Part shown: piece after piece, positions 1 through 63,009 of the stretch | Numbering within the stretch: the first letter of the stretch is position 1 | How the letters are laid out: every line of letters begins with the position of its first letter | Assembly (NCBI GenBank): GCA_035286745.1 | Contig: DATECU010000322.1 | Coordinates: forward strand, 1 to 63,009 | DNA: 63,009 nt | From: Vicinamibacteria bacterium | GTDB taxonomy: Bacteria > Acidobacteriota > Vicinamibacteria > Fen-336 | Reading direction: 5' to 3' | Translations under genes and position numbers: made by a program | The notes under the pieces: generated by a model | Told to the model about the DNA's origin: nothing | The model's database searches: none | What the model saw: only the letters and a program-made list of their open reading frames with translations

Positions 1-35
1 CCGCCCCCCCACCCCCCGGATCCGGACTTCAGACG

Positions 36-1445
36 CTACGGGTGGCTCTCAGCACGGAGGTCCTGGCGGGCGGCAGCGGCCAGCTCTTGGCAGAAGCCGC
101 GGATTACCGCTTCGTCGGGCCCCTCCACCATGATGCGGAGCTTGGGCTCGGTGCCGCTCCAGCGCACCAGCACCCGACCCTCCGCGCCCAGCGCGGCCTT
201 GACGCGGCCCAACGTGTGCTGCAGGCCGGCCAGCTCCTCCAGCGGCCGGCGGGCGGGCAGGGTGATGTTCTCCAGGAGCTGGGGCACCTTCTCCATGGCC
301 CCCCGAGCCAGCTCCGATAGCGGCTTGCCGGTGCGCACCATGAGGGCCAGCACCTGGAGCCCGCCCACAATGCCATCGCCGGTCGAGGCGTGGTCCAGGA
401 ACACCAGATGTCCGGACTGCTCGCCCCCCAGGTTGTAGCCTCCCTGGCGCATGGCCGCCACCACATAACGGTCGCCCACCGGGGTTCGCACCAGCCGGAG
501 CCCCCGGGCCTGAAGGGCCCGCTCCAGGCCCAGGTTGCTCATCACGGTGGCCACCACCGCCCCGTTCCTGAGCTCGCCGTCTTGCGCCATGCGCTGGGCA
601 CACATGGCCATCACCACGTCGCCGTCGACGATCTGGCCCTTCTCGTCGACCACGATCACCCGGTCGGCGTCGCCGTCCAGGGCGATCCCCAGGTGCGCCT
701 CGCGGCGCACCACCTCGGCTCGCACGTTATCCGGGTGCAGGGCCCCCGAGTCCCGGTTGATGTTGGTGCCGTTCGGCTTCACCCCCAGGGCCGTCACCTT
801 GGCCCCCAGCTCCTGGAACACCAGGGGCGCCACCCGGTAGGCGGCGCCGTGGGCAGCGTCCACCACCACCCGCACCCCGTCCAGGGAGAGGTCGCGGGGA
901 AAGGTGTTCTTGGCGAAGACCACATAACGACCCCGGGCATCCTCCAGCTTCACCGCCCGGCCGATGCCGGGACCGGTCTTGCGCTGGCCCAGCAGGGCCT
1001 CGTCGCTCATCAGGGTCTCGATCTCCGCCTCGGTCTGGTCCGGGAGCTTGAAGCCGTCGTCGCCGAAGACCTTGATCCCGTTGTCGTCGTAGGGGTTGTG
1101 GCTGGCGCTGATCACCACCCCGGCGTCGGCGCGCATGCTGACCGTGAGGTGGGCCACCGCCGGGGTGGGGATGGGTCCGCACAGCATCACCCGCCCGCCC
1201 ATGGAACAGATGCCGGAGGCCAGCGCGGTCTCCAGCATGTATCCCGAGAGGCGGGTGTCCTTGCCGATCAGGATGCGCGGGGTGTGGGCCTTTCCCCGGC
1301 CGGCGACATAGGTGATGGCGCGGCCCAGGGAAAGGGCCAGCTCCGGTGTCATGGGGTGAGCATTGGCGACACCCCGGATGCCGTCGGTGCCGAACAGCCG
1401 TCTCAGGGCGACCCTGGTCTCGGGGTCACGACTTCGTGGTTCCAC
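36..1445 (-). CDS. glmM: phosphoglucosamine mutase
   Basis: 469-aa ORF with N-terminal LFGTDGIRG and the phosphoserine loop SASHNPYDDNGIK. GTG start. Overlaps the upstream ybbR-like gene by 20 nt. Confidence 0.93.
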   Translation of the reverse strand: MEPRSRDPETRVALRRLFGTDGIRGVANAHPMTPELALSLGRAITYVAGRGKAHTPRILIGKDTRLSGYMLETALASGICSMGGRVMLCGPIPTPAVAHLTVSMRADAGVVISASHNPYDDNGIKVFGDDGFKLPDQTEAEIETLMSDEALLGQRKTGPGIGRAVKLEDARGRYVVFAKNTFPRDLSLDGVRVVVDAAHGAAYRVAPLVFQELGAKVTALGVKPNGTNINRDSGALHPDNVRAEVVRREAHLGIALDGDADRVIVVDEKGQIVDGDVVMAMCAQRMAQDGELRNGAVVATVMSNLGLERALQARGLRLVRTPVGDRYVVAAMRQGGYNLGGEQSGHLVFLDHASTGDGIVGGLQVLALMVRTGKPLSELARGAMEKVPQLLENITLPARRPLEELAGLQHTLGRVKAALGAEGRVLVRWSGTEPKLRIMVEGPDEAVIRGFCQELAAAARQDLRAESHP

Positions 1446-2385
1446 GTCTCTCCTCTGGCTGGCTGGGGCTGTCTCCGCCCTTCTTCCGCAGCGAACGAAC
1501 GACGACCTCAGCGGGCTGGATCTCCCTCACCGTCACCCCCGACGCCCCTGGCCCCAAGCTCACCTCCACCCTCAAGGGCCCGCGCACGTTGCCTGTCAGC
1601 TCGACGTGGGGATGGATCGCCGAGGCCTGGATTCGCTTCAGGATCGAGGCCGCGCCGCTGAGCACGACCGCCACCCGGGCCGGGTGCAACACCGCGCTGC
1701 CACCCCGCACCTCCACTTCCAGATCGCCAAAGGTCCGGCTGTCCTGCACTTCGCGAATGCGGGCGGTGACCTTGGCCTTGGGGCTGCCCTGGATCCTGAG
1801 CAGGGGGTCGCCCAGGCCGATGTTGACCTGGGACACCACGGTGCCCCCGGCGCCCTCCAGCGAGACGGCCTCGGTGTAGGCGCTTGCCAGGTCGGCCACC
1901 CGACTCCGAGGACCCGAGACGCGGACCTCCTTGGGGTCGCTCGCGACCTCCGCCACCTCGTAGCCGGGGGCCGGCCGCCCTAGCAGGCGCGGGTGGATGG
2001 GCACCGTCTTCTGCTGGGTGTGCTCCAGGTTCAGGGTCAGGATGGCCGGGCTGATCTTCACCACCTTGACGCCAAAGGGCACCCGGATGGCTTCGGCCGT
2101 CAGGTGCATGATGTGTTCGCCCTCGGCCATGCCGTGAAGATCGACGATGGCCGACACGTCCCCGGGGTTCAGGCGGTGGATCACGCCCGGCGAGGCCCGC
2201 AGGCGCACCTCCACGCTGTTCACAGGGTCCCCGGTCAACTCCAACTCGGCCGGGAAGTTCTGCAGCTCCACCGGGGCCTGGAGGCCCATCTCCGAGGTCT
2301 TCTCCCCGGCAATCACGAACCAGAGCAGAACGGCGAGCCCCAGGCTCACGACTTTGAGGGCGAGGTTCTCGAAGAAGGAGCCCAT
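1426..2385 (-). CDS. cdaR: YbbR-domain protein (CdaR-like regulator of diadenylate cyclase)
   Basis: N-terminal TM helix (LGLAVLLWFVIAG) followed by repeated beta-rich segments. Lies between cdaA and glmM, as in the conserved cdaA-cdaR-glmM operon. Confidence 0.7.
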   Translation of the reverse strand: MGSFFENLALKVVSLGLAVLLWFVIAGEKTSEMGLQAPVELQNFPAELELTGDPVNSVEVRLRASPGVIHRLNPGDVSAIVDLHGMAEGEHIMHLTAEAIRVPFGVKVVKISPAILTLNLEHTQQKTVPIHPRLLGRPAPGYEVAEVASDPKEVRVSGPRSRVADLASAYTEAVSLEGAGGTVVSQVNIGLGDPLLRIQGSPKAKVTARIREVQDSRTFGDLEVEVRGGSAVLHPARVAVVLSGAASILKRIQASAIHPHVELTGNVRGPLRVEVSLGPGASGVTVREIQPAEVVVRSLRKKGGDSPSQPEERRGTTKS

Positions 2386-2389
2386 CGGC

Positions 2390-3235
2390 CTACTCGTCCA
2401 CCGCGGCGGCCGCGTCCTTGGCTTCGGGGTTCTCGCTGCCGACCGGCGCTTCCTCGGCCTCCTCGACCTCCAGGGCTTCCAAGAGCGCCGCCTTCAGCGT
2501 CCGCCCGTCGTGATCGCGCCGGATCTTGCCCTCGGCCACCAGGGAGATGATCCCGGTCTCCTCGGAGACCACCACCGCCAGGGCATCCGTGTCCTCGGTC
2601 ACACCGATGGCGGCGCGGTGGCGGCTGCCCAGTTGGCGCGACAGCTCGGGGTTCACGGTCAGGGGCAGGAAGCAGGCCGCCGCCGCCACCCGATCCCCCT
2701 GAATCACCACCGCCCCGTCGTGAAGCGGCGTTCCGGGGTTGAAGACGCTGATCAGCAGATCGTAGGTGAGCGCCGCGTCCAACGCGATCCCGGTCTCGAC
2801 GTAGCTCCGAAGCCCCATCTCCCGCTCGATCACCATGATGGCCCCGGTCTTGTGGCTGGCCAGGGTGGTCGCCGCCAGCACCACCTCGTCGACCATGGCT
2901 TCCGTTCGTTGGGCGCTGAAGGCCCCCAGGAGCGGGGTCTTGCCCAGGTGAGCCAGCACCTTCCGGATCTCGGCCTGGAAGACCACGATGATGCCGAAGA
3001 CCACATAGGGCAGGAAGGTGCGCAGGATCCAGTTCACCGTCTGCAAGTCGGCCCACTGGGAGATCCAGTAGAAGACCGTGAGCACCATCGCCCCCAGCGC
3101 CATCTGGACGGCGTGGGTTCCCCGGATCAGCTGCAGGAGCTGGTAGATGATGAAGGCCACGATCAGGATGTCCAGCAGGTCGAGCCACGAGAACTCGGTG
3201 GCGGCCAGGAACGTCGCTATGCGTTGCAGGATCAT
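2390..3235 (-). CDS. cdaA: diadenylate cyclase CdaA
   Basis: Three N-terminal TM helices, then a DAC domain with DGAVVI and RHRAAIG motifs. ATG at 3235 (MILQRIA...) chosen as start. The 80-codon upstream extension in the ORF track (to 3475) runs through an intergenic repeat. Confidence 0.88.
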   Translation of the reverse strand: MILQRIATFLAATEFSWLDLLDILIVAFIIYQLLQLIRGTHAVQMALGAMVLTVFYWISQWADLQTVNWILRTFLPYVVFGIIVVFQAEIRKVLAHLGKTPLLGAFSAQRTEAMVDEVVLAATTLASHKTGAIMVIEREMGLRSYVETGIALDAALTYDLLISVFNPGTPLHDGAVVIQGDRVAAAACFLPLTVNPELSRQLGSRHRAAIGVTEDTDALAVVVSEETGIISLVAEGKIRRDHDGRTLKAALLEALEVEEAEEAPVGSENPEAKDAAAAVDE

Positions 3236-3260
3236 GGGGCGCCTGCCGGGACCGAAGGAA

Positions 3261-3379
3261 GACCACAGAGGCGCAGAGGCACAGAGGAGGAGAAGGGGAA
3301 ACCGCCGGCCAGAAGCGGAACGGATGGCGATCGGCCCGCGCAGGTGCGCATCGAGGTGCCCCACGCGCGACTCGCGAGG
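3261..3379. repeat. solo copy of CACAGAG-type intergenic repeat (family A)
   Basis: The stretch gaccacagaggcgcagaggcacagagg...accgccggccagaagcggaacgga...gcgactcgcgagg shares blocks with copies at 33455-33510 (caccacagaggcacagag...accgccggccgcaagcggaacgga) and 9824-9970 (gcgactcgcgagc). Confidence 0.7.
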
Positions 3380-3584
3380 CCCGAATCGTAGTCCAATGAC
3401 AATGGCCGAGCGTCGGAGCGCGGAGCGGCACCTGGATGCCAGCGCGGGCCGGCGCCGAGGAATCCTCGCAAACAAACGGCCGGGCGGGGCAAGGGTGCTT
3501 CCGCTGCCTCCTGTCGCGTTGGCCGTGCTGGAATACGCGTCAAGCTCTTCGTGTCCTTTGTACCAGGCCTCTGGGGTTCTTCGT

Positions 3585-4391
3585 TCAGCTCCCCAGGATG
3601 GCGTCGCACACGCGCGCCACCTCCACCATCTCCCTGACGTCGTGGACCCGCACCAGGTGGGCGCCCCCCAGGATCGAGGCCGCCACCGCGGCCGCCGTCC
3701 CCAGGAGCCGCCGCTCCACCGGCAGATCCAGCACCTTTCCGATGAAGCTCTTCCGGGAGGGCCCCACCAGGATGGGACAGTCTAACGTAGAAAGCTCGGG
3801 GAGTCGCCGCAAGACCTCCAGGCTGTGGCTTGCCTCCTTGGCAAAGCCGATCCCGGGGTCGGCGATGACCCGATCCCGGGGTACTCCCGCCCGCTCGGCG
3901 ACCGCCAGACGCTCCTGAAGCTCGGCCACGACATCCCTCATCACGTCCGCGTAGACCGGCCTTGCGTGCATCCCCGCGAAATCGCCCCGCAAGTGCATCA
4001 GCACCGCGGGGACGCCCCGGGCGGCCACCAGTCCGGCCATCCCGGGGTCGAAGCGGAAGCCGCTCACGTCGTTCACCATGGCCGCCCCGGCGTCGAGAGC
4101 GGCCTCGGCCACGGCTGCCTTGGTGGTGTCGATCGAGACCGGGCCCGAACCACGGCGCGCCAGCTCCCTGATGACCGGCACCACGCGGCTCTGCTCCTCC
4201 TCGGCGTCGACCCGGGCCGCGCCGCCGGGGCGGGTCGACTCCCCGCCCACGTCGACCAGGTCGGCCCCGGCCTCGAAGAGAGCGAGACCCTGGGCCACGG
4301 CGGCGTCACATTGGGCGAAGAGGCCTCCGTCGGAGAAGGAATCCGGAGTGACGTTGAGGACGCCCATCACCCACGTCCTTTCCCCGAGCAC
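3585..4391 (-). CDS. folP: dihydropteroate synthase
   Basis: 268 aa. Pterin-binding domain with VMGVLNVTPDSFSDGG and DVGGESTRPG motifs. Confidence 0.92.
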   Translation of the reverse strand: MLGERTWVMGVLNVTPDSFSDGGLFAQCDAAVAQGLALFEAGADLVDVGGESTRPGGAARVDAEEEQSRVVPVIRELARRGSGPVSIDTTKAAVAEAALDAGAAMVNDVSGFRFDPGMAGLVAARGVPAVLMHLRGDFAGMHARPVYADVMRDVVAELQERLAVAERAGVPRDRVIADPGIGFAKEASHSLEVLRRLPELSTLDCPILVGPSRKSFIGKVLDLPVERRLLGTAAAVAASILGGAHLVRVHDVREMVEVARVCDAILGS

Positions 4392-4479
4392 GACCTCCCG
4401 CCCCCCGAGGGAGAAGCGGAAGCGGCGTCTTCTGACCGGCTCCGGCGGCTCGATGGGCGCCCCCGAGACTCCGATGCCT

Positions 4480-6392
<1,913 letters not shown>

Positions 6393-6396
<4 letters not shown>

Positions 6397-6971
6397 TTTG
6401 AGGCCTCCGTCCCCCGGCGCGCGAGGCTCGCCCGAGGGATTGTTCCGAGATAGGGCAGCCCCCGGTAGCGCTCGTCGTAGTCCAGGCCGTAGCCCACGAT
6501 GAAGGGATCGTCGGGAAGCGGCTCCTTGATGGTGAAAGCGGCCCAGTCGGGGCTCACCTCGATCTTGCGGTCACCGGGCTTGTCGATGAGTGCGCATACC
6601 TTGAGGCTCCGCGGCTTGCGCTCGCGGATGTGGTCCAAGAGGAAGTTCAGGGTGATCCCGGTGTCGATCACCGGGTCGAGGAGCAGGATGTCCTGGTCCT
6701 CGTAGGGGAACTCCGCCGAGAACACGATGTCGGTGCGGGGGGTGCCGCCGGATCCGGGGTCTCGGAGCGACGAGGTCTTCAGGAAGTGACAGGTGCTGTC
6801 GAGCGGGATCTCGCGGATGAGGTCGGCCATGAACACTAGGCAGCTCCTCATGCGCCCCACCACGCAGACCTCCTTGCCTTCGAAGGTGCGAGCGATCTGC
6901 GCCGCCAGGTCCCGGACTCGCCGGGCGATTTCGTCCTGGCCAAACAGTACGGCGGGCTTGGGCATCGTCAT
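6393..6971 (-). CDS. hpt: hypoxanthine phosphoribosyltransferase
   Basis: PRPP-binding loop [18 protein letters not shown] at 6971 overlaps the tilS stop (ATGA). The longer 231-aa track ORF is an over-extension into tilS. Confidence 0.88.
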
Positions 6972-8365
6972 GCAGTCTTGGTCCCCGCATCGGCCCCGGA
7001 CCTCTTGGCCCGGGACGCCACCATCTCCAAACGCACGTAGCGCCGGCTCCCGGCTGCGCTCGAGGCCAGGCGCTGGCCCGGCACCCACAGCACTCGGTTC
7101 CCTGACGCCACGAGGGGAAGGCCGCCCCGCCGATCGGCGGGCACCTTCCCCCGAATGAGCAAACGCTTGAGGCTCTCTTCCCGTTCCCTGAGTACGATGC
7201 GGTCACCCGGACGCCTGGTGCGCACTTCCAGCGGCCCCGCCGGGCGCGGCACCACCGCGCTCCACTCTTGAGACACCGCGGGCCCCCCATCCGGCCGGGC
7301 CACCACGGTCCACCCCCCGGGAAGCTCCACCTGGCCTGGCACAGCGAGCGGAAAGGCAAAGGGGTGAGGCGCTTGCCGGCGAGGGCCGATCACGATCTCC
7401 CCGAAACGGAAGACCGCTTCACGTCCCCCCGGCAGTGGCAGACGGCGACCCGAGGGCGCGGCCGAGCAACCGAGATCTACGATGCGCTCGAGGTGAGCGC
7501 TTTGGACGCTCTTGAGACCGCCAACCTCGGCAATGGCGCGCCGCACCACAGCCCGGGCCAGGGCCCTGGGAGCCGCCCCCAGGGCGACCCGCGAGAGCGT
7601 CACCGTCTCGGCCTGCTTGGTGGCAACTCGCGACCACAAGGTCTCGACTGCCGGTAGCAGGGCGCAGGCCTCGTCGGCCAGGAGGTGAGCCGTCCGGGCC
7701 AGCGTCTCGCGAAGCGCCGGGTTGAAGCGCGCCTCCAGGTAGGGGATCAGCTCGGAGCGCACCCGGTTCCGCAGGAGACTGGTGTCGGCGTTAGTCGGAT
7801 CCTGACGCCACGGCAGCCCTCTGGTCTCCAGATGTTGGAGCACCTGGCGGCGGGAGGTGCCGAGCAGCGGCCGCACCAGATCGCCGGCCCGGGGCCGCAT
7901 CGCCCCCAGGCCCACGCTGCCGGCGCCCCGCAACAGGCGCAGCAGGAAGGTCTCGGCCTGATCGTCGCGGGTGTGGGCGACCGCAATCGACTCGGCGGCT
8001 TCCGCCTGTTTCACAGCCCGCAGAAAAGCGTAGCGCTCGACGCGCGCCGCGTCCTCGATGCCCGATCGGTCCCGCTCGGCGCGCCCCCGGACATCGGCGG
8101 GCCCGGTTCGCAGGGCAACGCCCAGGCGCTGGCAGAGGGCCTGGCAGAAGAGAACGTCGGCGGCGGAATCGGGGCGAAGACCGTGGTCCAGATGGGCAGC
8201 GATGAGGGGGAAGCCCTGGGTGGCGGCCAGCGAGACCAGGACGTCGAGGAGCGCGACCGAGTCAGCGCCGCCCGACAGCCCGACCACCATCCCCCGCCCG
8301 GCGGACGGCAACCCCAGATCCCGAAGGGACCTTCGGACCGCCACTTCGACGGGGGTTCGCCTCAC
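6968..8365 (-). CDS. tilS: tRNA(Ile)-lysidine synthase
   Basis: 465 aa. N-terminal PP-loop VGLSGGADSVALL, central HTRDDQAETFLLRLLRG, and a C-terminal TilS substrate-binding-type domain. Confidence 0.9.
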   Translation of the reverse strand: MRRTPVEVAVRRSLRDLGLPSAGRGMVVGLSGGADSVALLDVLVSLAATQGFPLIAAHLDHGLRPDSAADVLFCQALCQRLGVALRTGPADVRGRAERDRSGIEDAARVERYAFLRAVKQAEAAESIAVAHTRDDQAETFLLRLLRGAGSVGLGAMRPRAGDLVRPLLGTSRRQVLQHLETRGLPWRQDPTNADTSLLRNRVRSELIPYLEARFNPALRETLARTAHLLADEACALLPAVETLWSRVATKQAETVTLSRVALGAAPRALARAVVRRAIAEVGGLKSVQSAHLERIVDLGCSAAPSGRRLPLPGGREAVFRFGEIVIGPRRQAPHPFAFPLAVPGQVELPGGWTVVARPDGGPAVSQEWSAVVPRPAGPLEVRTRRPGDRIVLREREESLKRLLIRGKVPADRRGGLPLVASGNRVLWVPGQRLASSAAGSRRYVRLEMVASRAKRSGADAGTKTA

Positions 8366-8402
8366 CGGACATCGCCTCCAAGCTCAGGGACGGCAAGAAG
8401 AA

Positions 8403-8479
8403 TGGTGGCGGTGCAGGGACTTGAACCCCGGACGCCGCGGATATGAGCCGCGTGCTCTAACCAACTGAGCTACACCGCC
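8403..8479 (-). tRNA. tRNA with CAU anticodon (elongator tRNA-Met; tRNA-Ile2 not excluded)
   Basis: The reverse complement reads GGCGGTGTAGCTCAGTTGGTTAGAGCACGCGGCTCATATCCGCGGCGTCCGGGGTTCAAGTCCCTGCACCGCCACCA. It has a 7-bp acceptor stem, GCTC/GAGC D-stem, CGCGG/CCGCG anticodon stem with loop CT-CAT-AT, a TTCAAGT T-loop and an encoded CCA. G1:C72 is paired, so it is not an initiator. Confidence 0.9.
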
Positions 8480-8615
8480 ACGAGTGAGACAAAACAATAG
8501 AGGCCTTCTTGCAGGCCGTGGTACCGATCCGAGTGTACTACGGATTCGGGCGGGGTACCCGGCGCGGAAGGGCTTGAGGCCCCGGTGCTATACTCCGGCC
8601 CCGGGGGTCAGGCCT

Positions 8616-8780
8616 ATGGAGTGCGTCGGCTGTCACCAGGACGACGAAGCGACTCGCCTCAACAAGTGCCCGATCTGCTTCAAGTGGGTTTGCGATGAGT
8701 GCGCGCACCGCGCCATGGGTCGCATGTTCTGCACCAAGAAGTGCGCCGATCAGTTCTTCTTCGGCGACGACGACGAGTAG
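8616..8780 (+). CDS. Cys8 zinc-finger mini-protein (MYND/HIT-like spacing)
   Basis: 54 aa: MECVGCHQDDEATRLNKCPICFKWVCDECAHRAMGRMFCTKKCADQFFFGDDDE. Spacing is C-x2-C-x11-C-x2-C-x4-C-x2-C-x9-C-x3-C. GC3-rich codons. The upstream part of the 98-aa track ORF looks non-coding. Confidence 0.5.
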   Translation: MECVGCHQDDEATRLNKCPICFKWVCDECAHRAMGRMFCTKKCADQFFFGDDDE

Positions 8781-8843
8781 CGGCGCCCAATCTCAGCATC
8801 GGCCCGGCGGAGCGGCGCCCACCCGGCCGGGAAGAGGGATCTC

Positions 8844-9815
8844 GTGAGCTTTCCCGATGAACGTCCCCGCCGTCTGCGCAAGGGTGAGCGGCTCCGAGCC
8901 ATGGTCCGCGAGACACGGCTGTCCCCCGAGCAGCTGATTTATCCCCTCTTCGTCGTGCCCGGCGAGGGCGTGCGTCGCGAGATCGCGTCGCTTCCGGGCT
9001 GCTACCACCTCTCGGTGGATCAGGCCGCCCGCGAGGCCCAGGAGGTCGAGTCCCTCGGCCTCGCTGGCGTGATCCTCTTCGGTTTGCCCGAGGGGAAGGA
9101 TCCACTGGGCAGTCAGGGCTACGCGGACGATGGCGTGGTGCAGCAGGCGGTGAGAGCCATCCGCAGCGCCGCCAAGGACCTGCTGGTCGTCACCGACGTG
9201 TGCCTCTGCGAATACACGTCTCACGGCCACTGCGGCGTGATCGAGGGTGAGGAGGTCCGAAACGACGCCACCTTGCGCCTCTTGGCCAAGATGGCCCTCT
9301 CCCATGTGCGCGCCGGGGCCCAGGTGGTGGCGCCCTCGGACATGATGGACGGGCGTGTGGGTGCCATTCGTAAGGCGCTGGACCAGGACGGCTTCGCCGA
9401 CACCGCCATCCTGTCCTACGCTGCCAAGTATGCGTCCGGATTCTACGGGCCGTTCCGCGAGGCCGCCGACTCGGCCCCCCAGTTCGGCGATAGGCGCGGC
9501 TACCAGATGGATCCGGCCAACGTCCGCGAGGCCCTGCGTGAGGTGCGGCTCGATCTGGAGGAGGGCGCCGACATCCTGATGGTGAAGCCGGCTCTGCCCT
9601 ACCTGGATGTGATCCGGGCGGTGCGCGAGCTGTGCGACCGGCCGGTGGCCGCGTACAACGTGTCCGGCGAATACGCCATGATCAAAGCCGCCGCCGAGCG
9701 AGGCTGGATCGAGGAGCGCCGGGTGGTGTTGGAGACGCTGACCTCGATCCGTCGGGCTGGCGCCGACGTGATCCTCACCTACCACGCCAAGGACTTCGCC
9801 CGCTGGGTCTCATGA
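8844..9815 (+). CDS. hemB: porphobilinogen synthase (delta-aminolevulinate dehydratase)
   Basis: 323 aa, with ERPRRLR near the N-terminus, [11 protein letters not shown] and the Schiff-base lysine context [13 protein letters not shown] start. Confidence 0.94.
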
Positions 9816-9823
9816 ACACGAAG

Positions 9824-9970
9824 AAACCACAGAGGCACAGAGACACAGAGGGAATGGAGAGAACGTCGCTGGGTCCCGCTTCGCTGTTTCCTGAGCGGCG
9901 GCGACTCGCGAGCAACTCCCTCCTCTCGTGCTTCTCCATTGCTTCCGTGCCTCTGTGTCTCTGTGGTTGC
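9824..9970. repeat. family A inverted-repeat element filling the hemB-hemL spacer
   Basis: The left arm is aaaccacagaggcacagagacacagagggaatggagagaacg (9824-9865). The right arm is cgtgcttctccattgcttccgtgcctctgtgtctctgtggttgc (9927-9970). The arms are imperfect reverse complements, and the core contains gcgactcgcgagc. Confidence 0.8.
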
Positions 9971-9985
9971 TCTCGCTGATTGGCC

Positions 9986-11266
9986 ATGACCCGCTCTGCT
10001 GAGCTGTTCGCTCGCGCACAACGAGTGATTCCCGGCGGCGTCAACTCCCCGGTGCGCGCCTTTCGGGCGGTGGGCGGCACGCCGCTCTTCATCGCCCGGG
10101 CCGAGGGGGCTCGCATCTTCGATGCCGACGGGCGCAGCTACCTCGACTACGTCGGCTCCTGGGGACCCATGATCCTGGGCCACGCCTTCCCGCCGGTGGT
10201 GAAGGCGGTGGAGGAGGCCGCGCACCGCGGCACCTCGTTCGGTGCTCCCTGTGAGGCCGAGGTGGAACTGGCCGAGCGGGTGGTACGCCTGGTCCCTTCC
10301 ATCGAAAAGGTGCGCTTCGTGTCCTCAGGAACCGAAGCCACCATGAGCGCTTTGCGTTTGGCGCGCGGGTTCACCGGCCGGCCCAAGATCCTGAAGTGCG
10401 AAGGCTGCTATCACGGCCACGCCGACTCGCTTCTGGTGGCGGCCGGTTCGGGGGTGGCCACCCTGTCCATCCCCGGTTCGCCCGGCGTGCCCGAGGGAAC
10501 GGTGAGCGACACGCTGGTGGCGCCCTTCAACGACATCCCCGCCGTCGAGCGGCTGGTGGCGGCGCATGGGCAGGACTTGGCTGCGCTGATCGTGGAGCCA
10601 GTGGCCGGCAACATGGGCTGCGTTGCTCCCGGCCCCGGCTATCTGGAAGCGCTCCGCGCGATCACGACGGGCTGCGGCGCGCTCCTGATCTTCGACGAGG
10701 TGATGACCGGGTTTCGTTTGGCGCCGGGCGGCGCCCAGGAGCGGTATGGGATCCGGCCCGATCTCACCTGCCTCGGTAAGATCGTGGGCGGCGGGCTGCC
10801 GGCGGCGGCCTACGGGGGCCGGGCGGACATCATGGATCGGGTGGCGCCGGTAGGCCCCGTCTACCAGGCGGGCACGCTCTCTGGGAATCCCCTGGCCATG
10901 GCCGCGGGCGCCGCCACCCTCGATCACCTGGTTAGGCCCGGCAACTACGAGCGGCTGGAAGCCCTCTCCGCGCGCCTGGAAGCGGGTCTCGTGGACGCGG
11001 TTCGCGAGATCGGGGTCTCGGCCACCGTCAATCGGCTGGGCTCCATGATTACCCTCTTCTTCTGTCCGGGACCGGTGATCGACTACGCCACCGCCAAGGC
11101 CGCGGACACCGGCCGCTTCGGCCGCTTCTTCCACGCCATGCTGGAGCACGGCGTCTATCTCCCGCCCGCCCAGTTCGAGGCCGCCTTCGTGTCGCTCGCC
11201 CACAGCGAAGCCGACATCGACGAGACCGTGAAAGCCGCCCGGGAGAGCCTCGCCGCTATTCGGTAG
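9986..11266 (+). CDS. hemL: glutamate-1-semialdehyde 2,1-aminomutase
   Basis: About 426 aa. [14 protein letters not shown] near the N-terminus and a class-III aminotransferase PLP-lysine context [14 protein letters not shown] 9986 is preferred over the TTG at 9980. Confidence 0.95.
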
Positions 11267-11323
11267 GCGTGATGAGGAGCCTCGGACCCGGCTCGGGTCT
11301 TCCTGCGGGCTCTTGCTGCATGC

Positions 11324-11701
11324 TCACTCCCGCCCAACCGGCAGCGAGCGCACGCGATGTCGCCCATCCTCGACGATGACAACGGCGCCACCGAGGATTG
11401 CGTGAGAGCTGTCTTCCAGCACGCGGTCTAGCCTCGCGATCACCTGGCTTGATCGCGCGTCCCTCAGCCGGAACAGGATCACCGACGTCCGGGCTCCTTC
11501 GGACAGGGCGACGATCTCACCGAAATCGAGATCGAACGTGAGCACGACGCGGCCTTCGACACCGGCCTTCTCGAAGATGTCGCCATCGGGCAGCCGCTGA
11601 AGCCCCTGGTCGCGGAGGTGAACGATGTCGTGGCCGCGCTGGCGCAGCCAGTCCACGACGCGCATGGATACACCCATGTCGGCCAAGAAGCGCATGGTCA
11701 A
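11324..11701 (-). CDS. DUF5615-family PIN-like protein (putative toxin)
   Basis: 125 aa. MRFLADMGVS...VVDWLRQRGHDIVHLRD...D..I pattern typical of DUF5615/Mut7-C-like PIN-fold proteins. 4-nt overlap with the upstream DUF433 gene. Confidence 0.65.
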   Translation of the reverse strand: MTMRFLADMGVSMRVVDWLRQRGHDIVHLRDQGLQRLPDGDIFEKAGVEGRVVLTFDLDFGEIVALSEGARTSVILFRLRDARSSQVIARLDRVLEDSSHAILGGAVVIVEDGRHRVRSLPVGRE

Positions 11702-11919
11702 GCCGAGGCGGGGTGGATCTCCTCGCTCGCCAGCCAGGCGGCATACTCCATCGCCTGCCGCAGGTCGTCAGGCTCGAGGTCAGGGTAATCGCGGAGAATC
11801 TCCTCTCGAGACGCGCCATGCGCAAGCTGCCTGACCACCAGCGAAACGGGAATCCGCATCCCCCGGAGGCAAGCTCGACCCCCCAGGATCTTCGGATCGA
11901 ACGTGATGCGGTCGAACAT
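11698..11919 (-). CDS. DUF433-domain protein (putative antitoxin)
   Basis: 73 aa. ITFDPKILGGRACLRGMRIPVSLVV...G.S.EEIL.DYPDLE.DD pattern typical of DUF433. Usual partner of DUF5615. Confidence 0.7.
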   Translation of the reverse strand: MFDRITFDPKILGGRACLRGMRIPVSLVVRQLAHGASREEILRDYPDLEPDDLRQAMEYAAWLASEEIHPASA

Positions 11920-11996
11920 GCGATCTCCCCCCTCTCTCGGTCATTCTCTCCCGCGGCGGCCCCCCTTGTCTGCCGGGCTGGCCCGGGAGGCGTCGC

Positions 11997-13700
11997 CTAC
12001 TCGCTCGCCCCGCCGTACTCTCGTTCCAGCGCCTTCTTGCGTTCGCGGCGGCGCTTGCCCTCGGCCACCGGGTCCCGGGTCGCGAAGTTGGCGAGCAAGA
12101 CCACCTGGCCCGGCTGGGGACCGGCCAAGAGGCCGCGCAAGCTGAGAGCGGTGGCCGGCAGCAGCGGGTAGCGGGCCACCTCGCGTACGCCGGGGGCGGT
12201 CGAGATGGAGAGGGTCTCCTGGGGCGTCAGCAGGAAGAGATAGGGCCAGGTCGAAGACGCCGGCGCCCACAAGTCGCAGCGCTCTTCCGCGGCCAGGCGC
12301 ACCTGGAACAAGACGTCGCGCTGAACCCGAGCCAGATCCTGGCACAACACCAGCCGGAGGTCGGGCCGGTAGAACCGCTCCCGCGCCACGTCAGCCACCA
12401 CAGTATCGTTAGGCTGCGAGTGCCGGAACCCGGGCGACACCAGGGCGGTCAGAGCTAGAAAGGCGGCGGCGGCGGAGAGGCCGAGGGTGGCGGTCACCCG
12501 CACCGGTCCGGTGCGTCTAATGGCGGTGCAGCAGGCGAGACCGGCCGCAGTGGCCAAGAGCCAGAGGGCAAGCTGGGTCGGGATTGCCGGCCCCCAAGGC
12601 TCGGGGAGCCGGGCAGCCAGCAGGGGAATGGCCAGCGCGCCCAGTGCCACCAGGATCAGCACCACCCGGCTCCAGCCTCTCTCCAGCGCACCCCAGGTCC
12701 GGGCGGCCAACGCCCGGCCGATGAGCAGCGAGATCGCGGGGTAGAAGGGCAGCAGGTAGTAGTCGATCTTGCCCCGGGACAGGCTGAGCGGGACCGCCAT
12801 CAGCGAGAGCCAGAGGAGCAGGAACCCTCCGGCCCCCGCCCGATCCCGTGGCGCGCGCCAGACGCGCCAGACGGCCAGCGGGAAGAAGAGCGACCAGGGC
12901 AGGCCCTCCGCCAGGTAGGCGGCAAGGTAGAACCACGGTGGCTGACCGGCATCGTAGGTGTCAGCGGCGAAACGCTGCAGGTTCTCGCGCAGGAAGAAGT
13001 ACTCGAGCGGGCCCGGGCCGAGCCGCCGGAATACCAGGGCAAACCAGCCGAGACCGAGAACCACGAACAGCGCGACCGCCAGGCTGAGCACGGAGAGCGA
13101 GATGGGCCAGCGCTCCTTTCGCCGCTGCCAGCCCAGTGCCAAGGCGCCCAGGCCCGGCAACAGCACGGCCACCGGCCCCTTGGTGAGGAAGCCGAGGCCC
13201 AGGACCGCGCCCAACGCAGGCAACGCCCAGGACGCGGGAGGCCGATCCAGCGCCCGCACCGCCAGCGCCACCGCCAGCGTGGTCCAGAGCGCGAGCAGCA
13301 TGTCGGACATGGCGATGCGGCCGAAGCCCATGAAGGCCAGGGTGCTGGTGAGCAGCCCAGCCCCCCAGAGAGCCGTTCGGCGATCGAAGAGCAGGCGGCC
13401 CAGCCAGAGGGTGGCGGCCAGTACGCATAACGTCGCTAAGACGGGCACCAGACGGGCCGCACCGGGGGTGAAGCCCAGGAGGCGGAAGGCCGCCGCCATC
13501 AGCCAGTAGGCGAGCGGGGGCTTGTCGAAGAAGGGCTGGCCGCGATAGTGGGGCACCAGGTAGTCGCCGCCCTCGACCATGGAGCGGGCTCCGTCCAGGA
13601 AGTAGATCTCGGCCCGCTCCAGAGGCGCCACCCCGAGAGCCGGAAGAAGCAAGAGCGCACAACCGGCGAAGAGCAGCAGCAGGCGGACGGGAAAGCTCAA
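11997..13700 (-). CDS. GT-C fold membrane glycosyltransferase (family 39 / ArnT-PMT-like)
   Basis: 567 aa, more than 10 predicted TM helices, with an N-terminal loop YFLDGARSM...GQPFFDKPPLAYWLMA typical of ArnT/PMT_2 enzymes. Confidence 0.75.
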   Translation of the reverse strand: MSFPVRLLLLFAGCALLLLPALGVAPLERAEIYFLDGARSMVEGGDYLVPHYRGQPFFDKPPLAYWLMAAAFRLLGFTPGAARLVPVLATLCVLAATLWLGRLLFDRRTALWGAGLLTSTLAFMGFGRIAMSDMLLALWTTLAVALAVRALDRPPASWALPALGAVLGLGFLTKGPVAVLLPGLGALALGWQRRKERWPISLSVLSLAVALFVVLGLGWFALVFRRLGPGPLEYFFLRENLQRFAADTYDAGQPPWFYLAAYLAEGLPWSLFFPLAVWRVWRAPRDRAGAGGFLLLWLSLMAVPLSLSRGKIDYYLLPFYPAISLLIGRALAARTWGALERGWSRVVLILVALGALAIPLLAARLPEPWGPAIPTQLALWLLATAAGLACCTAIRRTGPVRVTATLGLSAAAAFLALTALVSPGFRHSQPNDTVVADVARERFYRPDLRLVLCQDLARVQRDVLFQVRLAAEERCDLWAPASSTWPYLFLLTPQETLSISTAPGVREVARYPLLPATALSLRGLLAGPQPGQVVLLANFATRDPVAEGKRRRERKKALEREYGGASE

Positions 13701-13716
13701 GGTCGGTGGTGGCGTG

Positions 13717-14781
13717 TTAGGCGAGCGCCGGTTGTGGGGCCAGGGCAGGCCGTCTCAGCTGGAGCTGGCCACAGGCGGCCAGGATGTCGCGGCCACGAGG
13801 CCTGCGCACGGACACCGTCAACTGGGCCGCCGCCAGGATGCGACAGAACTCGTCGATGGCCTCGGCGGTGGGGGGCTCGAAGGGGATCTCGGGGGCGGGG
13901 TTCAGCGGAATCAGGTTGATCTTGCACCGGGTATCCCGGAGCAGCCGCACCAGCTCCCGAGCCTGAGCCGGACCGTCGTTGACCCCTCGCAGCAGGACGT
14001 ACTCGAAGGTCACCATCCCGCCCCGGGGAATGGGATACCGCCGGGCGGCGGCGATTACCTCCGGCAGCGGGTACTTGGCCTCGATGGGCATCAGGCGCTC
14101 CCGCAGCGCATCGTTAGACGCGTGCAGACTAATGGCCAGGTTGGGGCGGACCGGTTCCGTCATCAGCTTCTCCAGGGCGGGCAGGATGCCTACCGTGGAC
14201 AGGGTGAGCTTCTTGGGAGCCACCGCGAAGCCCTCCGGGTCCATCAGGATCCGGAGCGCGGCCACCGTGGCCTGGTAGTTGAGGAGCGGCTCGCCCATGC
14301 CCATCACCACCAGGTTCCACCCGCGCCGGCTTGGCGGGGCCTCGTCCATGACCGTGGCCACCTGGCCCAGGATCTCCCAGGTCTTCAGGTTGCGCCGGTA
14401 GCCGCCGATGCCGGTCAGGCAGAAGGCGCACTGGAGTGGGCAGCCGGCCTGGGTGGAGATGCAGAGGGTGCGGCGCTCTTCTTCGGGGATAAAGACGGCC
14501 TCGATGCTAGCACCGTCGTCGAGGCGAAACAGGTACTTGATGGTGCCATCCGACGAATGGGCGCGCTCGGCCACCTGGGGCCAGCGCAGATCGAAACCCG
14601 CAGCCAGCGCTTGGCGCATGGGTTTGGCCAGGTCGGTCATGGCCTCGAAGCTCCCAGCCCGCCGGCGATAGAGCCACGAGTACACCTGCCGGGCGCGGTA
14701 CGCTGGCTCCGCCAGCGAGGCCACGGCGGCCCCGATCTCGGCCCCGTCCAGTCCGAACAGGTTGGGACGCGCCTGCTTCAT
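13717..14781 (-). CDS. rlmN: 23S rRNA/tRNA (adenine-C2)-methyltransferase RlmN
   Basis: 354 aa starting MKQARPNLFG. Radical-SAM cluster motif GCPLQCAFCLTG, MGMGEPLLNY, and the C-terminal catalytic Cys context DILAACGQL. ATG 14781 overlaps the upstream stop (ATGA). The 933-aa track ORF is a fusion artefact. Confidence 0.92.
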   Translation of the reverse strand: MKQARPNLFGLDGAEIGAAVASLAEPAYRARQVYSWLYRRRAGSFEAMTDLAKPMRQALAAGFDLRWPQVAERAHSSDGTIKYLFRLDDGASIEAVFIPEEERRTLCISTQAGCPLQCAFCLTGIGGYRRNLKTWEILGQVATVMDEAPPSRRGWNLVVMGMGEPLLNYQATVAALRILMDPEGFAVAPKKLTLSTVGILPALEKLMTEPVRPNLAISLHASNDALRERLMPIEAKYPLPEVIAAARRYPIPRGGMVTFEYVLLRGVNDGPAQARELVRLLRDTRCKINLIPLNPAPEIPFEPPTAEAIDEFCRILAAAQLTVSVRRPRGRDILAACGQLQLRRPALAPQPALA

Positions 14782-16436
14782 GCCTCGGGCATGATAGCAT
14801 CCGGCCCCTCGGGATCTCGGCCGGCTTCGGGAGGGTACAGGTAGAGGTAGTAGCTCTCGCCGATGATCGATGGAGCCTCGAAGGCTCGCAGGAACTGCCC
14901 TCCCAAGCTCGCCGTTTCTTCGGCCGACAGCCGGTAGCTGAGGACGAGCAAGACGCTCTTCTTCTCCCGGGCAGCGAGGTCGCGGACCCGCTGCGGCACG
15001 TCGGGGCGAGCCACGGCGCCGAAGCGGCGGTCCTGTTTGAGGTGCGCCCCGAACTCCTTGCGGTCCAGGTAGAAGATGCGGTCGAGTTGCAAGTAGCCGA
15101 CTACCGTGCTGGCCAGAGCGGACTGGTCCCCGGCGAACACCAGTCGACTGCGGTCGGGGTAGGAGGCACGGATCCAGTCGGCGGTGGCGCGTCCGTTGGA
15201 GAAGGGCTGGCGCCAATCCTGACGCACCGCAATCGAGGTACCCCAGACGTGGATGAGTCCCAGGCACAGCAGCGCCTTCATGCGATGGCGATCCCACCAG
15301 TCGGAGGCGACCTCGACCCATGGGCGACTGCTGCGCCAGGGCCGGTAGGAGCTGGAAAGCCAGAGTGTCACCACGAACAGCAGGAACAGGAACCCGTGGT
15401 TGCGCAAGGAGCCGAAGTACTTGACGTAGAAGAAGGCCGCCAGGGCCAGCGACCCCAGAAGATAGGGCACGGCCATCCAGGGGCGCTTGAGGAAGAACAG
15501 GCAGCCGAAGCCCAGGATGCAGGCCGCCAAGGGGACGGTTCTTTCCGGCGGCACCGCGAACCAGGGTCGTGGTGGGGGCGCCTGGCCTGCCGCCAGCAGG
15601 CGGTTGCCATTCCAGAAGGCAACCCGGTCCGCGGGCAAGGGAAGGTAGGCGCGGCAGAAGATGCTGGCGACCTTCTCGAACCGCTCCGCTTGCCACTCGT
15701 GGACCCAGTCGCGAGCGGTGCCCGAGTCGGCGGGTGGTGTGAGCTGGCGCACCGCGGTCGTCAGGCCGGAGACGATCACGAAAGAGCCCAAAGCCACCCG
15801 CCCGAGACAGCGGCGCGCCTCGGTTCGGCTCCTCGCGAAAGCCAGGGCGAACTCCGCGAGCAGCACGACGAAGAAGATAGACGCCAGGATCAGGGAGTGC
15901 ACGTTGGTGTGGCAGAGCAGGGCCAGCACCAGAGCCAGCGCCGGAAAGCGATTCCAGCGGCGTCCGTACAGAGCGCAGAACGCGAACAGGAGCAGGACAC
16001 TCGCCGCGTAGTTCCGGGAGACGACCGCCCACTCGTAGGCCAGGAAGTACCCCAGCGCCAGCACCACGCGAACCGCCCAGGAGAACGGCGCATAGCGGAG
16101 CAAGACGAAGACCGCAGCCCCGGAGATCGCCGCGTGGAGCGCCTGCATCCCCAACGGGTTCCAACTGAGGCGCGCCAGCGGCCACATCAGCAGGTACCAC
16201 AGGCTGGGGTGTCCCTCGTACTTGATGATCGAGAAGACCTGCCACGGCGTGGCGGCGTCGCGCGCCATGAGCCAGGCCATGACCTCGTCGCGCCACATCT
16301 CGTGGCGGGACATGACCGCACCGACGGCGGCGGTGAACGCCAGAGCCAGCACGCCGGGCAGGAAGGAGGGCGAGCGCCAGCATGCGGGCCAGCGCTGGCC
16401 GGCGCGGATAGGCGCTGGGCTGGCCGGGTCGGACAC
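14778..16436 (-). CDS. polytopic membrane protein, possible GT-C-like glycosyltransferase
   Basis: 552 aa, about 11-12 hydrophobic helices in the first 400 aa, an acidic first loop (MWRDEVMAW) and a soluble C-terminal domain. Translationally coupled to rlmN. The family was not recognised with certainty. Confidence 0.45.
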   Translation of the reverse strand: MSDPASPAPIRAGQRWPACWRSPSFLPGVLALAFTAAVGAVMSRHEMWRDEVMAWLMARDAATPWQVFSIIKYEGHPSLWYLLMWPLARLSWNPLGMQALHAAISGAAVFVLLRYAPFSWAVRVVLALGYFLAYEWAVVSRNYAASVLLLFAFCALYGRRWNRFPALALVLALLCHTNVHSLILASIFFVVLLAEFALAFARSRTEARRCLGRVALGSFVIVSGLTTAVRQLTPPADSGTARDWVHEWQAERFEKVASIFCRAYLPLPADRVAFWNGNRLLAAGQAPPPRPWFAVPPERTVPLAACILGFGCLFFLKRPWMAVPYLLGSLALAAFFYVKYFGSLRNHGFLFLLFVVTLWLSSSYRPWRSSRPWVEVASDWWDRHRMKALLCLGLIHVWGTSIAVRQDWRQPFSNGRATADWIRASYPDRSRLVFAGDQSALASTVVGYLQLDRIFYLDRKEFGAHLKQDRRFGAVARPDVPQRVRDLAAREKKSVLLVLSYRLSAEETASLGGQFLRAFEAPSIIGESYYLYLYPPEAGRDPEGPDAIMPEA

Positions 16437-16582
16437 GCGCCTTACGGGCCCGGGAAGCGGCGGGGCGCCACCACCAACCAGGCCGGAGCCCCCCCGATCT
16501 GGGTCCGGCCGAGCCCAAACGCGTTGGAGCGAGCCCCTTCCATGTGTGCGGGCATCATAGCATTCGGCTCCGGAACGCCCGG

Positions 16583-16588
16583 TATAAT
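16583..16588 (+). promoter_or_regulatory. perfect TATAAT -10 box 6 nt upstream of the dut ATG (possible leaderless transcript)
   Basis: The sequence ggTATAATgccctgATG has no Shine-Dalgarno between the box and the ATG at 16595. The -35 is weak. Confidence 0.35.
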
Positions 16589-16594
16589 GCCCTG

Positions 16595-17020
16595 ATGCTG
16601 AAGCTGGAGGTGAAGGTCGAGGGAGAGGGCCTGCTCCCCGAGTACGCCACCGCGGGGGCGGCGGGAGCGGACTTGCGGGCCAGCGAGGCGGTGCTGCTGG
16701 CCCCCGGCGAGCGGGCTGCGGTACCGACCGGGCTCAGGATCGAGATCCCGGCCGGCCACGTGGGCCTGGTGTGGCCGCGGAGCGGCCTGGCGGTGCGGCA
16801 CGGCATCGATACCCTGGCGGGTGTGATCGACGCCGACTACCGCGGCGAGGTGAGGGTGGTGCTGGTGAACCACGGCCGCGAGCCCTTCGGCATCGTGGCC
16901 GGAGACCGGATCGCCCAACTGCTGGTGCAACGCGTGGAACGCCCGGACTTCCTGCGGACCCTGGGGCTGGGCGAAACCCACCGCGGCGAAGCGGGATTCG
17001 GGTCCACCGGGGTGGCATGA
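16595..17020 (+). CDS. dut: dUTP diphosphatase
   Basis: 141 aa. AGADL, GLVWPRSGLA, GVIDADYRGEV and a C-terminal GFGSTG motif. ATG 16595 chosen (MLKLEVKVEG). Confidence 0.92.
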   Translation: MLKLEVKVEGEGLLPEYATAGAAGADLRASEAVLLAPGERAAVPTGLRIEIPAGHVGLVWPRSGLAVRHGIDTLAGVIDADYRGEVRVVLVNHGREPFGIVAGDRIAQLLVQRVERPDFLRTLGLGETHRGEAGFGSTGVA

Positions 17021-17913
17021 GGTTCTGGCGCCTGGCCCTCCTGGCTGCGACCGTCGCCGGGTGTCGTTCGGCGGGGCCTATCACGGTCAACCTGGCCCCC
17101 GCTCGCGAAGCCCTCGAGGCGGCGCGCCAATCCGGGGCGCCTGAGAAAGCCCCCGACACCTTCAGTCGCGCGGAAAGCCAGCTCAAGGAGGCGGAACGTT
17201 TGACCGAAGCCCGGGCGCCGCATGCGGCGACCGAGGGCGTGCGCGCCGAGGGTACGGCGCGGTTGGCGCAGGCCGAGGCCCGCTGCGCCGGGGTCCGAGC
17301 CGAGGAACAACGGACTCAGGCCGAGAAGGGCACCCAGGAACAAGAACGCCTCGGCTCGCGGTTGCGGCGGGCCGAGGAGGACCACCGCCGGCTGGAGGAG
17401 CAGGTGACGCTCTTGAAGCGGGACCTGGAGGACACCGAAACCGAGGTGATCCGCACCAAGGCCCGTCTCAAGGGCATGGAGACCAAAGCCGAGGCGTCTT
17501 CCGCCATCGCCGAGGCCCGCATCCTGACCCGACGCCTCGATCCCAAGACCCGGGGGACGACCCTGACCCGTTGCCAGGAGCTTCTGACCAAGGCCGAGCA
17601 ACAGATGCAGAGCGACAACTTTGGAGCCGCCGTGTTCTTCGCTCTCAAGGCTCAGGACATGGCCGTGAAGGCCCGGGAAGCCCCACCGCCCCCGGGACGT
17701 GCTGAGGCTGCCGAGGAACGCCCGGCGGCCAAGGCCAACTACGTCGTGAAGGCCGGAAGCGTCAACCTGCGCCAAGGGCCGAGCACCGCAGAGGCGGTTG
17801 TCGCCAAGGTCGCCAAGGGCACCGTCCTGGGTGCCAGCGTTATGCGTGGGGAGTGGCTCAAGGTGAGCCACGGCGGCACCACCGGCTGGGTTCACCTGAG
17901 CCTGGTTGAGTGA
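17017..17913 (+). CDS. coiled-coil lipoprotein with C-terminal SH3b domain
   Basis: Starts MRFWRLALLAATVAGC (lipobox). Long E/R/A-rich helical region. The C-terminal stretch YVVKAGSVNLRQGPSTAEAVVAKVAKGTVL...GEWLKV...GWV is SH3_3-like. ATGA overlap with dut. Confidence 0.65.
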   Translation: MRFWRLALLAATVAGCRSAGPITVNLAPAREALEAARQSGAPEKAPDTFSRAESQLKEAERLTEARAPHAATEGVRAEGTARLAQAEARCAGVRAEEQRTQAEKGTQEQERLGSRLRRAEEDHRRLEEQVTLLKRDLEDTETEVIRTKARLKGMETKAEASSAIAEARILTRRLDPKTRGTTLTRCQELLTKAEQQMQSDNFGAAVFFALKAQDMAVKAREAPPPPGRAEAAEERPAAKANYVVKAGSVNLRQGPSTAEAVVAKVAKGTVLGASVMRGEWLKVSHGGTTGWVHLSLVE

Positions 17914-17928
17914 CCGCGGCGAACGGCT

Positions 17929-18027
17929 GCGATCAGCTATCAGCGGTCGGCTACGGCAGCGCCCGAGCCGGGAGAGCGGTCCGTGCTGGCGTTGTTGCCG
18001 TAGCTGAAAGCTGAGTGCTGATTGCTG
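17929..18027. repeat. family B (AGCTGA/GCTGATCGC-type) inverted repeat between convergent genes
   Basis: The left arm gcgatcagctatcagcggtcggctacggcag and the right arm ttgccgtagctgaaagctgagtgctgattgct are imperfect reverse complements. Related copies lie at 33533-33564 and 44827-44900. Confidence 0.7.
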
Positions 18028-18061
18028 CCACTGGGGGAGCCTCAAAGAACCCTGGGTGCCC

Positions 18062-19777
18062 TCACTCGCCAGCCCTGGTATCTTCGATCGCGGCGTCGCC
18101 GGCGGCAATCACCCGATCCCGGCCGCGGGCCTTGGCGGCGTAAAGGGCGGCGTCGGCCATGTCGATGAGGCCCCGGGCCACCCGACCGTCCTCCGGGAAG
18201 GTGGCGACCCCAATGGAGACCGTGGTGCGCCAGCCGAAGCGGCCTGGCCGCGCCAAACTCGCCACCGCCTGACGCACCTTCTCCGCCACCTTGAGCGCCT
18301 GGGCCTTGGGGCAGGAGGTGAGGAGCATGGCGAACTCCTCTCCCCCGTAGCGATAGGCGGAGTCGGTGCTGCGGACCGAGGCCAGGAGCTGGCCGGCCAC
18401 CCGCTTCAGTTCGTTGTCGCCCTCGGAGTGGCCCCACTTGTCGTTGAACTGCTTGAAGTGGTCGAGGTCCAGAAGCAGCAGGCTGAGCGACCAGCCTTCG
18501 CGCTCACCCCGCTGCATCTCCCGGTCCAGGGTGTCCTGGAAATGCCGGCGGTTGAAGAGGCCGGTGAGACCGTCGGTGATGGCCAGCTCCTCCAGGCGGC
18601 GGTTGGCCGACTTGAGCTCCTCGTTGCTCTTGGCTAGCTCGTCCCGCGCCTCTTCCAGCCGCACGCGGCCCTCCTGGATCCGCTCCGCCATCTCGTTGAA
18701 GGCCCGGGTCAGATCGGCGACTTCGTCGTGGCCGCGCACCGGCAGCCGGACCTCCAGCTCCCCAGCACTAACTCGTTTGGCGCCCGCGGATAGGAGCAGG
18801 ATGGGCCGCAGCATCTGCCGAGCGGCCAGGAAGGTCAGGGCGAAGACCACCACCACCATGGGGATGCCGAGCCGCAGCAGGCGGGTCCGGGAGTCGACCA
18901 GAGGCCGGTAGGCGGCGGCGGCGGGGACCAGGGCGGCCAGGTGCTCTCCCTCCAGGCGCCCCAGGCGGCGGACGCCGTAGACGGTAGGGCCCAAGCCGAC
19001 CAGGTTGCCCTCGGTGGCGGGTCCCAGCTCGGTGTTTTCGGGAGGCAGGGAGCCCGGGAACCTCTCGACGCCCGGCTGCTCCACCACCCGGCCTGCCTTC
19101 ACCAGCAGCCGCCCCTTCTCGTCGAGCAGCCAGAAACTGGGCGCCAGCTCTCCCGGCGGCGTGCTCAGGAGCGATTCCAACTCGCGAAGATCGACGCGCA
19201 GGACGAGGTAACCAAGCGTCGTGTCAAGCCGGCTTTGGATGGGGCTCAGGATCAGCAGGGTCGGGCGACCCAGGTACTCGGAGTGAAAGAGCGGACTTAG
19301 CCGGGGGTCGCGAAGGGGTGGACCGCTGGTGATCGCCGCTCGGCCCCAGGCTTCGAGCCGCTCGTCGCGCGTCCCCGAAACCACCTCACCCGTTAGATCG
19401 ACGATGAAGAGCGACTCATAGACCTGGTAGTGGCCGAGCACCGACTCCAGGTAGTCCCGCAGGTCCAGGCGGATGCGATCCACCTCGGCGCCCTTGCGGG
19501 TCAGCGACTCGACGCCCTCGAAGACGATGAACGATGCGGCCCAGCGCGAGGCTTCGCGGTGCCGTTCCAGGACCCACTCGTCGACCTCGGTGGTCCTTCG
19601 AAACAGGTGGTTGGAGATGGTCTCCCGGACCTTCTCACCCAGGATCTCCTCGTTGCGCTGCAAGAGGTAGATCCCCATGCCCAACACGGGAGCCACCACG
19701 CAGAGCAGAACCACGACCAAGAGCTTGGTGCGCAAGCTCTCGCGAAGGGCAGCGTAACCTCGTCCCCGCTCGGGCAT
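18062..19777 (-). CDS. sensor-domain diguanylate cyclase (TM-periplasmic sensor-HAMP-GGDEF)
   Basis: 571 aa. N-terminal TM, about 270-aa extracytoplasmic domain, second TM, HAMP, coiled coil, then a GGDEF domain with active site YRYGGEEFAML. Confidence 0.88.
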   Translation of the reverse strand: MPERGRGYAALRESLRTKLLVVVLLCVVAPVLGMGIYLLQRNEEILGEKVRETISNHLFRRTTEVDEWVLERHREASRWAASFIVFEGVESLTRKGAEVDRIRLDLRDYLESVLGHYQVYESLFIVDLTGEVVSGTRDERLEAWGRAAITSGPPLRDPRLSPLFHSEYLGRPTLLILSPIQSRLDTTLGYLVLRVDLRELESLLSTPPGELAPSFWLLDEKGRLLVKAGRVVEQPGVERFPGSLPPENTELGPATEGNLVGLGPTVYGVRRLGRLEGEHLAALVPAAAAYRPLVDSRTRLLRLGIPMVVVVFALTFLAARQMLRPILLLSAGAKRVSAGELEVRLPVRGHDEVADLTRAFNEMAERIQEGRVRLEEARDELAKSNEELKSANRRLEELAITDGLTGLFNRRHFQDTLDREMQRGEREGWSLSLLLLDLDHFKQFNDKWGHSEGDNELKRVAGQLLASVRSTDSAYRYGGEEFAMLLTSCPKAQALKVAEKVRQAVASLARPGRFGWRTTVSIGVATFPEDGRVARGLIDMADAALYAAKARGRDRVIAAGDAAIEDTRAGE

Positions 19778-19857
19778 AACTTCGCCATGCGGGGGGGAGG
19801 GTTAACGACCCCCGTCGGCTCCATGTTAACCCGAGCGGCGTGGCGAGCGGGTTCGTC

Positions 19858-21063
19858 CTAGAAGGTCACCACCGCGCCCAGGACCAGCAAGGCCTGGTTG
19901 TTCTTGAAGACTCGGTTCTTCTCGGCGTCCTGGCTCCGGCTCTCGAAGACCTCCCGGTCCGAGTGGTCGTAGCGGCCTTCCAGCCTCAAGATCAGGCGGT
20001 CGGCGGGGCGCAGCTCCAGGGTGGCGGTTCCCTCGGTCAGCCGCTGGGCGTGGCCGGAGATGCCTGCGTCCGGGTCGTCGAAGACCTCGCCGCGCAGCAC
20101 CAGCGCCCAGCGGGTCTTTGGGGGAGCATAACGCATATAGCCCGCCACTCCCTTCCAGCTCGCGGCGTCCGCTTCGGCCCGCCCCTCGCGCGCGGCATCC
20201 ACGCAGGCCCCCAGGCTCAGAGAGTCGCTGGCCTTGAAGCTGAGAACCAGGTCGCCGTAGGCGCGCCACTGCTCGTCGTTCCCCGGCTGCTCGCGGCCTA
20301 CGAGCGTGTTCAAGGACACCGACCAGCGCTTGCTGTTCCAGGCGATCTGGGTTCCCAGCGTCTTGCTGTGGTTGGTCTCCCCGATGGTCTGCCAGCCGTT
20401 CAGCAGGTGGAGCTGGGCCGACCAGTGGTCGTCGAACGAGTAGCTGGCCTTGACCCCCGCGCTGTAGAAGGGCGAGAACTCGGTGAGCCAGGAGCGCGTG
20501 TAGGTCCAGTTGTCCTTGTTCGCCGCGGCCTCGAAGCCCACGTGACAAGGGAAGACGCCCGCTTCCAGCAACAGGCCGCGGCCCCAGCCCGTCTGGTAGG
20601 ACAGAGAGGCCTGTTGGACGTGCCGCCAGACGTCCGGACCGATGCCGTCTCCGGCGGGCTCGACGGCGTGGATCAACTGGGCTCCGGTACCCGCCGAGAG
20701 GATGAGACGCGCCCCCACAGGCGCCGGCTCGACGGCCAGGTCGAGGCTCACCAGATTGAGGCTGAACTCGTCATGCCGTTTGGCGGAGCTGCCCAGACCA
20801 GGGACGAAGCTGGCGCCGCCCGGGGGCCGATTGAAATTGTACGCGTAGTAGGTGTCGATCATGCCCTGGAGCTTGAGCCGGCCCTCCGCCTTGGCCGGCG
20901 CGTCGGCGGAGGCCTCAGGAGCAGAGCCCACGGCGACCGCCGTGCCGGAGTCACCGGTAGGCGAGGGAAGGCCGTCCTGGGGCGAGGCCGCGGCCAACGA
21001 AGTCAGAGCCAGCACGGCTCCGGCCATCAGGGTGGTTCGAGCGGGGGGCGACGAGCCGCGCAT
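19858..21063 (-). CDS. outer-membrane beta-barrel porin (OmpL/BBP2-like)
   Basis: 401 aa. Signal peptide, alternating amphipathic beta pattern, GMIDTYYAYNFNRP near the N-terminus and a C-terminal aromatic residue (..AVVTF). Confidence 0.65.
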   Translation of the reverse strand: MRGSSPPARTTLMAGAVLALTSLAAASPQDGLPSPTGDSGTAVAVGSAPEASADAPAKAEGRLKLQGMIDTYYAYNFNRPPGGASFVPGLGSSAKRHDEFSLNLVSLDLAVEPAPVGARLILSAGTGAQLIHAVEPAGDGIGPDVWRHVQQASLSYQTGWGRGLLLEAGVFPCHVGFEAAANKDNWTYTRSWLTEFSPFYSAGVKASYSFDDHWSAQLHLLNGWQTIGETNHSKTLGTQIAWNSKRWSVSLNTLVGREQPGNDEQWRAYGDLVLSFKASDSLSLGACVDAAREGRAEADAASWKGVAGYMRYAPPKTRWALVLRGEVFDDPDAGISGHAQRLTEGTATLELRPADRLILRLEGRYDHSDREVFESRSQDAEKNRVFKNNQALLVLGAVVTF

Positions 21064-21104
21064 GAGACCTCCTTCCTTGCTTGTGAGCGTCCTAGAGTCG
21101 CGGC

Positions 21105-21133
21105 AGGCTATTCCCGACCGTACGCGAGGTCAA
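21105..21133 (-). promoter_or_regulatory. putative sigma70-type promoter of the porin gene (TTGACC-N17-TAGCCT)
   Basis: The minus strand reads cTTGACCtcgcgtacggtcgggaaTAGCCT, with the -10 hexamer ending about 41 nt upstream of the ATG at 21063. A GGAGG Shine-Dalgarno lies 5 nt before the ATG. Confidence 0.3.
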
Positions 21134-21191
21134 GTGTGACCGATCCCTATGACGTTGTTGGCGACCGCGCACCGCACCGTCGTCGGCGGAC

Positions 21192-23909
21192 TCAGAGGAC
21201 CCGCGCCAGGAGCAAGGTGAGGTCGTCTTCCTGTTCGACGCCACTCCAGATCCGGACTCCATCCACCACTCGCTCCAGGATCTCCTGGATCGGGCGTTCA
21301 CGGTAGGTGCGCACCGTCTCCAGCAGCCTCTGCTCCCCGAACTCCTGGCCGTCGTCGCTCATGGCCTCGGTGATGCCGTCCGAGTAGAGGACCAGGAGAT
21401 CGCCCGACCGAAGCTGGGTCTCCTCGACCCGGCAGTCCCATTCGTCGACGAGGCCCACCGCGGCCGCCGTCACCTCCAGGGTCTCGACCTCGCCTGCCGC
21501 CCGCAACACAAGGGGCGGGTTGTGGCCGCAGTTGCCGTAGCGCAAGCAGCGGCTTTCGTCGTCGAAGTCCCCCAGGAAGAGGGTGGCGTAGTGCCGCGGC
21601 GCCGTTGAATCGAAGAACAACCGGTTGACCGCCTTGAGCAGACGCTGCAGGTCTCCGGCCGACGCCGCGTACTGGCTCCTCAGGTTGGCCTGCAAGTTGG
21701 CCATCAGCAGGGCCGCCGAGATGCCCTTGCCCGACACGTCGGCCAGCACCAGACCCAGGCGGCCGGGCTGGCCGTCCAGGTAGTCGAAGTAGTCCCCGCC
21801 TACCGCTCGAGCTTGCAGGCAATGGCCTGCGTACTCGAGGTTCCGCAAGGTCGGATGCCGCTGGGGCAGCAACTGGCTCTGGACCTGGCGGGCGATTTCG
21901 ATCTCGTGGTCGGAGCGCCGCTCCGCCTCCATGCGAGCGGCCATGGTCTCCGCCAGCAGGAAGTTGTCGAGGGCCAGGCCCGCCTGAAGCGCAACCGCAG
22001 CCAACAGGCGCTTGTCTTCCCCCGAATAGGACTCCTCCGAGCGGCGCGGTCCCAGCACCACCAAACCCGTCAGCCGATCGGCGCGGTCGAGCAGCGGCAC
22101 CAGGCATTCGGGACAAAGCCCCTCCATGCCTAGCGTCCGAAGTCCTTCGCTTTCGGGTCCGGGGGTTCGGGGGGCGGGAGGGCCCCGGTGCACAGCGGCG
22201 ACCGAATTCACTTCGGGCGCCGCGCAAAAGCCCGCCCAAGGCTGTTCTTCGCTCTCGGGTGCGACCTCCACCGGCCGCCCGGCCGCCGCCAGGTCGCGCA
22301 GCGCCGGCGATTTTGCGTCCAGGCTCCACAGTTCTTCGGGGGCCTGGCCCGCCGCCAGCTCCAGCCGCCCGCCCGCGGTTGCCAGGTAGACCGCCAGGTG
22401 GCGCGGGTGGAGAGCCTCCTGGAGATGCTTCTCGAGCAAGGCAGCCAGGGCCTGCCGGTCGTCGGCGGAGCGCGCGCTCCGGGCCAGGTCCTCCAGCATC
22501 TGCCGCGCGTCGTAGGCGCTCCTGAAGAAGGCGCGGTCCAGGCGGCGGATTCCCCGCCGCTCCAGCTCCGCCCCCACCGAGGTCAGCAGCACGCCCAAGC
22601 CCACACCTAGCGCTATGCCGACAGGAAGCGTGGCCTCGGCCTGGGGCTCGGCGAATCGGGAGAAGGCCCGGGCGAAGGCGAGGGTGGCGCCCAGGCCCAA
22701 GAGAAAGGTGAGGGCGACGAAGCCGTGTTGCACCAGGACGTAGCGGGCCCCGCGCCGGAGCAACACCGGCACCTCGAGCACCCGGTGCTTGAGCAGGGCG
22801 TAGGCAAATGAGAGGGGCATCAGGAAAAGCGCGATCACGCTGGAAACCCACACCCAGAACGGGAACTCGCCCAGCTCCCGATGCTGATAGCCGGAGAGGG
22901 CGGTGAGCACGAAGGCGGGCGTGATGCCGACGGCGGTCCCCCACACCACCACCCGCGTTTTGCGCCGCACCTCCGGGGATCCGCGACGGGCGTGGATGAA
23001 GAGCGAGGTGAGCCCCAACCCCAATCCCGCCAGCGAGTAGGCGAAGGCGACCGGAGACGCCATCGGCTCCAACCGGTCGGCGACCCAGAGCAGCGGGTAG
23101 GAGCCGCCCGCGATGAGCACGCAGAGAGCCAGTGGGGCGGCGATGACGACCGGTGGAAGCAGGAGCCACCACTTGAGCCATGGCCACCGCCTGTCGAGTG
23201 GCAACGGCGCGGGGAAGACCGCGAAGAACGCGTAGAAGAGAGCCGGCGAAAGGCCGCCCAGGAGCGCCTTGTAGGCCAGCGCGAAGCCGCGCAGAGCGGG
23301 TTCGAGGCCGGCTTCGAAGGGCAGCAGGGGGGCGCCGGCGATGAGGCTGCCGAAGAGCAGCGCCAGGAGCCAGGTCCTCCGGTCCGTGCTGCGCAGGTAC
23401 AGCAGCACCGCCACCAGGATGGCGAAGGGCACCGGGAAGTGGTTGATGGTGCGGATGGCGACCAGCCGGGCCAGTGTCAGCGGGGGAGCGTCCCCTGGCC
23501 GGAGCGGCGCCAACACCGCCCGGGCGGTGAAGGGAGGCTGACCGTGCCGAGTCACCCCTAGCTCTACAGAATCCCCGGGCTGGCCCCGCGTCACCGCTTC
23601 CAGGTAGGGACCTAACAGAGGACGCCCGGCGACGGTTCGAATCCGGTCCCCGGTCTGGAGGCCGGCCTGTTCCGCGGGCGAACCCGCGCGCACCCCGATG
23701 ATGGCCAGACTGCGGTCGCGAGGCTGGTAGTCGAAGGCGATTCCCAGCTCGGCCCGCGACCGAAAGCGGACGTCGCGCATCCAGACCACGCTGTAGGTCG
23801 CGGTGGCGAGGGCGTAGAGGACGGCGAGCGCCGCAAACAGCCGGCGCGGGGCGAGGGGCTCGGTGCTCATGGCTTCGGATCCAGCGAAGGCTACGCGCCC
23901 CCTCCCCAA
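21192..23909 (-). CDS. PDZ / multi-TM / GAF / PP2C-type (SpoIIE) serine phosphatase
   Basis: 905 aa. PDZ-like GVRAGSPAEQAGLQTGDRI, about 10 TM helices and a GAF-like region. C-terminal SpoIIE domain with GGDYFDY, DVSGKGISAALLMANL and YSDGITEA. Confidence 0.85.
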   Translation of the reverse strand: MGRGRVAFAGSEAMSTEPLAPRRLFAALAVLYALATATYSVVWMRDVRFRSRAELGIAFDYQPRDRSLAIIGVRAGSPAEQAGLQTGDRIRTVAGRPLLGPYLEAVTRGQPGDSVELGVTRHGQPPFTARAVLAPLRPGDAPPLTLARLVAIRTINHFPVPFAILVAVLLYLRSTDRRTWLLALLFGSLIAGAPLLPFEAGLEPALRGFALAYKALLGGLSPALFYAFFAVFPAPLPLDRRWPWLKWWLLLPPVVIAAPLALCVLIAGGSYPLLWVADRLEPMASPVAFAYSLAGLGLGLTSLFIHARRGSPEVRRKTRVVVWGTAVGITPAFVLTALSGYQHRELGEFPFWVWVSSVIALFLMPLSFAYALLKHRVLEVPVLLRRGARYVLVQHGFVALTFLLGLGATLAFARAFSRFAEPQAEATLPVGIALGVGLGVLLTSVGAELERRGIRRLDRAFFRSAYDARQMLEDLARSARSADDRQALAALLEKHLQEALHPRHLAVYLATAGGRLELAAGQAPEELWSLDAKSPALRDLAAAGRPVEVAPESEEQPWAGFCAAPEVNSVAAVHRGPPAPRTPGPESEGLRTLGMEGLCPECLVPLLDRADRLTGLVVLGPRRSEESYSGEDKRLLAAVALQAGLALDNFLLAETMAARMEAERRSDHEIEIARQVQSQLLPQRHPTLRNLEYAGHCLQARAVGGDYFDYLDGQPGRLGLVLADVSGKGISAALLMANLQANLRSQYAASAGDLQRLLKAVNRLFFDSTAPRHYATLFLGDFDDESRCLRYGNCGHNPPLVLRAAGEVETLEVTAAAVGLVDEWDCRVEETQLRSGDLLVLYSDGITEAMSDDGQEFGEQRLLETVRTYRERPIQEILERVVDGVRIWSGVEQEDDLTLLLARVL

Positions 23910-23938
23910 GGGGTCAAGTTTGCGCCAGAGCCAGAGGC

Positions 23939-23967
23939 TCGACCTGCCGGCGGGGAGTCGGTATCAT
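23939..23967 (+). promoter_or_regulatory. putative uvrA promoter (TCGACC-N17-TATCAT)
   Basis: Hexamers lie at 23939-23944 and 23962-23967, 44 nt upstream of the uvrA ATG. No obvious LexA-type palindrome was seen. Confidence 0.25.
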
Positions 23968-24011
23968 GAGAGGTTCGGCCTCGGGGGCGGCCGGCGAGGG
24001 CAAACAAGCGC

Positions 24012-26861
24012 ATGGAACTGGACCGCGTCATCATCACTGGGGCACGCCAGCACAACCTCAAGAACGTCACCGTCGAGATCCCCAAGAAGAAGCTGGTGAT
24101 CCTGACCGGAGTCTCCGGCTCCGGGAAGTCGAGCCTGGCCTTCGACACCCTCTACGCCGAGGGACAGCGCCGGTATATCGAGAGCCTCTCCGCCTACGCA
24201 CGCCAGTTCCTGGGGCAGATGGACAAGCCGCTCTACGACTCCATCCGCGGCCTGGCCCCCACCATCTCGATCGAGCAGAAGGCCGCCTCCTCCAACCCGC
24301 GCTCGACGGTAGGCACCATCACCGAGATCCACGACTACCTGCGCGTGCTGTGGGCCCGGGTGGGGCGCCTCACCTGCCATCAGTGCGGCCGGGCAGTCTC
24401 CCAGCAGTCCTCCCAGCAGATCGTGAACGAGATCGCCGAGCTGGCGGAGGGGACCAAGTTCCTGCTGCTGGCGCCGCTGGTCAAGGAGCGCAAGGGCGAA
24501 CACAAGGACGTCCTGGAGCAGGTGCGCAAGGCGGGCTTCACTCGAGTCCGCGTCAACGGGATCGTGCTGTCCCTGGAAGACGAGATCCGCCTCGACAAGA
24601 AGAAGAAGCACACGCTGGACGCGGTGGTGGACCGACTGATCGCCAAGCCGGGCCTCAAGCAGCGCCTTCACGACTCGGTGGAGACCGCCCTGCGCTATGG
24701 CGGTGGCATCGTGGTGGTGGCCCCCGAGGGCCAGCCCGAAAAGGTGATGTCGCAGCACCGCGCTTGCCACCACTGCGGCATCTCCTTCCCTGAGCTCACG
24801 CCCCAGCTCTTCTCCTTCAACTCCCCGCTCGGTATGTGCCCCGAGTGCTCGGGCCTGGGCACCCGCATGGAGATGGACCCCGAGCTGGTGATCCCTAACC
24901 CCAACCTCACCATCAACGAGGGCGCCGTCAAGCCGCTAGGCGCAGTCGGTGAGGGCACCGGCTGGGGCACCGACATCGTGCGCGGCGTGGCCCGGGAGCA
25001 CGGGATCGACCTCAACAAGCCCTGGAAACAGCTCCCGGCTGCGCAGCGCAGGATCATCCTTTACGGCACCGGAGAGGACCGGGTCAGGATCGAGATGAAG
25101 GGCTCCTGGGGCACCGGCGCCTTCAAGATGCGCTACGAGGGCGCCATCAACTCGATGATGCGCCGGATGCGGGAGACCCACTCCGAGGACATGCGGCAGT
25201 ACTATCAGAAGTTCCTGTCCAACCGGCCCTGCTCCGCCTGCGCCGGCAAACGCATTCGCGCCGAGGCGCTCGGCGTCAAGGTCGGCGGCAAGAGCATCGC
25301 CGAGGCCACTGCCCTCTCCGTCGACAGTGCCCTCGCCTACTTCGAGGGCCTGGGGCTCAAGGGCAACGAGGCCACCATCGCTGGCGAGCTCTTGAAGGAG
25401 ATCCGCTCCCGCCTGCGCTTCCTGCGCGACGTGGGCCTGGGCTACCTGACCATCGACCGCCCGGCCCCCTCGCTCTCGGGCGGCGAGGGACAACGGATTC
25501 GCTTGGCGAGCCAGATCGGCAGCGAGCTGACCGGCGTCATCTACGTCCTCGACGAGCCCTCGATCGGCCTCCACCAGCGCGACAACAAGAAGCTCTTGGC
25601 CGCGCTCAAGCACCTGCGCGACATCGGCAACAGCGTGGTGGTGGTGGAGCACGACCGGGAGGCCATGGAGGAGTCGGACTGGATCATCGACTTCGGCCCT
25701 GGCGCCGGCCGTCACGGCGGCGAGGTGGTGGCTTTCGGGCCGCCGGCCGAGGTCATGAAGGCGAAGGAGAGCCTGACCGGGCGCTACCTCCGCGGCGATC
25801 TCGCCATCGAGATCCCCCCAGAGCGGCGGCGGGGCGACGGTCGCCAGATCACCCTGGCGGGGGCTCGCGAGAACAACCTCCAGAGCGTGAGCGTCGATTT
25901 CCCGTTAGGCCTCTTCATCTGCGTCACCGGGGTCTCCGGGGCGGGCAAGAGCACCCTGGTCAACCAGATCCTCTATCCGGCGGTGGCGCGGGCGCTTCAC
26001 GGCAGCGATCTGCCCATCGGCGCCCACGACAAGGTGCTGGGGCTTCAGGAGATCGACAAGGTCATCGACATCGACCAGAGCCCCATCGGCCGCACTCCCC
26101 GTTCCAACCCGGCCACCTACACCAAGGTCTTCGACCTGATCCGGGAGTTCTTCGCCATGCTGCCGGAGGCCCGGATGCACGGCTACACCCCGGGCCGCTT
26201 CTCCTTCAACGTCAAGGGCGGGCGCTGCGAAGCTTGCGAGGGCGACGGCGTCAAACGCGTGGAGATGCACTTCCTGGCCGACGTCTACGTCCCCTGCGAG
26301 GTGTGCCAGGGCAAGCGCTTCAACGAGGCCACCCTGCAGGTCAAGTACAACAACCTGTCGGTGGCTGACGTCCTCGACCTCACCGTCGACGAGGCCCTGG
26401 CCCTCTTCAAGAACCACCCCCAGATCAAGCGGTCCCTGGAGACGCTGGCCGACGTGGGCCTGGGCTACATCGCTCTCGGCCAGTCGTCGCCCACGCTCTC
26501 GGGCGGCGAGGCCCAGCGGGTCAAGCTCTCCCGGGAGCTGTCCAAGCGCTCCACGGGCCGAACCCTCTACATCCTCGACGAGCCCACCACCGGCCTCCAC
26601 TTCGACGACATCAAGAAGCTGCTGCGGGTGCTCGATCGTTTGGTGGACGCCGGCAACACGGTGGTGGTCATCGAGCATAACCTGGACGTGATCAAGACTG
26701 CCGACTGGATCGTCGACATCGGCCCCGAGGGCGGCGACGACGGCGGGCGAGTGGTGGCGGTGGGGACGCCAGAGGAAGTGGCCGCGGTCAAGGAGAGCTA
26801 CACCGGCCGCTTCCTGGCGGACCTGCTGCCGAAGGAGAAACCCCGCCGAGCGGCGCGGTGA
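24012..26861 (+). CDS. uvrA: excinuclease ABC subunit A
   Basis: 949 aa. Two ABC modules (GVSGSGKSSLAFDT and GVSGAGKSTLVN), LSGGE signature motifs and CxxC zinc modules. Confidence 0.98.
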   Translation: MELDRVIITGARQHNLKNVTVEIPKKKLVILTGVSGSGKSSLAFDTLYAEGQRRYIESLSAYARQFLGQMDKPLYDSIRGLAPTISIEQKAASSNPRSTVGTITEIHDYLRVLWARVGRLTCHQCGRAVSQQSSQQIVNEIAELAEGTKFLLLAPLVKERKGEHKDVLEQVRKAGFTRVRVNGIVLSLEDEIRLDKKKKHTLDAVVDRLIAKPGLKQRLHDSVETALRYGGGIVVVAPEGQPEKVMSQHRACHHCGISFPELTPQLFSFNSPLGMCPECSGLGTRMEMDPELVIPNPNLTINEGAVKPLGAVGEGTGWGTDIVRGVAREHGIDLNKPWKQLPAAQRRIILYGTGEDRVRIEMKGSWGTGAFKMRYEGAINSMMRRMRETHSEDMRQYYQKFLSNRPCSACAGKRIRAEALGVKVGGKSIAEATALSVDSALAYFEGLGLKGNEATIAGELLKEIRSRLRFLRDVGLGYLTIDRPAPSLSGGEGQRIRLASQIGSELTGVIYVLDEPSIGLHQRDNKKLLAALKHLRDIGNSVVVVEHDREAMEESDWIIDFGPGAGRHGGEVVAFGPPAEVMKAKESLTGRYLRGDLAIEIPPERRRGDGRQITLAGARENNLQSVSVDFPLGLFICVTGVSGAGKSTLVNQILYPAVARALHGSDLPIGAHDKVLGLQEIDKVIDIDQSPIGRTPRSNPATYTKVFDLIREFFAMLPEARMHGYTPGRFSFNVKGGRCEACEGDGVKRVEMHFLADVYVPCEVCQGKRFNEATLQVKYNNLSVADVLDLTVDEALALFKNHPQIKRSLETLADVGLGYIALGQSSPTLSGGEAQRVKLSRELSKRSTGRTLYILDEPTTGLHFDDIKKLLRVLDRLVDAGNTVVVIEHNLDVIKTADWIVDIGPEGGDDGGRVVAVGTPEEVAAVKESYTGRFLADLLPKEKPRRAAR

Positions 26862-26885
26862 GGTGCGACCCCGCCGGTTCTTGGG

Positions 26886-27497
26886 TCACGGGTCGGCCCG
26901 CGGATCAGCGGGCCGGTTGGCGCCAAGCAGGCGGCAGACCTCGCGGTAGAGCTTGTCGAACGAGGGCGAGTTGGTACGAGCCTGCTCGAGATCGAAGAGG
27001 GCGCCCAAGGCTGGCTGGTCAGCGACCTCGGAGTAGGGTCGCTTCATCACCTTCGCCAGCCAGGCCTTGGCGCCACGAACGCCTTCGGCGTCCGGGGGTG
27101 GATCGACGTCTGGCGGGATTCCCCTTCGGCCTCGAAGGGAGTTCGCAGCGGCGAGATACCAAGCCTCCTTCTCGCGGTTGGCGATGACGACAGCCGAGGG
27201 CACGTCGCGTCGCGCCGCGCTGGCGCGTTGGGTGAGAGACGGACCGAGCCTGCAAGGAAGATCGTCATCGGCGTCGATCACGACCAGAATGGCCCCCGAT
27301 CCTCCCAGGCTCCGGGCAGCACGCTCGACCGCGCGCTCCAACTCGCCCGGCCTCACGATCGCATAACGTTGCACGCGAAAGGGCCCCACCAGCCGAGGCG
27401 CGTGAATCCCCTCGGCCTCGGCGATCCTGCGCACGATGAGAGGGATGCTCGCCACATCCCCCTGTCCCTCGACGATCAAGGCCAGCGAGGGTGTCAC
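26886..27497 (-). CDS. DUF4276-family protein (Toprim-like E...DxD signature)
   Basis: 203 aa. First strand LALIVEGQGDV (conserved Glu), ILVVIDADDD (DxD) and VVIANREKEAWYLA, matching my recollection of the DUF4276 pattern. GTG start overlaps the ATPase stop (GTGA). Confidence 0.6.
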   Translation of the reverse strand: MTPSLALIVEGQGDVASIPLIVRRIAEAEGIHAPRLVGPFRVQRYAIVRPGELERAVERAARSLGGSGAILVVIDADDDLPCRLGPSLTQRASAARRDVPSAVVIANREKEAWYLAAANSLRGRRGIPPDVDPPPDAEGVRGAKAWLAKVMKRPYSEVADQPALGALFDLEQARTNSPSFDKLYREVCRLLGANRPADPRADP

Positions 27498-28687
27498 TCG
27501 ACCTGGTCGCTGAAGAGCCTGAGCTGCTTGAGGTTCTGCTCCACCAGGTCGCGGTCCGGTTCGATGGAGCCTTGTGACAGCAGCTCGCCCGCCGCATAGA
27601 GCCGGTCGCGAAGAACCGACCGGGTGGCGGCATCCACCCGGCCCACCACCGTCGCCCCACCCTCGGCGGTGACCGCGAGGAGATGCTCTTCACGGATGGC
27701 CTTGTGGTTGAGCAGGTCGGGAGAGTGCGTCGTGGCCAGGACCTGGACCCGGTCGCTGGCCACGAGCAGGACCTCGGCCATGACCTCGGCGGCTCCCGGA
27801 TGCAAGGCCATCTCGGGCTCTTCGATCCCGACCAGAGAGACCCGGCGCTGTCCATTCAGCTCGGACTGAAACGCGGCCACCAGAATGCCCAGGGATCTCA
27901 GGGTGCCATCCGACATGTCCGCGGCCAGGAACCGCCAGGGGCTGGGATCGCCAGCCATCTCCTGGCGGAACTCCAGGGTCTCCTTCGGTCCGAGCGTCTT
28001 GTGCCCGACCGACACCACTCCGGGAACCACCGCCCTCAAGTGCTCTGCGATCGTCCGCAGCGGGCGGCCCTCTTCAAGACGCCCCAGCTCGCGAACCACG
28101 GCCGCCAGGTTCCTGCCGTCCCGCGCCAGCATCTGGCCGGGATCGGGCTCTTGCAGGTCCCGGATTCGCTCGGGATTCAGGTTGTAGAAGCTCATCCGCC
28201 GCAGGCTCTCGTACAGAGGTCTGAACTCCGGAAGCCCCGAGATGGCGACCAGAGCCAAACGATCCCGCTCCAACGCAGTCGGCAGGGTTCGCGAGGCCTC
28301 TTCGATGTGGCCCTCCCGGACCACGAAGAACTCGGCACCGACTCTGCACTCCTCCCGTTGGACCACGAAGGCCCCGTCTCGTTCGGCGCCCACCCTGAAG
28401 CTGTAGGAGGCCGAGCGTCCGTCCCCCAGAGCTAGGTCAAGTCGTATGCCAAAGTGCGTGGGATGCCCCCGGGATCGTCGTCGGACGGACTGGATTCCTC
28501 CCCGGTCGCGCAGTGCCTGCTCCAGCGTGGTGTTGAGACCGTCGGCCACGAACCTGAGCGCGTCGAGGAAGTTGCTCTTGCCGGAACCGTTGGGTCCCAC
28601 CAAGAAGGTCAGCGGCCCCAGCTCCACTCGGCACCGAGCTATGCTCTTGTAGTTCGTGATGGAGACGGCACTGAGAAGGGGCGGCAT
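27494..28687 (-). CDS. ABC-type (AAA_15/AAA_21, RecF/OLD-like) ATPase
   Basis: 397 aa. ITNYKSI...LGPLTFLVGPNGSGKSNFLDALRF (Walker A), signature-like MSDGTLRSLGIL, Walker B/D-loop LVGIEEPEMALHP and H-loop ATTHSPDLL. Confidence 0.8.
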   Translation of the reverse strand: MPPLLSAVSITNYKSIARCRVELGPLTFLVGPNGSGKSNFLDALRFVADGLNTTLEQALRDRGGIQSVRRRSRGHPTHFGIRLDLALGDGRSASYSFRVGAERDGAFVVQREECRVGAEFFVVREGHIEEASRTLPTALERDRLALVAISGLPEFRPLYESLRRMSFYNLNPERIRDLQEPDPGQMLARDGRNLAAVVRELGRLEEGRPLRTIAEHLRAVVPGVVSVGHKTLGPKETLEFRQEMAGDPSPWRFLAADMSDGTLRSLGILVAAFQSELNGQRRVSLVGIEEPEMALHPGAAEVMAEVLLVASDRVQVLATTHSPDLLNHKAIREEHLLAVTAEGGATVVGRVDAATRSVLRDRLYAAGELLSQGSIEPDRDLVEQNLKQLRLFSDQVE

Positions 28688-28805
28688 GGACTCCCAGGGT
28701 AGTCCCTGGGCCGGGCCGGTTCAACCGTGCCGTCCTACTGGCCCACTGGAGAGGGGCGACTCGCGGACCAGAACCGCGGCCAGGAGGTCGACACGGGGAG
28801 CCCCC

Positions 28806-29690
28806 GTGTCCTTGCGCGTTGTGAGCGCCATCGCGCTTCTGATCGCCTCGTGCGCGCGGGCAGGGTACCTGCACGCTCCCACCCCTGCGGCAGAAGTGTC
28901 CCCGGCTGCCTGCGCTGCGACCGCCGAGGACCCGCTGCTGGCCTGCGCCCCGGTCGTTCTGCAGGAATTCGCCGCGGGGCCCTCTGCGATCCTCGATCGG
29001 CCCACCCCGTTCGATCCCGAGGGCTCAGGCTACCTGGCCGACGACCTTGCGGCCTGGCGGCGGCAGCCGCGGCCGGGCCTGGTTCCGTTCTACGCGTCCC
29101 TGAACCAAGACGCCGAACGACTCTATCTCTTCTACGGCCTCTACTACCCGGCGGACTGGTCGGGCCCCCCGGGGAAGCCGAGGATCGACCACGCCGGAGA
29201 CATGGAAGGGGCGCTGGTGGTGGCGGCTCGTCGCAGCGGTCGGGTCGAGGCCGTCATCACCCAGGCGCACAAGCTCTTCTACCTGTGGACACTCGATCCC
29301 GCTGCGCATCCTCGTGCCGCCTCAGGCCCCATCTCGCTCACTCCAACGGGTCGTCCCATCCTGTTCGCGGAGTCCGGTGGCCATGGGCTCTATGCGTTGG
29401 GCGCTGGGCGATGGACGCCGCGGGGCGGCGGCCGCTATCCGCAGGGCCCGGCGGCGGTCCCGGAAAGCCGCCTGCTCCGCATCGAGTTGGCGCCGGAAGG
29501 CGCGCACGCCGGCCCCCGAGCTGCGGCCGAGATTCGCCCCCTCGACCAACTGCGCGCCTACCGAGACCTGCCGAGAGGCGCCCGCCCGCCCCGGGAATGG
29601 CAGGATCGGCGCGGGCTGGGATCCCGCGGCGCTCTGATCGCTAACCCGGCCGGCCTGCTGGCCGTGCTGGAGCGCGCCAGCCGCCCCTGA
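28806..29690 (+). CDS. hypothetical lipoprotein
   Basis: GTG 28806 gives VSLRVVSAIALLIASC, a signal peptide plus lipobox. The upstream part of the 344-aa track ORF overlaps the divergent ATPase start. Contains YLFYGLYYPADW...IDHAGDMEGALVV. Confidence 0.5.
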   Translation: MSLRVVSAIALLIASCARAGYLHAPTPAAEVSPAACAATAEDPLLACAPVVLQEFAAGPSAILDRPTPFDPEGSGYLADDLAAWRRQPRPGLVPFYASLNQDAERLYLFYGLYYPADWSGPPGKPRIDHAGDMEGALVVAARRSGRVEAVITQAHKLFYLWTLDPAAHPRAASGPISLTPTGRPILFAESGGHGLYALGAGRWTPRGGGRYPQGPAAVPESRLLRIELAPEGAHAGPRAAAEIRPLDQLRAYRDLPRGARPPREWQDRRGLGSRGALIANPAGLLAVLERASRP

Positions 29691-29697
29691 GCCCGTC

Positions 29698-30027
29698 TCA
29701 GCGGGAGCCAGTTCCCCTTCTCTTCTTGCTCGCCTTCCGCCCACCCCGCGACGCGTAGGTCTCCGGGGCCTCGGCACTCAGGGACGCGGTGCCCTTTCCT
29801 GGCTCCTCCTCCGCCACGAAGAAGGCAAGGGGCTTGCCGTAGAGCAGCCCCAGCTCCGACAGCTCGACCACGTCGAGGCGCCGCTCGCCCGACTCGCACT
29901 TGGAGACAAAGGACTGGGTGCGGCTCACCGCAGTAGCCACCTCGGTCTGGGTCAGACCTGCCCCGACCCGCGCCTCGCGGAGGCGCGCCAGCAGCCGGCG
30001 GTACTTCGAGGAGTAGGTCGAGCGCAT
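29698..30027 (-). CDS. XRE-family helix-turn-helix transcriptional regulator
   Basis: 109 aa from ATG 30027. LREARVGAGLTQTEVATAVSRTQSFVSKCESGERRLDVVEL is a canonical Cro/C1 HTH. Basic C-terminal tail. Confidence 0.8.
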   Translation of the reverse strand: MRSTYSSKYRRLLARLREARVGAGLTQTEVATAVSRTQSFVSKCESGERRLDVVELSELGLLYGKPLAFFVAEEEPGKGTASLSAEAPETYASRGGRKASKKRRGTGSR

Positions 30028-30087
30028 GACTCGGGCGCCTAGGGTTGAATTCCGAATCCGGATATTCCAAAATCGGATTTCAGGAAC

Positions 30088-30507
30088 ATGCCCATGAACC
30101 CCTCCCTCCCGACGTTGCCGCCGGCACGGGTTCTGTTGGCGGAAGACGATCCGGCGCTGCGAGACCTCTGGGCCGAGGTCCTCCGAGGCGAGGGGTTCGA
30201 CGTAGTGGCCGCTGCGGACGGGGGTGAGCTGGTCGATCTGTTCTGGAGCCAGGGTCCTTTCGACACTCTCCTGCTCGACGAGGACATGCCGAGGCTCCGG
30301 GGCCGGCAAGCGCTGGCCAGGCTGCGGTCCGCCGGAACCAGGGTGCCGGCCGTGATCTGCAGCGGCAGGGTCGAGATCGATCCGGAGGAGTGCCTGCGCC
30401 TGGGTGTGCGCTTTGTTCTCAGAAAGCCCTGCACGCTGGCGTGCCTGGTGAGCACCATGCGCGCTGCCCTGGAGGATCGGCCCTCCGGCCAGCCGCTCGC
30501 CCCGTGA
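30088..30507 (+). CDS. single-domain response regulator (REC only)
   Basis: 139 aa. Acidic pair LLAEDDP, phospho-acceptor context TLLLDEDMP and conserved K in VLRKP. No output domain. Confidence 0.78.
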   Translation: MPMNPSLPTLPPARVLLAEDDPALRDLWAEVLRGEGFDVVAAADGGELVDLFWSQGPFDTLLLDEDMPRLRGRQALARLRSAGTRVPAVICSGRVEIDPEECLRLGVRFVLRKPCTLACLVSTMRAALEDRPSGQPLAP

Positions 30508-30535
30508 GATCGATCGAGCGGGCCCCGGACCGCGC

Positions 30536-31498
30536 TCAGGAGGAGTGGCTGCCCTCCAGCAAGGCGGCGGCCAGCAGCGGCACCAGCAGCTCGTGATGGC
30601 CGGTCAGACTGTAGCCGCGACCCACGCCGCGGGTGGGTCGCTGGACCACGTTGGTCAGCGGCCGGTAGGACTGGATGAAGTCGAGGTTGGCGGTCGCAAA
30701 GTCGCGGAGGTCGTGGCCCAGGTTGCGAGCCAGGGTGACCGCCTTCAGGAACACCTCGGGCAGAAGCACCGCCGAGCCCACGTTCAGATAGACCCCGCCG
30801 CCGCCCAGCTCGGCCACCTGGGCCGCGAAAAGGCGGAAGTCCAGATGGCTGGAGCGGCCTAACGCAGCGGGATCGCAGGCCGGGTGCAAGTGAACGATGT
30901 CGGTGCCTATCGCCACGTGAACGGTGGCGGGCAACCCCAATCGGTAGGCGGCGCCCAAAAGGCTGACACCAAGGTGCGGCGACGCCGTCTGCACCAGATG
31001 GCGCCCCACTGCCGCCCCCAGGCCCAGGCCGTCCCGATCGCCATCGGCCACCGCCCGGTTGATCCCCTCCCCCGTCTCCCGGGCCATGCCGAACTCGCCC
31101 GAGCCCAGGGTTTCGGCCACCTCCTCGGAGGTCTGCCCCGCCACGGCCAGCTCGAAGTCGTGGACCACGCCGGCGCCGTTCAGGGCGATGCCGGTGACCA
31201 GGCCCTTCTCCATCAAGTCGATCAGCACCGGCGACAAGCCGACCTTGAGGACGTGCCCGCCCAGGCCCCAGAGAATCGGCTTCCCGCGCTCTCTGGCCCG
31301 CAGGATCTCCTGGACCAAGGCGCGCAGGGAGTCCCCAGCCAGGATCCTGGGGAGCGAGTCCAGAAACGCCGCCAGTCCGGTGCCGGGGAGGTGGGGCCGG
31401 GCGAACTGGGCCAGCGTGACCTTGCTCTTGCGTCCGGCCAAAGGGTAGGTGCGGATCCGGTCGAGCTCCAGGGGGCGGGGCGGCTTGCCGGGCTTCAC
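30536..31498 (-). CDS. deoxyhypusine-synthase-like protein (tentative)
   Basis: About 320 aa. GKPILWGLGGHVLKVGLSPVLIDLMEKGLVTGIALNGAGVVHDFE and the C-terminal ELLVPLLAAALLEG resemble DHS-family blocks (TTAGGVEEDxIK; LVFPLLVA). GTG 31498 overlaps the gmhA stop (GTGA). Confidence 0.4.
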   Translation of the reverse strand: MKPGKPPRPLELDRIRTYPLAGRKSKVTLAQFARPHLPGTGLAAFLDSLPRILAGDSLRALVQEILRARERGKPILWGLGGHVLKVGLSPVLIDLMEKGLVTGIALNGAGVVHDFELAVAGQTSEEVAETLGSGEFGMARETGEGINRAVADGDRDGLGLGAAVGRHLVQTASPHLGVSLLGAAYRLGLPATVHVAIGTDIVHLHPACDPAALGRSSHLDFRLFAAQVAELGGGGVYLNVGSAVLLPEVFLKAVTLARNLGHDLRDFATANLDFIQSYRPLTNVVQRPTRGVGRGYSLTGHHELLVPLLAAALLEGSHSS

Positions 31499-32067
31499 GC
31501 CGTGACCGCCTCTTCCACCATCTGGCACAGCAGGTGGATCACCATGCCGTGCACCTCCTGGATGCGGGGGGTGGCCGGGTGGGGGACATCGATCAGGTAG
31601 TCCACGAGACCCGGCAGCTCGCCCCCACCGGCCCCGGTCAACCCCACGGTGACCAGACCTCGCTCCCGGGCCAGCCGCAGGGCGGAGATGACGTTAGGGG
31701 AACGGCCAGAGGTGCTGATGCCAAACGCAACATCCCCAGGCCGGCCGTGGGCCTCCACTTGCCGGCGGAAGACCGCGTCGTAGCCGAGATCGTTGGCCAC
31801 CGCGGTGATCACCGAGGGGTCGGTGGTGAGGGCCAGGGCGGGCAGGGCCGCCCGGTCCCGGAGGAAGCGGCCCAGGAGTTCTCCGGCCAGGTGTTGGGCA
31901 TCGGCGGCCGAGCCCCCGTTGCCGAAGCAGAGGATCTTGCCGCCGGCGCGCAAGCAGCTCGCGAGCCGCTCGCCCACCTCCAGCAGCAGCCGCGCGTTCT
32001 CCCGGAAGAAGCGGTCCTTGAGGGCAATGCTCTCCGCGGCGATGGCCCTCAGGGTTTGCTCGTCCAT
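31495..32067 (-). CDS. gmhA: SIS-domain D-sedoheptulose-7-phosphate isomerase
   Basis: 190 aa. KILCFGNGGSAADAQHLAGEL, GISTSGRSPNV and the C-terminal QEVHGMVIHLL pattern typical of GmhA/DiaA. Confidence 0.8.
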   Translation of the reverse strand: MDEQTLRAIAAESIALKDRFFRENARLLLEVGERLASCLRAGGKILCFGNGGSAADAQHLAGELLGRFLRDRAALPALALTTDPSVITAVANDLGYDAVFRRQVEAHGRPGDVAFGISTSGRSPNVISALRLARERGLVTVGLTGAGGGELPGLVDYLIDVPHPATPRIQEVHGMVIHLLCQMVEEAVTA

Positions 32068-32079
32068 ACCGAAGGCGGA

Positions 32080-32655
32080 TCAGGGCTTGTCGGCGCGGAT
32101 GTGCACGGTGAGCAAGAGCGACTGGAGCGAAGGCTCGTCGACCGCGACCTGGAAGACGGCCCCGTCCTTGAGACCGGCCGGAATCCGCACCGGCACCGGC
32201 AGCCGAGTGTCCAGCCGGCCTTCGCCCCCGCAGTGGCCGCAGTCGAAGCCGGCGCCTCCGGTGCCGCCACACGCCGGGCAGGTCGCCGCCACCGGGATGT
32301 CCAGCGGCAGCGTGCCCCCCTTGGCGGCTTCTCGGGCGGTCAGCACGATCTCACCCGAAAGCGTGCCAGGGCGGGTGGGGCGCCGCAGCTCGCCCATGGC
32401 CGGGCTCTTCAAGAAGGACCAGGACGCGGCGTCGAACCGCCTGTCCCCCTGGCCGAGGGTCTCGTCATAGCGACGGCGGGCCTCGGCGTTGGCCAGCGTT
32501 TCGTAGGCGACCCGCAGGTCATCGATGTCCCCGGTCCCTGCCTGCTTGGCCGGACGCAGCTTTCGGGCCAGGCGCCTGTAGGCCCGCTTGATGGCGTCGG
32601 TCGTCGCATCGCGGGGCACCCCGAGGATGCGGTAGTAGTCCTTGCGTTTCTCCAT
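32080..32655 (-). CDS. J-like domain protein with CxxCxGxG zinc-finger module (HPD motif absent)
   Basis: Starts MEKRKDYYRILGVPRDATTDAIKRAYRRLARKLRPAKQ, with RPA where HPD is expected. Later CPACGGTGGAGFDCGHCGGEG. Confidence 0.7.
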   Translation of the reverse strand: MEKRKDYYRILGVPRDATTDAIKRAYRRLARKLRPAKQAGTGDIDDLRVAYETLANAEARRRYDETLGQGDRRFDAASWSFLKSPAMGELRRPTRPGTLSGEIVLTAREAAKGGTLPLDIPVAATCPACGGTGGAGFDCGHCGGEGRLDTRLPVPVRIPAGLKDGAVFQVAVDEPSLQSLLLTVHIRADKP

Positions 32656-32774
32656 TCCAGCTACACCATAGGTCGTGGCCGGAAGCGGTGTCAAGCCGGC
32701 CTTCGAGCGACGTCCCGGCAGGGTGCTATGATCGCCCGCATACGCTACAGGCTTGCTGAGTCGGGAGGACTCCC

Positions 32775-33392
32775 ATGTCTCCAGAGACGAGTGCGGTCAC
32801 GCAGCTGCTGCTGCGTTTCTTCCACATCTTGTTCGGCGTGGTCTGGCTGGGCCATCTCTACTTCTTCAACTTCGTCAACGGCCCTTTCCAGGCGGTGCTG
32901 GACAAGGAGTTGAAGCCGCGGGTCAACCCGCCCCTGCTGTTGCGCGCCCTGTACTGGTTCCGCTGGGGAGCGGTCTTCACGCTGCTCACCGGCTGGGTGC
33001 TCTTCGGCCTCCTCTACTGGCCTTTCGGGGCCGCGCTGCTCCCTCCCGAAGGGGGCCTGTCGGCCCGCGGCGTCTGGATGCTGATCGGGGCGGTGTTGGG
33101 CACCGTGATGTTCGCCAACGTCTGGCTGGTGATCTGGCCGGTGCAGAAGAAGATCCTCGGCGGTCTGGCGGCGGGTTCGCCGGCACCGCCGGAGCTGGCC
33201 GCGCGGGTCACCCTGGTGTCGCGGATCAACCTGTTCCTCTCCGCCCCCATGCTGATGGGGATGGTCGCCGGCTCCCATCACGAGGTTTGGGCGCTGATGC
33301 CCGGCTGGATGCACGGGGTGTTTCTGATCCTGACCTTGGGCGGCGTCCACGGTCTCTGGAAGCGGGCTCAGAAGGCCGGTGGGAGCCTCTGA
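32775..33392 (+). CDS. membrane protein, Urate_ox_N/PuuD-N-terminal-like (tentative)
   Basis: 205 aa, about 5 TM helices. N-terminus LLRFFHILFGVVWLGHLYFFNFVN resembles the membrane domain of PuuD-type proteins. No cytochrome c domain. Confidence 0.4.
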   Translation: MSPETSAVTQLLLRFFHILFGVVWLGHLYFFNFVNGPFQAVLDKELKPRVNPPLLLRALYWFRWGAVFTLLTGWVLFGLLYWPFGAALLPPEGGLSARGVWMLIGAVLGTVMFANVWLVIWPVQKKILGGLAAGSPAPPELAARVTLVSRINLFLSAPMLMGMVAGSHHEVWALMPGWMHGVFLILTLGGVHGLWKRAQKAGGSL

Positions 33393-33454
33393 CAACGGAA
33401 ACGACATCAACCACAAGAGCCCAGCGCGGCCAGGGCCGCACCCAAACGAACGGA

Positions 33455-33627
33455 CACCACAGAGGCACAGAGAAGAGACCGCCGGCCGCAAGCGGAACGG
33501 ACGTACACCGCGCTCCAGTCTCTCGCCGATCGTCGTAGCTGAAAGCTAATCGCTGATCGCTGCCCCCTGGTGGCACTCCCCGCTCCTCGGCCCAGGTCGC
33601 TCTCGGTGCCTCGGTGTCTCTGTGGTT
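33455..33627. repeat. composite intergenic element: family A inverted arms flanking a family B unit
   Basis: The left arm is caccacagaggcacagagaagagaccgccggccgcaagcggaacgga (33455-33500). An internal family B unit, gtcgtagctgaaagctaatcgctgatcgctgcc, lies at 33533-33564. The right arm is ctctcggtgcctcggtgtctctgtggt (33599-33627). Confidence 0.75.
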
Positions 33628-34450
33628 ATGCCGTTAGGTGGAACGCCACCGCGCGCACGAAGTTCCGGGCCGAGAAGCGCCCGCGGCTGAACCAGGTGAG
33701 GAAGCCCTCGGGACCCACCGCCCGGCGCGCCACCTCGGCTTCGGGCAACCCCTGGGCCAAGAGGTCGAGGATGCGCTCGCGCAGGCTGCGCAGGCCATCG
33801 GCCTTGCGGCGCAGAGAAGCGGGCCCGTCCTCTAGGAGGCCGCGGTGAGCGCAGAAGACCTGGCGCACCGGCAAACGACCCACCGCGTCCAGCGAATCGA
33901 TGAGGCCGGAGACATCCTCGTCGGAACGCAGGTAGCGGAGCTTCTCGGCCAGGAACAAATCGCCGGTGAAGAGCCAGCCGCGCTCGGCCTCGAAGAGGCA
34001 GACGTGGTCGGGGCTGTGCCCAGGGGTGTGGATCACCTGGAATCGGAGGTGGCGAGTCGCCACCTCCTTGCCCAGCGGCTCCGCCACAACGTGCGGTGGG
34101 CGGCCCCAGGCGAAGCGCCGGTAGAGCTCCTGCACGAAGCCCCGCTCCAGAAGCGGCACCCCCAAGGGATGAACCTGCGGTCGCAGTTGGCGCCGGGCCA
34201 AGAGAGCCGCCGCCGCGCCCATGTGGTCCTCGTGGTGGTGGGTGAGGATGAGCCCCTCCAGGCGCTGGCCCTCCAGGGCCGAAAGCAGCTCGCGCCAGGT
34301 CGTCGGGGGCCCGCAGTCGACCAGCACGCCATCGACCAGGTAGGCGCCGGTCCAGTAGAGGGGCCGGCCCAGGAAGCGCCTGGCCATACGCAGGAAGCCG
34401 ATCTCGCCGTAGCTCTCGCTGCGAATCACGGTGGCGTCCGGGACGGCCAC
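33626..34450 (-). CDS. MBL-fold metallo-hydrolase
   Basis: 274 aa. Metal-binding motif LILTHHHEDHMG, later HTPGHSPDH. Confidence 0.85.
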   Translation of the reverse strand: MAVPDATVIRSESYGEIGFLRMARRFLGRPLYWTGAYLVDGVLVDCGPPTTWRELLSALEGQRLEGLILTHHHEDHMGAAAALLARRQLRPQVHPLGVPLLERGFVQELYRRFAWGRPPHVVAEPLGKEVATRHLRFQVIHTPGHSPDHVCLFEAERGWLFTGDLFLAEKLRYLRSDEDVSGLIDSLDAVGRLPVRQVFCAHRGLLEDGPASLRRKADGLRSLRERILDLLAQGLPEAEVARRAVGPEGFLTWFSRGRFSARNFVRAVAFHLTA

Positions 34451-34788
34451 AGCCGCCTGATCTCGAACCCCAAGGCGGTTGCCAGCAGCAGCAGAGCCAG
34501 GACTACGAGGGGGCCCCGGAGCTTGGGCAGCCAGGGGCTGGCGGGCTGAGGCATGGTCAAGGGCGACGGGGATGGGGTCGCCATCGGCGATTCCGCGGCG
34601 AGGGTCTGGCTGTCAGACGCAGGCCGAGCGGGTGAGCGTGTCCCGTCGGTTCCGCGCCCGACCCTGGTGGCCTCCGCTCCTGCCGAGCCGCCTTCCTCCT
34701 GCGATGGTGCTGGATCAGGGATCGGCGACCCGGCGAGGCTCGGGACGGCCATCAAGGCGGCGAGCGTCAGACCGCGAAGTCGGCCCAC
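34426..34788 (-). CDS. possible small secreted/anchored low-complexity protein
   Basis: A 410-nt gap lies between pal and the MBL gene. GTG 34788 gives VGRLRGLTLAALMAVPSLAGS (signal-like), a P/S/A/E-rich linker and a C-terminal hydrophobic helix LVVLALLLLATALGF. No homology recognised. Confidence 0.25.
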   Translation of the reverse strand: MGRLRGLTLAALMAVPSLAGSPIPDPAPSQEEGGSAGAEATRVGRGTDGTRSPARPASDSQTLAAESPMATPSPSPLTMPQPASPWLPKLRGPLVVLALLLLATALGFEIRRLWPSRTPP

Positions 34789-34859
34789 CGCGAGGAGCGT
34801 CTCATTACCGAAAGGCAGGGCCCGCCGCAGGCTTCCCCGCGGCGAGCCGAAGCCCGGAG

Positions 34860-35414
34860 CTACTTGGTCTTGCCGGTAACGGCGAAGTGGTCGCGGCGGT
34901 TGCGGCCCCAGCAGTCCTCGTTGGACTCCTGGCACAGCGGGACCTCCTTGCCGTAGGACACGGTCTTCAGGCGCGCCGCCGGCACGCCCAGAGAGATCAG
35001 GTAGTCGGAGGCGGCACGAGCGCGGCGCTCGCCCAGAGCCAGGTTGTACTCCACCGAGCCCCGCTCGTCGCAATGGCCCTCGATCGTGATCTTGAGGAAG
35101 TCGAACTTCCTCAGCACGTCGGCGTTGCGGGCCAGGATCTGGCGATCGCCCTCGCGAAGGTCCGCCTTGTCGTAGTCGAAGTGGATGTCGTTGAACAATC
35201 CCATCCGTTCGATCTCGTCGGTGGACATCTGCGAGAGGCGTGTGTACTCGTCCTCCTGCCGCACCGTGTCGGGAGTGGCCGCTGGAGGCGGGGCCAAAGG
35301 CGGCGCGGCGGGGGCCACCACGGGCGCGGAGGGCGGCGGTGGCGGCGTCTTCTTTCCGCAGGCCACGAATGCCGTCGCGGCCACCAGGGTCACAACCAAT
35401 GCTGTCTGTCTCAT
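34860..35414 (-). CDS. pal: peptidoglycan-associated lipoprotein (OmpA-family)
   Basis: Starts MRQTALVVTLVAATAFVACG (lipobox), followed by a Pro-rich linker. OmpA_C domain with FDYDKADL, IEGHCDERGSVEYNLALGERRA and the Pal-typical C-terminal W..NRR..F. Confidence 0.9.
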   Translation of the reverse strand: MRQTALVVTLVAATAFVACGKKTPPPPPSAPVVAPAAPPLAPPPAATPDTVRQEDEYTRLSQMSTDEIERMGLFNDIHFDYDKADLREGDRQILARNADVLRKFDFLKITIEGHCDERGSVEYNLALGERRARAASDYLISLGVPAARLKTVSYGKEVPLCQESNEDCWGRNRRDHFAVTGKTK

Positions 35415-35463
35415 TCCACTCACCCCTTCAGTCGTTGAAACACGGCCGCGAGGAAGCAGCCGC

Positions 35464-35622
35464 TCAGGGCTTCTTCTCGTCGTTCTCGCCCTTGAAGGAC
35501 TTCTTGAAGTTCTTGATGCCCTCGCCCAACCCACGGCCGAGCTCGGGAATCCGGCTGGCACCGAAGATCAGGATCAGGATCAGGAGAATCAGCAGTATCT
35601 CGGGCACACCCAGACCGAACAT
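35464..35622 (-). CDS. tatA: twin-arginine translocase subunit TatA/E
   Basis: Not in the ORF track (52 aa). The reverse strand encodes [58 protein letters not shown] lies 3 nt before the ATG. Confidence 0.9.
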
Positions 35623-35683
35623 GAGTCCTCCGCAGCCAGACCAAACCCGAAATGCGGCGACGGCCTGGCTTGGCTCGCTCGAA

Positions 35684-36466
35684 TCATACCCCAGACTCGT
35701 CCGGGAGCACGCGCAGGGCCTCGTGGAGACGCCCTCGCCGATAGCCTTGGGGGTCGAGAACGGCTTCGGGGTAGCCGGTCTCCCGAACCGCCGACAGCAG
35801 CGCCTCTCGCAGCCCCTGGTCGCTCAGGCGGCCCATCTCGCCGCCGGCGATCTCGATCGAAGCCAGGTCGCCGCGATGGCGAACCCGGAACTCCCGGAAG
35901 CCCAGGGCGCGGACTCGGGCTTCCGCGGCCTCCACCCGGCCCAGAACCTCGGCGGTGACGGGGATGCCGAAGGCAACGCGTGAGGCCAGGCAGGGTGAAG
36001 CCGGCAGGTCCCAGGTCGGCAGTCCCAGGGCCCGGGAGAGGATCCGGACCTCCGCCTTGGCGAGACCAGCCTCGGCCAGCGGGCTGCGGACGCCGGCCTC
36101 CACCGCCGCCTGGTGGCCGGGCCGAACGTCGCTGAGATCGTCGGCGATGAGGCCATAAGCGACGCAGGCGTAGCCCTCGGCCTGGGCCAGCGGCAAAAGC
36201 CGCCGAAACAGCTCCGCCTTGCAGTGGTAGCAGCGGTCCGGGGCGTTTTGCACATAACGGTCAGCTTGCAGTTCGGCGGTGTTCAAGAAGCGGTGGGCGA
36301 AGCCGAAGTCGGCGGCCAGAGAAGCCGCCTGAGAGCGCTGGATCCCGGCCAGCGAGGCGGAGTCGGCGGTCACCGCCAGCGCCCGCGAGCCCAGCACCTG
36401 GTGCGCCCTGAGCGCCAGGTAGGCGCTGTCCACGCCCCCGCTGAAGGCGACCACCACCGAACCCAT
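35684..36466 (-). CDS. larE: PP-loop ATP pyrophosphatase, LarE/TIGR00268-like sulfur transferase
   Basis: [17 protein letters not shown]-loop and CYHCK motif. The start is uncertain. ATG 36466 is the first canonical start that does not overlap the lysW-like gene, and the track start at 36616 would overlap it by 94 nt. Confidence 0.6.
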
Positions 36467-36522
36467 CTCGCCCAGCAACAGGTCCAACGCCTGCTGCTTG
36501 GTCTCCGGATCGATCCTGGCGG

Positions 36523-36690
36523 CTACTCGTCCCAGTCGTCCTCCTGTTGTGCAGCCGGATCCAACTCCAGGGGGGAGAGCCCCACCACCTCGAGGTCCAC
36601 GCCGCATTCGGGACAACTGATCACCTCACCCTTGTCGACATCGAACTCGTCGATTTCGATGTCCGCCTCGCACTCGGGGCAGAGTGCCAT
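36523..36690 (-). CDS. lysW: LysW-like amino-group carrier zinc-ribbon protein
   Basis: Not in the ORF track (55 aa). MALCPECEADIEIDEFDVDKGEVISCPECGVDLEVVGLSPLELDPAAQQEDDWDE has CPxC...CPxC and an acidic C-terminal tail ending DWDE. GGGAGGTGG Shine-Dalgarno 5 nt upstream. Confidence 0.7.
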   Translation of the reverse strand: MALCPECEADIEIDEFDVDKGEVISCPECGVDLEVVGLSPLELDPAAQQEDDWDE

Positions 36691-36788
36691 CTGCGCCACC
36701 TCCCGGAGGGGGGAGCGGCCAACCGCCGCTCCCCGTCAAGCGGCCCGATCATACCTCAAGCCGCGCCTACCGGAAGTTCCGGTGAGCC

Positions 36789-38729
36789 CTAGCGGGTGCG
36801 GTAGCGGAAGCGCACCGTGGTCTCCTCGTCGATCACCAGCGGCCGCAGGAAGTGGAAGGAGGCCCCGGCCCTGGGCACGTCCACCCGCACCGGCAACACG
36901 CCGGCCACCCGCCGCTGCAAGTTGGCCACGTTCGAGGAGGGCGCCTGCGGGGCCACCTCATCCTTGCGCTTGCCGGGCTCCGCTGCGTTCACGGCCTGGT
37001 CGCGGGTCCGGTAGCTCCACTCGGTGGCCGACTGCCGGGTGTCGATCTGTGGCGCTTCAGCGTTGACGGTGATCGTTTCCTCCACGCCCGCCACCTTCAT
37101 GCCCGCTACCGTCAGGCCGAGGTCGGCCACCGCCATCCCCGGGATGGCGTTGCCCTCGAACTTCTTGACCTGGTACCGGTCGGGCAGGAACAGCTCCCAG
37201 GTGAGCAGGGTGATGGGGATGTCCAGGCGGGGCAGCTTGAGCTCGGCCTCCCCCTTCTTGGCGAAGGGGGTTCCCGGCTCCAGGTAGACAAACGACACCG
37301 CGTAAGGGCCGTTAGGCCGGAAGCCGGCCCTGAGCAGGGGCACCCGGGTCCCGTCCTCGCCCTGCACCGGCTTGGCGGGCTCGCCGGCCACCTCGGCCGA
37401 CACCAGGGTGGAACCGGCGGGCAGCGCGACCTTCAGGAAGGGCTGCGCGTGGTTGCGCACGGTGAGCGTGACCTCGGTCAACCGCCGGCCCTCGCTGGTG
37501 GCGAGCGTGGTCACCGCGGCACGCTCCGCCACCGCCGCCAGCACGGAGGCGCTGGGGAAGCGTTTGACGTCGAGCCGGAGGCCCGGTCCCTCGCCGGCCC
37601 GCCGGTGGTAGCGGAAAGCCGCCAGGATCGGCTCCTTGGCCAGCGAGCGCAGGGAGGGCGCGGCCTCGCTCGCATCCATGCGCCTCAGGGTGCCGCTCTC
37701 GGTGGCGGTGAGCTCCAGCGTGCCCACGCCCTCCACCGCGACCTCGCCGGTCTCGCGTTGGGCACCGGTGAGAGAGGCCACCGGCGCGTCCATGGGGTAG
37801 GAGCCGTCCGGCGTGGAGCGGGCCAGCCCGACCAGGAACTGATGCCGCCTGCTGCCGGGTTCGCGTACGGTGAGGGTCAGCAGGCCCGGGCGCTCGGATG
37901 CGGCGTCGAGGGTGGCCCCCGAAACCCCGGTGACCTCGAAGCCGCTCGGGATCTGCAGGTCGAAGGTCGCCGGCTCGCCGTCGAGCAGGGTTGCCTCGAC
38001 CAGGATCGCCATCTGCAAGTCGGCCTCGCCGACGGTCAGCAGCGTCTTCACGTCGGACAGGAACCGCACCTCACGGGGAGCCGCCGTGGTCGCGGTATCG
38101 CGGGCCGACCAGAAGAAGCGAGCGGCCCGACCCGGCTCCAGCGTGGCCTCCACCAGAGTCTTGCCGGCCGCAGTCGTGCGTTTGGTGATGAGGCCGGACT
38201 CGACCCGCACCTCGGCCTGCTCTCCCGGCAGTTCCAAGCTGGCGCGGGCGCTGCCCGCGGGCGGCACCGGTACTACGAAGGAGGCGCGACCGGGCTCCGA
38301 CACCACCGGGCCACCCCAGTCGAGGCTGACCGAGAAGGGCGCCGGACCGTTCAGGATTGCGGCGTGACTTCCGCCCTCGACGATCAGCGGCAACGTCTTG
38401 CCCTCCCGTCGCGCGTCCAGAACGGTGGCACCGCTGAACAAGGGCACCTTGGTGGCGCCGCTTTCAAACACCTCGCCGTCGAGGGTGACAACGCCGCGAG
38501 CGCCCTCGCCGGTGATCCGGAGCTTGAGATCCGCCCGGGAGAGAACGCTTGAGAGCGGCGGCGATTCGGGCCGCTTGGGGGGCCGGGCCGCGCGCTCCAC
38601 CAGCCGATCGTACTCGCCTAGCGGCAAGCTGACGGTTCCGGGAGGGGCCTGGGGCGGGCGCGGCTTTTCCTCGGCCGTGGAGAGGCTGGCGACCAGAGCG
38701 ACCGCGGTGATGGCAATCGGCCTCAGCAT
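36789..38729 (-). CDS. large secreted protein of unknown function (paralog 1)
   Basis: 646 aa. Signal peptide MLRPIAITAVALVASLSTA. Beta-rich and collinear with the upstream paralog. GGAGG Shine-Dalgarno, 10-nt gap from the paralog 2 stop. Confidence 0.75.
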   Translation of the reverse strand: MLRPIAITAVALVASLSTAEEKPRPPQAPPGTVSLPLGEYDRLVERAARPPKRPESPPLSSVLSRADLKLRITGEGARGVVTLDGEVFESGATKVPLFSGATVLDARREGKTLPLIVEGGSHAAILNGPAPFSVSLDWGGPVVSEPGRASFVVPVPPAGSARASLELPGEQAEVRVESGLITKRTTAAGKTLVEATLEPGRAARFFWSARDTATTAAPREVRFLSDVKTLLTVGEADLQMAILVEATLLDGEPATFDLQIPSGFEVTGVSGATLDAASERPGLLTLTVREPGSRRHQFLVGLARSTPDGSYPMDAPVASLTGAQRETGEVAVEGVGTLELTATESGTLRRMDASEAAPSLRSLAKEPILAAFRYHRRAGEGPGLRLDVKRFPSASVLAAVAERAAVTTLATSEGRRLTEVTLTVRNHAQPFLKVALPAGSTLVSAEVAGEPAKPVQGEDGTRVPLLRAGFRPNGPYAVSFVYLEPGTPFAKKGEAELKLPRLDIPITLLTWELFLPDRYQVKKFEGNAIPGMAVADLGLTVAGMKVAGVEETITVNAEAPQIDTRQSATEWSYRTRDQAVNAAEPGKRKDEVAPQAPSSNVANLQRRVAGVLPVRVDVPRAGASFHFLRPLVIDEETTVRFRYRTR

Positions 38730-38739
38730 GGCAGCCTCC

Positions 38740-40629
38740 TCACTTCCCCACGCGGGCGTAGGCGAACTCGATCACCGGAGCTTGACCCTCGGCGGTCAGC
38801 TCCGACACCAGGAACAGGCTGCGACCGACTTGGGGTACCGCCACCTGGACCGGGAGCGTCCCCGCCACCCGGTTGACCCGGCCCGACTTCTGGAAGCGGT
38901 CGACCAGGGCCTGAAGATCCGCCCCGGCCTTGTCCTCCTCTCGCGCCTTGGCCGCCGGTCGGTGCTCCAGGAGTCCTGCCTGGGACGCATAACTCACCTG
39001 CTCCCGAAGCGCGGCCGAGCTGGGTGGCTCCAGAGGCTGGACCCGGAACGCACCCGGCTGCGCCGCCAGCTTGAAGCGCGGCGAATGGTAGATCTCGAGC
39101 CCGCTGCGGTTGGCGGGCAGGTCGGCCGCCGGAAGCCCCACTCGTCCGCGCCCCTTGTCGGGCCAGCTCGCGCTCTTCTCGAAGTAGACGATCTCCACCG
39201 CGAAGGCGGGGGCCTCCTCGCCCACCCGGCTCTTGGTCAGGGGCAGGAGCAGAACGCCGTCGGAGGAGCGGCCCGGACGCACCGGCCGGCCGGCCACCGA
39301 GGCACTCCAGAGTGCCGCTCCCTCGGGCAGAGTGAGGCCCAGGAAGCTCTTGGCGTTGTTGCGCACCGCGTAACGCGCACGGATCAGGCACTTGCCCTCC
39401 TCGCTGAGGAGCGCCTGGTAGCGCGCCTCCTCCACCGCCGCCACCAACACCGCCTGGGGGGTGTAGCGCGAGACGGCGACGGTCAGGCCGCGAGGCGCCT
39501 TGCCGTCCTGAGGCCGAAAGCGGTAGGCGACCAGGGACGGCGAGTCGCGCCCGGCCACCGGATCGCCCAGATCCACCGGATCGGCGGTGTCGAGGCCCTT
39601 GGGCTGGGCCTCCTTGATCTCGCCCGCCCCCAGCACTTCCACCGCCACCCCGCCGGTTTCACGTTCGGCGGCCGGCAGCCGCAGAAGCGGCACCGGCAGA
39701 ACGCCGTCGCGTGGCGCCCGGCTTTCGCCCGTTACCACGAAAGCGGCCTCGCGTTCGGCGGGCTCCAGGAACTTGACCACCAGGCTGCCGGCCTTCTGAT
39801 CCCAGTCCCCCACCGCGGCACCGCTCACCTCGTTGACCACGAAGCCCTCGGGCACGGCCACGCTGACGGCGGCGGCGGCGCCCTGGATCACCTCCAGCCG
39901 TACGCTGGCGCTCAGCTGGGCTGCGTCCTCGCTCAAGCCCACCAGCTCGGTCACGCTGCCCCGGAAGCGCAACGCCTGGGTGGCCCGGCGTTCCTCCCGC
40001 TTGCGCCGCCAAGAGAAGGTGAGCGCTTCGCCGGAGCGGCCGTGGGCGAGAAAGCGCACGCCCTCGGCGGTCTCGGTCTTCTCGGCCAGAAGGCCGCCGG
40101 TCAGCCGGAGGTCGATCCCCTGCCGGGGCAGGCTCAAGGTCGCCCGTGACAGCGCGGCGGTGGAGGCCGGGAGACTGATCGTCTCGGTGCCCGCGGAAGA
40201 AGAGACCGGCACCGCCACCTCCAGGCTGAGGGTGGCGCGTCCCGGCTTCGAGAGCAAAACGTAAGGCGCGGACTCCCCCTTCCCGGGAGCGCCCTCCACC
40301 AGCGAGACCGGTCGGCCGTCCAGGCGCGCCTCACGCACCAAGAGGCCGTCCGGGATGGCCACCTTCACCCAGCCCTCCTTGAACACGTCGACGGTGACCC
40401 GGGCCTCGCCGCTGGCGGTCTCCGCCACCACCTTGAGGTCGTATTCGATGCGGGTGAAGGCGGCGTCGACGGGAGGGGGCGAGGGTTCGGGGTCTCGGGG
40501 ATAGGCTTTGCTGCGTAGCGCGCGGTAGTCCTCGACCGGGAGCACGACCCAGCCTTCGGAGCGCGGGGACTCCTGGGCCGAGACCGGGGAGGAGGCGAGG
40601 GCGGCGGCAAGGAGCAGGGCTCGTGTCAT
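38740..40629 (-). CDS. large secreted protein of unknown function (paralog 2)
   Basis: 629 aa from ATG 40629 (MTRALLLAAALASSPVSAQ, preceded by GGAGGTG). The TTG at 40689 in the track adds 20 non-signal residues. Collinear similarity to paralog 1 throughout. Confidence 0.75.
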   Translation of the reverse strand: MTRALLLAAALASSPVSAQESPRSEGWVVLPVEDYRALRSKAYPRDPEPSPPPVDAAFTRIEYDLKVVAETASGEARVTVDVFKEGWVKVAIPDGLLVREARLDGRPVSLVEGAPGKGESAPYVLLSKPGRATLSLEVAVPVSSSAGTETISLPASTAALSRATLSLPRQGIDLRLTGGLLAEKTETAEGVRFLAHGRSGEALTFSWRRKREERRATQALRFRGSVTELVGLSEDAAQLSASVRLEVIQGAAAAVSVAVPEGFVVNEVSGAAVGDWDQKAGSLVVKFLEPAEREAAFVVTGESRAPRDGVLPVPLLRLPAAERETGGVAVEVLGAGEIKEAQPKGLDTADPVDLGDPVAGRDSPSLVAYRFRPQDGKAPRGLTVAVSRYTPQAVLVAAVEEARYQALLSEEGKCLIRARYAVRNNAKSFLGLTLPEGAALWSASVAGRPVRPGRSSDGVLLLPLTKSRVGEEAPAFAVEIVYFEKSASWPDKGRGRVGLPAADLPANRSGLEIYHSPRFKLAAQPGAFRVQPLEPPSSAALREQVSYASQAGLLEHRPAAKAREEDKAGADLQALVDRFQKSGRVNRVAGTLPVQVAVPQVGRSLFLVSELTAEGQAPVIEFAYARVGK

Positions 40630-40768
40630 GGGCACCTCCGGGGGCACTGAGGGTTCCGACGCCGGAACCGTCGGGTCGGTTGCGGTCAAGAGTAACCCGC
40701 GAGGGGTACAGGCGGGGTAGGGAGGCTATTCCCGACAGGGGTCGGCAGTCGGCGGCCAGCGAGGTGTA

Positions 40769-40790
40769 GGGGCGCAGCATGCTGCGCCCC
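40769..40790 (-). terminator. 22-nt perfect palindrome 8 nt after the FAD-oxidase stop (hairpin, no U-tract)
   Basis: ggggcgcagcatgctgcgcccc can form a stem of about 9-11 bp. No T-run follows on the minus strand, so intrinsic-terminator function is uncertain. Confidence 0.35.
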
Positions 40791-40797
40791 ACCGGGC

Positions 40798-42276
40798 CTA
40801 TCGCGGGAACAGCACTCCCGGCGAGAGTTTCCCTTTGGGGTCCAGGGCGGCCTTCACCTGACGCATCTCGGCGATTCCCCGCTCGCCGTACAGCTCGCGG
40901 AGCAGAGCCTGCTTGACGGGACTGCGGCCCACGCCGTGCTCCGAGAGGGGACATCCCCCCAGCCGGATCACCTCCCGGCCGAACTCGAGGATCGCCTCCT
41001 CCCCTAGCTCGACATCGCGTCTCGACCTGGGGATGGCGTTGGCGTGGAGGTTGCCGTCGGAAACGTGCCCCCACAGCGCGTGATCCAGGCCGCGGCGCGA
41101 GAAGCCCTCGCGGTAGCGAGCGATCATGGCCGGGAGGTGCTCGAAGGGCACGATCATGTCGGCGGCCGTCTTGTGCACCTCCGGCTCGCCCGCCTGCTGC
41201 AGGGCGGCGATTCGGTGATTGACGGCCAGGGGGACGGCTTCGCGCAAGGCCAGCAGATGCTCGGCCCGGGTCCGTTCCTCGGGCAGGGCGATCTCGATGG
41301 GGTCGAGCGCCGCTTCGGCTTCCAGCAGACGGCTCAACTCCTCGAGCGCGGCCGAGGGGCCAGCCGCCGCCGGGAACTCGATTTCGATCAGCAGGGTGCT
41401 AGCAGCATTGTCCGGTAGGCGCACCCCGTGCTCGCGATCGGCGCCGTCCTCCCGCAACAACTCCAGGCAGCGGCGGTCCAGGGACTCGATGGCGGCAACC
41501 TCGAGTCCCCTGCCGGCCCCGGACACCTCACGCAAGCGAGCCACGGCCGCCAGGGCGCGCGCCTCCTCGGCGAAACTCACCCAGGCCAAGAACCGGCCCG
41601 GCTCGGGAAGCAGACCGAGAGTCGCCTCCGTGATCACCCCCAGCGTGCCTTCGGAGCCGACGAAGAGATCGACCAGGTCCATGCCTGGCGCGGCGTGGTA
41701 CCCGGCCGAGCGCTTGGCAACCTCGGGCATTCGGTAGGTGGGGATGGGCACCCGAAACACCCTGCCATCGGCCCCCTCGATCTCGAAGAAGCCATCGCCA
41801 TCGGCAACGCAGGCCCCGCGAGCCAGATCGAGGATGTCACCGCTGGCCAGCACCACCGTCAGGCCCTTTACCCAGCGCCGCGTGGAGCCGTACTTGAAGG
41901 TGGCCGCGCCGGCGGCGTTGGTCGCCAGGACGCCGCCAACGAAGGCACCCCGGAAGGTGGGTACCGGCGGATAGAAGAGGTGCTGGAGCCGCAGGTGGTC
42001 CTCCAGGGTGGACAGCGCCACCCCCGCCTGGGTGTGAACCCGATCGGGCCCTGCCGCTTCGATCCGGTCCATGCGTGCCAGGGAAAGGACCCACTCGCCA
42101 AACGGTGTGGCCCCCCCGGTCAGCGACGACTGCGCCCCGACCGGGACCACCGCGGGCGCCTCGCGCAAGACGGCTGCGACCTCGGCTTCGTCCCGCGGCA
42201 AAGCCACCACCGGGGTGTGGCCGCCGGGCGTGCGCGCCGCGTCCTGCAAGTACGAGGCGACCTCCTCGCCATGCAA
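40798..42276 (-). CDS. FAD-linked oxidase (GlcD / D-lactate dehydrogenase family)
   Basis: 492 aa. N-terminal FAD_binding_4-type region (VVPVGAQSSLTGGA), C-terminal FAD-oxidase_C region ending EHGVGR.......L..EL.....M...K...DP.G.L.PG. Confidence 0.82.
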   Translation of the reverse strand: MHGEEVASYLQDAARTPGGHTPVVALPRDEAEVAAVLREAPAVVPVGAQSSLTGGATPFGEWVLSLARMDRIEAAGPDRVHTQAGVALSTLEDHLRLQHLFYPPVPTFRGAFVGGVLATNAAGAATFKYGSTRRWVKGLTVVLASGDILDLARGACVADGDGFFEIEGADGRVFRVPIPTYRMPEVAKRSAGYHAAPGMDLVDLFVGSEGTLGVITEATLGLLPEPGRFLAWVSFAEEARALAAVARLREVSGAGRGLEVAAIESLDRRCLELLREDGADREHGVRLPDNAASTLLIEIEFPAAAGPSAALEELSRLLEAEAALDPIEIALPEERTRAEHLLALREAVPLAVNHRIAALQQAGEPEVHKTAADMIVPFEHLPAMIARYREGFSRRGLDHALWGHVSDGNLHANAIPRSRRDVELGEEAILEFGREVIRLGGCPLSEHGVGRSPVKQALLRELYGERGIAEMRQVKAALDPKGKLSPGVLFPR

Positions 42277-42338
42277 GAGGGCAGGCAGGCGCAGGGCCCC
42301 CCGAGGCTTGCGGGCGCGGATGCGGTGGCTGGGCAGGC

Positions 42339-42581
42339 CTACCCCCGGAGGTGGCCGATCTTGGATTGGAGGAAGGCGCGGCCGCGTTTGAACTCGGCGA
42401 CATCGCCGCGAGCCAGCGCGGCGATGGTCTCGGCGGCCCGAGTGGCCAGCTCGGCCTGTCCCATCTGCTCGAGCTCTTGGCGCACCTGCTCGAGTTTGGC
42501 CCGAATGCTGTCCAGGGTGCCCACGTCGGCGGCGTTCAGCGTGGAGAGGAGAAGATCGATGCGGGATGCCGTCTCGGTCAT
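42339..42581 (-). CDS. small helical hypothetical protein
   Basis: 80 aa from ATG 42581 (MTETASRIDLLLSTLNAAD...). Predicted all-helical. No recognised family. Confidence 0.4.
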   Translation of the reverse strand: MTETASRIDLLLSTLNAADVGTLDSIRAKLEQVRQELEQMGQAELATRAAETIAALARGDVAEFKRGRAFLQSKIGHLRG

Positions 42582-42731
42582 CGGCTGACCGTAGCCCGCG
42601 GTGCGCGGCGGTGTCAAGGTCGGCCGAGCGAGCGAGCGAGCGATACCCGCTCTCGATCGGGCGATGCTAACCTGGTTGCGCTGGCGAGGGCCTCGGGGCC
42701 ACTAGCGGCGAAGCTTGGAAGGGAGAACTGC

Positions 42732-43373
42732 ATGAAGAAGGCACTGCTTGTCATCGGGCTGGGTCTGGCCACTGCAACCACCGCTCACGCCCAGGAGAAG
42801 AAGCAACTGGGGCTCACCGCCCTGGTGGGCTGGGGCTCGAGCGGGGGCGAGTCGTCGATCGGGCTCCAATATCACGTTACCGAACGATTCGCCCTGCGAC
42901 CGACCTTCGGTTACGCCCGCATGGAGCAAGACATGGGCTGGGATAGCGGCGACTACCCGCCGCCGAACGCAGGCATGAGGCCCGCTTGCGGAGAATCCTG
43001 CCCGATCCAGCCGGTGATGCCGGATCTCGGCCAAACCACCTCCACCAGCTGGAACGCCGGACTGGCCGGCCTCGCCTACCTCTCCAAGAGGGACGGCTTC
43101 TCCAGCTACCTGGGGGCTTCGGGGGCCTACGGGCGACAGACCAGCGAAACACCCATCGTCCCCATGCGCAACGGCAGCGTCCGCTACTCGATGAAGGGGC
43201 ACCTCTGGACCTGGAGCGGCTTCTTCGGCATGCAGTACGCACCCGCAAAACGCTTCAGCCTGTTCGCGGAGGCGGGCCTCCGCTACGCGACCAGCGGGGG
43301 CGACCGGCGGGTCGACGCGTCGAGCGTCTCCACCTTCGGTGCCCACCTGGGGGCCATCTTCTACGTGAAGTAG
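42732..43373 (+). CDS. small outer-membrane beta-barrel protein
   Basis: 213 aa from ATG 42732. Signal peptide MKKALLVIGLGLATATTAHA and alternating beta-strand pattern. The 432-aa track ORF is an over-extension. Confidence 0.65.
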   Translation: MKKALLVIGLGLATATTAHAQEKKQLGLTALVGWGSSGGESSIGLQYHVTERFALRPTFGYARMEQDMGWDSGDYPPPNAGMRPACGESCPIQPVMPDLGQTTSTSWNAGLAGLAYLSKRDGFSSYLGASGAYGRQTSETPIVPMRNGSVRYSMKGHLWTWSGFFGMQYAPAKRFSLFAEAGLRYATSGGDRRVDASSVSTFGAHLGAIFYVK

Positions 43374-43455
43374 CGTCCCCAGGAGGGGAGCGGCGAGCCC
43401 GCTCGGGACCGGCGCTATACTGGCCGGGTTTGCTGTCCCTCTCTGGAGGAGTCCC

Positions 43456-43809
43456 TTGGCCACCATCACCGTCTACGTCAAGCCCACTTGAACCTCGTGC
43501 CGGAAGTCGGTCGACTTCCTGAGACAGAAGAAGGCCAGCTTCGAGGTGGTGGACCTTACCAGGGCTGCCCTGACCGCCGCCGAGATTGGCGCTCTTTGCA
43601 AGAAGCTGGGCGTCTCGCCCCGAGAGATCCTGCGCAGCAAGGATCCGGCGTTTGCCCAGCACGACCTCGGCTCAGGCGGGAAAACCGATACCCAGCTCTT
43701 GAAGCTGATGGCCGAGAACCCGGGACTGATCCAGCGTCCCATAATCGTGAGAGGCAGCAAGGCCGTGATCGCACGCCCGGCCGAGGCCGCCCTCGATCTG
43801 CTGAAGTGA
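43456..43809 (+). CDS. ArsC/Spx/YffB-family thioredoxin-fold protein with in-frame UGA (candidate selenocysteine, U-T-S-C motif)
   Basis: GGAGGAG is followed 5 nt later by TTG 43456. Translation gives (M)ATITVYVKPT-TGA(43489-43491)-TSCRKSVDFLRQKKASFEVVDL... and continues in frame into the 87-aa track ORF (QRPIIV motif near the C-terminus). The TGA sits where family members carry the nucleophilic Cys. Confidence 0.7.
43502..43519 (+). promoter_or_regulatory. SECIS-like hairpin (7-bp stem, GGUC loop) 10 nt downstream of the in-frame UGA
   Basis: GGAAGTC-GGTC-GACTTCC is a perfect stem. Its position and loop sequence resemble the upper stem-loop of E. coli fdhF SECIS. Confidence 0.6.
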
Positions 43810-43839
43810 AGCGCCTCTCGCTCGGCTGAAGGAGACCGG

Positions 43840-44799
43840 ATGCCGAAGAACAACCGCTACAAGGTCGTCATCCTGGGCTCGGGGCCCGCGGGCCTAACCG
43901 CGGCCATCTACGCCTCCCGCGCAAACCTGGAACCGTTAGTCGTGGAGGGAGGCGGGGGTGACGATCCCACCGACGTCCCCGGCGGCCAGCTCATGCTCAC
44001 CAGCGAGGTGGACAACTACCCCGGCTTCCCCGAGGGTATCCTGGGCCCCGAGCTGATGGAGCGGATGCGCAAGCAGGCCGAACGCTTCGGGACCGAGTTC
44101 GCTTCCGGGGTGCTGGTCGAGGCCAAGCTGGAGACGCGTCCTTTCACGCTGAGCTTCGGCGAAGGCAGCGTCGCCGCCGAGACCCTCATCATCGCCACCG
44201 GCGCCAAGGCCCGCTGGCTGAACCTGCCCGAAGAGCTGGAGTTCCGTACCAAGATCGGCGGCGTCTCTGCCTGCGCCACCTGCGACGGCTTCTTCTACAA
44301 GGGCAAGGAGGTGCTGGTGGTCGGCGGCGGCGACACCGCGCTGGAGGAAGCCCACTTTCTCACCAAGTTCGCAAGCAAGGTCACCGTAGTCCACCGGCGC
44401 GACGCCCTGCGCGCCTCCAAGATCATGCAGGACCGCGCCTTCCACAACCCCAAGGTCGCTTTTCTGTGGGATAGCGTGATCGAGAGGATCCTGGGCGGCC
44501 CGGGCAAGGGCGTCACCGGAGCCCTGGTGAAGAACCTGAAGACCGGGGCCGTGGGCGAGGTGGCGTGCGGGGGCATCTTCATGGCCATCGGCCACGAGCC
44601 TAACACCGTGCCCTTCCGCGGCAAGCTGGAGATGGACCCGGCCGGCTACCTGGTGACGAAGCCCGGCGCCACCGCCACCAGCGTGCCCGGCGTGTTTGCC
44701 GCCGGCGACGTGGCCGACCCCCATTATCGTCAGGCGGTCACCGCCGCCGGCAGCGGCTGCGCCGCCGCCATCGACGCCGAGCGGTTCCTGAGCCATTGA
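43840..44799 (+). CDS. trxB: thioredoxin-disulfide reductase
   Basis: 319 aa. FAD motif VVILGSGPAGLTAA, redox-active CATCDG and NADPH motif VVGGGDTALEEA. Confidence 0.96.
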   Translation: MPKNNRYKVVILGSGPAGLTAAIYASRANLEPLVVEGGGGDDPTDVPGGQLMLTSEVDNYPGFPEGILGPELMERMRKQAERFGTEFASGVLVEAKLETRPFTLSFGEGSVAAETLIIATGAKARWLNLPEELEFRTKIGGVSACATCDGFFYKGKEVLVVGGGDTALEEAHFLTKFASKVTVVHRRDALRASKIMQDRAFHNPKVAFLWDSVIERILGGPGKGVTGALVKNLKTGAVGEVACGGIFMAIGHEPNTVPFRGKLEMDPAGYLVTKPGATATSVPGVFAAGDVADPHYRQAVTAAGSGCAAAIDAERFLSH

Positions 44800-44826
44800 T
44801 GGCGAGCTGGCAACCCTCGCCGATTC

Positions 44827-44900
44827 GGCGGGCAGCGGTCGGGGGTCAGCAACGGAACAGCCGGACTTGGCTGAGCGCTGAGAGCTGATCGCCGACCGCT
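44827..44900. repeat. family B repeat copy in the trxB-GT4 spacer
   Basis: The stretch ggcgggcagcggtcgggggtcagcaacgg...ggctgagcgctgagagctgatcgccgaccgc shares cagcggtcgg and gctga.agctgatcgc blocks with 17929-18027 and 33533-33564. Confidence 0.6.
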
Positions 44901-44907
44901 TCGTTCC

Positions 44908-46071
44908 ATGCGCGTTCTCTTCCTCGCCCCTCAGCCGTTCTTCGAGGTTCGCGGCACGCCACTGGCTGTCCTGGCCATGGTGCGGGCGCTCAGCGAGCTG
45001 GGACATGCGGTCGACCTCCTCACCTACCCCCAGGGTGAGGACGTGGATGTCCCCGGCCTTCGCCATCGCCGCAGCCTGAAGCTACCGGTCGGTCGCGTGA
45101 AGGCCGGGCCGTCGCTGACCAAGCTGCTCCTGGACCTGCCGTTCATGCTTCAGGCCTACTGGCGCATGGCCACCGGCCGCTATGACGTCGTCCACGCGGT
45201 GGAAGAGGCGGCTCACGCGGCGGCGCCGCTGGCGCGGCTGCTGGGGCTGCCGCTCATCGTCGACGTCGACTCGTCGATTCCCGACCAGCTGCGCTACTCG
45301 GGGTTCGCCAGCCGAGGCCCGCTGCTGTGGGCCGCCGAGGTGCTTGAGCGCTATGCGCTGCGCCGAGCCGCCGCCGTGGTCACCGTGTGCACCAGCCTGA
45401 CGCAAGGGGTGAAGGCACGCGCGCCCGAGGCGTTGGTCTTCCAGATCGAGGACCCGCCGCTCGTGGATCCGAAACGGCCGCCACCAGACGAGGCGGTCGC
45501 GAAACTGCGGCAGAGCCTGGGTCTCGACGCGCGCCCCGTCATCCTCTACTCCGGGAACTTCGAGCCCTACCAGGGCGTTCCGCTCCTGGTCCAGGCAGCC
45601 GCCCAGGTTCCTGAGGCGCAGTTCCTGTTCATGGGCGGTGAAGCCTCGGAGATCGAGACCATGAGGGCTGGCGCCCGGGAGCTGGGAACCGGCGATCGGT
45701 GCTTCTTCTCGGGCAAGCGGTCGCCTAGCGAGCTACCGGTCTTCTTGGCGCTGGCGGCTCTGGTGGCTTCCCCGCGCTCCAAGGGCGAGAACACGCCGTT
45801 CAAGATCTACACCTACCTGGCCTCGGGCAAGCCCCTGATCGCCACCCGCATCCCCACCCACACCCAGCTCCTCGACGACAGCCTGGCCTTCCTGGTCGAG
45901 CCGACGGCCGGAGGCCTGGCCGGTGGCATTCGTCAGGCGCTAGCGAATCCGGCCGAGGCCGCCGCGCGTGCTTCGCGCAGCCTCGCGCTGATCGAACGGG
46001 CGTACAGTCCCGCCCGCCACCGCGACAAGGTCGAGCAAGCCTACGACACCATCGCCCGGCTGCTGCGATAG
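44908..46071 (+). CDS. GT-B glycosyltransferase, family 4
   Basis: 387 aa. N-terminal MRVLFLAPQPFFEVRGTPLA and a C-terminal Glycos_transf_1 region with the E-x7-E-like context (SKGENTPFKIYTYLASGKPLIAT). Confidence 0.85.
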   Translation: MRVLFLAPQPFFEVRGTPLAVLAMVRALSELGHAVDLLTYPQGEDVDVPGLRHRRSLKLPVGRVKAGPSLTKLLLDLPFMLQAYWRMATGRYDVVHAVEEAAHAAAPLARLLGLPLIVDVDSSIPDQLRYSGFASRGPLLWAAEVLERYALRRAAAVVTVCTSLTQGVKARAPEALVFQIEDPPLVDPKRPPPDEAVAKLRQSLGLDARPVILYSGNFEPYQGVPLLVQAAAQVPEAQFLFMGGEASEIETMRAGARELGTGDRCFFSGKRSPSELPVFLALAALVASPRSKGENTPFKIYTYLASGKPLIATRIPTHTQLLDDSLAFLVEPTAGGLAGGIRQALANPAEAAARASRSLALIERAYSPARHRDKVEQAYDTIARLLR

Positions 46072-46092
46072 GCGAACCCAGACGACGCAATT

Positions 46093-46455
46093 CACCACAA
46101 AGACACGAAGGACGCAAAGAACGGCGCACAAGAACAGGAACGGACCAGAGGGTTGAGGGCTGCGTGTGACACATAGGTCACGCCAACCGCCAACGGATTG
46201 GCGCCGGCGGAAGCTCCGACAGGACCTTCGCGGCCACGCAGCACCCGTGAGGAGGAGAGCACATTCCTGCTCCGGGTCAGCCACCGCTAGGCGCCTTCTC
46301 TTGCCGAGGCCTCCGCCGCGTGCCTCTCCGCTATCCTCTGTCGCCTTCGCAGCTTGCTGCCGTCGCTACCCCGCCGCGACTCGTTGCTCTCATCCTCCTG
46401 TGGTTGTCTCTTCGTTCTTTCCGTTCTTTGTGCTCTTTGTGCCTTTGTGGTGGCT
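46093..46455. repeat. large family A-variant inverted-repeat element (CACAAAG-type arms, about 250-bp core) between convergent genes
   Basis: The left arm is caccacaaagacacgaaggacgcaaagaacggcgcacaagaacaggaacgg (46093-46143). The right arm is cctgtggttgtctcttcgttctttccgttctttgtgctctttgtgcctttgtggtgg (46397-46453). The arms are imperfect reverse complements. Confidence 0.75.
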
Positions 46456-46467
46456 GTTCGTTGTTCG

Positions 46468-48510
46468 TCACCGTGCGCGCGCGGCCAGGAGGGTTCGCGA
46501 GTACCAGTCCTCGCGGGCGGGCAGGGGCCTAACGGTCAGGGCCTCGCGGCGCTGGTCCCAGCTCAGGTTGGGATCCAGCCACTCGTCCCAGGGCCTGCGT
46601 TCTGCGCGAGGCGTGGCGGGGTGCAGCAGGATTTCGCCTATGGCCCAGGGGTCGGTGGACGCCACCGGACTGATCCGGACGGCACCCACCACGCGACCGC
46701 CAAGGGGGATCGCCAGCACGTCGTGGTCAAGGACGTACTGCGGGTGTCCGTTCACCCAGCGCAGGTCCGCGCGCTCCTCACGCCGCCGCCGGCGCGCCAC
46801 CGCCTCGAAGGCGGCCCCGTCGGCACTCACCTCGATGTCCATGCTGCGCAGCAGGCGGGGGCCGTCGAGACCAGCCAGCAGCGTGACCGCATCTAGGGCG
46901 CGGGGCGGCGCGATGGTGACCGTCGACGGACGCAGTGGATCTGGCATCAGGCGCGTCTCCAGGCGCCCGTCACCGGCGAAGCCCGCTGACGCCAGAAGCT
47001 CGACCGTCGGTGCAAAGGGCGGAACGAAGTCGTGGTAGACAACGGCGGGGCCGGCCTGCGCTCTCTTCCAGTCGCCGCCCAGTGGGCCCAGCGCCTCCTC
47101 GAAGGACCGGGGCGGCGGCAGATCGCTGGGGATTCTTGGCGTGAGCACCCAGGCCACGTTCTTCGCGAAGCGAACCTGGTCCAGGTAGGGTAGCGGGTAG
47201 TGCAGGAAGCGCTCGTTCCACGGTTGGGACGCCAGCAGGGTCTCGCCGCTCTCGTAGGTCAGTCGGTAGGCGATCCCGTAGGAAGCGTAGGCGCGGCGGA
47301 TGCCGTGGGCGGCGAGCAGCTTGCGCACCGGCGCCAAGTCGGGGACGAGATAGGGAGGCGCCGAACGGTCGGCGATGCGCCAGGCGCTGAGCAGCCGGAA
47401 GCCACCGAGAAGATGCAGGCAAGCCAGAAGCAGCACCACCACCCAGGCGCGCCGGACGCCGACCCGGGCCACCGGCGCCCAGGCGGTGAGCGCGGCCCAG
47501 GGGAGGTAGAGGAGCGAGAGGAAGCGGAGCGAGGTGGGCGAAGAACGCAAAGGGAAGGGGAAGGCGGCCAGCGCCAGCGCGATCACGCCCAGGTACAACA
47601 GGGCGGTGGGCTTGCCACGCGCCGAACGCACGGCCTGGATCATGGAGACGCCGTAGATCAGGATCAGGCTGAAGGCGATCCACCCCGACAGGTAGATCAT
47701 GGACTCCGGGTCGTCGGCCAGGAGATGGACACGAGCACCCAGCAGTCCGCCGAGTGGCTCGTGGAGTCGCGGCAGCACCTCGGCCAGATGGCCGAGCATG
47801 GTCTCTTGGCCGCTGGACGCACGCAGGACCTGGGTGGCCTGGCCGGCCTCCCGCCAGATTCGGGTCCACCAGGGAGCGCTGGTCGCCACCAGGGTCAGAG
47901 CGGCGGGGAAGAGGCCCTGCGGGTGCTCCCGGCCACGCCAAACGAGATAGGCCGCCGCTGCCAAGACCACGCTGGTGGCCATCAGATGCGTCCACAGGGC
48001 GAGCCCCGCCAGGGCGCCCCAGACCGCGAGCCAGAGGAGGGGACGACCACCCACCGCCAGCAGCAGGCCCAGGCGCAGGGTCAACACCAGGAGCAGGCCC
48101 GCCAGCACCAGGCTCGTCGCATAGAACGGCGGCGGCAGCGACGACAGCAGCAAGAAGTAGGGCGGCGGGCACGCCATGAGCAAGGCGGCGGGCAGGGCGG
48201 CTCGCGAGTCGAGACCGCGGGCGAGGAAGTAGACGAGGGGGATGAGCGCCAGGCCCAGCAGGAAGTACGGTAGGCGTAGGGCTTCGGTGGTGGGCCCCAT
48301 GGCGGCCACGAAGGGGGCCGCCACCCAGGCATCGAGGGGCGAGCCATAGGGTTGGCCCCAGAGGGTGGTGCCCCGGCCCAGGTGGCGAGCCATCAGACCG
48401 ACGATGGCGGTGTCGCCGTCCGGCGGTGTCTTCAGGGCCTCGATCCAGAAGGGAACGCGAACCAGGAGCCCGACCAAGAGGGCGAAGGGGAGATGGAGGC
48501 GCCGGCTCAT
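46468..48510 (-). CDS. GT-C fold membrane glycosyltransferase with C-terminal soluble (discoidin-like?) domain
   Basis: 680 aa, about 12 TM helices in the first 400 aa, then a soluble domain ending DPWAIGEILLHPA. 4-nt overlap with the upstream GT39 gene. Confidence 0.6.
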   Translation of the reverse strand: MSRRLHLPFALLVGLLVRVPFWIEALKTPPDGDTAIVGLMARHLGRGTTLWGQPYGSPLDAWVAAPFVAAMGPTTEALRLPYFLLGLALIPLVYFLARGLDSRAALPAALLMACPPPYFLLLSSLPPPFYATSLVLAGLLLVLTLRLGLLLAVGGRPLLWLAVWGALAGLALWTHLMATSVVLAAAAYLVWRGREHPQGLFPAALTLVATSAPWWTRIWREAGQATQVLRASSGQETMLGHLAEVLPRLHEPLGGLLGARVHLLADDPESMIYLSGWIAFSLILIYGVSMIQAVRSARGKPTALLYLGVIALALAAFPFPLRSSPTSLRFLSLLYLPWAALTAWAPVARVGVRRAWVVVLLLACLHLLGGFRLLSAWRIADRSAPPYLVPDLAPVRKLLAAHGIRRAYASYGIAYRLTYESGETLLASQPWNERFLHYPLPYLDQVRFAKNVAWVLTPRIPSDLPPPRSFEEALGPLGGDWKRAQAGPAVVYHDFVPPFAPTVELLASAGFAGDGRLETRLMPDPLRPSTVTIAPPRALDAVTLLAGLDGPRLLRSMDIEVSADGAAFEAVARRRRREERADLRWVNGHPQYVLDHDVLAIPLGGRVVGAVRISPVASTDPWAIGEILLHPATPRAERRPWDEWLDPNLSWDQRREALTVRPLPAREDWYSRTLLAARAR

Positions 48511-49886
48511 GGCGGCGGCGCCTCATCCGTGAGGGCCGGCGCGGGCCCGGCGAAACCGAACACCGGGTGGCGGAGGTGCATGCGGAGGCTGGGGGCGACC
48601 GAGAGGGCGAGGGCCGCCGCCACCAGGAGGGCGGCGAGCCGGCGCCGCCAGCCGGGAACCCGGAAGCTCTTGGAGCGAACGGCCACCCAGCCTACCGCTG
48701 CGAACAGGAAGATTGCCGGCATGACGGGCAGGCGATAGCGGTTGAAGCCGTGGGTGGCCACGTGGATGAGGTTGTAGTAGAGGAGAAAGCCCAGGAGCAA
48801 GACCTTGACCCGGTCGTAGGGGCCGATCGCCAGCCCGGCCACGAACAGGGCCAGGATCGTCAGGTACGGCGCCAGCATGACGCCGGCAATGGCGATGGCG
48901 ACCCACGGCCGCACCACCCCATAGGCGCCACGTTTGACGTGAATGACGGCCATGCTCTCGGCCTCCCAGAACCGGGGCATCTGTTCCCGGAGCTTCTCGA
49001 AGAACCAGGTGGGCTGCCGCTCGCGGACGACTCTCAGGCCTTCTCGGCGTGCGTAACGATACTGTTCGATCTTGCCCTCTACCGCGTAATAGATGTCGTA
49101 CACCTCCTGCCGGCTGAGGCGAGCGTTGCCCTGGAACAGGTTGAGCCCGCCGGCGGTGGAGACGGGGACGAAGGCGTGGAACACCACCCAGTTGCGGTAG
49201 GTCCAAGGGGCCACCGTGAGCAGGGCAGCCAGGGCGAAAGCCGCGGCCCGAGCCTGTCCCCCGGGGCGGGGAGCACGAAGCGCCAGCCAGAGAGCCGCGA
49301 AGGGGATGAAGTAGAGGCCGGTCTCCCGGGCCAGGATGGCAAGCCCCCAGAGGGCGCCGGCGACCGCTGCGATAGGCCAGCGGCCCTCCTCGTCCGCGGC
49401 CAACAGCCGCTCCATCGCCCACCACAGCAGCACCACGAAGAGGTTCTCCACCCAGAAGTGGGATGCGAACCAAACGAGCTCCGGGTACAGAGCGGCCATG
49501 GCTGCCGCCACCAGGCCGACTCGGGGGCCGAAGACACGGAAGCCGAGGCGCCCCAGGACCAGGACCAGGAGCGCCGTGACCACCACCTGGATCCACTTGA
49601 CGGCCTCGAAGGTGCCCGAGACCCGGAAGGGGACGGCCAGAAAGTAGGTGTAGAGCGGAGGATGGAAGATCAGCAGGTGGGTCTTGAAGGCGTCCAGGCC
49701 CACCCGGGCACTGGCCACCTGCCTGGCCCCGTCGGTCCAGGTCCGCTCGTCGGCCACCGGTCCGACGGCGGGTTCCAGCAGTAGGAAGGCCACCCGCAGC
49801 ACGAGCGCCGCCGCGGCAATGACCCAGAGGGCCTTTCTGGCCTCGTGGGCAGGCGTCACCATATGCTCGTCGGCGTGGTTGCTCAT
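48507..49886 (-). CDS. GT-C fold membrane glycosyltransferase (family 39 / PMT_2-like)
   Basis: About 459 aa from ATG 49886. The first-loop acidic motif (VADERTWTD) and HPPLYTYFLA are typical of PMT_2-type enzymes. Multi-TM throughout. Confidence 0.7.
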   Translation of the reverse strand: MSNHADEHMVTPAHEARKALWVIAAAALVLRVAFLLLEPAVGPVADERTWTDGARQVASARVGLDAFKTHLLIFHPPLYTYFLAVPFRVSGTFEAVKWIQVVVTALLVLVLGRLGFRVFGPRVGLVAAAMAALYPELVWFASHFWVENLFVVLLWWAMERLLAADEEGRWPIAAVAGALWGLAILARETGLYFIPFAALWLALRAPRPGGQARAAAFALAALLTVAPWTYRNWVVFHAFVPVSTAGGLNLFQGNARLSRQEVYDIYYAVEGKIEQYRYARREGLRVVRERQPTWFFEKLREQMPRFWEAESMAVIHVKRGAYGVVRPWVAIAIAGVMLAPYLTILALFVAGLAIGPYDRVKVLLLGFLLYYNLIHVATHGFNRYRLPVMPAIFLFAAVGWVAVRSKSFRVPGWRRRLAALLVAAALALSVAPSLRMHLRHPVFGFAGPAPALTDEAPPP

Positions 49887-50061
49887 GTTGTGAAGCGGCG
49901 TCGAAACAGACCGCGGCGACGTTAGCACGGCCTCCGGTGAGCTGGTAGTCCCGGGATGCCGCGGTTTGGTCGGGAGTCGCGGGGCGTGCTAGAAGTGTAG
50001 CTTTGGCGCGGCCCGGATGGCGCAACCCGGAGGCAGCTTGCCGCTTCAGCCCTCATCCAGA

Positions 50062-52269
50062 ATGGCCTTCGCGATGGCGGCGGCCTCCGCCTTGGCGGCT
50101 TGCACGCCCCCGCCCAAGCCCCTCGATCTGGTCGGGGCCCAATCCGCGCTGGTCGAGGCCAGCCTCGGCGTTCGCGACCGGGCCTGGGTGGTGACCCAGC
50201 TCGGCAAGCACGTTCGCATCAACGACGTTGCGATTGAAACCCTCCCTGCCTCGCCCCCCAGCCGTCTCCGCTTCGACCTCGACATCCCCAAGGGGGCCCA
50301 CCTCAACTTCGCCCGCGGCATCTGGCCCGAGCGCCACGACGAGCCGGGGGTGGAGTTTGTGGTGAAGGTGGTGAAGAACGGGCGTGAGAGGGTCGTGTTC
50401 TCGGACCTGCTCGACCCCCTGCGACGCCCCTCTCACCGCGGCTGGGTCTTCGAGGACGTGGATCTCTCGAAGCACGCCGGCAAGAGTGTGGGGCTGATCC
50501 TGGAGACGCGCGGCTTCGACAAGGCGGACGATCCCAAGCGCGCCTTCTGGGGCGCCCCCGTCTTGACCGTCGGCGAGGACCAGGCTCCGCTCGCCATCAT
50601 CTACCTGGTGGACACCCTGCGGGCCGACCACACCCAACCCTACGGCTATTTCCGCGACACCACCCCCAAGCTCCTGGAGTTCGCGAAGGACGCGGTGGTC
50701 TTCGAGCAGGCCATCTCCCATTCCTCCTGGACCAAGCCCTCGGTCGCTTCCATCTTGACCTCACTCTTGCCCGGCCGCCATCGCGCGGTCCAGCTCCGGG
50801 ATCCGCTGGACCCCGGCCTGGTCACCCTGGCCGAGATGCTGCAGGCCAAGGGTTATGCGACGGGTGCCGCTATCGCCAACTCCGTGATCTACTCTGCCGG
50901 CACCAACTTCGAGCAGGGCTTTTCTCACTTCGCCGGCTTGCATGGCGCGGAGAACCGCCCTTCCAAGCTGGTGGAGGCCCAGGTGGTGGTGGACGAGGCC
51001 CTGCGCTTCCTGGACAGCCGCCGCGGCTTCCCGCGCTTTCTCTACATCCACACCATGGATCCCCATGTGCCTTACGCTCCGCCGCCGCCTTTCGACCGGA
51101 AGTACGAGCCGCACCCGACGCCCGGCCATCCCGGCGTCGATCCCCGCACCGACTACCTGGAGCCGCTCGACCGGGACCGGCTGATGGCGCAGTACGACGG
51201 CGACATCGCCTACGGCGACCAGGAGTTCGGCCGCTTCCTGGCCGAGCTCAAGAAGCGTGGGCTCTACGACCCCGCCACCATCGCCTTTGTGGCCGACCAT
51301 GGCGAGGAGTTCCAGGAGCACGGCCAGTTCCTGCACGGCAAGACGGTGTTCGACGAGCTGATCCAGGTGCCGCTGCTGGTCAAGTTCCCGCGCCGGCAAG
51401 ACGCCGGGAAGCGGGTGAAGCAGCAAGTGCAGACCGGCGACATCCTGCCCACCCTGCTCGAAGCTCTGGGGCTCGAGGTGCCCCGGCCGCCGACCATCGT
51501 GGGGCACCCGTTGCAGGCCGTGGTGCGCGGAGGGGCGCCGGAGCCGCCGGTGGTCTCGGAGATCAGCCACCGCGGGTTCGTCGCCAACGGTATGCGCACG
51601 CGCAAGGACAAGTACGTTCAGCGCTTCAGCCCCAAGGAAGACGAGCTGTACTTCGATCTGCTCCAGGATCCGAAAGAGGTCGTTAGCCGCCTGGAGCAGA
51701 ACAAGGAACGGGTGCGCCTGTTGCGGGCCGGGGTGGAAGCGGTGATGGTGCCCAACCCTTTCCGCCACCATCTGAGGCTGGTGGGCCCGGGAGCCTACGA
51801 CCTGAAACTGCGCACCGGGGGCTGGCTGCTGGGAGCGGAGCCCATCGGGTTCGGGACCGGTGAGCGCCTGGACGTCGAGGGGAGCGGCCGCAAGCTGAGC
51901 CTGACGGTGAGGCCGCAGCCGGGCAGACCTCGGGAGCTGGTCTTCGGGGTGCGACCCCAGGGGGCGCCCGTCTACATCGAGGGCACCAAGGACGGGAGGC
52001 CGCTCTCCGCCAAGGACCTGTGGGTCGCCGAGGAGGGGGTGCAGCCCAAGCACGCCGCCTGGCCTTGGCGGCTGCCCGAAATCGAACCCCTGGGCGACGA
52101 CGACAAGGAAAGGCTCTCCACCAACATCTTCGCGGCACCCCGATCGGAGAGGCCAGGCATCCATATCTGGCTCACCATGACCCACGCCTACACGCCGCTC
52201 GACATCGGCAACAAGGAGCGCTGCGAGGAGCTGAAGGCCCTTGGCTACGTTCAGAGCTGTCCGGGTTAG
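50062..52269 (+). CDS. sulfatase-fold (alkaline-phosphatase superfamily) lipoprotein, non-FGly type
   Basis: ATG 50062 gives MAFAMAAASALAAC (lipobox). The catalytic core has IIYLVDTLRADH and SHSSWTKPSVASILTS, with T-x-P-x-V in place of C/S-x-P-x-R. Flanked by N- and C-terminal extra domains. Confidence 0.75.
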   Translation: MAFAMAAASALAACTPPPKPLDLVGAQSALVEASLGVRDRAWVVTQLGKHVRINDVAIETLPASPPSRLRFDLDIPKGAHLNFARGIWPERHDEPGVEFVVKVVKNGRERVVFSDLLDPLRRPSHRGWVFEDVDLSKHAGKSVGLILETRGFDKADDPKRAFWGAPVLTVGEDQAPLAIIYLVDTLRADHTQPYGYFRDTTPKLLEFAKDAVVFEQAISHSSWTKPSVASILTSLLPGRHRAVQLRDPLDPGLVTLAEMLQAKGYATGAAIANSVIYSAGTNFEQGFSHFAGLHGAENRPSKLVEAQVVVDEALRFLDSRRGFPRFLYIHTMDPHVPYAPPPPFDRKYEPHPTPGHPGVDPRTDYLEPLDRDRLMAQYDGDIAYGDQEFGRFLAELKKRGLYDPATIAFVADHGEEFQEHGQFLHGKTVFDELIQVPLLVKFPRRQDAGKRVKQQVQTGDILPTLLEALGLEVPRPPTIVGHPLQAVVRGGAPEPPVVSEISHRGFVANGMRTRKDKYVQRFSPKEDELYFDLLQDPKEVVSRLEQNKERVRLLRAGVEAVMVPNPFRHHLRLVGPGAYDLKLRTGGWLLGAEPIGFGTGERLDVEGSGRKLSLTVRPQPGRPRELVFGVRPQGAPVYIEGTKDGRPLSAKDLWVAEEGVQPKHAAWPWRLPEIEPLGDDDKERLSTNIFAAPRSERPGIHIWLTMTHAYTPLDIGNKERCEELKALGYVQSCPG

Positions 52270-52273
52270 GCGG

Positions 52274-52918
52274 ATGGGTTCGCGCCTGGTCGTCTTCGAC
52301 CTCGACGGCACCCTGATCGACGCCACCCGGGACCTGGCCACCGCCGTGAACCGGGCGCTCCAGAAGCTGGTCCCCGGCACCGCTGCCATTCCGGAGGCCG
52401 TGGTCAGGAGCTTCATCGGTGAAGGCGCGCAGCTCCTGGTCTCCCGCAGCCTGGGTTTCGCCGGGGTGGAGCTTCCCCTGCAACAGGTGCTGCCGGTCTT
52501 CCTCGAGTGCTATCGGGGCTGCCTGCTCGACACCACGGTCCTCTATCCCGGCATCGAGGATACGTTAGCCGCACTGGGCGACCGCACGCTGGCCGTGCTC
52601 ACCAACAAACCGGGGGACCTCAGTCGGACCATCCTGGAGGGCCTGGGCGTCGCCTCCCGCTTCGCCCGCATCTACGGTGGCGGCGACCTGCCCGCGCGCA
52701 AGCCCGATCCCGTCGGCTTGCTGCGCTTGCTGGAGGAGAACGGCTTGCCGGCCGCTGCTGCCGTGCTGGTCGGCGACTCCGCGGTGGATGTCAAGACGGG
52801 TCGCGCCGCTTCCGTGCGCACGGTAGGCGTGACCTACGGCCTTGACCCCGAGGGGCTGCTTCGCGAAGGCCCGGACCTGCTGATCGACGACATCCGAGAG
52901 CTCCCGGCGGTGCTGTAG
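52274..52918 (+). CDS. HAD-superfamily hydrolase (phosphoglycolate-phosphatase-like)
   Basis: Starts MGSRLVVFDLDGTLID (motif I). Also LTNKP (motif II) and VGDSAVDVKTG (motif IV). Confidence 0.8.
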   Translation: MGSRLVVFDLDGTLIDATRDLATAVNRALQKLVPGTAAIPEAVVRSFIGEGAQLLVSRSLGFAGVELPLQQVLPVFLECYRGCLLDTTVLYPGIEDTLAALGDRTLAVLTNKPGDLSRTILEGLGVASRFARIYGGGDLPARKPDPVGLLRLLEENGLPAAAAVLVGDSAVDVKTGRAASVRTVGVTYGLDPEGLLREGPDLLIDDIRELPAVL

Positions 52919-52948
52919 CGCGTGCTCCCGAGGCAGAAGGAAGAGGGC

Positions 52949-53659
52949 ATGGCGGCTGAGGGCCTCACCAAGTTCCCAAGAACGCCCCATCTGTTCTGGC
53001 TGGGTGAGGGAGCGCCACGGGGCGACAGGCTCCTGGCGCCGGCCGCGGCCCGGCGCCTGATGATCCAGCCGGTGGCAATCGAGGAGAAGATCGACGGCTC
53101 CAACCTGGGGTTGTCGGTGGGCGCCAACGGCCGCCTGCGCGCCCAGAGCCGCGGGCACTATCTGAAGGCCGGCACCGGCGGCCAGTACCAGCCGCTGTGG
53201 CGGTGGCTGGCGCTTGCCGACGAGCGTTTGCGGGCGGCCCTCGGGACCGGCCTCCTGGCCTTCGGCGAGTGGTGCCATGCGCGCCACACCATGGCCTACG
53301 ACGCGCTGCCGGACTGGTTCCTGCTCTTCGACGTCTACGAGCGGGCGGAGAAGCGGTTCTGGTCGCGGGAACGCCGCGATGCCTGGGCACAGAGCCTGGG
53401 CCTCGCCGTCCCTCCGCTGCTGGCCGCCGGCGTTCTCGATCGGAAGCGCCTCACCGCGTTGCTCGGCGCCTCCCGTCTGGGAAGCGGACCTGCCGAGGGG
53501 CTCTATCTCCGTTGGGACCAAGGCGGCTGGCTCAGGGCGCGGGCCAAGATCGTGCGACGCAACTGGGTTCCGGCAGGCGACGAACACTGGGCGGGGGTGC
53601 TTGAGACCAATGCCCTGCGACGCCCCCCCGCGACTCCGAAAGCCACGTTCGTAAGGTAG
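52949..53659 (+). CDS. ATP-dependent RNA-ligase-family nucleotidyltransferase (PF09414-like)
   Basis: Motif I EEKIDGSNLG, motif III LAFGEW, motif IV AEGLYLR and motif V RAKIVRRNW. GGAAGAGGG Shine-Dalgarno before ATG 52949. Confidence 0.7.
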   Translation: MAAEGLTKFPRTPHLFWLGEGAPRGDRLLAPAAARRLMIQPVAIEEKIDGSNLGLSVGANGRLRAQSRGHYLKAGTGGQYQPLWRWLALADERLRAALGTGLLAFGEWCHARHTMAYDALPDWFLLFDVYERAEKRFWSRERRDAWAQSLGLAVPPLLAAGVLDRKRLTALLGASRLGSGPAEGLYLRWDQGGWLRARAKIVRRNWVPAGDEHWAGVLETNALRRPPATPKATFVR

Positions 53660-53749
53660 GAACGACGCCAGGCTGCCCAGATGGGCACTACCCCGCTAGG
53701 CATCTATCGCGAACGTCGCCCCCGGCGACGACTGATCACGGCGGTCCTG

Positions 53750-54442
53750 CTATCGAGAACCAGAGTGATCGTGAATGCGAGCGAAGTGCTCGATGAAGAA
53801 CAGTCGCTCGGAAGCGAAGATCGGCGCGCCCGCCTCCCGCAAGAGGACCGGGCGCAAGAGCGTGGCCATCTGCAGAGAGACGAGAGCGAAGAGCGCTAGC
53901 CACAAGGGCAGCATGCCCCCAGACTCCGGGAGCGCCATTCGCAAGTAGCGCAGTGCGAAGGCGAGCGCAAGACCCCAGGCAAAGACGTGGATCCAGGTGA
54001 CAAAGGCCAGTTGGCGACTGGAGACCGAGAACAGCCAGGTGATGGGCAACAGGCCGACCAGGAGCAGCCCCAGGGTGGCCGCCAAACCCGACAGCGTGCC
54101 CAGCAGCTTGGCACCCGACCAGTTGACGCCGGCCACGGCGCCGAGGACGAAGAAGCTGGGCAGGCAGAGCGCCAACGCCCCGAACAGAATCAACGGCGCC
54201 TTGATGGCGGTTACGAGCATCTGCGTACCGCCCTGGAAACAGCCCGCCACCGCGCCGTACAGCACGGCGCCCGCCAGCGCACCGGCGAAAAGCCGCCGGG
54301 CCGATGGTCCATCTTGACACGCGTGCCGCAGGGACGCGGTCGGCTCGCCGAGCAGCTCGTTGAAGACAGCGACCAGCGATCGCCGCTCGCTGGTCTTCGC
54401 GGCGCCGGGTGAGAGGATGGGCGGGTTCGTTGGGTCGGTCAT
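53750..54442 (-). CDS. polytopic membrane protein, unknown family (tandem paralog A)
   Basis: 230 aa, about 5-6 TM helices. Shares the core G.AAYGAV.G...G......AIK.PL.L with the upstream paralog. Confidence 0.65.
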   Translation of the reverse strand: MTDPTNPPILSPGAAKTSERRSLVAVFNELLGEPTASLRHACQDGPSARRLFAGALAGAVLYGAVAGCFQGGTQMLVTAIKAPLILFGALALCLPSFFVLGAVAGVNWSGAKLLGTLSGLAATLGLLLVGLLPITWLFSVSSRQLAFVTWIHVFAWGLALAFALRYLRMALPESGGMLPLWLALFALVSLQMATLLRPVLLREAGAPIFASERLFFIEHFARIHDHSGSR

Positions 54443-54449
54443 TTGGCTT

Positions 54450-55181
54450 TCACTCCAGGCTGCCCGTTAGATGGGGCAGGATGTCCGCAATGATGAACTC
54501 GTAGACGTTGCCGTCGAGGGCGTCCTTGCGCAGGAAGACTACCGGCATGTAGACGCTGCCGACGAACGGTCGCAGCGCCCAGGCGACCTCTCCACCCACG
54601 ACGGCGAATGCCGTCACCCAGAGCACGTAGACGACCACTGCGGTTGCCCGCGAGGGAGCGAGTGTCCGGAGCCCCCGCCACAGTGCTCGCGTGCCGATGA
54701 GCCCCGAGCCGGCGGTGAAGGCTGTGTGCATGAGGTAGAGGAGGTTGTGGGCGGTGCGCGCGCTCGGCGACGGTGGCGGCGCGCTGAGGGTGAAGAGGGC
54801 AGCCACGGGGACGAGCGCCGCCAACGCAACGCTGGCCACGCCGAGGCTGCGAAAAGTCACGGCCGCGACGCGGCGCGCAGGCAACGGTAGGCCCAGCAGG
54901 GAGGCCCCGATCCACGCCAGGGGCAGGGTCAGAGACGACGTGACCAGCAGCACCAGGGGGAGCTTGATGGCGGAGTAGAGGGCGAGCAACGACCCGTGCC
55001 AACTGCCCAGGACCGCGCCATAGGCCGCGGCGCCCGCCACCATAACAGCGACCAGCCCGGGCCACTTGGCGTCGTCAGCGCCCTCCCCGATAGTCGGCCC
55101 AAGAGCCGCCTCGGAGAACAGGCCGCGCAGAGTCGCGAGAAGAGGCAGTCGAATCCCCATAGCTGTTCGCTCGAGTTTCAC
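54450..55181 (-). CDS. polytopic membrane protein, unknown family (tandem paralog B)
   Basis: 243 aa (alternative start M8 at 55160). AGAAAYGAVLGSWHGSLLALYSAIKLPLVLLVT parallels AGAVLYGAVAGCFQGGTQMLVTAIKAPLILFGA in paralog A. Confidence 0.65.
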   Translation of the reverse strand: MKLERTAMGIRLPLLATLRGLFSEAALGPTIGEGADDAKWPGLVAVMVAGAAAYGAVLGSWHGSLLALYSAIKLPLVLLVTSSLTLPLAWIGASLLGLPLPARRVAAVTFRSLGVASVALAALVPVAALFTLSAPPPSPSARTAHNLLYLMHTAFTAGSGLIGTRALWRGLRTLAPSRATAVVVYVLWVTAFAVVGGEVAWALRPFVGSVYMPVVFLRKDALDGNVYEFIIADILPHLTGSLE

Positions 55182-55333
55182 CGTAGCACGGCGCCCCCCC
55201 CGTCCGTGAACCGAAGTCCAGCGGGTCCGCCGCTACCCCCTGGTTGGGTGCTTGCGGCACCGGACCAGAGAAGGACAACGGGACAACGTCCAGGCGCTTG
55301 ACAACCGAAGCCTCAAGTTGGAGAGTGCCCGCC

Positions 55334-57430
55334 ATGCAACGCTCATCCCTCTCAGCCCTTGCCGCCCTGCCCACGCTGGCGCTCGTCTTCGCCTTGGGTT
55401 CCGACGCCCGGGCTGACCGGCTGCCGGAGCGCGCTCGCGAGGTTGTCGACTACGCCATCAACGTTCGCCTGGACGCCACCGCCAAGCAGCTCTACGGCCA
55501 GGAGCGCGTCACCTGGCGCAACCCCTCCGACGACTCGGTTTCCGAGCTCTGGTTCCATCTCTACCTGAACGCCTTCAAGAACACGCGGAGCACCTTCTTC
55601 CGCGAGTCGGGCGGCCAGCTCCGCGGCGACCGGGCGACCTCGGACAAGTGGGGCTGGATCGACGTGACCTCGATGAAGCTCCCCGACGGCACCGATCTCC
55701 TGCCGTCGCTCGGCTTCGAGCACCCCGACGACGACAACGCCGAGGACCAGACGGTGGCGCGGGTGCGCCTTCCCGAGCCGGTGCCGCCTGGGGGCAGCCT
55801 GACAATCGAGATCGGCTTCAAGGCTCAGCTCCCCCAGGTCTTCGCCCGCACCGGTTTCCGCCGCGACTACTTCCTGGTGGGCCAGTGGTTTCCCAAGCTG
55901 GGCGTCTACGAGCCCGCCGGCACCCGCGGCCGCCAAACGGGTGGCTGGAACTGCCATCAGTTCCACGCCCACAGCGAGTTCTACGCCGACTACGGCCGCT
56001 TCAAGGTGGAGATCACGGTCCCCGCCGGCTTCGTGGTGGGCGCCACCGGCGAGCGCAAGGAGCGCCGTGAGAACAAGGACGGGACCTCCACCCACGTCTT
56101 CGAGCAAGGCGACGTCCACGATTTCGCCTGGACCGCGTCCCCCCACTTCATCGAGGTGAAGCGGACCTTTTCGGCGGGCAAGGACGTGACGGCCAAGGAA
56201 TACGAGGACACGGCTCGGCTCCTGGGACGCACCCTGGAAGAGGTCCGGCTGCGGGACGTCGACATTACGGTCCTGGTGCAGCCGGGACATCTGCCCCAGG
56301 CTGGGCGTTATGTGGACTCGGCGGTCCTGGCCATCAAGCATTTCGGGCTGTGGTACGGGGCCTACCCCTATCCCACCCTCACCGTGGTGGATCCGGCTCC
56401 GGGCGCGGGCGGATCGGGGGGCATGGAGTACCCCACCTTCATCACCGCCGGCACCTCCTTCCTGCTCCAGCACTGGCCCTTCGACAAGATCCGCGCCCCG
56501 GAAGGGGTGACCGTGCACGAGTTCGGCCATCAGTTCTGGTACGGCCTGGTGGGCAACAACGAGTTCGAGGAGGCCTGGCTGGACGAGGGCGTGAACTCGT
56601 ACTCCACCGGCAAGATCATGGAGATCGGCTATGGGAAGGAGACCTCGAACGTCTCCTTCCTGGGCCTGAGACTGGGCGAGGTAGAGACCACCCGCCTGCA
56701 GAACAACCCGGAGCGCCGCTTCGGCAAGATCCGCACGCCCTCCTGGGGGTATCTCACCAGCAGCGACTACGGCTTCAACTCCTATGCCCGCCCGGAGCTG
56801 GTGCTTCGCACCCTGGAGGCCTACCTGGGCGAGCAGACCATGGCACGAGTTATGCGCACGTATCACGAGCGCTGGCGCTTCCGCCATCCCTCCAGCGACG
56901 ATTTCTACGCGGTCGTGAACGAGGTTTCGGGCCAGGACCTCAAGTGGTATTTCGACCAGGTGGTGGAGCAGAGCGGGGTGCTCGACTACGAGGTGTCCCG
57001 CATCACCTCACGCAAGCTGCCCGAACCCACCGGCGCCTTCGACCGAGGAGGCAAGCCGGACATCGTGGATGGCAAGGAGGCCAAGAGGCGGGAGAAGGAG
57101 GCCGACAAGAAGGGCACCCGCCAATACGAGAGCCGGGTGGAACTGAGGCGCCTGGGTGAAGTCGCCTTCCCGGTGGAAGTGGAGCTGCTCTTCCTTGGCC
57201 AGCCGCCGGAGCGGCGCACCTGGGACGGCAAGGATCGTTGGGTGCGTTGGGACTTCGTGCGGCCGGAGAAGCTGGTCTCGGCCCGCATCGATCCCGACCG
57301 GAAAGTGCCGCTCGACGCCAGCTGGCTCAACAACGGCAAGCGGGTCGAACCCAACAGGCGGGCCGCCGCCAGTTGGTCGGCTCGATACCTCTTCTGGGTC
57401 CAGCAAGCGCTGGCCCTTCTCGGGCTCTGA
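55334..57430 (+). CDS. M1-family zinc metallopeptidase (gluzincin), secreted
   Basis: ATG 55334 gives the signal peptide MQRSSLSALAALPTLALVFALGSDARA. Catalytic HEFGHQFWY-x16-EAWLDEG (HExxH + E). Confidence 0.85.
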   Translation: MQRSSLSALAALPTLALVFALGSDARADRLPERAREVVDYAINVRLDATAKQLYGQERVTWRNPSDDSVSELWFHLYLNAFKNTRSTFFRESGGQLRGDRATSDKWGWIDVTSMKLPDGTDLLPSLGFEHPDDDNAEDQTVARVRLPEPVPPGGSLTIEIGFKAQLPQVFARTGFRRDYFLVGQWFPKLGVYEPAGTRGRQTGGWNCHQFHAHSEFYADYGRFKVEITVPAGFVVGATGERKERRENKDGTSTHVFEQGDVHDFAWTASPHFIEVKRTFSAGKDVTAKEYEDTARLLGRTLEEVRLRDVDITVLVQPGHLPQAGRYVDSAVLAIKHFGLWYGAYPYPTLTVVDPAPGAGGSGGMEYPTFITAGTSFLLQHWPFDKIRAPEGVTVHEFGHQFWYGLVGNNEFEEAWLDEGVNSYSTGKIMEIGYGKETSNVSFLGLRLGEVETTRLQNNPERRFGKIRTPSWGYLTSSDYGFNSYARPELVLRTLEAYLGEQTMARVMRTYHERWRFRHPSSDDFYAVVNEVSGQDLKWYFDQVVEQSGVLDYEVSRITSRKLPEPTGAFDRGGKPDIVDGKEAKRREKEADKKGTRQYESRVELRRLGEVAFPVEVELLFLGQPPERRTWDGKDRWVRWDFVRPEKLVSARIDPDRKVPLDASWLNNGKRVEPNRRAAASWSARYLFWVQQALALLGL

Positions 57431-57441
57431 GGAGAGCAGCC

Positions 57442-58470
57442 ATGTTCATCACCTGCGCGCTCCGTGGCCTGGGCCGGGCCCTGGCCAATCCTCGACTGGC
57501 GGTTCTGCTCTGGCTGGTCAACGCCGGGGTGGCCGCCATCGCCGCCATCCCCGCCTTCTTCCATCTCAGCTCCGCGCTCGGCAGCCGCCCCGAGGGTGAT
57601 CGGCTGCTCGACGGGTTCTCCTTCGGTTTGATGGCCGAGTTGGGCCACTACCAGGGGGCATGGGCGGGCATCCTCATGTCAATGCTGCTGCCGCTCGCCG
57701 CGGTGGCGCTGCTCGGCAACGCCCTCATCAGCGGCGGCGTGCTCGAGGTGCTGACGGCTCAAGACGACCGCCGCCTGCTGCACCGCTTCGGGCGCGGCGC
57801 CGGCCACTTCTTCGGCCGCTTCTTCCGTGCCGGGTTGGTGGCGGGGCTGGTGGGGCTCGTGGTTGCCGGGGTGCTGGCGGCTCTGGTGAGGTGGATCGGC
57901 CGCCGTCTGGAGGACTCGGCCTGGGAGCCGATGGGGTTCCTGGTCGCCCTGGTCCGGTTCGGCCTGGTGGCCCTGGTGGTGCTCGTCGTCCTCATGGCCC
58001 TCGATCTGGCCCGCGTCCGCATGGTTCTCGAAGACAGCCGGCAGGCGATTCGCCTCTTCTTCCGGTCCCTCACATTCGTTCTGCGCCACCCGGTGAAGGT
58101 GTTGGGGCTGTGGGCGGTGAACAGCGTGGTCCTGGGCGGCGTGATGTTGGCCTATCTCGCCTACTGCTCTGGTTTCCCCGCCACTCGCGGCCGCTTCATC
58201 CTGGCCATGGTGATCGTGCAACAGGCGGTCATGCTGTGCCGGGCCGGGCTGCGCGTCGGCCTGTGGGCCGGCGAGATCGCCCTCTGGGAGCGGATGGCTC
58301 CGCCCACGCCGGTCCGCCTTGCTCGACCCGAGCCGGTGCCGGCGGAGTCTCCCGCGCCGCCCGAGCCGACGGCCTTCGCCTCCACGGAAGCCCTCTCCCC
58401 CACCGACCCCGCGTTAGCGGAACCCCAGCCCGCGCCCGAGCCACCGGCCCGAGAGCCCGAGGGCCGCTGA
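57442..58470 (+). CDS. polytopic membrane protein with Pro/Ala/Glu-rich C-terminal tail
   Basis: 342 aa. GGAGAG Shine-Dalgarno, 11 nt after the peptidase stop. About 6 TM helices. No family recognised. Confidence 0.6.
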   Translation: MFITCALRGLGRALANPRLAVLLWLVNAGVAAIAAIPAFFHLSSALGSRPEGDRLLDGFSFGLMAELGHYQGAWAGILMSMLLPLAAVALLGNALISGGVLEVLTAQDDRRLLHRFGRGAGHFFGRFFRAGLVAGLVGLVVAGVLAALVRWIGRRLEDSAWEPMGFLVALVRFGLVALVVLVVLMALDLARVRMVLEDSRQAIRLFFRSLTFVLRHPVKVLGLWAVNSVVLGGVMLAYLAYCSGFPATRGRFILAMVIVQQAVMLCRAGLRVGLWAGEIALWERMAPPTPVRLARPEPVPAESPAPPEPTAFASTEALSPTDPALAEPQPAPEPPAREPEGR

Positions 58471-58532
58471 GCCGAAGCCGAGGCGATCACTGCCGCCGAA
58501 CGCGTAACCTACCGCGCTCGGCGGCGCGCCTG

Positions 58533-59813
58533 CTATCTCGCGAAGGAGCGTCTGCCCCAGTTCCCTCGGGCTGCGGGCGGGCCCGGCTTCTTCCGGCCTC
58601 GGGCCCTCTGCTCGCGCATGGCGGCCAGACGCTGGCCCAGCGGGATCTCGAGCTTCTCGGCCGGCCTCTTGCTGTAGTCAAAGCCGGAGAGGGTGACCCG
58701 CGGGAGGCGGGTGCCCAGGACCCGTTCGATGCGCCTCACGTCGGCCTCTTCCTCCGGTGACACGAAGAGGAAGGCGTCGCCGGTCAGCTCGACCCGTCCC
58801 GTCCGGCCCACTCGGTGGACGTAGTCCTCGGGGGAGTTGGGGACGTCGAAGTTGATGACGTGGGAAAGCGCCTCCACGTCGATGCCGCGGGCCGCGATGT
58901 CGGTGGCCACTAGGACCGGGAACTTGCCGGCCTTGAAGGCGCCCAGGGCCTCGGTCCGCTGGGCCTGGCTCCGAGTGCCGTGGATGCGTCCGGCAGACAC
59001 GCCGTTGCGGGCCAGGTACTCCGCCAAACGGTTGGCGCGGTGCTTGGTCCGAGTGAAGGCGATGACGCTTCGGATCTCGCCCCGCTTCAGAAGCTCGACC
59101 AGCAGAGCGGACTTCAGCTCCGCCGGTACCGGGTAGGCTGCCTGGGTGACGCTCACCGCCGGGGTCACCTTACGCTCGAGGCTGATGGTGGCTGGGTCAC
59201 GAAGCATCTCTCGGGCCAGGGTCACGATCGGCGGCGGCAGGGTGGCCGAGAACAGGAGCGTCTGACGCTTGGCCGGAATGTGCTTCAAGATCCGCTTGAT
59301 GTCGGGAATGAAGCCCATGTCGAGCATGCGGTCGGCCTCGTCCAGGACCAGCACCTCCAGGCCCTGGAGGCGGGCATAGGGAAAGCGGAAGTGATCGAGC
59401 AGCCGGCCGGGGGTGGCCACCATGACGTCGACCCCCTTGCGGAAGGCCTGCTCCTGGGGGCCCATGCCGACGCCTCCGTAGATGGCGGCCGCCGAGAAGG
59501 GGGTGTGTACGGCAAGGGCCTTGGCGTGGTCGGCGATCTGCTGGGCCAACTCCCGGGTCGGGGTCAGCACCAGAGCGCGCGTGGTTCCCCTGGGCTTGCC
59601 CGAGAGGCTGTTCAGGATCGGCAGGAGGAAGGCGGCTGTCTTCCCGCTGCCGGTGGTGGCGCAGGCGAGGACGTCGCGACCCTCCAGGGCCGGTGGGATG
59701 GCCTGCTGCTGGATCGGTGTGGGACGAGGAAAGCCGAGCGTGCGGACGCCGCGCACCAGGTTGTCGTGGAGACGGAGTTGTGCAAAGGGCAAGGCGGTAG
59801 GGCCTTTCGACAT
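58533..59813 (-). CDS. DEAD-box ATP-dependent RNA helicase (RhlE-like)
   Basis: 426 aa. Q-motif, ATTGSGKTAAF, VLDEADRMLDMGF, SAT, ARGIDV and HRVGRTGR, with a basic C-terminal tail. Confidence 0.93.
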   Translation of the reverse strand: MSKGPTALPFAQLRLHDNLVRGVRTLGFPRPTPIQQQAIPPALEGRDVLACATTGSGKTAAFLLPILNSLSGKPRGTTRALVLTPTRELAQQIADHAKALAVHTPFSAAAIYGGVGMGPQEQAFRKGVDVMVATPGRLLDHFRFPYARLQGLEVLVLDEADRMLDMGFIPDIKRILKHIPAKRQTLLFSATLPPPIVTLAREMLRDPATISLERKVTPAVSVTQAAYPVPAELKSALLVELLKRGEIRSVIAFTRTKHRANRLAEYLARNGVSAGRIHGTRSQAQRTEALGAFKAGKFPVLVATDIAARGIDVEALSHVINFDVPNSPEDYVHRVGRTGRVELTGDAFLFVSPEEEADVRRIERVLGTRLPRVTLSGFDYSKRPAEKLEIPLGQRLAAMREQRARGRKKPGPPAARGNWGRRSFAR

Positions 59814-59977
59814 GACCGGCTAGTTGGTTTGAAGAACGGGGGGGTGCCGGGAAGCCGCCGTCCGCGCGGCTCCCTAGTGGAGCGCGAAGCCCGACCAGTA
59901 TCTCACATTCGTGGGCCCAATGCGAATCGGAGTGCTAGAATCCGCCATCTCGCGCTTCGCGTCCCAAGGTGCGCTCG

Positions 59978-60778
59978 ATGAGCATCTACCTCGACCTGAC
60001 TCGGCAGTTTAACGAGGGCGCGCTCCGCGCGATCCTCAGCTCCGGGCAGGCCGCGGTCCTGCACCGCCTCGCCATCATGAGCAAGGACGGCGATTGGATC
60101 CTGCGCGAAGACGCCGAAGCCCTGAGTCATGTGCTTCAGGTCCTGGACCGACGTCAGGCCCGGTACCGGTTTGGTGCACCTCTGGACCTGCGCTGGATGC
60201 GGGGTGGCTGGAGCGCCCACCTGGAGTTCGCCGACCGACCGTTGCGCATTCGAACCGACTTCGTCACTCGGCCGCCTCGCCTTCCGGTCGCGGATCTCGA
60301 AGCTCTGTGGCAGGAATCCAGAGGCAACCTGATTCCCCACCTCGATGCGCGGCGGCTGGCCGAGATCAAGAAGACCAACCGCGAGAAGGACTACGCGGTG
60401 ATTGGCGAGCTGGCCAGGCGCCTGCCGGAGCCCCGCGACCAGTTGCTGCTTTCCCGCAGCGCCCGGGACATCTTGGCTCTGGCCCGCCGCTGGCCCGCGC
60501 TGGCGAGCGAGCTGGCGGAAACACGCCCCGCGCTCGCCAGCATCGACGCGGGTCTGTCCGCGCTCGAAGCCGCCCTGGATGCCGAGCGACGGACCCTGAT
60601 GCACAAGAACGAGGCTCGGCTCCAGGCCTACCTGCAAGCGGCCCAGGCTTGGCGCCAGGCATGGCCCGAGGTGGAGCGACGAATCGCAGGCCTGCCCTTG
60701 ATGGAAGCCCACGCGATTGTCGCCCAGGGCGCGGAGGATCTGCTGCCACCTCAGGTTTCCGCGGAGAGTGGCCGGTGA
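59978..60778 (+). CDS. hypothetical protein (possible minimal nucleotidyltransferase-fold N-terminal domain)
   Basis: About 266 aa (a GTG at 59969 is also possible). MSKDGDWIL and EIKKTNREKDYAVIGELAR are reminiscent of MNT-type NTase blocks. Helical C-terminal half. Weak call. Confidence 0.35.
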   Translation: MSIYLDLTRQFNEGALRAILSSGQAAVLHRLAIMSKDGDWILREDAEALSHVLQVLDRRQARYRFGAPLDLRWMRGGWSAHLEFADRPLRIRTDFVTRPPRLPVADLEALWQESRGNLIPHLDARRLAEIKKTNREKDYAVIGELARRLPEPRDQLLLSRSARDILALARRWPALASELAETRPALASIDAGLSALEAALDAERRTLMHKNEARLQAYLQAAQAWRQAWPEVERRIAGLPLMEAHAIVAQGAEDLLPPQVSAESGR

Positions 60779-60948
60779 CCGAGATCAGGGATGAGTTCCT
60801 GAGCGAGGAAGACCTCGACCTCCAGACCATGAGCTACCAGGAGCTGCTTGCCTATTGGGACCTCTGGCTTCGCCAGGCCCAGGCCACCAACGAAGAAGAT
60901 CGGGACACCTACTCTCACGGCGTGTTCGTCCTCCTGAACGAGCGGTAG
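60775..60948 (+). CDS. small acidic hypothetical protein, GTGA-coupled to the upstream gene
   Basis: 57 aa: VTEIRDEFLSEEDLDLQTMSYQELLAYWDLWLRQAQATNEEDRDTYSHGVFVLLNER. The start overlaps the preceding stop. Confidence 0.3.
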   Translation: MTEIRDEFLSEEDLDLQTMSYQELLAYWDLWLRQAQATNEEDRDTYSHGVFVLLNER

Positions 60949-61071
60949 CCTCCGCTCGGCGCAAGGCTTCGGGCGAGCACCGGCGGCCACAGGTGCTGGT
61001 GGCAAACCGTGCGGACGGGGGACTCCGCCAGGAACATCACCCCATCCACCGGTCTCCCCGGACTCGCGTGA

Positions 61072-63009
61072 TCAACGCGACTTCGAGGCCGGGGAGGATG
61101 CCGCGGTCCGAGCCCGGCGATCACGGCGACGCTTCCAGAACTGGCCGAAGCCGTGCAACAGCAGGAGGAAAGGGAAGGCGGCCGCGGCCAGGCCCACGAC
61201 CGGGCGGTGGGCGGGGTTGAGTAGGCCACCGGCGCCAAACGGGTTGTCCCCGATGAGATAGGTCCAGGTGGCCGAGGGGCCGCGCAGGCCGGCCCGATCC
61301 CAGTCGACGCCGCCAGCCGAGATCTCGAGAGCCTCGAAGGTCCGCACCGCCTCGTCCTCGATGCGCTCCTCGAGCGCCAGGAAGCCGAGCCCCACCTGAC
61401 GGTGGAATTCGGCCAGCGGGATCTTGCCGGCGAAAGCCAGCAGGTGGCTGTCGTCCCGCATCTCGCGCACCTCGGTCAGGTACTCGCTCCAGCAGCGGTC
61501 GATGGTCACCAAGGCGACGCGCCGCTCGACCTCGAGCAGGAGATCCTCCCCCAAGAGCGACTCCAGCTCCACCCGGCGGGCCGAGCGCTCGGTCAGTCGG
61601 TCGAAGGGGGCGGTGCGGTCGAACACGCCTTGCCGCCACCGCTGGATGGCCCGGCGCTGCTTCTCCACGATATCGGAGTAGGCGCAAAGCGTCTTCCGGA
61701 TCTGGAAGCCCTCGTCCTCGACGATCCGCTGCGCCCGGGCGATCTCGGCGCCGATCAGGCGGTGGGCGATGGGTGGGTCCTGCCGCGGCGGCAGGTGCCG
61801 GGCGGAGATCAAGCGTTCGACACCGTAGCGCTGGATGAGATCGTCCTCCAGGCTTGTGAAGAAGCGTGAGGTCCCCGGGTCGCCCTGCCGCCCTGCCCGC
61901 CCCCGAAGCTGCTGGTCGATGCGCAGGCTGGCGTGACGGTTGGTGCCGAGAACATAGAGCCCACCCAGCGCGGCGACCGCGGCGTGCTGCGATCCGTCCG
62001 CTCCCCCCAGGCGGATGTCGGTGCCCCGGCCGGCCATGTTGGTGGAGAGGGTGACCGCGCCCAGCGCCCCCGCCCCGGCCACGATCTCCGCCTCGACCTC
62101 GTCGTTCTTCGCGTTCAGCACCGCGCAGGGAATGCCCGCCTCCCGGATGGCCAGGGCGAGCGCTTCCGACTCGCTCACGCTGGCGGTGCCCACCAGGACC
62201 GGGCGGCCGCTTCGGTGGAGGCGGCCGATCTCCTCGACCAGGGCGGCGCGCTTGGCCTCGCGGTGCGTGAACACCAGGTCCGGCAGGTCCTCACGCGCCG
62301 TCGGGCGGTGGGTGGGGATGACCGCCACCCGCAGGCCGTAGAACTGATGGATCTCCTCCTCCGCGGCCTGGGCGGTCGCCGTCATGCCGGCCAGGCGACG
62401 GTAGAGGCGCAGCAGGTGCTGCAGCGTGATGGAGCCCAGGACGGCGCCCTCGGGCGTAAGGCGCAGGCCTTCTTTGGCCTCAACAGCGGCGTGCAGGCCA
62501 TCGGGCCAATGGCGCTTGTCGGCCACCCGGCCGGTGCAGTCGTCGACCAGCTCGACGCGGCCCCGGCGAACGATGTAGTCGACGTCGCGCTCCAGCAAGT
62601 ACTCGGCGTGGAGCGCGCTCAGAAGTTGGGCGTGAAAGGCGAGGTTCTCAGGGGCCTGGAGGTCGTGGCAGCCCAGCAGCTTCTCCACGCGCTCGGTTCC
62701 GGCGTCGGTCAAGGCGATGTTGTGCCGGTACTCGTCGGTGTCGAAGTCGAGGCCGGGGCGCAGCCCGCGGACCAGGGCGTCCAGGCGCTCGGGACCGGGC
62801 GCTGATTCCCCCGTCTCGCCGGCGATCACCAGCGGAATCCGCGCCTCGTCGACGAGGATGGAGTCGGCCTCGTCGACCAGAGCGAAGTGAAAGGGACGGT
62901 GAACACAGTCGGCAGGTTCCAGGGCAAGACCGTCGCGCAGGAGATCGAAGCCCGCTTCTTTCGCCGTCAGGTACGTAACGTCGGCACGGTAGGCGGACCG
63001 CCGCTCCGG
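61072..63009 (-). CDS. secA: preprotein translocase ATPase SecA (5'-truncated by window edge), atypical C-terminal tail
   Basis: The reading frame stays open to the window end (..FALVDEADSILVDEARIPLVIAGE..). NBD2 motifs TNMAGRGTDIRLGG and GGLYVLGTNRHASLRIDQQLRGRAGRQGDPG. The C-terminus has a hydrophobic helix and basic tail with no Cys/His zinc site. Confidence 0.9.
   Translation of the reverse strand, partial: PERRSAYRADVTYLTAKEAGFDLLRDGLALEPADCVHRPFHFALVDEADSILVDEARIPLVIAGETGESAPGPERLDALVRGLRPGLDFDTDEYRHNIALTDAGTERVEKLLGCHDLQAPENLAFHAQLLSALHAEYLLERDVDYIVRRGRVELVDDCTGRVADKRHWPDGLHAAVEAKEGLRLTPEGAVLGSITLQHLLRLYRRLAGMTATAQAAEEEIHQFYGLRVAVIPTHRPTAREDLPDLVFTHREAKRAALVEEIGRLHRSGRPVLVGTASVSESEALALAIREAGIPCAVLNAKNDEVEAEIVAGAGALGAVTLSTNMAGRGTDIRLGGADGSQHAAVAALGGLYVLGTNRHASLRIDQQLRGRAGRQGDPGTSRFFTSLEDDLIQRYGVERLISARHLPPRQDPPIAHRLIGAEIARAQRIVEDEGFQIRKTLCAYSDIVEKQRRAIQRWRQGVFDRTAPFDRLTERSARRVELESLLGEDLLLEVERRVALVTIDRCWSEYLTEVREMRDDSHLLAFAGKIPLAEFHRQVGLGFLALEERIEDEAVRTFEALEISAGGVDWDRAGLRGPSATWTYLIGDNPFGAGGLLNPAHRPVVGLAAAAFPFLLLLHGFGQFWKRRRDRRARTAASSPASKSR

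Follow-up and report, generated by a model that had tools for sequence, protein, structure and literature searches.

An obligate ABC ATPase-DUF4276 gene pair of the HEC-01 family beside uvrA in a Vicinamibacteria genome: a candidate nuclease defence module

Organization of the locus

The window, i.e. the whole stretch of 63,009 nucleotides of Vicinamibacteria DNA that was analyzed, carries two adjacent genes on its reverse strand. One (27494..28687, ATG start) encodes a 397-aa ATPase, HEC-01A, and the other (26886..27497, GTG start) a 203-aa DUF4276 protein, HEC-01B. In the sequence, the GTG start of the small gene lies on the TGA stop of the ATPase gene, forming a GTGA overlap on the reverse strand (27497-27494). 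By this overlap at 27494-27497, the ATPase gene and the small gene are translationally coupled. An earlier note, made from the DNA letters, had described the same two proteins and junction, and both the ORFs and the sequence agree with it. The frames of the pair were favoured over overlapping antisense ORFs because of their GC3 values (0.82 and 0.77).

A promoter-like element on the reverse strand (28696..28724) was inferred from the sequence. It combines TTGAAC (28724-28719), a 17-nt spacer and TACCCT (28701-28696), ends 8 nt 5' of the ATPase ATG and overlaps an SD-like GGGAG (28695-28691). Its TTGA and TA..CT are kept in the lineage relatives L106 and L109/L112. A consensus scan of positions 26600-29000 reported neither promoter nor terminator, the lack of a promoter call being due to the -10 hexamer, which fits at 3 of 6 positions only. 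A perfect inverted repeat located 5' of the ATPase start (CCCAGGG-N4-CCCTGGG) was also considered as an element, and dropped since it is not kept in relatives.

On one side, the pair is convergent to its neighbour uvrA (24012-26861, forward strand). Three ORFs lie on the other side: a putative lipoprotein ORF (28656-29690, forward strand) with a lipobox-like LLIASC and without a family match, an HTH_31/HTH_3 (XRE-type) ORF (29698-30309, reverse strand) and a receiver-only ORF (30088-30507, forward strand). The uvrA, XRE-type and receiver-only genes are thus found as previously described. At its annotated start, the lipoprotein-like ORF shares 32 bp with the start of the ATPase gene; at 0.62, its GC2 is also unusually high.

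HEC-01A is an OLD/SMC-like ABC ATPase

HEC-01A matched Pfam AAA_21 at 1.8e-27 and AAA_15 at 3.8e-21; for both proteins of the pair, the Pfam matches go well past what chance would give. Its motifs are a Walker A (G31-P-N-G-S-G-K37-S38), a signature-like motif (M258-S-D-G261), a Walker B region (E289-E-P-E292) and an H-loop (H321-S-P), and all four are invariant in 51 homologues. The motif strings quoted in the earlier note are indeed present, both in the ATPase (GPNGSGKSN, MSDGTLRSL, IEEPEMALHP, ATTHSPDLL) and in the small protein (LALIVEGQGD, VVIDADDD).

The AF2 model of HEC-01A reached a pLDDT of 91.2. When submitted to Foldseek, it matched an SMC head (9e-14) and the T. scotoductus OLD structure 6p74 (3e-13), and also PtuA, GajA and Rad50. 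The same OLD structure was the best match in a search of PDB sequences (5.4e-9). HEC-01A also matched AbiLi (3.4e-18) and, generically, the AriA models (1e-28). The match to the PADLOC model PDLC04178 (HEC-01A) was 6.4e-149 with 494 bits, spanning protein residues 3-393 and model positions 7-395 of 399. HEC-01A is an OLD/SMC-like ABC ATPase with an ABC head fold.

HEC-01B is a predicted Toprim-superfamily protein

HEC-01B matched Pfam DUF4276 (PF14103) at 3.2e-8, scoring 34.5 bits where the gathering score is 30.2, over model positions 1-189 of 192; all 55 aligned homologues also match this family. With the PADLOC model PDLC04196 (HEC-01B), the match reached 2.2e-66 and joined residues 1-193 to model positions 1-194 of 197.

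In the AF2 model of HEC-01B (pLDDT 95.6, pTM 0.90), DSSP assigned the elements E4-9, H12-28, E35-41, H52-64, E69-75, H81-95, E101-106 and H111-121, i.e. the order b1-a-b2-a-b3-a-b4-a. Helices make up the C-terminal half (about residues 111-190). Five acidic residues are placed at strand ends in the model: E10 follows strand 1, the D75-x-D77 motif follows strand 3, and E109/E111 follow strand 4. They are highly conserved among homologues (E10 in 85/87, D75 in 87/87, D77 in 81/87, E109 in 86/87 and E111 in 87/87), and R24, W113 and K144 are likewise conserved. We propose E10, D75, D77, E109 and E111 as candidate metal-site residues. The Glu and DxD signature that had been read as Toprim-like from the sequence is strengthened by the predicted structure, in which E10 and D75/D77 stand right after strands 1 and 3.

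The resemblance to known Toprim domains was assayed at the levels of fold and sequence. The only significant Foldseek match of HEC-01B was a predicted RloB-like protein (4e-4, TM 0.55, full length). The C-terminal Toprim domains of OLD proteins (6njv, 6nk8, 6njw and 6njx) were within the top 34 PDB fold matches, with E values of 0.019-0.051 and TMq of 0.33-0.42, amid generic alpha/beta folds. In Pfam, RloB was matched weakly by 6 of the 55 family members (best E 0.039), and OLD-like_TOPRIM (PF20469) by one of them (E 0.24). A search of PDB sequences with a profile of the DUF4276 alignment gave no match, even at E up to 10. The hhalign probability between the DUF4276 profile and P2 Old C-terminal sequences was below 1%, which is a weak test given the low diversity of the Toprim alignment. 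Indeed, that alignment consisted of OLD class-1 C-terminal sequences from viral contigs, and the homologue search with the P2 Old C-terminal region returned 5 near-identical matches only. In this analysis the Toprim link of HEC-01B is therefore statistically significant only via RloB, and not against OLD Toprim directly.

In published work, DUF4276 and RloB are both placed in the Toprim superfamily (PMC12065111), and a metal site common to HEC-01B and the Toprim domain of OLD is described (Payne et al., bioRxiv 10.1101/2024.01.29.577857). No demonstration of nuclease activity for any DUF4276 protein was found in the literature examined. HEC-01B is predicted to be a Toprim-superfamily nuclease effector.

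The two genes form an obligate pair

Conservation of the pairing was followed in 80 genome loci. An ATPase homologue was found directly upstream, on the same strand, in 79/79 testable loci; the 80th was left out of this count because its contig has just 215 bp upstream. The pairing of ATPase and DUF4276 is obligate, which answers the survey of its conservation suggested in the earlier note. Of 67 called pairs, 33 overlap by 4 bp, which is the commonest junction between the two genes, and in most of the rest the junction falls within a few bases; the 4-bp overlap also recurs in a RefSeq example. A natural fusion, P0268 (609 aa), was also found. Its ATPase part is 42% identical to the window ATPase and is followed by DUF4276 at residues 414-606, which reproduces the single-chain layout of OLD.

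The ATPase and DUF4276 family is patchily spread over many phyla. This patchy spread and a GC3 below that of the flanking genes were counted in favour of the defence reading.

The pair lies outside defence islands

In the region of the pair, GC3 is 0.77-0.82, as compared with 0.86-0.93 in the flanking genes, and relatives lack the lipoprotein-like, XRE and REC ORFs. To this extent, the accessory patch proposed earlier is retained. However, the pair itself adjoins uvrA at the equivalent site in related assemblies, which have UvrA proteins of 86-90% identity. The lipoprotein-like, XRE and REC ORFs were rejected as parts of the system, as they have no counterpart beside any related pair. A functional link of the pair to uvrA was also rejected, the adjacency being lineage-specific synteny: uvrA was found within 10 kb in only one of 80 genome loci (L057). 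In Poribacteria, the pair occupies a conserved site beside PhyH and sulfatase genes. Such retention at one site, in the window lineage as in Poribacteria, contrasts with defence genes, which typically turn over rapidly.

No defence or mobile-element gene, methyltransferase or helicase was found within about 15 kb of the pair in the window. The locus is outside any defence island, and its site is conserved in related genomes. In the 80 genomes the immediate neighbours were mostly metabolic, with DUF1156 matched by 2 proteins and ResIII by 2. The family is also rare on mobile replicons. It was found in 3 of 72,556 plasmid records and 1 of 50,697 phage records, and had no PHROG match. Large plasmids of Streptomyces carry some copies, in the vicinity of genes for an IS701 transposase, a recombinase and conjugal transfer.

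Relationship to known systems

PADLOC assigned both proteins to HEC-01 (6.4e-149 and 2.2e-66), which settles a check that the earlier note had called for. It is almost certain that the gene pair is a HEC-01 member. It is a routine, intact member of this already catalogued candidate anti-phage system, whose name stands for Hma-embedded candidate 01 in PADLOC-DB v2. Payne et al. (bioRxiv 10.1101/2024.01.29.577857) defined HEC-01, discovered via its embedding in Hma loci, and tested it. Earlier publications thus already cover the ATPase-DUF4276 pair, read it as Toprim-like and relate it to OLD and PARIS. [quoted passage not shown]

Two phage tests of HEC-01 have been reported. In the work of Payne et al. 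[quoted passage not shown] One HEC-01 cluster, alone in E. coli B, was protective against one or more of the phages T7, T5 and T4 (PMC12881386). With one negative and one positive test available, the statement that such a pairing had never been characterized experimentally is out of date.

PARIS (AriA/AriB; OLD-like class 4) resembles the window pair in having a split AAA_15/21 ABC ATPase followed by a separate Toprim-type nuclease, and fused variants occur both in PARIS and in the HEC-01 family. Because this split ATPase/nuclease layout is shared, PARIS is a plausible model of a sensor ATPase releasing a nuclease. However, the predicted nuclease of the window pair is a DUF4276 protein of about 22 kDa, as opposed to the DUF4435 protein AriB (35 kDa), and the generic AriA-model matches are far weaker than the HEC-01A match. 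PARIS is also often carried by phages or satellites, whereas the window family is nearly absent from phages and plasmids. Membership of PARIS was rejected: in PADLOC, HEC-01B matches HEC-01 models alone, there is no AriB, and Pfam gave no DUF4435 match at E up to 10. The OLD proteins (P2 Old, T. scotoductus OLD 6p74, B. pseudomallei OLD 6nk8) are similar in the sequence and fold of their ATPase and in the placement of the E and DxD residues. They differ in being single polypeptides; the window system consists of two ORFs, and fusions such as P0268 are rare.

Other ATPase-nuclease systems were considered and set aside. Septu (PtuA/PtuB) was rejected, since the partner is a DUF4276 protein without an HNH match and the PtuA NCBIfam model gave 23.9 bits against a cut-off of 500. 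Gabija was rejected, as no helicase (GajB) is present in the vicinity and the pair is split, not fused as in GajA. A publication on PARIS (PMC11464382) counts MADS3-4, a DUF4276 pair, among ABC-ATPase/TOPRIM systems, grouped as OLD-like, and describes Mad3 as an AAA_15/21 ATPase. Similarly, PMC12065111 assigns Mad4 and some Menshen NsnC C-terminal domains to DUF4276. Nevertheless, the NCBIfam MAD3 model NF047739 gave 101.7 bits against a cut-off of 420, and neither a methyltransferase nor other mad genes lie within about 15 kb, so that MADS membership was rejected. Matches to mad3 (2.8e-97) and mad8 that might have indicated a nearby MADS system were both attributed to the C-terminal ABC module of UvrA. 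In contrast to Menshen and MADS, the window locus is a two-gene unit without nearby mad or nsn genes. Finally, RloA/RloB and AbiLi/AbiLii also combine an AAA_21-type ATPase with a small partner of the Toprim superfamily. RloA/RloB-type pairs sit in Type I RM loci (PMC12065111), a location typical of RloAB and not shared by the window pair, and their partner belongs to Pfam RloB instead of DUF4276.

Discussion

Fold matches, the 79/79 pairing, the Toprim-like element order and the PADLOC assignment all support the candidate split OLD/PARIS-style defence module put forward in the earlier note. We conclude that the locus is probably a stand-alone chromosomal two-gene HEC-01 operon in which HEC-01B has a Toprim-type, metal-dependent nuclease core. 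Our preferred reading, with a probability of about 0.6, is that the pair works as a nuclease defence module under ATP control. A defence role in the host organism, the division of labour between sensor and effector, the trigger and the substrate are proposed here by analogy. As in PARIS and OLD, the ATPase would oligomerise and keep the nuclease inactive. Its variable inserts might sense a cue from phage or foreign DNA, such as an anti-restriction protein or a nucleic acid of abnormal structure. ATP binding or hydrolysis would then free or activate the nuclease, which might cleave nucleic acid (DNA, or tRNA as AriB does) and thereby abort infection.

The pair could also be an orphan, the accessory part of some methylation-based system (Hma, MADS or Type I RM). 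It would then depend on a partner, for instance as a back-up when this partner is inhibited, and would be inert alone here. HEC-01 was indeed found embedded in Hma loci and the construct tested on its own by its discoverers gave no protection; RloA/RloB-type pairs lie inside Type I RM loci, Mad3-Mad4 belong to the multi-gene MADS system (PMC12065111, PMC11464382), and the few neighbour proteins with DUF1156 (2) or ResIII (2) resemble Hma or RM parts. Nevertheless, most of the 79 surveyed pairs are not directly flanked by RM or Hma genes, no methyltransferase or helicase was found within about 15 kb in the window, and a HEC-01 cluster was protective alone in E. coli B (PMC12881386). The ORFs are moreover intact and the catalytic motifs invariant, which speaks for selection acting on a function that the pair has by itself. 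Dependence on a partner system is unlikely. A selfish pair of the addiction or toxin-antitoxin type, with a nuclease toxin curbed by the ATPase and maintained by post-segregational killing and not by a benefit to the host, would be in keeping with the tightly coupled two-gene architecture and with the Streptomyces plasmid copies found near transposase, recombinase and conjugal transfer genes. The Pfam label of AAA_21, 'putative AbiEii toxin, Type IV TA system', points the same way, but as the name of a whole family it is no evidence about the window protein. As copies on plasmids and phages are very rare and the chromosomal synteny is stable, we consider such a pair very unlikely.

The ATPase fold fits SMC and Rad50 heads no less well than it fits defence ATPases. 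RecF is an SMC-like ABC ATPase, and RecR contains a Toprim domain. The pair might then be a module domesticated for housekeeping, in DNA repair or maintenance, which would act on chromosomal lesions or structures like RecF-RecR or SbcCD/Rad50-Mre11, and not against phages. The convergent position next to uvrA, kept in related assemblies with 86-90% identical UvrA, the conserved Poribacteria site beside PhyH and sulfatase genes and surroundings without a defence island or mobile element are consistent with this possibility. If true, it would explain both the position outside defence islands and the one negative heterologous phage test. However, linkage to uvrA is confined to one lineage (1/80 loci, L057, with uvrA within 10 kb), and the two are not co-transcribed since the genes are convergent. 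The phylum distribution is patchy, not universal, and GC3 is lower in the pair than in its housekeeping neighbours. Furthermore, relatives are embedded in Hma, MADS and Menshen defence loci, and one relative is phage-protective. It is therefore quite unlikely that the HEC-01 lineage of the window is a vertically inherited, domesticated chromosomal module with a nucleic-acid-processing role in the manner of RecF-RecR.

The two phage tests published for the HEC-01 family gave opposite outcomes. The comparative data collected in this analysis on pairing, coupling, fusion, the acidic residues E10, D75, D77, E109 and E111, and genomic context could guide the choice of constructs and mutants. The context of this HEC-01 subfamily is mostly non-island and non-mobile, and its stable synteny calls for caution before a defence role is presumed from family membership alone.

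Organization of the gene pair and assignment to HEC-01

The ATPase gene (27494-28687, minus strand, 397 aa, ATG start) and the DUF4276 gene (26886-27497, minus strand, 203 aa, GTG start) were both recovered as co-oriented ORFs at the coordinates proposed in an earlier note on this DNA, together with all the motifs that it quoted. The translational overlap was also confirmed, the GTG start of the small gene overlapping the TGA stop of the ATPase gene in a GTGA at 27497-27494. The window has a GC content of 69% and numerous antisense ORFs; GC at third positions (0.82 for the ATPase gene and 0.77 for the DUF4276 gene) supports these two frames over the many antisense ones. A promoter-like element (TTGAAC-17 nt-TACCCT, 28691-28724, minus strand) ends 8 nt upstream of the ATPase ATG, which would imply a very short leader or none. 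Its TTGA and TA..CT are kept in three related loci (L106, L109 and L112). Overlapping this element is a perfect inverted repeat, CCCAGGG-N4-CCCTGGG (28693-28710), which showed no conservation in relatives.

In Pfam, the ATPase matched AAA_21 (1.8e-27) and AAA_15, and the small protein matched DUF4276 (34.5 bits for a gathering score of 30.2). In RefSeq the names of the two proteins go no further than "AAA family ATPase" and "DUF4276 family protein". The PADLOC search that the earlier note had suggested was more specific: full-length matches were obtained to the HEC-01A model for the ATPase (6.4e-149) and to the HEC-01B model for the small protein (2.2e-66). All other defence ATPase models, AriA, Old, GajA, mad3, NsnB and AbiLi among them, scored tens of orders of magnitude below HEC-01A, and the small protein had no PADLOC-DB match outside the HEC-01 models. 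The small protein is not covered by any NCBIfam model; with the MAD3 model, whose cut-off is 420, the ATPase reached 101.7 bits. Thus, judged from these sequence scores, the locus is a member of HEC-01, a catalogued candidate anti-phage system. Membership of PARIS, Septu, Gabija or MADS was ruled out by the same scores.

HEC-01 was discovered embedded in Hma loci and described as an ABC ATPase with a TOPRIM-like protein, the metal site of which matches that of B. pseudomallei OLD; the single representative tried in E. coli gave no protection (Payne et al., bioRxiv 10.1101/2024.01.29.577857). In a cold-seep survey, E. coli B carrying one HEC-01 cluster was protected from at least one of the phages T7, T5 and T4 (PMC12881386). 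With one negative and one positive phage test published, the earlier note's statement that the pairing is experimentally uncharacterised is out of date. A study of Menshen placed DUF4276 and RloB in the Toprim superfamily, with a conserved Glu and DxD, and identified Mad4 of MADS as a DUF4276 protein (PMC12065111). Therefore the reading of the pair as a split OLD/PARIS-type module, ATPase plus Toprim-like protein, is supported but was already in the literature, and the locus is an ordinary, already known member of a catalogued candidate system.

Conservation of the pairing

When one genome per GTDB species was scanned, the small protein had at least 466 relatives, of which the best 80 were fetched. 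They span Poribacteria, Acidobacteriota, Myxococcota, Actinomycetota, Planctomycetota, Verrucomicrobiota, Chloroflexota, Spirochaetia and other groups. In 79 of these best 80 loci, the gene directly upstream, in the same orientation, encodes an ATPase homologue; the 80th has just 215 bp of contig upstream of its DUF4276 gene, so that the pairing was found in every one of the 79 assessable loci and the neighbourhood survey proposed in the earlier note bears out its conservation. The two genes most often overlap by 4 bp (33 of 67 called pairs), and most remaining junctions fall within a few bases. An exhaustive profile search, run at E up to 1e-3, yielded 4092 representatives at 50% identity.

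Among the 150 best matches listed from the representative library, the protein P0268 (609 aa) is an apparent natural fusion of the two genes. Its N-terminal part (residues 9-365) shares 42% identity with the window ATPase, and residues 414-606 form a complete DUF4276 domain. This single-chain layout of an ATPase followed by a C-terminal domain is like that of OLD, and mirrors the "merged" AriAB forms of PARIS. Another DUF4276 match, in an Acidimicrobiales locus (L055, ~10001-10588), lies inside a 1246-aa ORF obtained by crude ORF calling, which is either a long C-terminal fusion or a calling artefact of high-GC DNA.

Structural features of the two proteins

Across 51 ATPase homologues there is no variation in the Walker A residues G31, N33, G34, G36, K37 and S38, in the signature-like MSDG (258-261), in EEPE (289-292) or in the H-loop H321. 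The top PDB sequence match is the T. scotoductus OLD (6p74, 5.4e-9). The structure model (pLDDT 91.2) is about equally near to SMC and Rad50 heads, PtuA (from Septu and retron complexes), OLD and GajA, with E values of ~1e-13 and TM scores of 0.45-0.58. As modelled, the protein is a genuine ABC-ATPase head, and no one solved structure stands out as its closest relative.

The AlphaFold model of the small protein, built on 55 homologues (pLDDT 95.6, pTM 0.90), shows the order b1(4-9)-a-b2(35-41)-a-b3(69-75)-a-b4(101-106)-a; the C-terminal half that comes after it is helical. E10, directly after b1, is conserved in 85 of 87 sequences; D75 (87/87) and D77 (81/87) form a DxD at the end of b3, and E109 (86/87) and E111 (87/87) directly follow b4. 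R24, W113 and K144 are conserved as well. In this model the conserved acids sit where a Toprim site needs them. Some relatives from loci L001-L113 carry Gly at E10 (2/87) or Gly or Asn at D77 (3/87), for example the homologue P0069 in alignment A1; judged from sequence, such members may be inactive variants.

Foldseek comparison of the model with the PDB gave nothing at E <=1e-3. Four C-terminal Toprim entries of OLD appeared at E 0.02-0.05 (TM <=0.42), amid generic three-layer alpha/beta folds. The sole significant Foldseek match was a predicted RloB-like phage protein (4e-4, TM 0.55, full length). The similarity of the DUF4276 profile to P2 Old-type Toprim sequences was not significant; a permissive alignment pairs E with E and DADDD with ADCD. 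Pfam RloB and OLD-like_TOPRIM signals for the family are faint. The statistical support found here for the Toprim-like character proposed for this protein is weaker than the literature implies. Together with the two published structural analyses, motif placement and secondary-structure order support, without independently proving, a place in the Toprim superfamily.

Genomic context

In the window, the pair is convergent with uvrA (24012-26861, plus strand), 25 bp away. The other neighbours described in the earlier note, an XRE-type HTH ORF (29698-30309, minus strand) and a receiver-only (REC) ORF (30088-30507, plus strand), are present on the far side from uvrA. The longest form of the XRE ORF (203 aa) overlaps the REC ORF and has its HTH at residues 106-163, which favours an internal Met, probably at ~30027, as the true start; the regulator would then be ~109 aa long and divergently oriented to the receiver-only gene, with a gap of ~60 bp between the two. 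The "orphan lipoprotein" (28656-29690, plus strand, 344 aa) does have a lipobox-like LLIASC, downstream of an Arg-rich N-terminus, but its start is doubtful and its status as a gene unsure: as annotated, its start and that of the ATPase gene overlap by 32 bp, it has an unusually high GC2 (0.62), and it had no Pfam or PADLOC match and no tblastn match in any of the fetched loci. Within ~15 kb, genes for a SpoIIE/PDZ protein, a porin and a GGDEF protein precede uvrA on one side, and a 330-aa no-Pfam protein is followed by SIS, DnaJ, Urate_ox_N-like, metallo-beta-lactamase and OmpA genes on the other. Besides the pair, this interval holds no mobile-element or defence genes. UvrA itself matches the PADLOC models mad3 (PDLC04135, 2.8e-97, residues 620-933) and mad8 (PDLC04140, 6.5e-39), so these hits were rejected as MADS genes. 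Both models cross-react strongly with the C-terminal ABC module of UvrA, which could mislead single-gene defence annotation.

In related metagenome contigs (L106 and L109-L112), the pair occupies the same chromosomal site as in the window (26886-33392); identities are 86-90% for UvrA, 74-80% for the ATPase and 68-70% for DUF4276. The pair is convergent with uvrA directly in L106 and beyond a few extra genes in L109-L112. The far-side block (330-aa gene, DnaJ and Urate_ox_N) is present in L109 and L110, the two relatives in which the fetched sequence reaches it. The genes in between vary, with BMC-like, PIG-L, PAD_porph, SDR and Ser/Thr kinase genes among the filler, and none of the fetched loci has a counterpart of the lipoprotein-like, XRE or REC ORF. 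The region next to uvrA is thus variable, with a conserved pair.

Across the 80 genome loci, uvrA is nearby in one. Immediate neighbours are mostly metabolic, and only two neighbour proteins matched DUF1156 and two ResIII, which could be Hma or RM parts. In many Poribacteria among L002-L035 (for example L002, L005, L008 and L014), a PhyH-family dioxygenase gene lies upstream and a sulfatase gene downstream of the pair (14 and 15 matches, respectively); these conserved flanks suggest long vertical retention at one site. The small protein has no PHROG match; 3 of 72,556 plasmids encode it, as does 1 of 50,697 phage records. One plasmid copy, carried by a large linear Streptomyces replicon, has an IS701 transposase, a recombinase and a conjugal transfer gene in its vicinity.

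Proposed function

By analogy, an ATP-controlled nuclease module of the OLD/PARIS kind is the best-supported model. In it, the ATPase would be the sensor and would hold its partner in check, and the Toprim-like protein would be a metal-dependent nuclease effector, released or activated upon infection and acting on DNA or tRNA. Coupled translation would provide matched amounts of both proteins. The analysis establishes that the two genes are linked and coupled, that their motifs are intact and conserved, which folds they are modelled to have, and that they belong to HEC-01; how the two proteins share the work, what triggers them and what they cut are inferred.

The stable, non-island and non-mobile context of the pair, together with the single negative phage test of HEC-01, keeps three other explanations alive: the genes could be a repair or maintenance module that has been domesticated, comparable to RecF-RecR; an accessory orphaned from a methylation-based system; or a selfish addiction pair. 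The patchy phyletic spread, the lower GC3 of the pair, the relatives embedded in defence loci and the one positive HEC-01 phage test favour a defence role, which we infer for this organism as well. DUF4276 proteins, whose biochemistry is unsolved, and the comparative data gathered here give the locus its remaining value.

Follow-up and report, generated by a model that had tools for sequence, protein, structure and literature searches.

The window analysed here is the whole of a 63,009-bp contig from an NCBI MAG labelled Vicinamibacteria bacterium (Acidobacteriota). On its forward strand we identified a Shine-Dalgarno sequence followed by a TTG start codon and a reading frame that is interrupted once, at the twelfth codon, by a TGA (Table 1). 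From the TTG at 43456 the frame reads L-A-T-I-T-V-Y-V-K-P-T-[TGA]-T-S-C-R-K-S-V-D-F-L-R and remains open up to a second TGA at 43807-43809, which is an ordinary stop; the decoding of the first TGA therefore depends on its context. The TTG is aligned with the ATG or GTG start codons of relatives (e.g. M-A-D-V-T-V-F, M-S-E-I-V-V-Y). A hairpin with a perfect 7-bp stem begins 10 nt 3' of the first TGA, the distance from UGA to loop being 17 nt, and the ATG of trxB (43840), coding for a thioredoxin reductase, lies 30 nt past the stop of the interrupted gene. The original prediction had listed the ribosome-binding site, the TTG, the interrupted frame, the hairpin and the closely following trxB, and all of these are present in the sequence. 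A promoter and terminator scan of positions 43200-45000 returned no sites, including no terminator-like site between the interrupted gene and trxB, and the two genes are probably co-transcribed. The upstream neighbour (42732-43373, + strand) codes for a hypothetical protein of 213 aa (HLA79196.1) without any Pfam or NCBIfam match, and is kept beside the interrupted gene in the same-species contigs L001-L003.

Table 1. Coordinates of the features of the locus (positions in the window).
Feature	Position	Strand	Remarks
Shine-Dalgarno sequence GGAGGAG	43445..43451	+	4 nt 5' of the TTG start; direct sequence reading
Full-length CDS, predicted ArsC-fold selenoprotein	43456..43809	+	117 residues, TTG start, predicted Sec at residue 12, stop TGA 43807-43809; translation
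Predicted Sec codon UGA, residue 12	43489..43491	+	aligned with the catalytic Cys12 of ArsC
Cys15 codon TGC	43498..43500	+	completes the U-T-S-C redox motif; Cys invariant in Sec and Cys forms
Predicted bSECIS hairpin	43502..43519	+	5' arm 43502-43508 GGAAGUC, apical loop 43509-43512 GGUC, 3' arm 43513-43519 GACUUCC
87-aa ORF reported by gene callers	43546..43809	+	artefact: UGA read as stop
trxB Shine-Dalgarno sequence GAAGGAG	43828..43834	+	within the 30-nt spacer; direct sequence reading
trxB, low-Mr thioredoxin-disulfide reductase (CATC active site)	43840..44799	+	TIGR01292 and Pfam Pyr_redox_2 matches

The interrupted gene is missed or shortened by standard annotation pipelines, as had been anticipated. 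The ORF list of the window agrees with the earlier statement that only the C-terminal 87 aa are reported, and the same 87-aa stump appears in the ENA, JGI and Logan calls, while at NCBI the proteins on either side are numbered consecutively (HLA79196.1 and HLA79197.1), no protein having been deposited for the gene itself. A protein search showed that the closest relatives (55-99% identity) are called as fragments of 84-95 aa, with starts that are scattered over many alignment columns and no conserved internal start. Two calls among the relatives are of a different kind. At L091:1439 (P0002), the JGI call reads the conserved TGA as Trp and yields a full-length protein of 118 aa that has W in the Sec column; the contig was apparently translated with a TGA=Trp code, and the W is most likely an artefact of gene calling. 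On the 592-kb contig of L161 (L161:10272-12494), trxB and a downstream glycosyltransferase gene are called as a single product of 740 aa, which is probably due to an assembly indel and not to a real fusion, the 3' end of trxB being frameshifted with respect to that of the window.

Family searches were carried out with the 117-residue protein, writing U as C. The protein matches the Pfam ArsC model (PF03960) with 53.2 bits against a cutoff of 24 over residues 7-112, and Glutaredoxin (PF00462) is also matched at the N-terminus. Its nearest solved relatives by sequence are arsenate reductases (PDB matches with E-values of 4e-16 to 2e-10), and a gapless alignment of residues 1-116 with E. coli R773 ArsC (1i9d) places the TGA on the catalytic Cys12. 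The three ArsC arginines R60, R94, and R107, aligned to 1i9d, are invariant in the homologue alignment, and all homologues of 116-118 aa read KPTC[TS]xC[RK] at the TGA column. The assignment of the TGA to the nucleophilic Cys position of ArsC/Spx/YffB proteins thus holds, as it corresponds to Cys12 of 1i9d and to the first Cys of the CxxC of homologues.

The DNA of homologues was taken from metagenomes and reference genomes, with further loci obtained by exact look-up; the metagenome scan was aimed at the truncated clade, and the scan of reference-genome contigs, which ranked uninterrupted Cys forms at the top, captured six TGA forms. The Cys12 codon is TGA in 37 loci (window included) corresponding to 31 distinct sequences, TGC or TGT in 89 distinct Cys forms, and never TAA or TAG, so that the proposed check for Cys or Sec at this column gave one or the other. 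Three loci added later (L161-L163) carry the same TGA and the same hairpin. On the 5' side of the TGA the amino acids are conserved although their codons vary synonymously, the invariant Pro at -2 using three codons, which indicates that translation begins at the aligned start and continues past the TGA. Purifying selection at the protein level is apparent on both sides of the TGA, with no frameshifts.

In a neighbour-joining tree, the window falls into one large Sec clade, within which are nested two small Cys groups that have kept the linkage to trxB and lost the hairpin. Isolated TGA forms, each with its own hairpin, are also found within Cys clades: Blastocatellia L014/L032, L023, Pyrinomonadaceae L052/L059, and L144. 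The distribution of these forms indicates independent switches to TGA in other lineages, each accompanied by a separate hairpin. Repeated exchange between Sec and Cys has been described for bacterial selenoproteins (PMC1794560), and our tree shows such a pattern. The TGA codons of the isolated forms lie at L014:10025, L032:10025, L023:9909, L052:10025, L059:10028, and L144:1366, and their hairpins are unlike that of the window. The hairpins of L052 and L059 lie ~30 nt 3' of the TGA, and those of L014 and L032 are weaker (-5 kcal/mol) and fall short of the energy criterion for bacterial SECIS (bSECIS) elements.

The criteria proposed for bSECIS elements comprise a loop of 3-9 nt, an upper stem of 4-16 bp, a G in the first two loop positions, a distance from UGA to loop of 16-37 nt and an MFE of -7.5 kcal/mol or lower (PMC13188914). 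With its GGUC loop of 4 nt, stem of 7 bp, spacing of 17 nt and fold energy of -9.2 to -10.6 kcal/mol, the hairpin of the window falls within these limits, and so do 29 of the 31 TGA forms (94%) compared to 9 of the 89 Cys forms (10%). The window has a GC content of 69%, and of its 1222 TGA trinucleotides, 11 (0.9%) precede a perfect stem of 7 bp or more with bSECIS geometry; taken alone, the MFE limit (-7.5 or lower) lets through 45% of random TGA contexts. For the local fold of 66 nt, z is -0.43, which is not statistically unusual for a single sequence, and no SECIS-type match was obtained with Rfam at either gathering or permissive thresholds. Taken from the single sequence alone, the hairpin is only suggestive; it is the comparative data that make it decisive.

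Because the hairpin is invariant in the main clade and classical covariation rests on few sequences, constraint was measured by synonymous-site statistics on 24 ungapped distinct sequences of the window's clade (24-25 members), having a mean nucleotide identity of 68.6% and a minimum of 57%. The 18 nt of the hairpin are 99.5% pairwise identical across these 24 sequences, against 68.6% for the remaining gene. Each of the six hairpin codons (CGG AAG TCG GTC GAC TTC) is represented by one single codon in 24/24 sequences (6/6), a situation found in none of the 27 codons for conserved, degenerate residues elsewhere (Fisher p = 9e-7). The sole substitution in the stem, GAC to GGC in L102, keeps the pair by turning U-A into U.G, at the cost of an Asp-to-Gly replacement. 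In L144, which belongs to another lineage, a hairpin at the same position is maintained via two double compensatory changes that specify a different peptide. Cys forms show no synonymous constraint at the hairpin codons (third-position entropy of 1.2-2.0 bits) and their fold is weaker, -5.5 kcal/mol versus -10.8 for TGA forms at similar GC. These data strongly support the hairpin as a putative bacterial SECIS under strong purifying selection at the nucleotide level, in TGA forms only.

The perfect hairpin had been noticed in the original prediction and likened to that of E. coli fdhF, described as having a GGUC loop and lying 11 nt after the UGA. This description is right, as the fdhF element has a GGUC loop, an upper stem that starts 11 nt after the UGA and a bulged U18 (PMC4489274). 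Like the SECIS of E. coli and Salmonella fdhF, the hairpin of the window lies inside the coding region just 3' of the UGA and has the identical apical loop, which in fdhF is important for function. It differs by its stem start (10 nt after the UGA versus 11) and loop start (17 nt versus 18), by its perfect 7-bp stem without the bulged U18, and by having no obvious extended lower helix.

Given the TGA at the catalytic Cys column, its recurrence among homologues and a hairpin constraint that is limited to TGA forms, the locus very probably represents an intact gene, paired with that of thioredoxin reductase, whose product would be a small redox protein of the ArsC fold containing selenocysteine, with the hairpin as the SECIS. 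The candidate selenoprotein with a U-x-x-C motif that was originally put forward is therefore supported by the conservation of the TGA and by the selection on the hairpin in TGA forms only. Translation would start at TTG 43456 and pass the UGA at 43489, in the catalytic-Cys column of the ArsC fold. By analogy with the established bacterial mechanism, SelB with GTP and Sec-tRNASec would bind the hairpin loop and deliver Sec to the A site. The predicted product is a thioredoxin-fold protein of 117 residues with U12-x-x-C15 at the start of helix 1. Less certainly, and going by fold and neighbourhood only, Sec12 would attack an oxidised substrate and a Sec12-Cys15 selenenylsulfide would form. The fold and the operon suggest that this bond may be re-reduced by NADPH electrons coming from TrxB, either directly or via thioredoxin. 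Direct reduction by TrxB takes place in the case of NrdH-redoxin.

The neighbouring TrxB passes TIGR01292 (367.2 bits, cutoff 343) and shows CATC in its translation. Most of the window's clade has trxB directly downstream; over all TGA forms, it follows (-4 to +67 nt) in 18 of the 32 loci with enough sequence, and ~40% of TGA-form loci are without an adjacent trxB; it adjoins 4 nested Cys forms versus 0/82 of the other Cys forms. Synteny with the window extends over ~10 kb in L161, and in a sister Sec subclade (L007, L106-L114, L162) the gene is set among unrelated housekeeping genes. The idea that the selenoprotein gene and trxB form one redox operon, already present in the original prediction, agrees with this conserved linkage.

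An arsenate reductase and an Spx-like regulator are the main alternatives for the function. Concerning the substrate, an oxyanion such as arsenate is possible, as R60, R94, and R107 are conserved, although there are no arsenic-resistance genes nearby. The selenoprotein could thus be a genuine arsenate reductase, that is a Sec version of the R773-type ArsC, a reading that we consider possible but rather unlikely. It would account for the conservation of Cys12 (as Sec) and of the three arginines, and for the fact that the best NCBIfam match is the arsC model TIGR00014, with 89.7 bits; moreover, Sec-containing arsenate reductases are a listed family (PMC13188914). However, this score stays under the curated cutoff of 106, the motif is UxxC where canonical ArsC has UxxS/CxxS, and we found no arsB, acr3, or arsR in the window or in any neighbourhood examined (L001, L007, L106-L114, L161, and L162). 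A Cys homologue from Nitrospira (P0077) scores 122 bits with the same model. In addition, by residue count, R60 and the RRP arginine are presumably also present in B. subtilis Spx, so these two would not discriminate ArsC from Spx.

Two further functions can be envisaged for a UxxC ArsC-fold selenoprotein next to trxB, both belonging to a proposal that we hold to be improbable: a dedicated selenium-based partner of TrxB (a Sec-redoxin replacing or supplementing thioredoxin), or an Spx-like redox sensor controlling trxB. If true, a Sec-redoxin would supply in trans the type of Sec centre that is part of the mammalian TrxR polypeptide itself (in cis), an Spx-like selenium sensor of trxB would be the first selenoprotein transcription factor, and under either reading the extreme invariance of the SECIS in this clade would reflect tight co-evolution with one SelB. 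In its specific form, where the selenoprotein is not a TrxB-coupled enzyme but an Spx-like regulator that senses redox state, binds RNA polymerase and switches on trxB, the second idea appears quite improbable. Spx activates trxA and trxB in Firmicutes, and the gene of the window adjoins trxB. The U-T-S-C-R-K motif matches the C-T-S-C-R-K of Spx, and Spx structures are matched at E ~1e-8. However, the Spx/MgsR model TIGR01617 gives 54.4 bits, under its cutoff of 75 even though a CxxC-type motif is present as UxxC, whereas the score with the ArsC model is higher; by sequence, arsenate reductases are the closest solved structures; the protein has no Spx C-terminal extension (117 residues versus ~131); and Spx is essentially a factor of Firmicutes.

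Neither the 63 kb of the window nor ~1.7 Mb of flanking DNA from the loci collected yielded selA, selB, selD, or tRNA-Sec. ARAGORN detected no tRNA-Sec, either in the window or among 33 loci of TGA forms, 20 of the larger ORFs of the window gave no Pfam match to SelA, SelB, or SelD, and a tblastn of approximate E. coli SelA/SelB/SelD probes against 1.69 Mb returned only weak SelD-like matches, in L066 and L041. The latter were dropped, the gene being judged from its sequence to be an AIRS-fold member that resembles ThiL (thiamine-monophosphate kinase) more than SelD. In these two loci (L066:8748-10342 and L041:~8980-10340, from Thermodesulfobacteriota and Dadabacteria MAGs) an ArsC-like gene with a single Cys (C-x-x-V) is divergent to the AIRS-fold gene. 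When the window was scanned twice for other genes interrupted by TGA, only ordinary stops came up, and no further selenoprotein gene was found in it. The phylum Acidobacteria has been recorded as containing selenoproteins (PMC1794560), and we found nothing relevant in the literature on Vicinamibacteria and selenocysteine.

The UGA might also be recoded, yet not to Sec, with Cys inserted via a SelB-delivered tRNASec-like tRNA-Cys or with a near-cognate read-through by Trp or Cys stimulated by the hairpin. In favour of such a reading, the Sec machinery was not observed in the window or in the fetched DNA, so that Sec is the predicted residue, and one JGI call does have W at this position (P0002/L091), most likely as the gene-caller artefact described above. 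We nevertheless consider it very improbable, because Sec is normally marked by just such a combination, a UGA at the catalytic Cys column and a SECIS-type hairpin whose GGUC loop contacts SelB, and because the stop codon of the gene is an ordinary TGA, which means that the code is not reassigned. To our knowledge, SelB-dependent insertion of Cys is rare.

That the functional product would be the 87-aa protein starting at GTG 43546, and that the preceding 11-codon ORF and the hairpin would act as an operon leader or attenuator, is extremely improbable. Gene callers do report this ORF, and a conserved 5' hairpin could be regulatory; however, three parts of the solved ArsC fold (residues 1-116), namely strand 1, the CxxC active site and helix 1, would be missing from the 87-aa product, the segment from the TGA to 43546 aligns residue by residue with Cys homologues, relatives share no conserved internal start, and Cys forms of the window's clade that share the trxB operon are without the hairpin. 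Finally, an ArsC-like pseudogene with a nonsense mutation and a chance hairpin, consistent with the absence of a deposited NCBI protein, with a fold that is not unusual for a single sequence and with the lack of Sec machinery in the window, appears effectively refuted by the comparative data, namely the same TGA in 31 distinct sequences of several lineages and never TAA/TAG, the absence of frameshifts with purifying selection on both sides of the TGA, and a hairpin that is invariant in TGA forms only. The TGA forms are not assembly artefacts of one sequence either, as this is excluded by their mutual identity of ~69%.

Elsewhere in the window, the left end of the contig (36-3475, - strand) shows the order CdaA (DAC domain), YbbR/CdaR and GlmM (phosphoglucosamine mutase type), which is that of the well-known c-di-AMP operon. 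On the same strand, positions 26886-28687 code for a 397-aa AAA_21/AAA_15 ATPase (AbiEii/OLD-like family, often found in defence systems) that has a 4-nt overlap with a partner ORF of 203 aa, and the pair may represent a two-gene defence module. Two adjacent ORFs of 646 and 649 aa (36789-40689, - strand) have a strong coding GC3 signal and no Pfam match, and no Pfam match was obtained either for ORFs 14778-16436 (552 aa), 30536-31528, and 35684-36616. Two stretches of ~1 kb each (13700-14778 and 17020-18062) are without any ORF passing the GC3-based gene map and could hold small genes, RNA genes, or interrupted genes.

Selenoproteins of the ArsC type are known since 2005 from the Sargasso Sea selenoproteome (PMC1088965), and the listed families include an arsenate reductase with UxxS and an arsenate reductase-like protein with UxxC (PMC13188914, PMC9312934). 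The literature thus agrees with the earlier remark that ArsC-like selenoproteins had already been predicted in metagenomic surveys and that the family is not new. Like the arsenate reductase selenoprotein of the Sargasso Sea (COG1393/TIGR00014), the protein of the window has an ArsC fold, a putative Sec at Cys12 and a bSECIS candidate directly downstream. It differs by its UxxC instead of UxxS motif and by its score below the TIGR00014 cutoff of 106, as well as by its origin in soil Acidobacteriota and not in marine plankton, and by its linkage to trxB instead of a stand-alone or ars context. The UxxC motif type is shared with NF041106, the 'ArsC family (seleno)protein' of the GOS survey and likewise a selenoprotein of the ArsC superfamily (PMC9312934, PMC13188914), but the score of 26.8 bits against a cutoff of 85 points to a distinct lineage within the superfamily. 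Spx and the Grx-like NrdH-redoxin are, like the protein of the window, small thioredoxin-fold proteins having an N-terminal CxxC-type motif and a functional tie to thioredoxin reductase; the window protein scores under both curated cutoffs, the match to NrdH being weak (22.8 bits). We know of no Sec-containing members of these two families. Sequence comparison thus provides good support for regarding the window's clade, which scores under the cutoffs of both TIGR00014 and NF041106, as a lineage that is new within a kind of selenoprotein described before.

What the clade adds to this kind is the trxB operon and the soil Acidobacteriota host. According to a 2026 review, ArsC-fold selenoproteins are to date without biochemical characterisation, and the pairing with trxB provides a testable hypothesis for the electron donor of such a protein. 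Our analysis also corrects an annotation error across a clade of soil Acidobacteriota (Vicinamibacteria and relatives), in which the gene is cut to 85-95 aa or omitted. The sequence set is useful for benchmarking how SECIS predictors perform at high GC, where 45% of TGAs pass if energy is the only criterion. More broadly, this one small gene family represents a clean natural experiment, in which Sec and Cys have replaced each other in both directions and the SECIS has been gained and lost, and a poorly known and mostly uncultured soil lineage very probably decodes selenocysteine.
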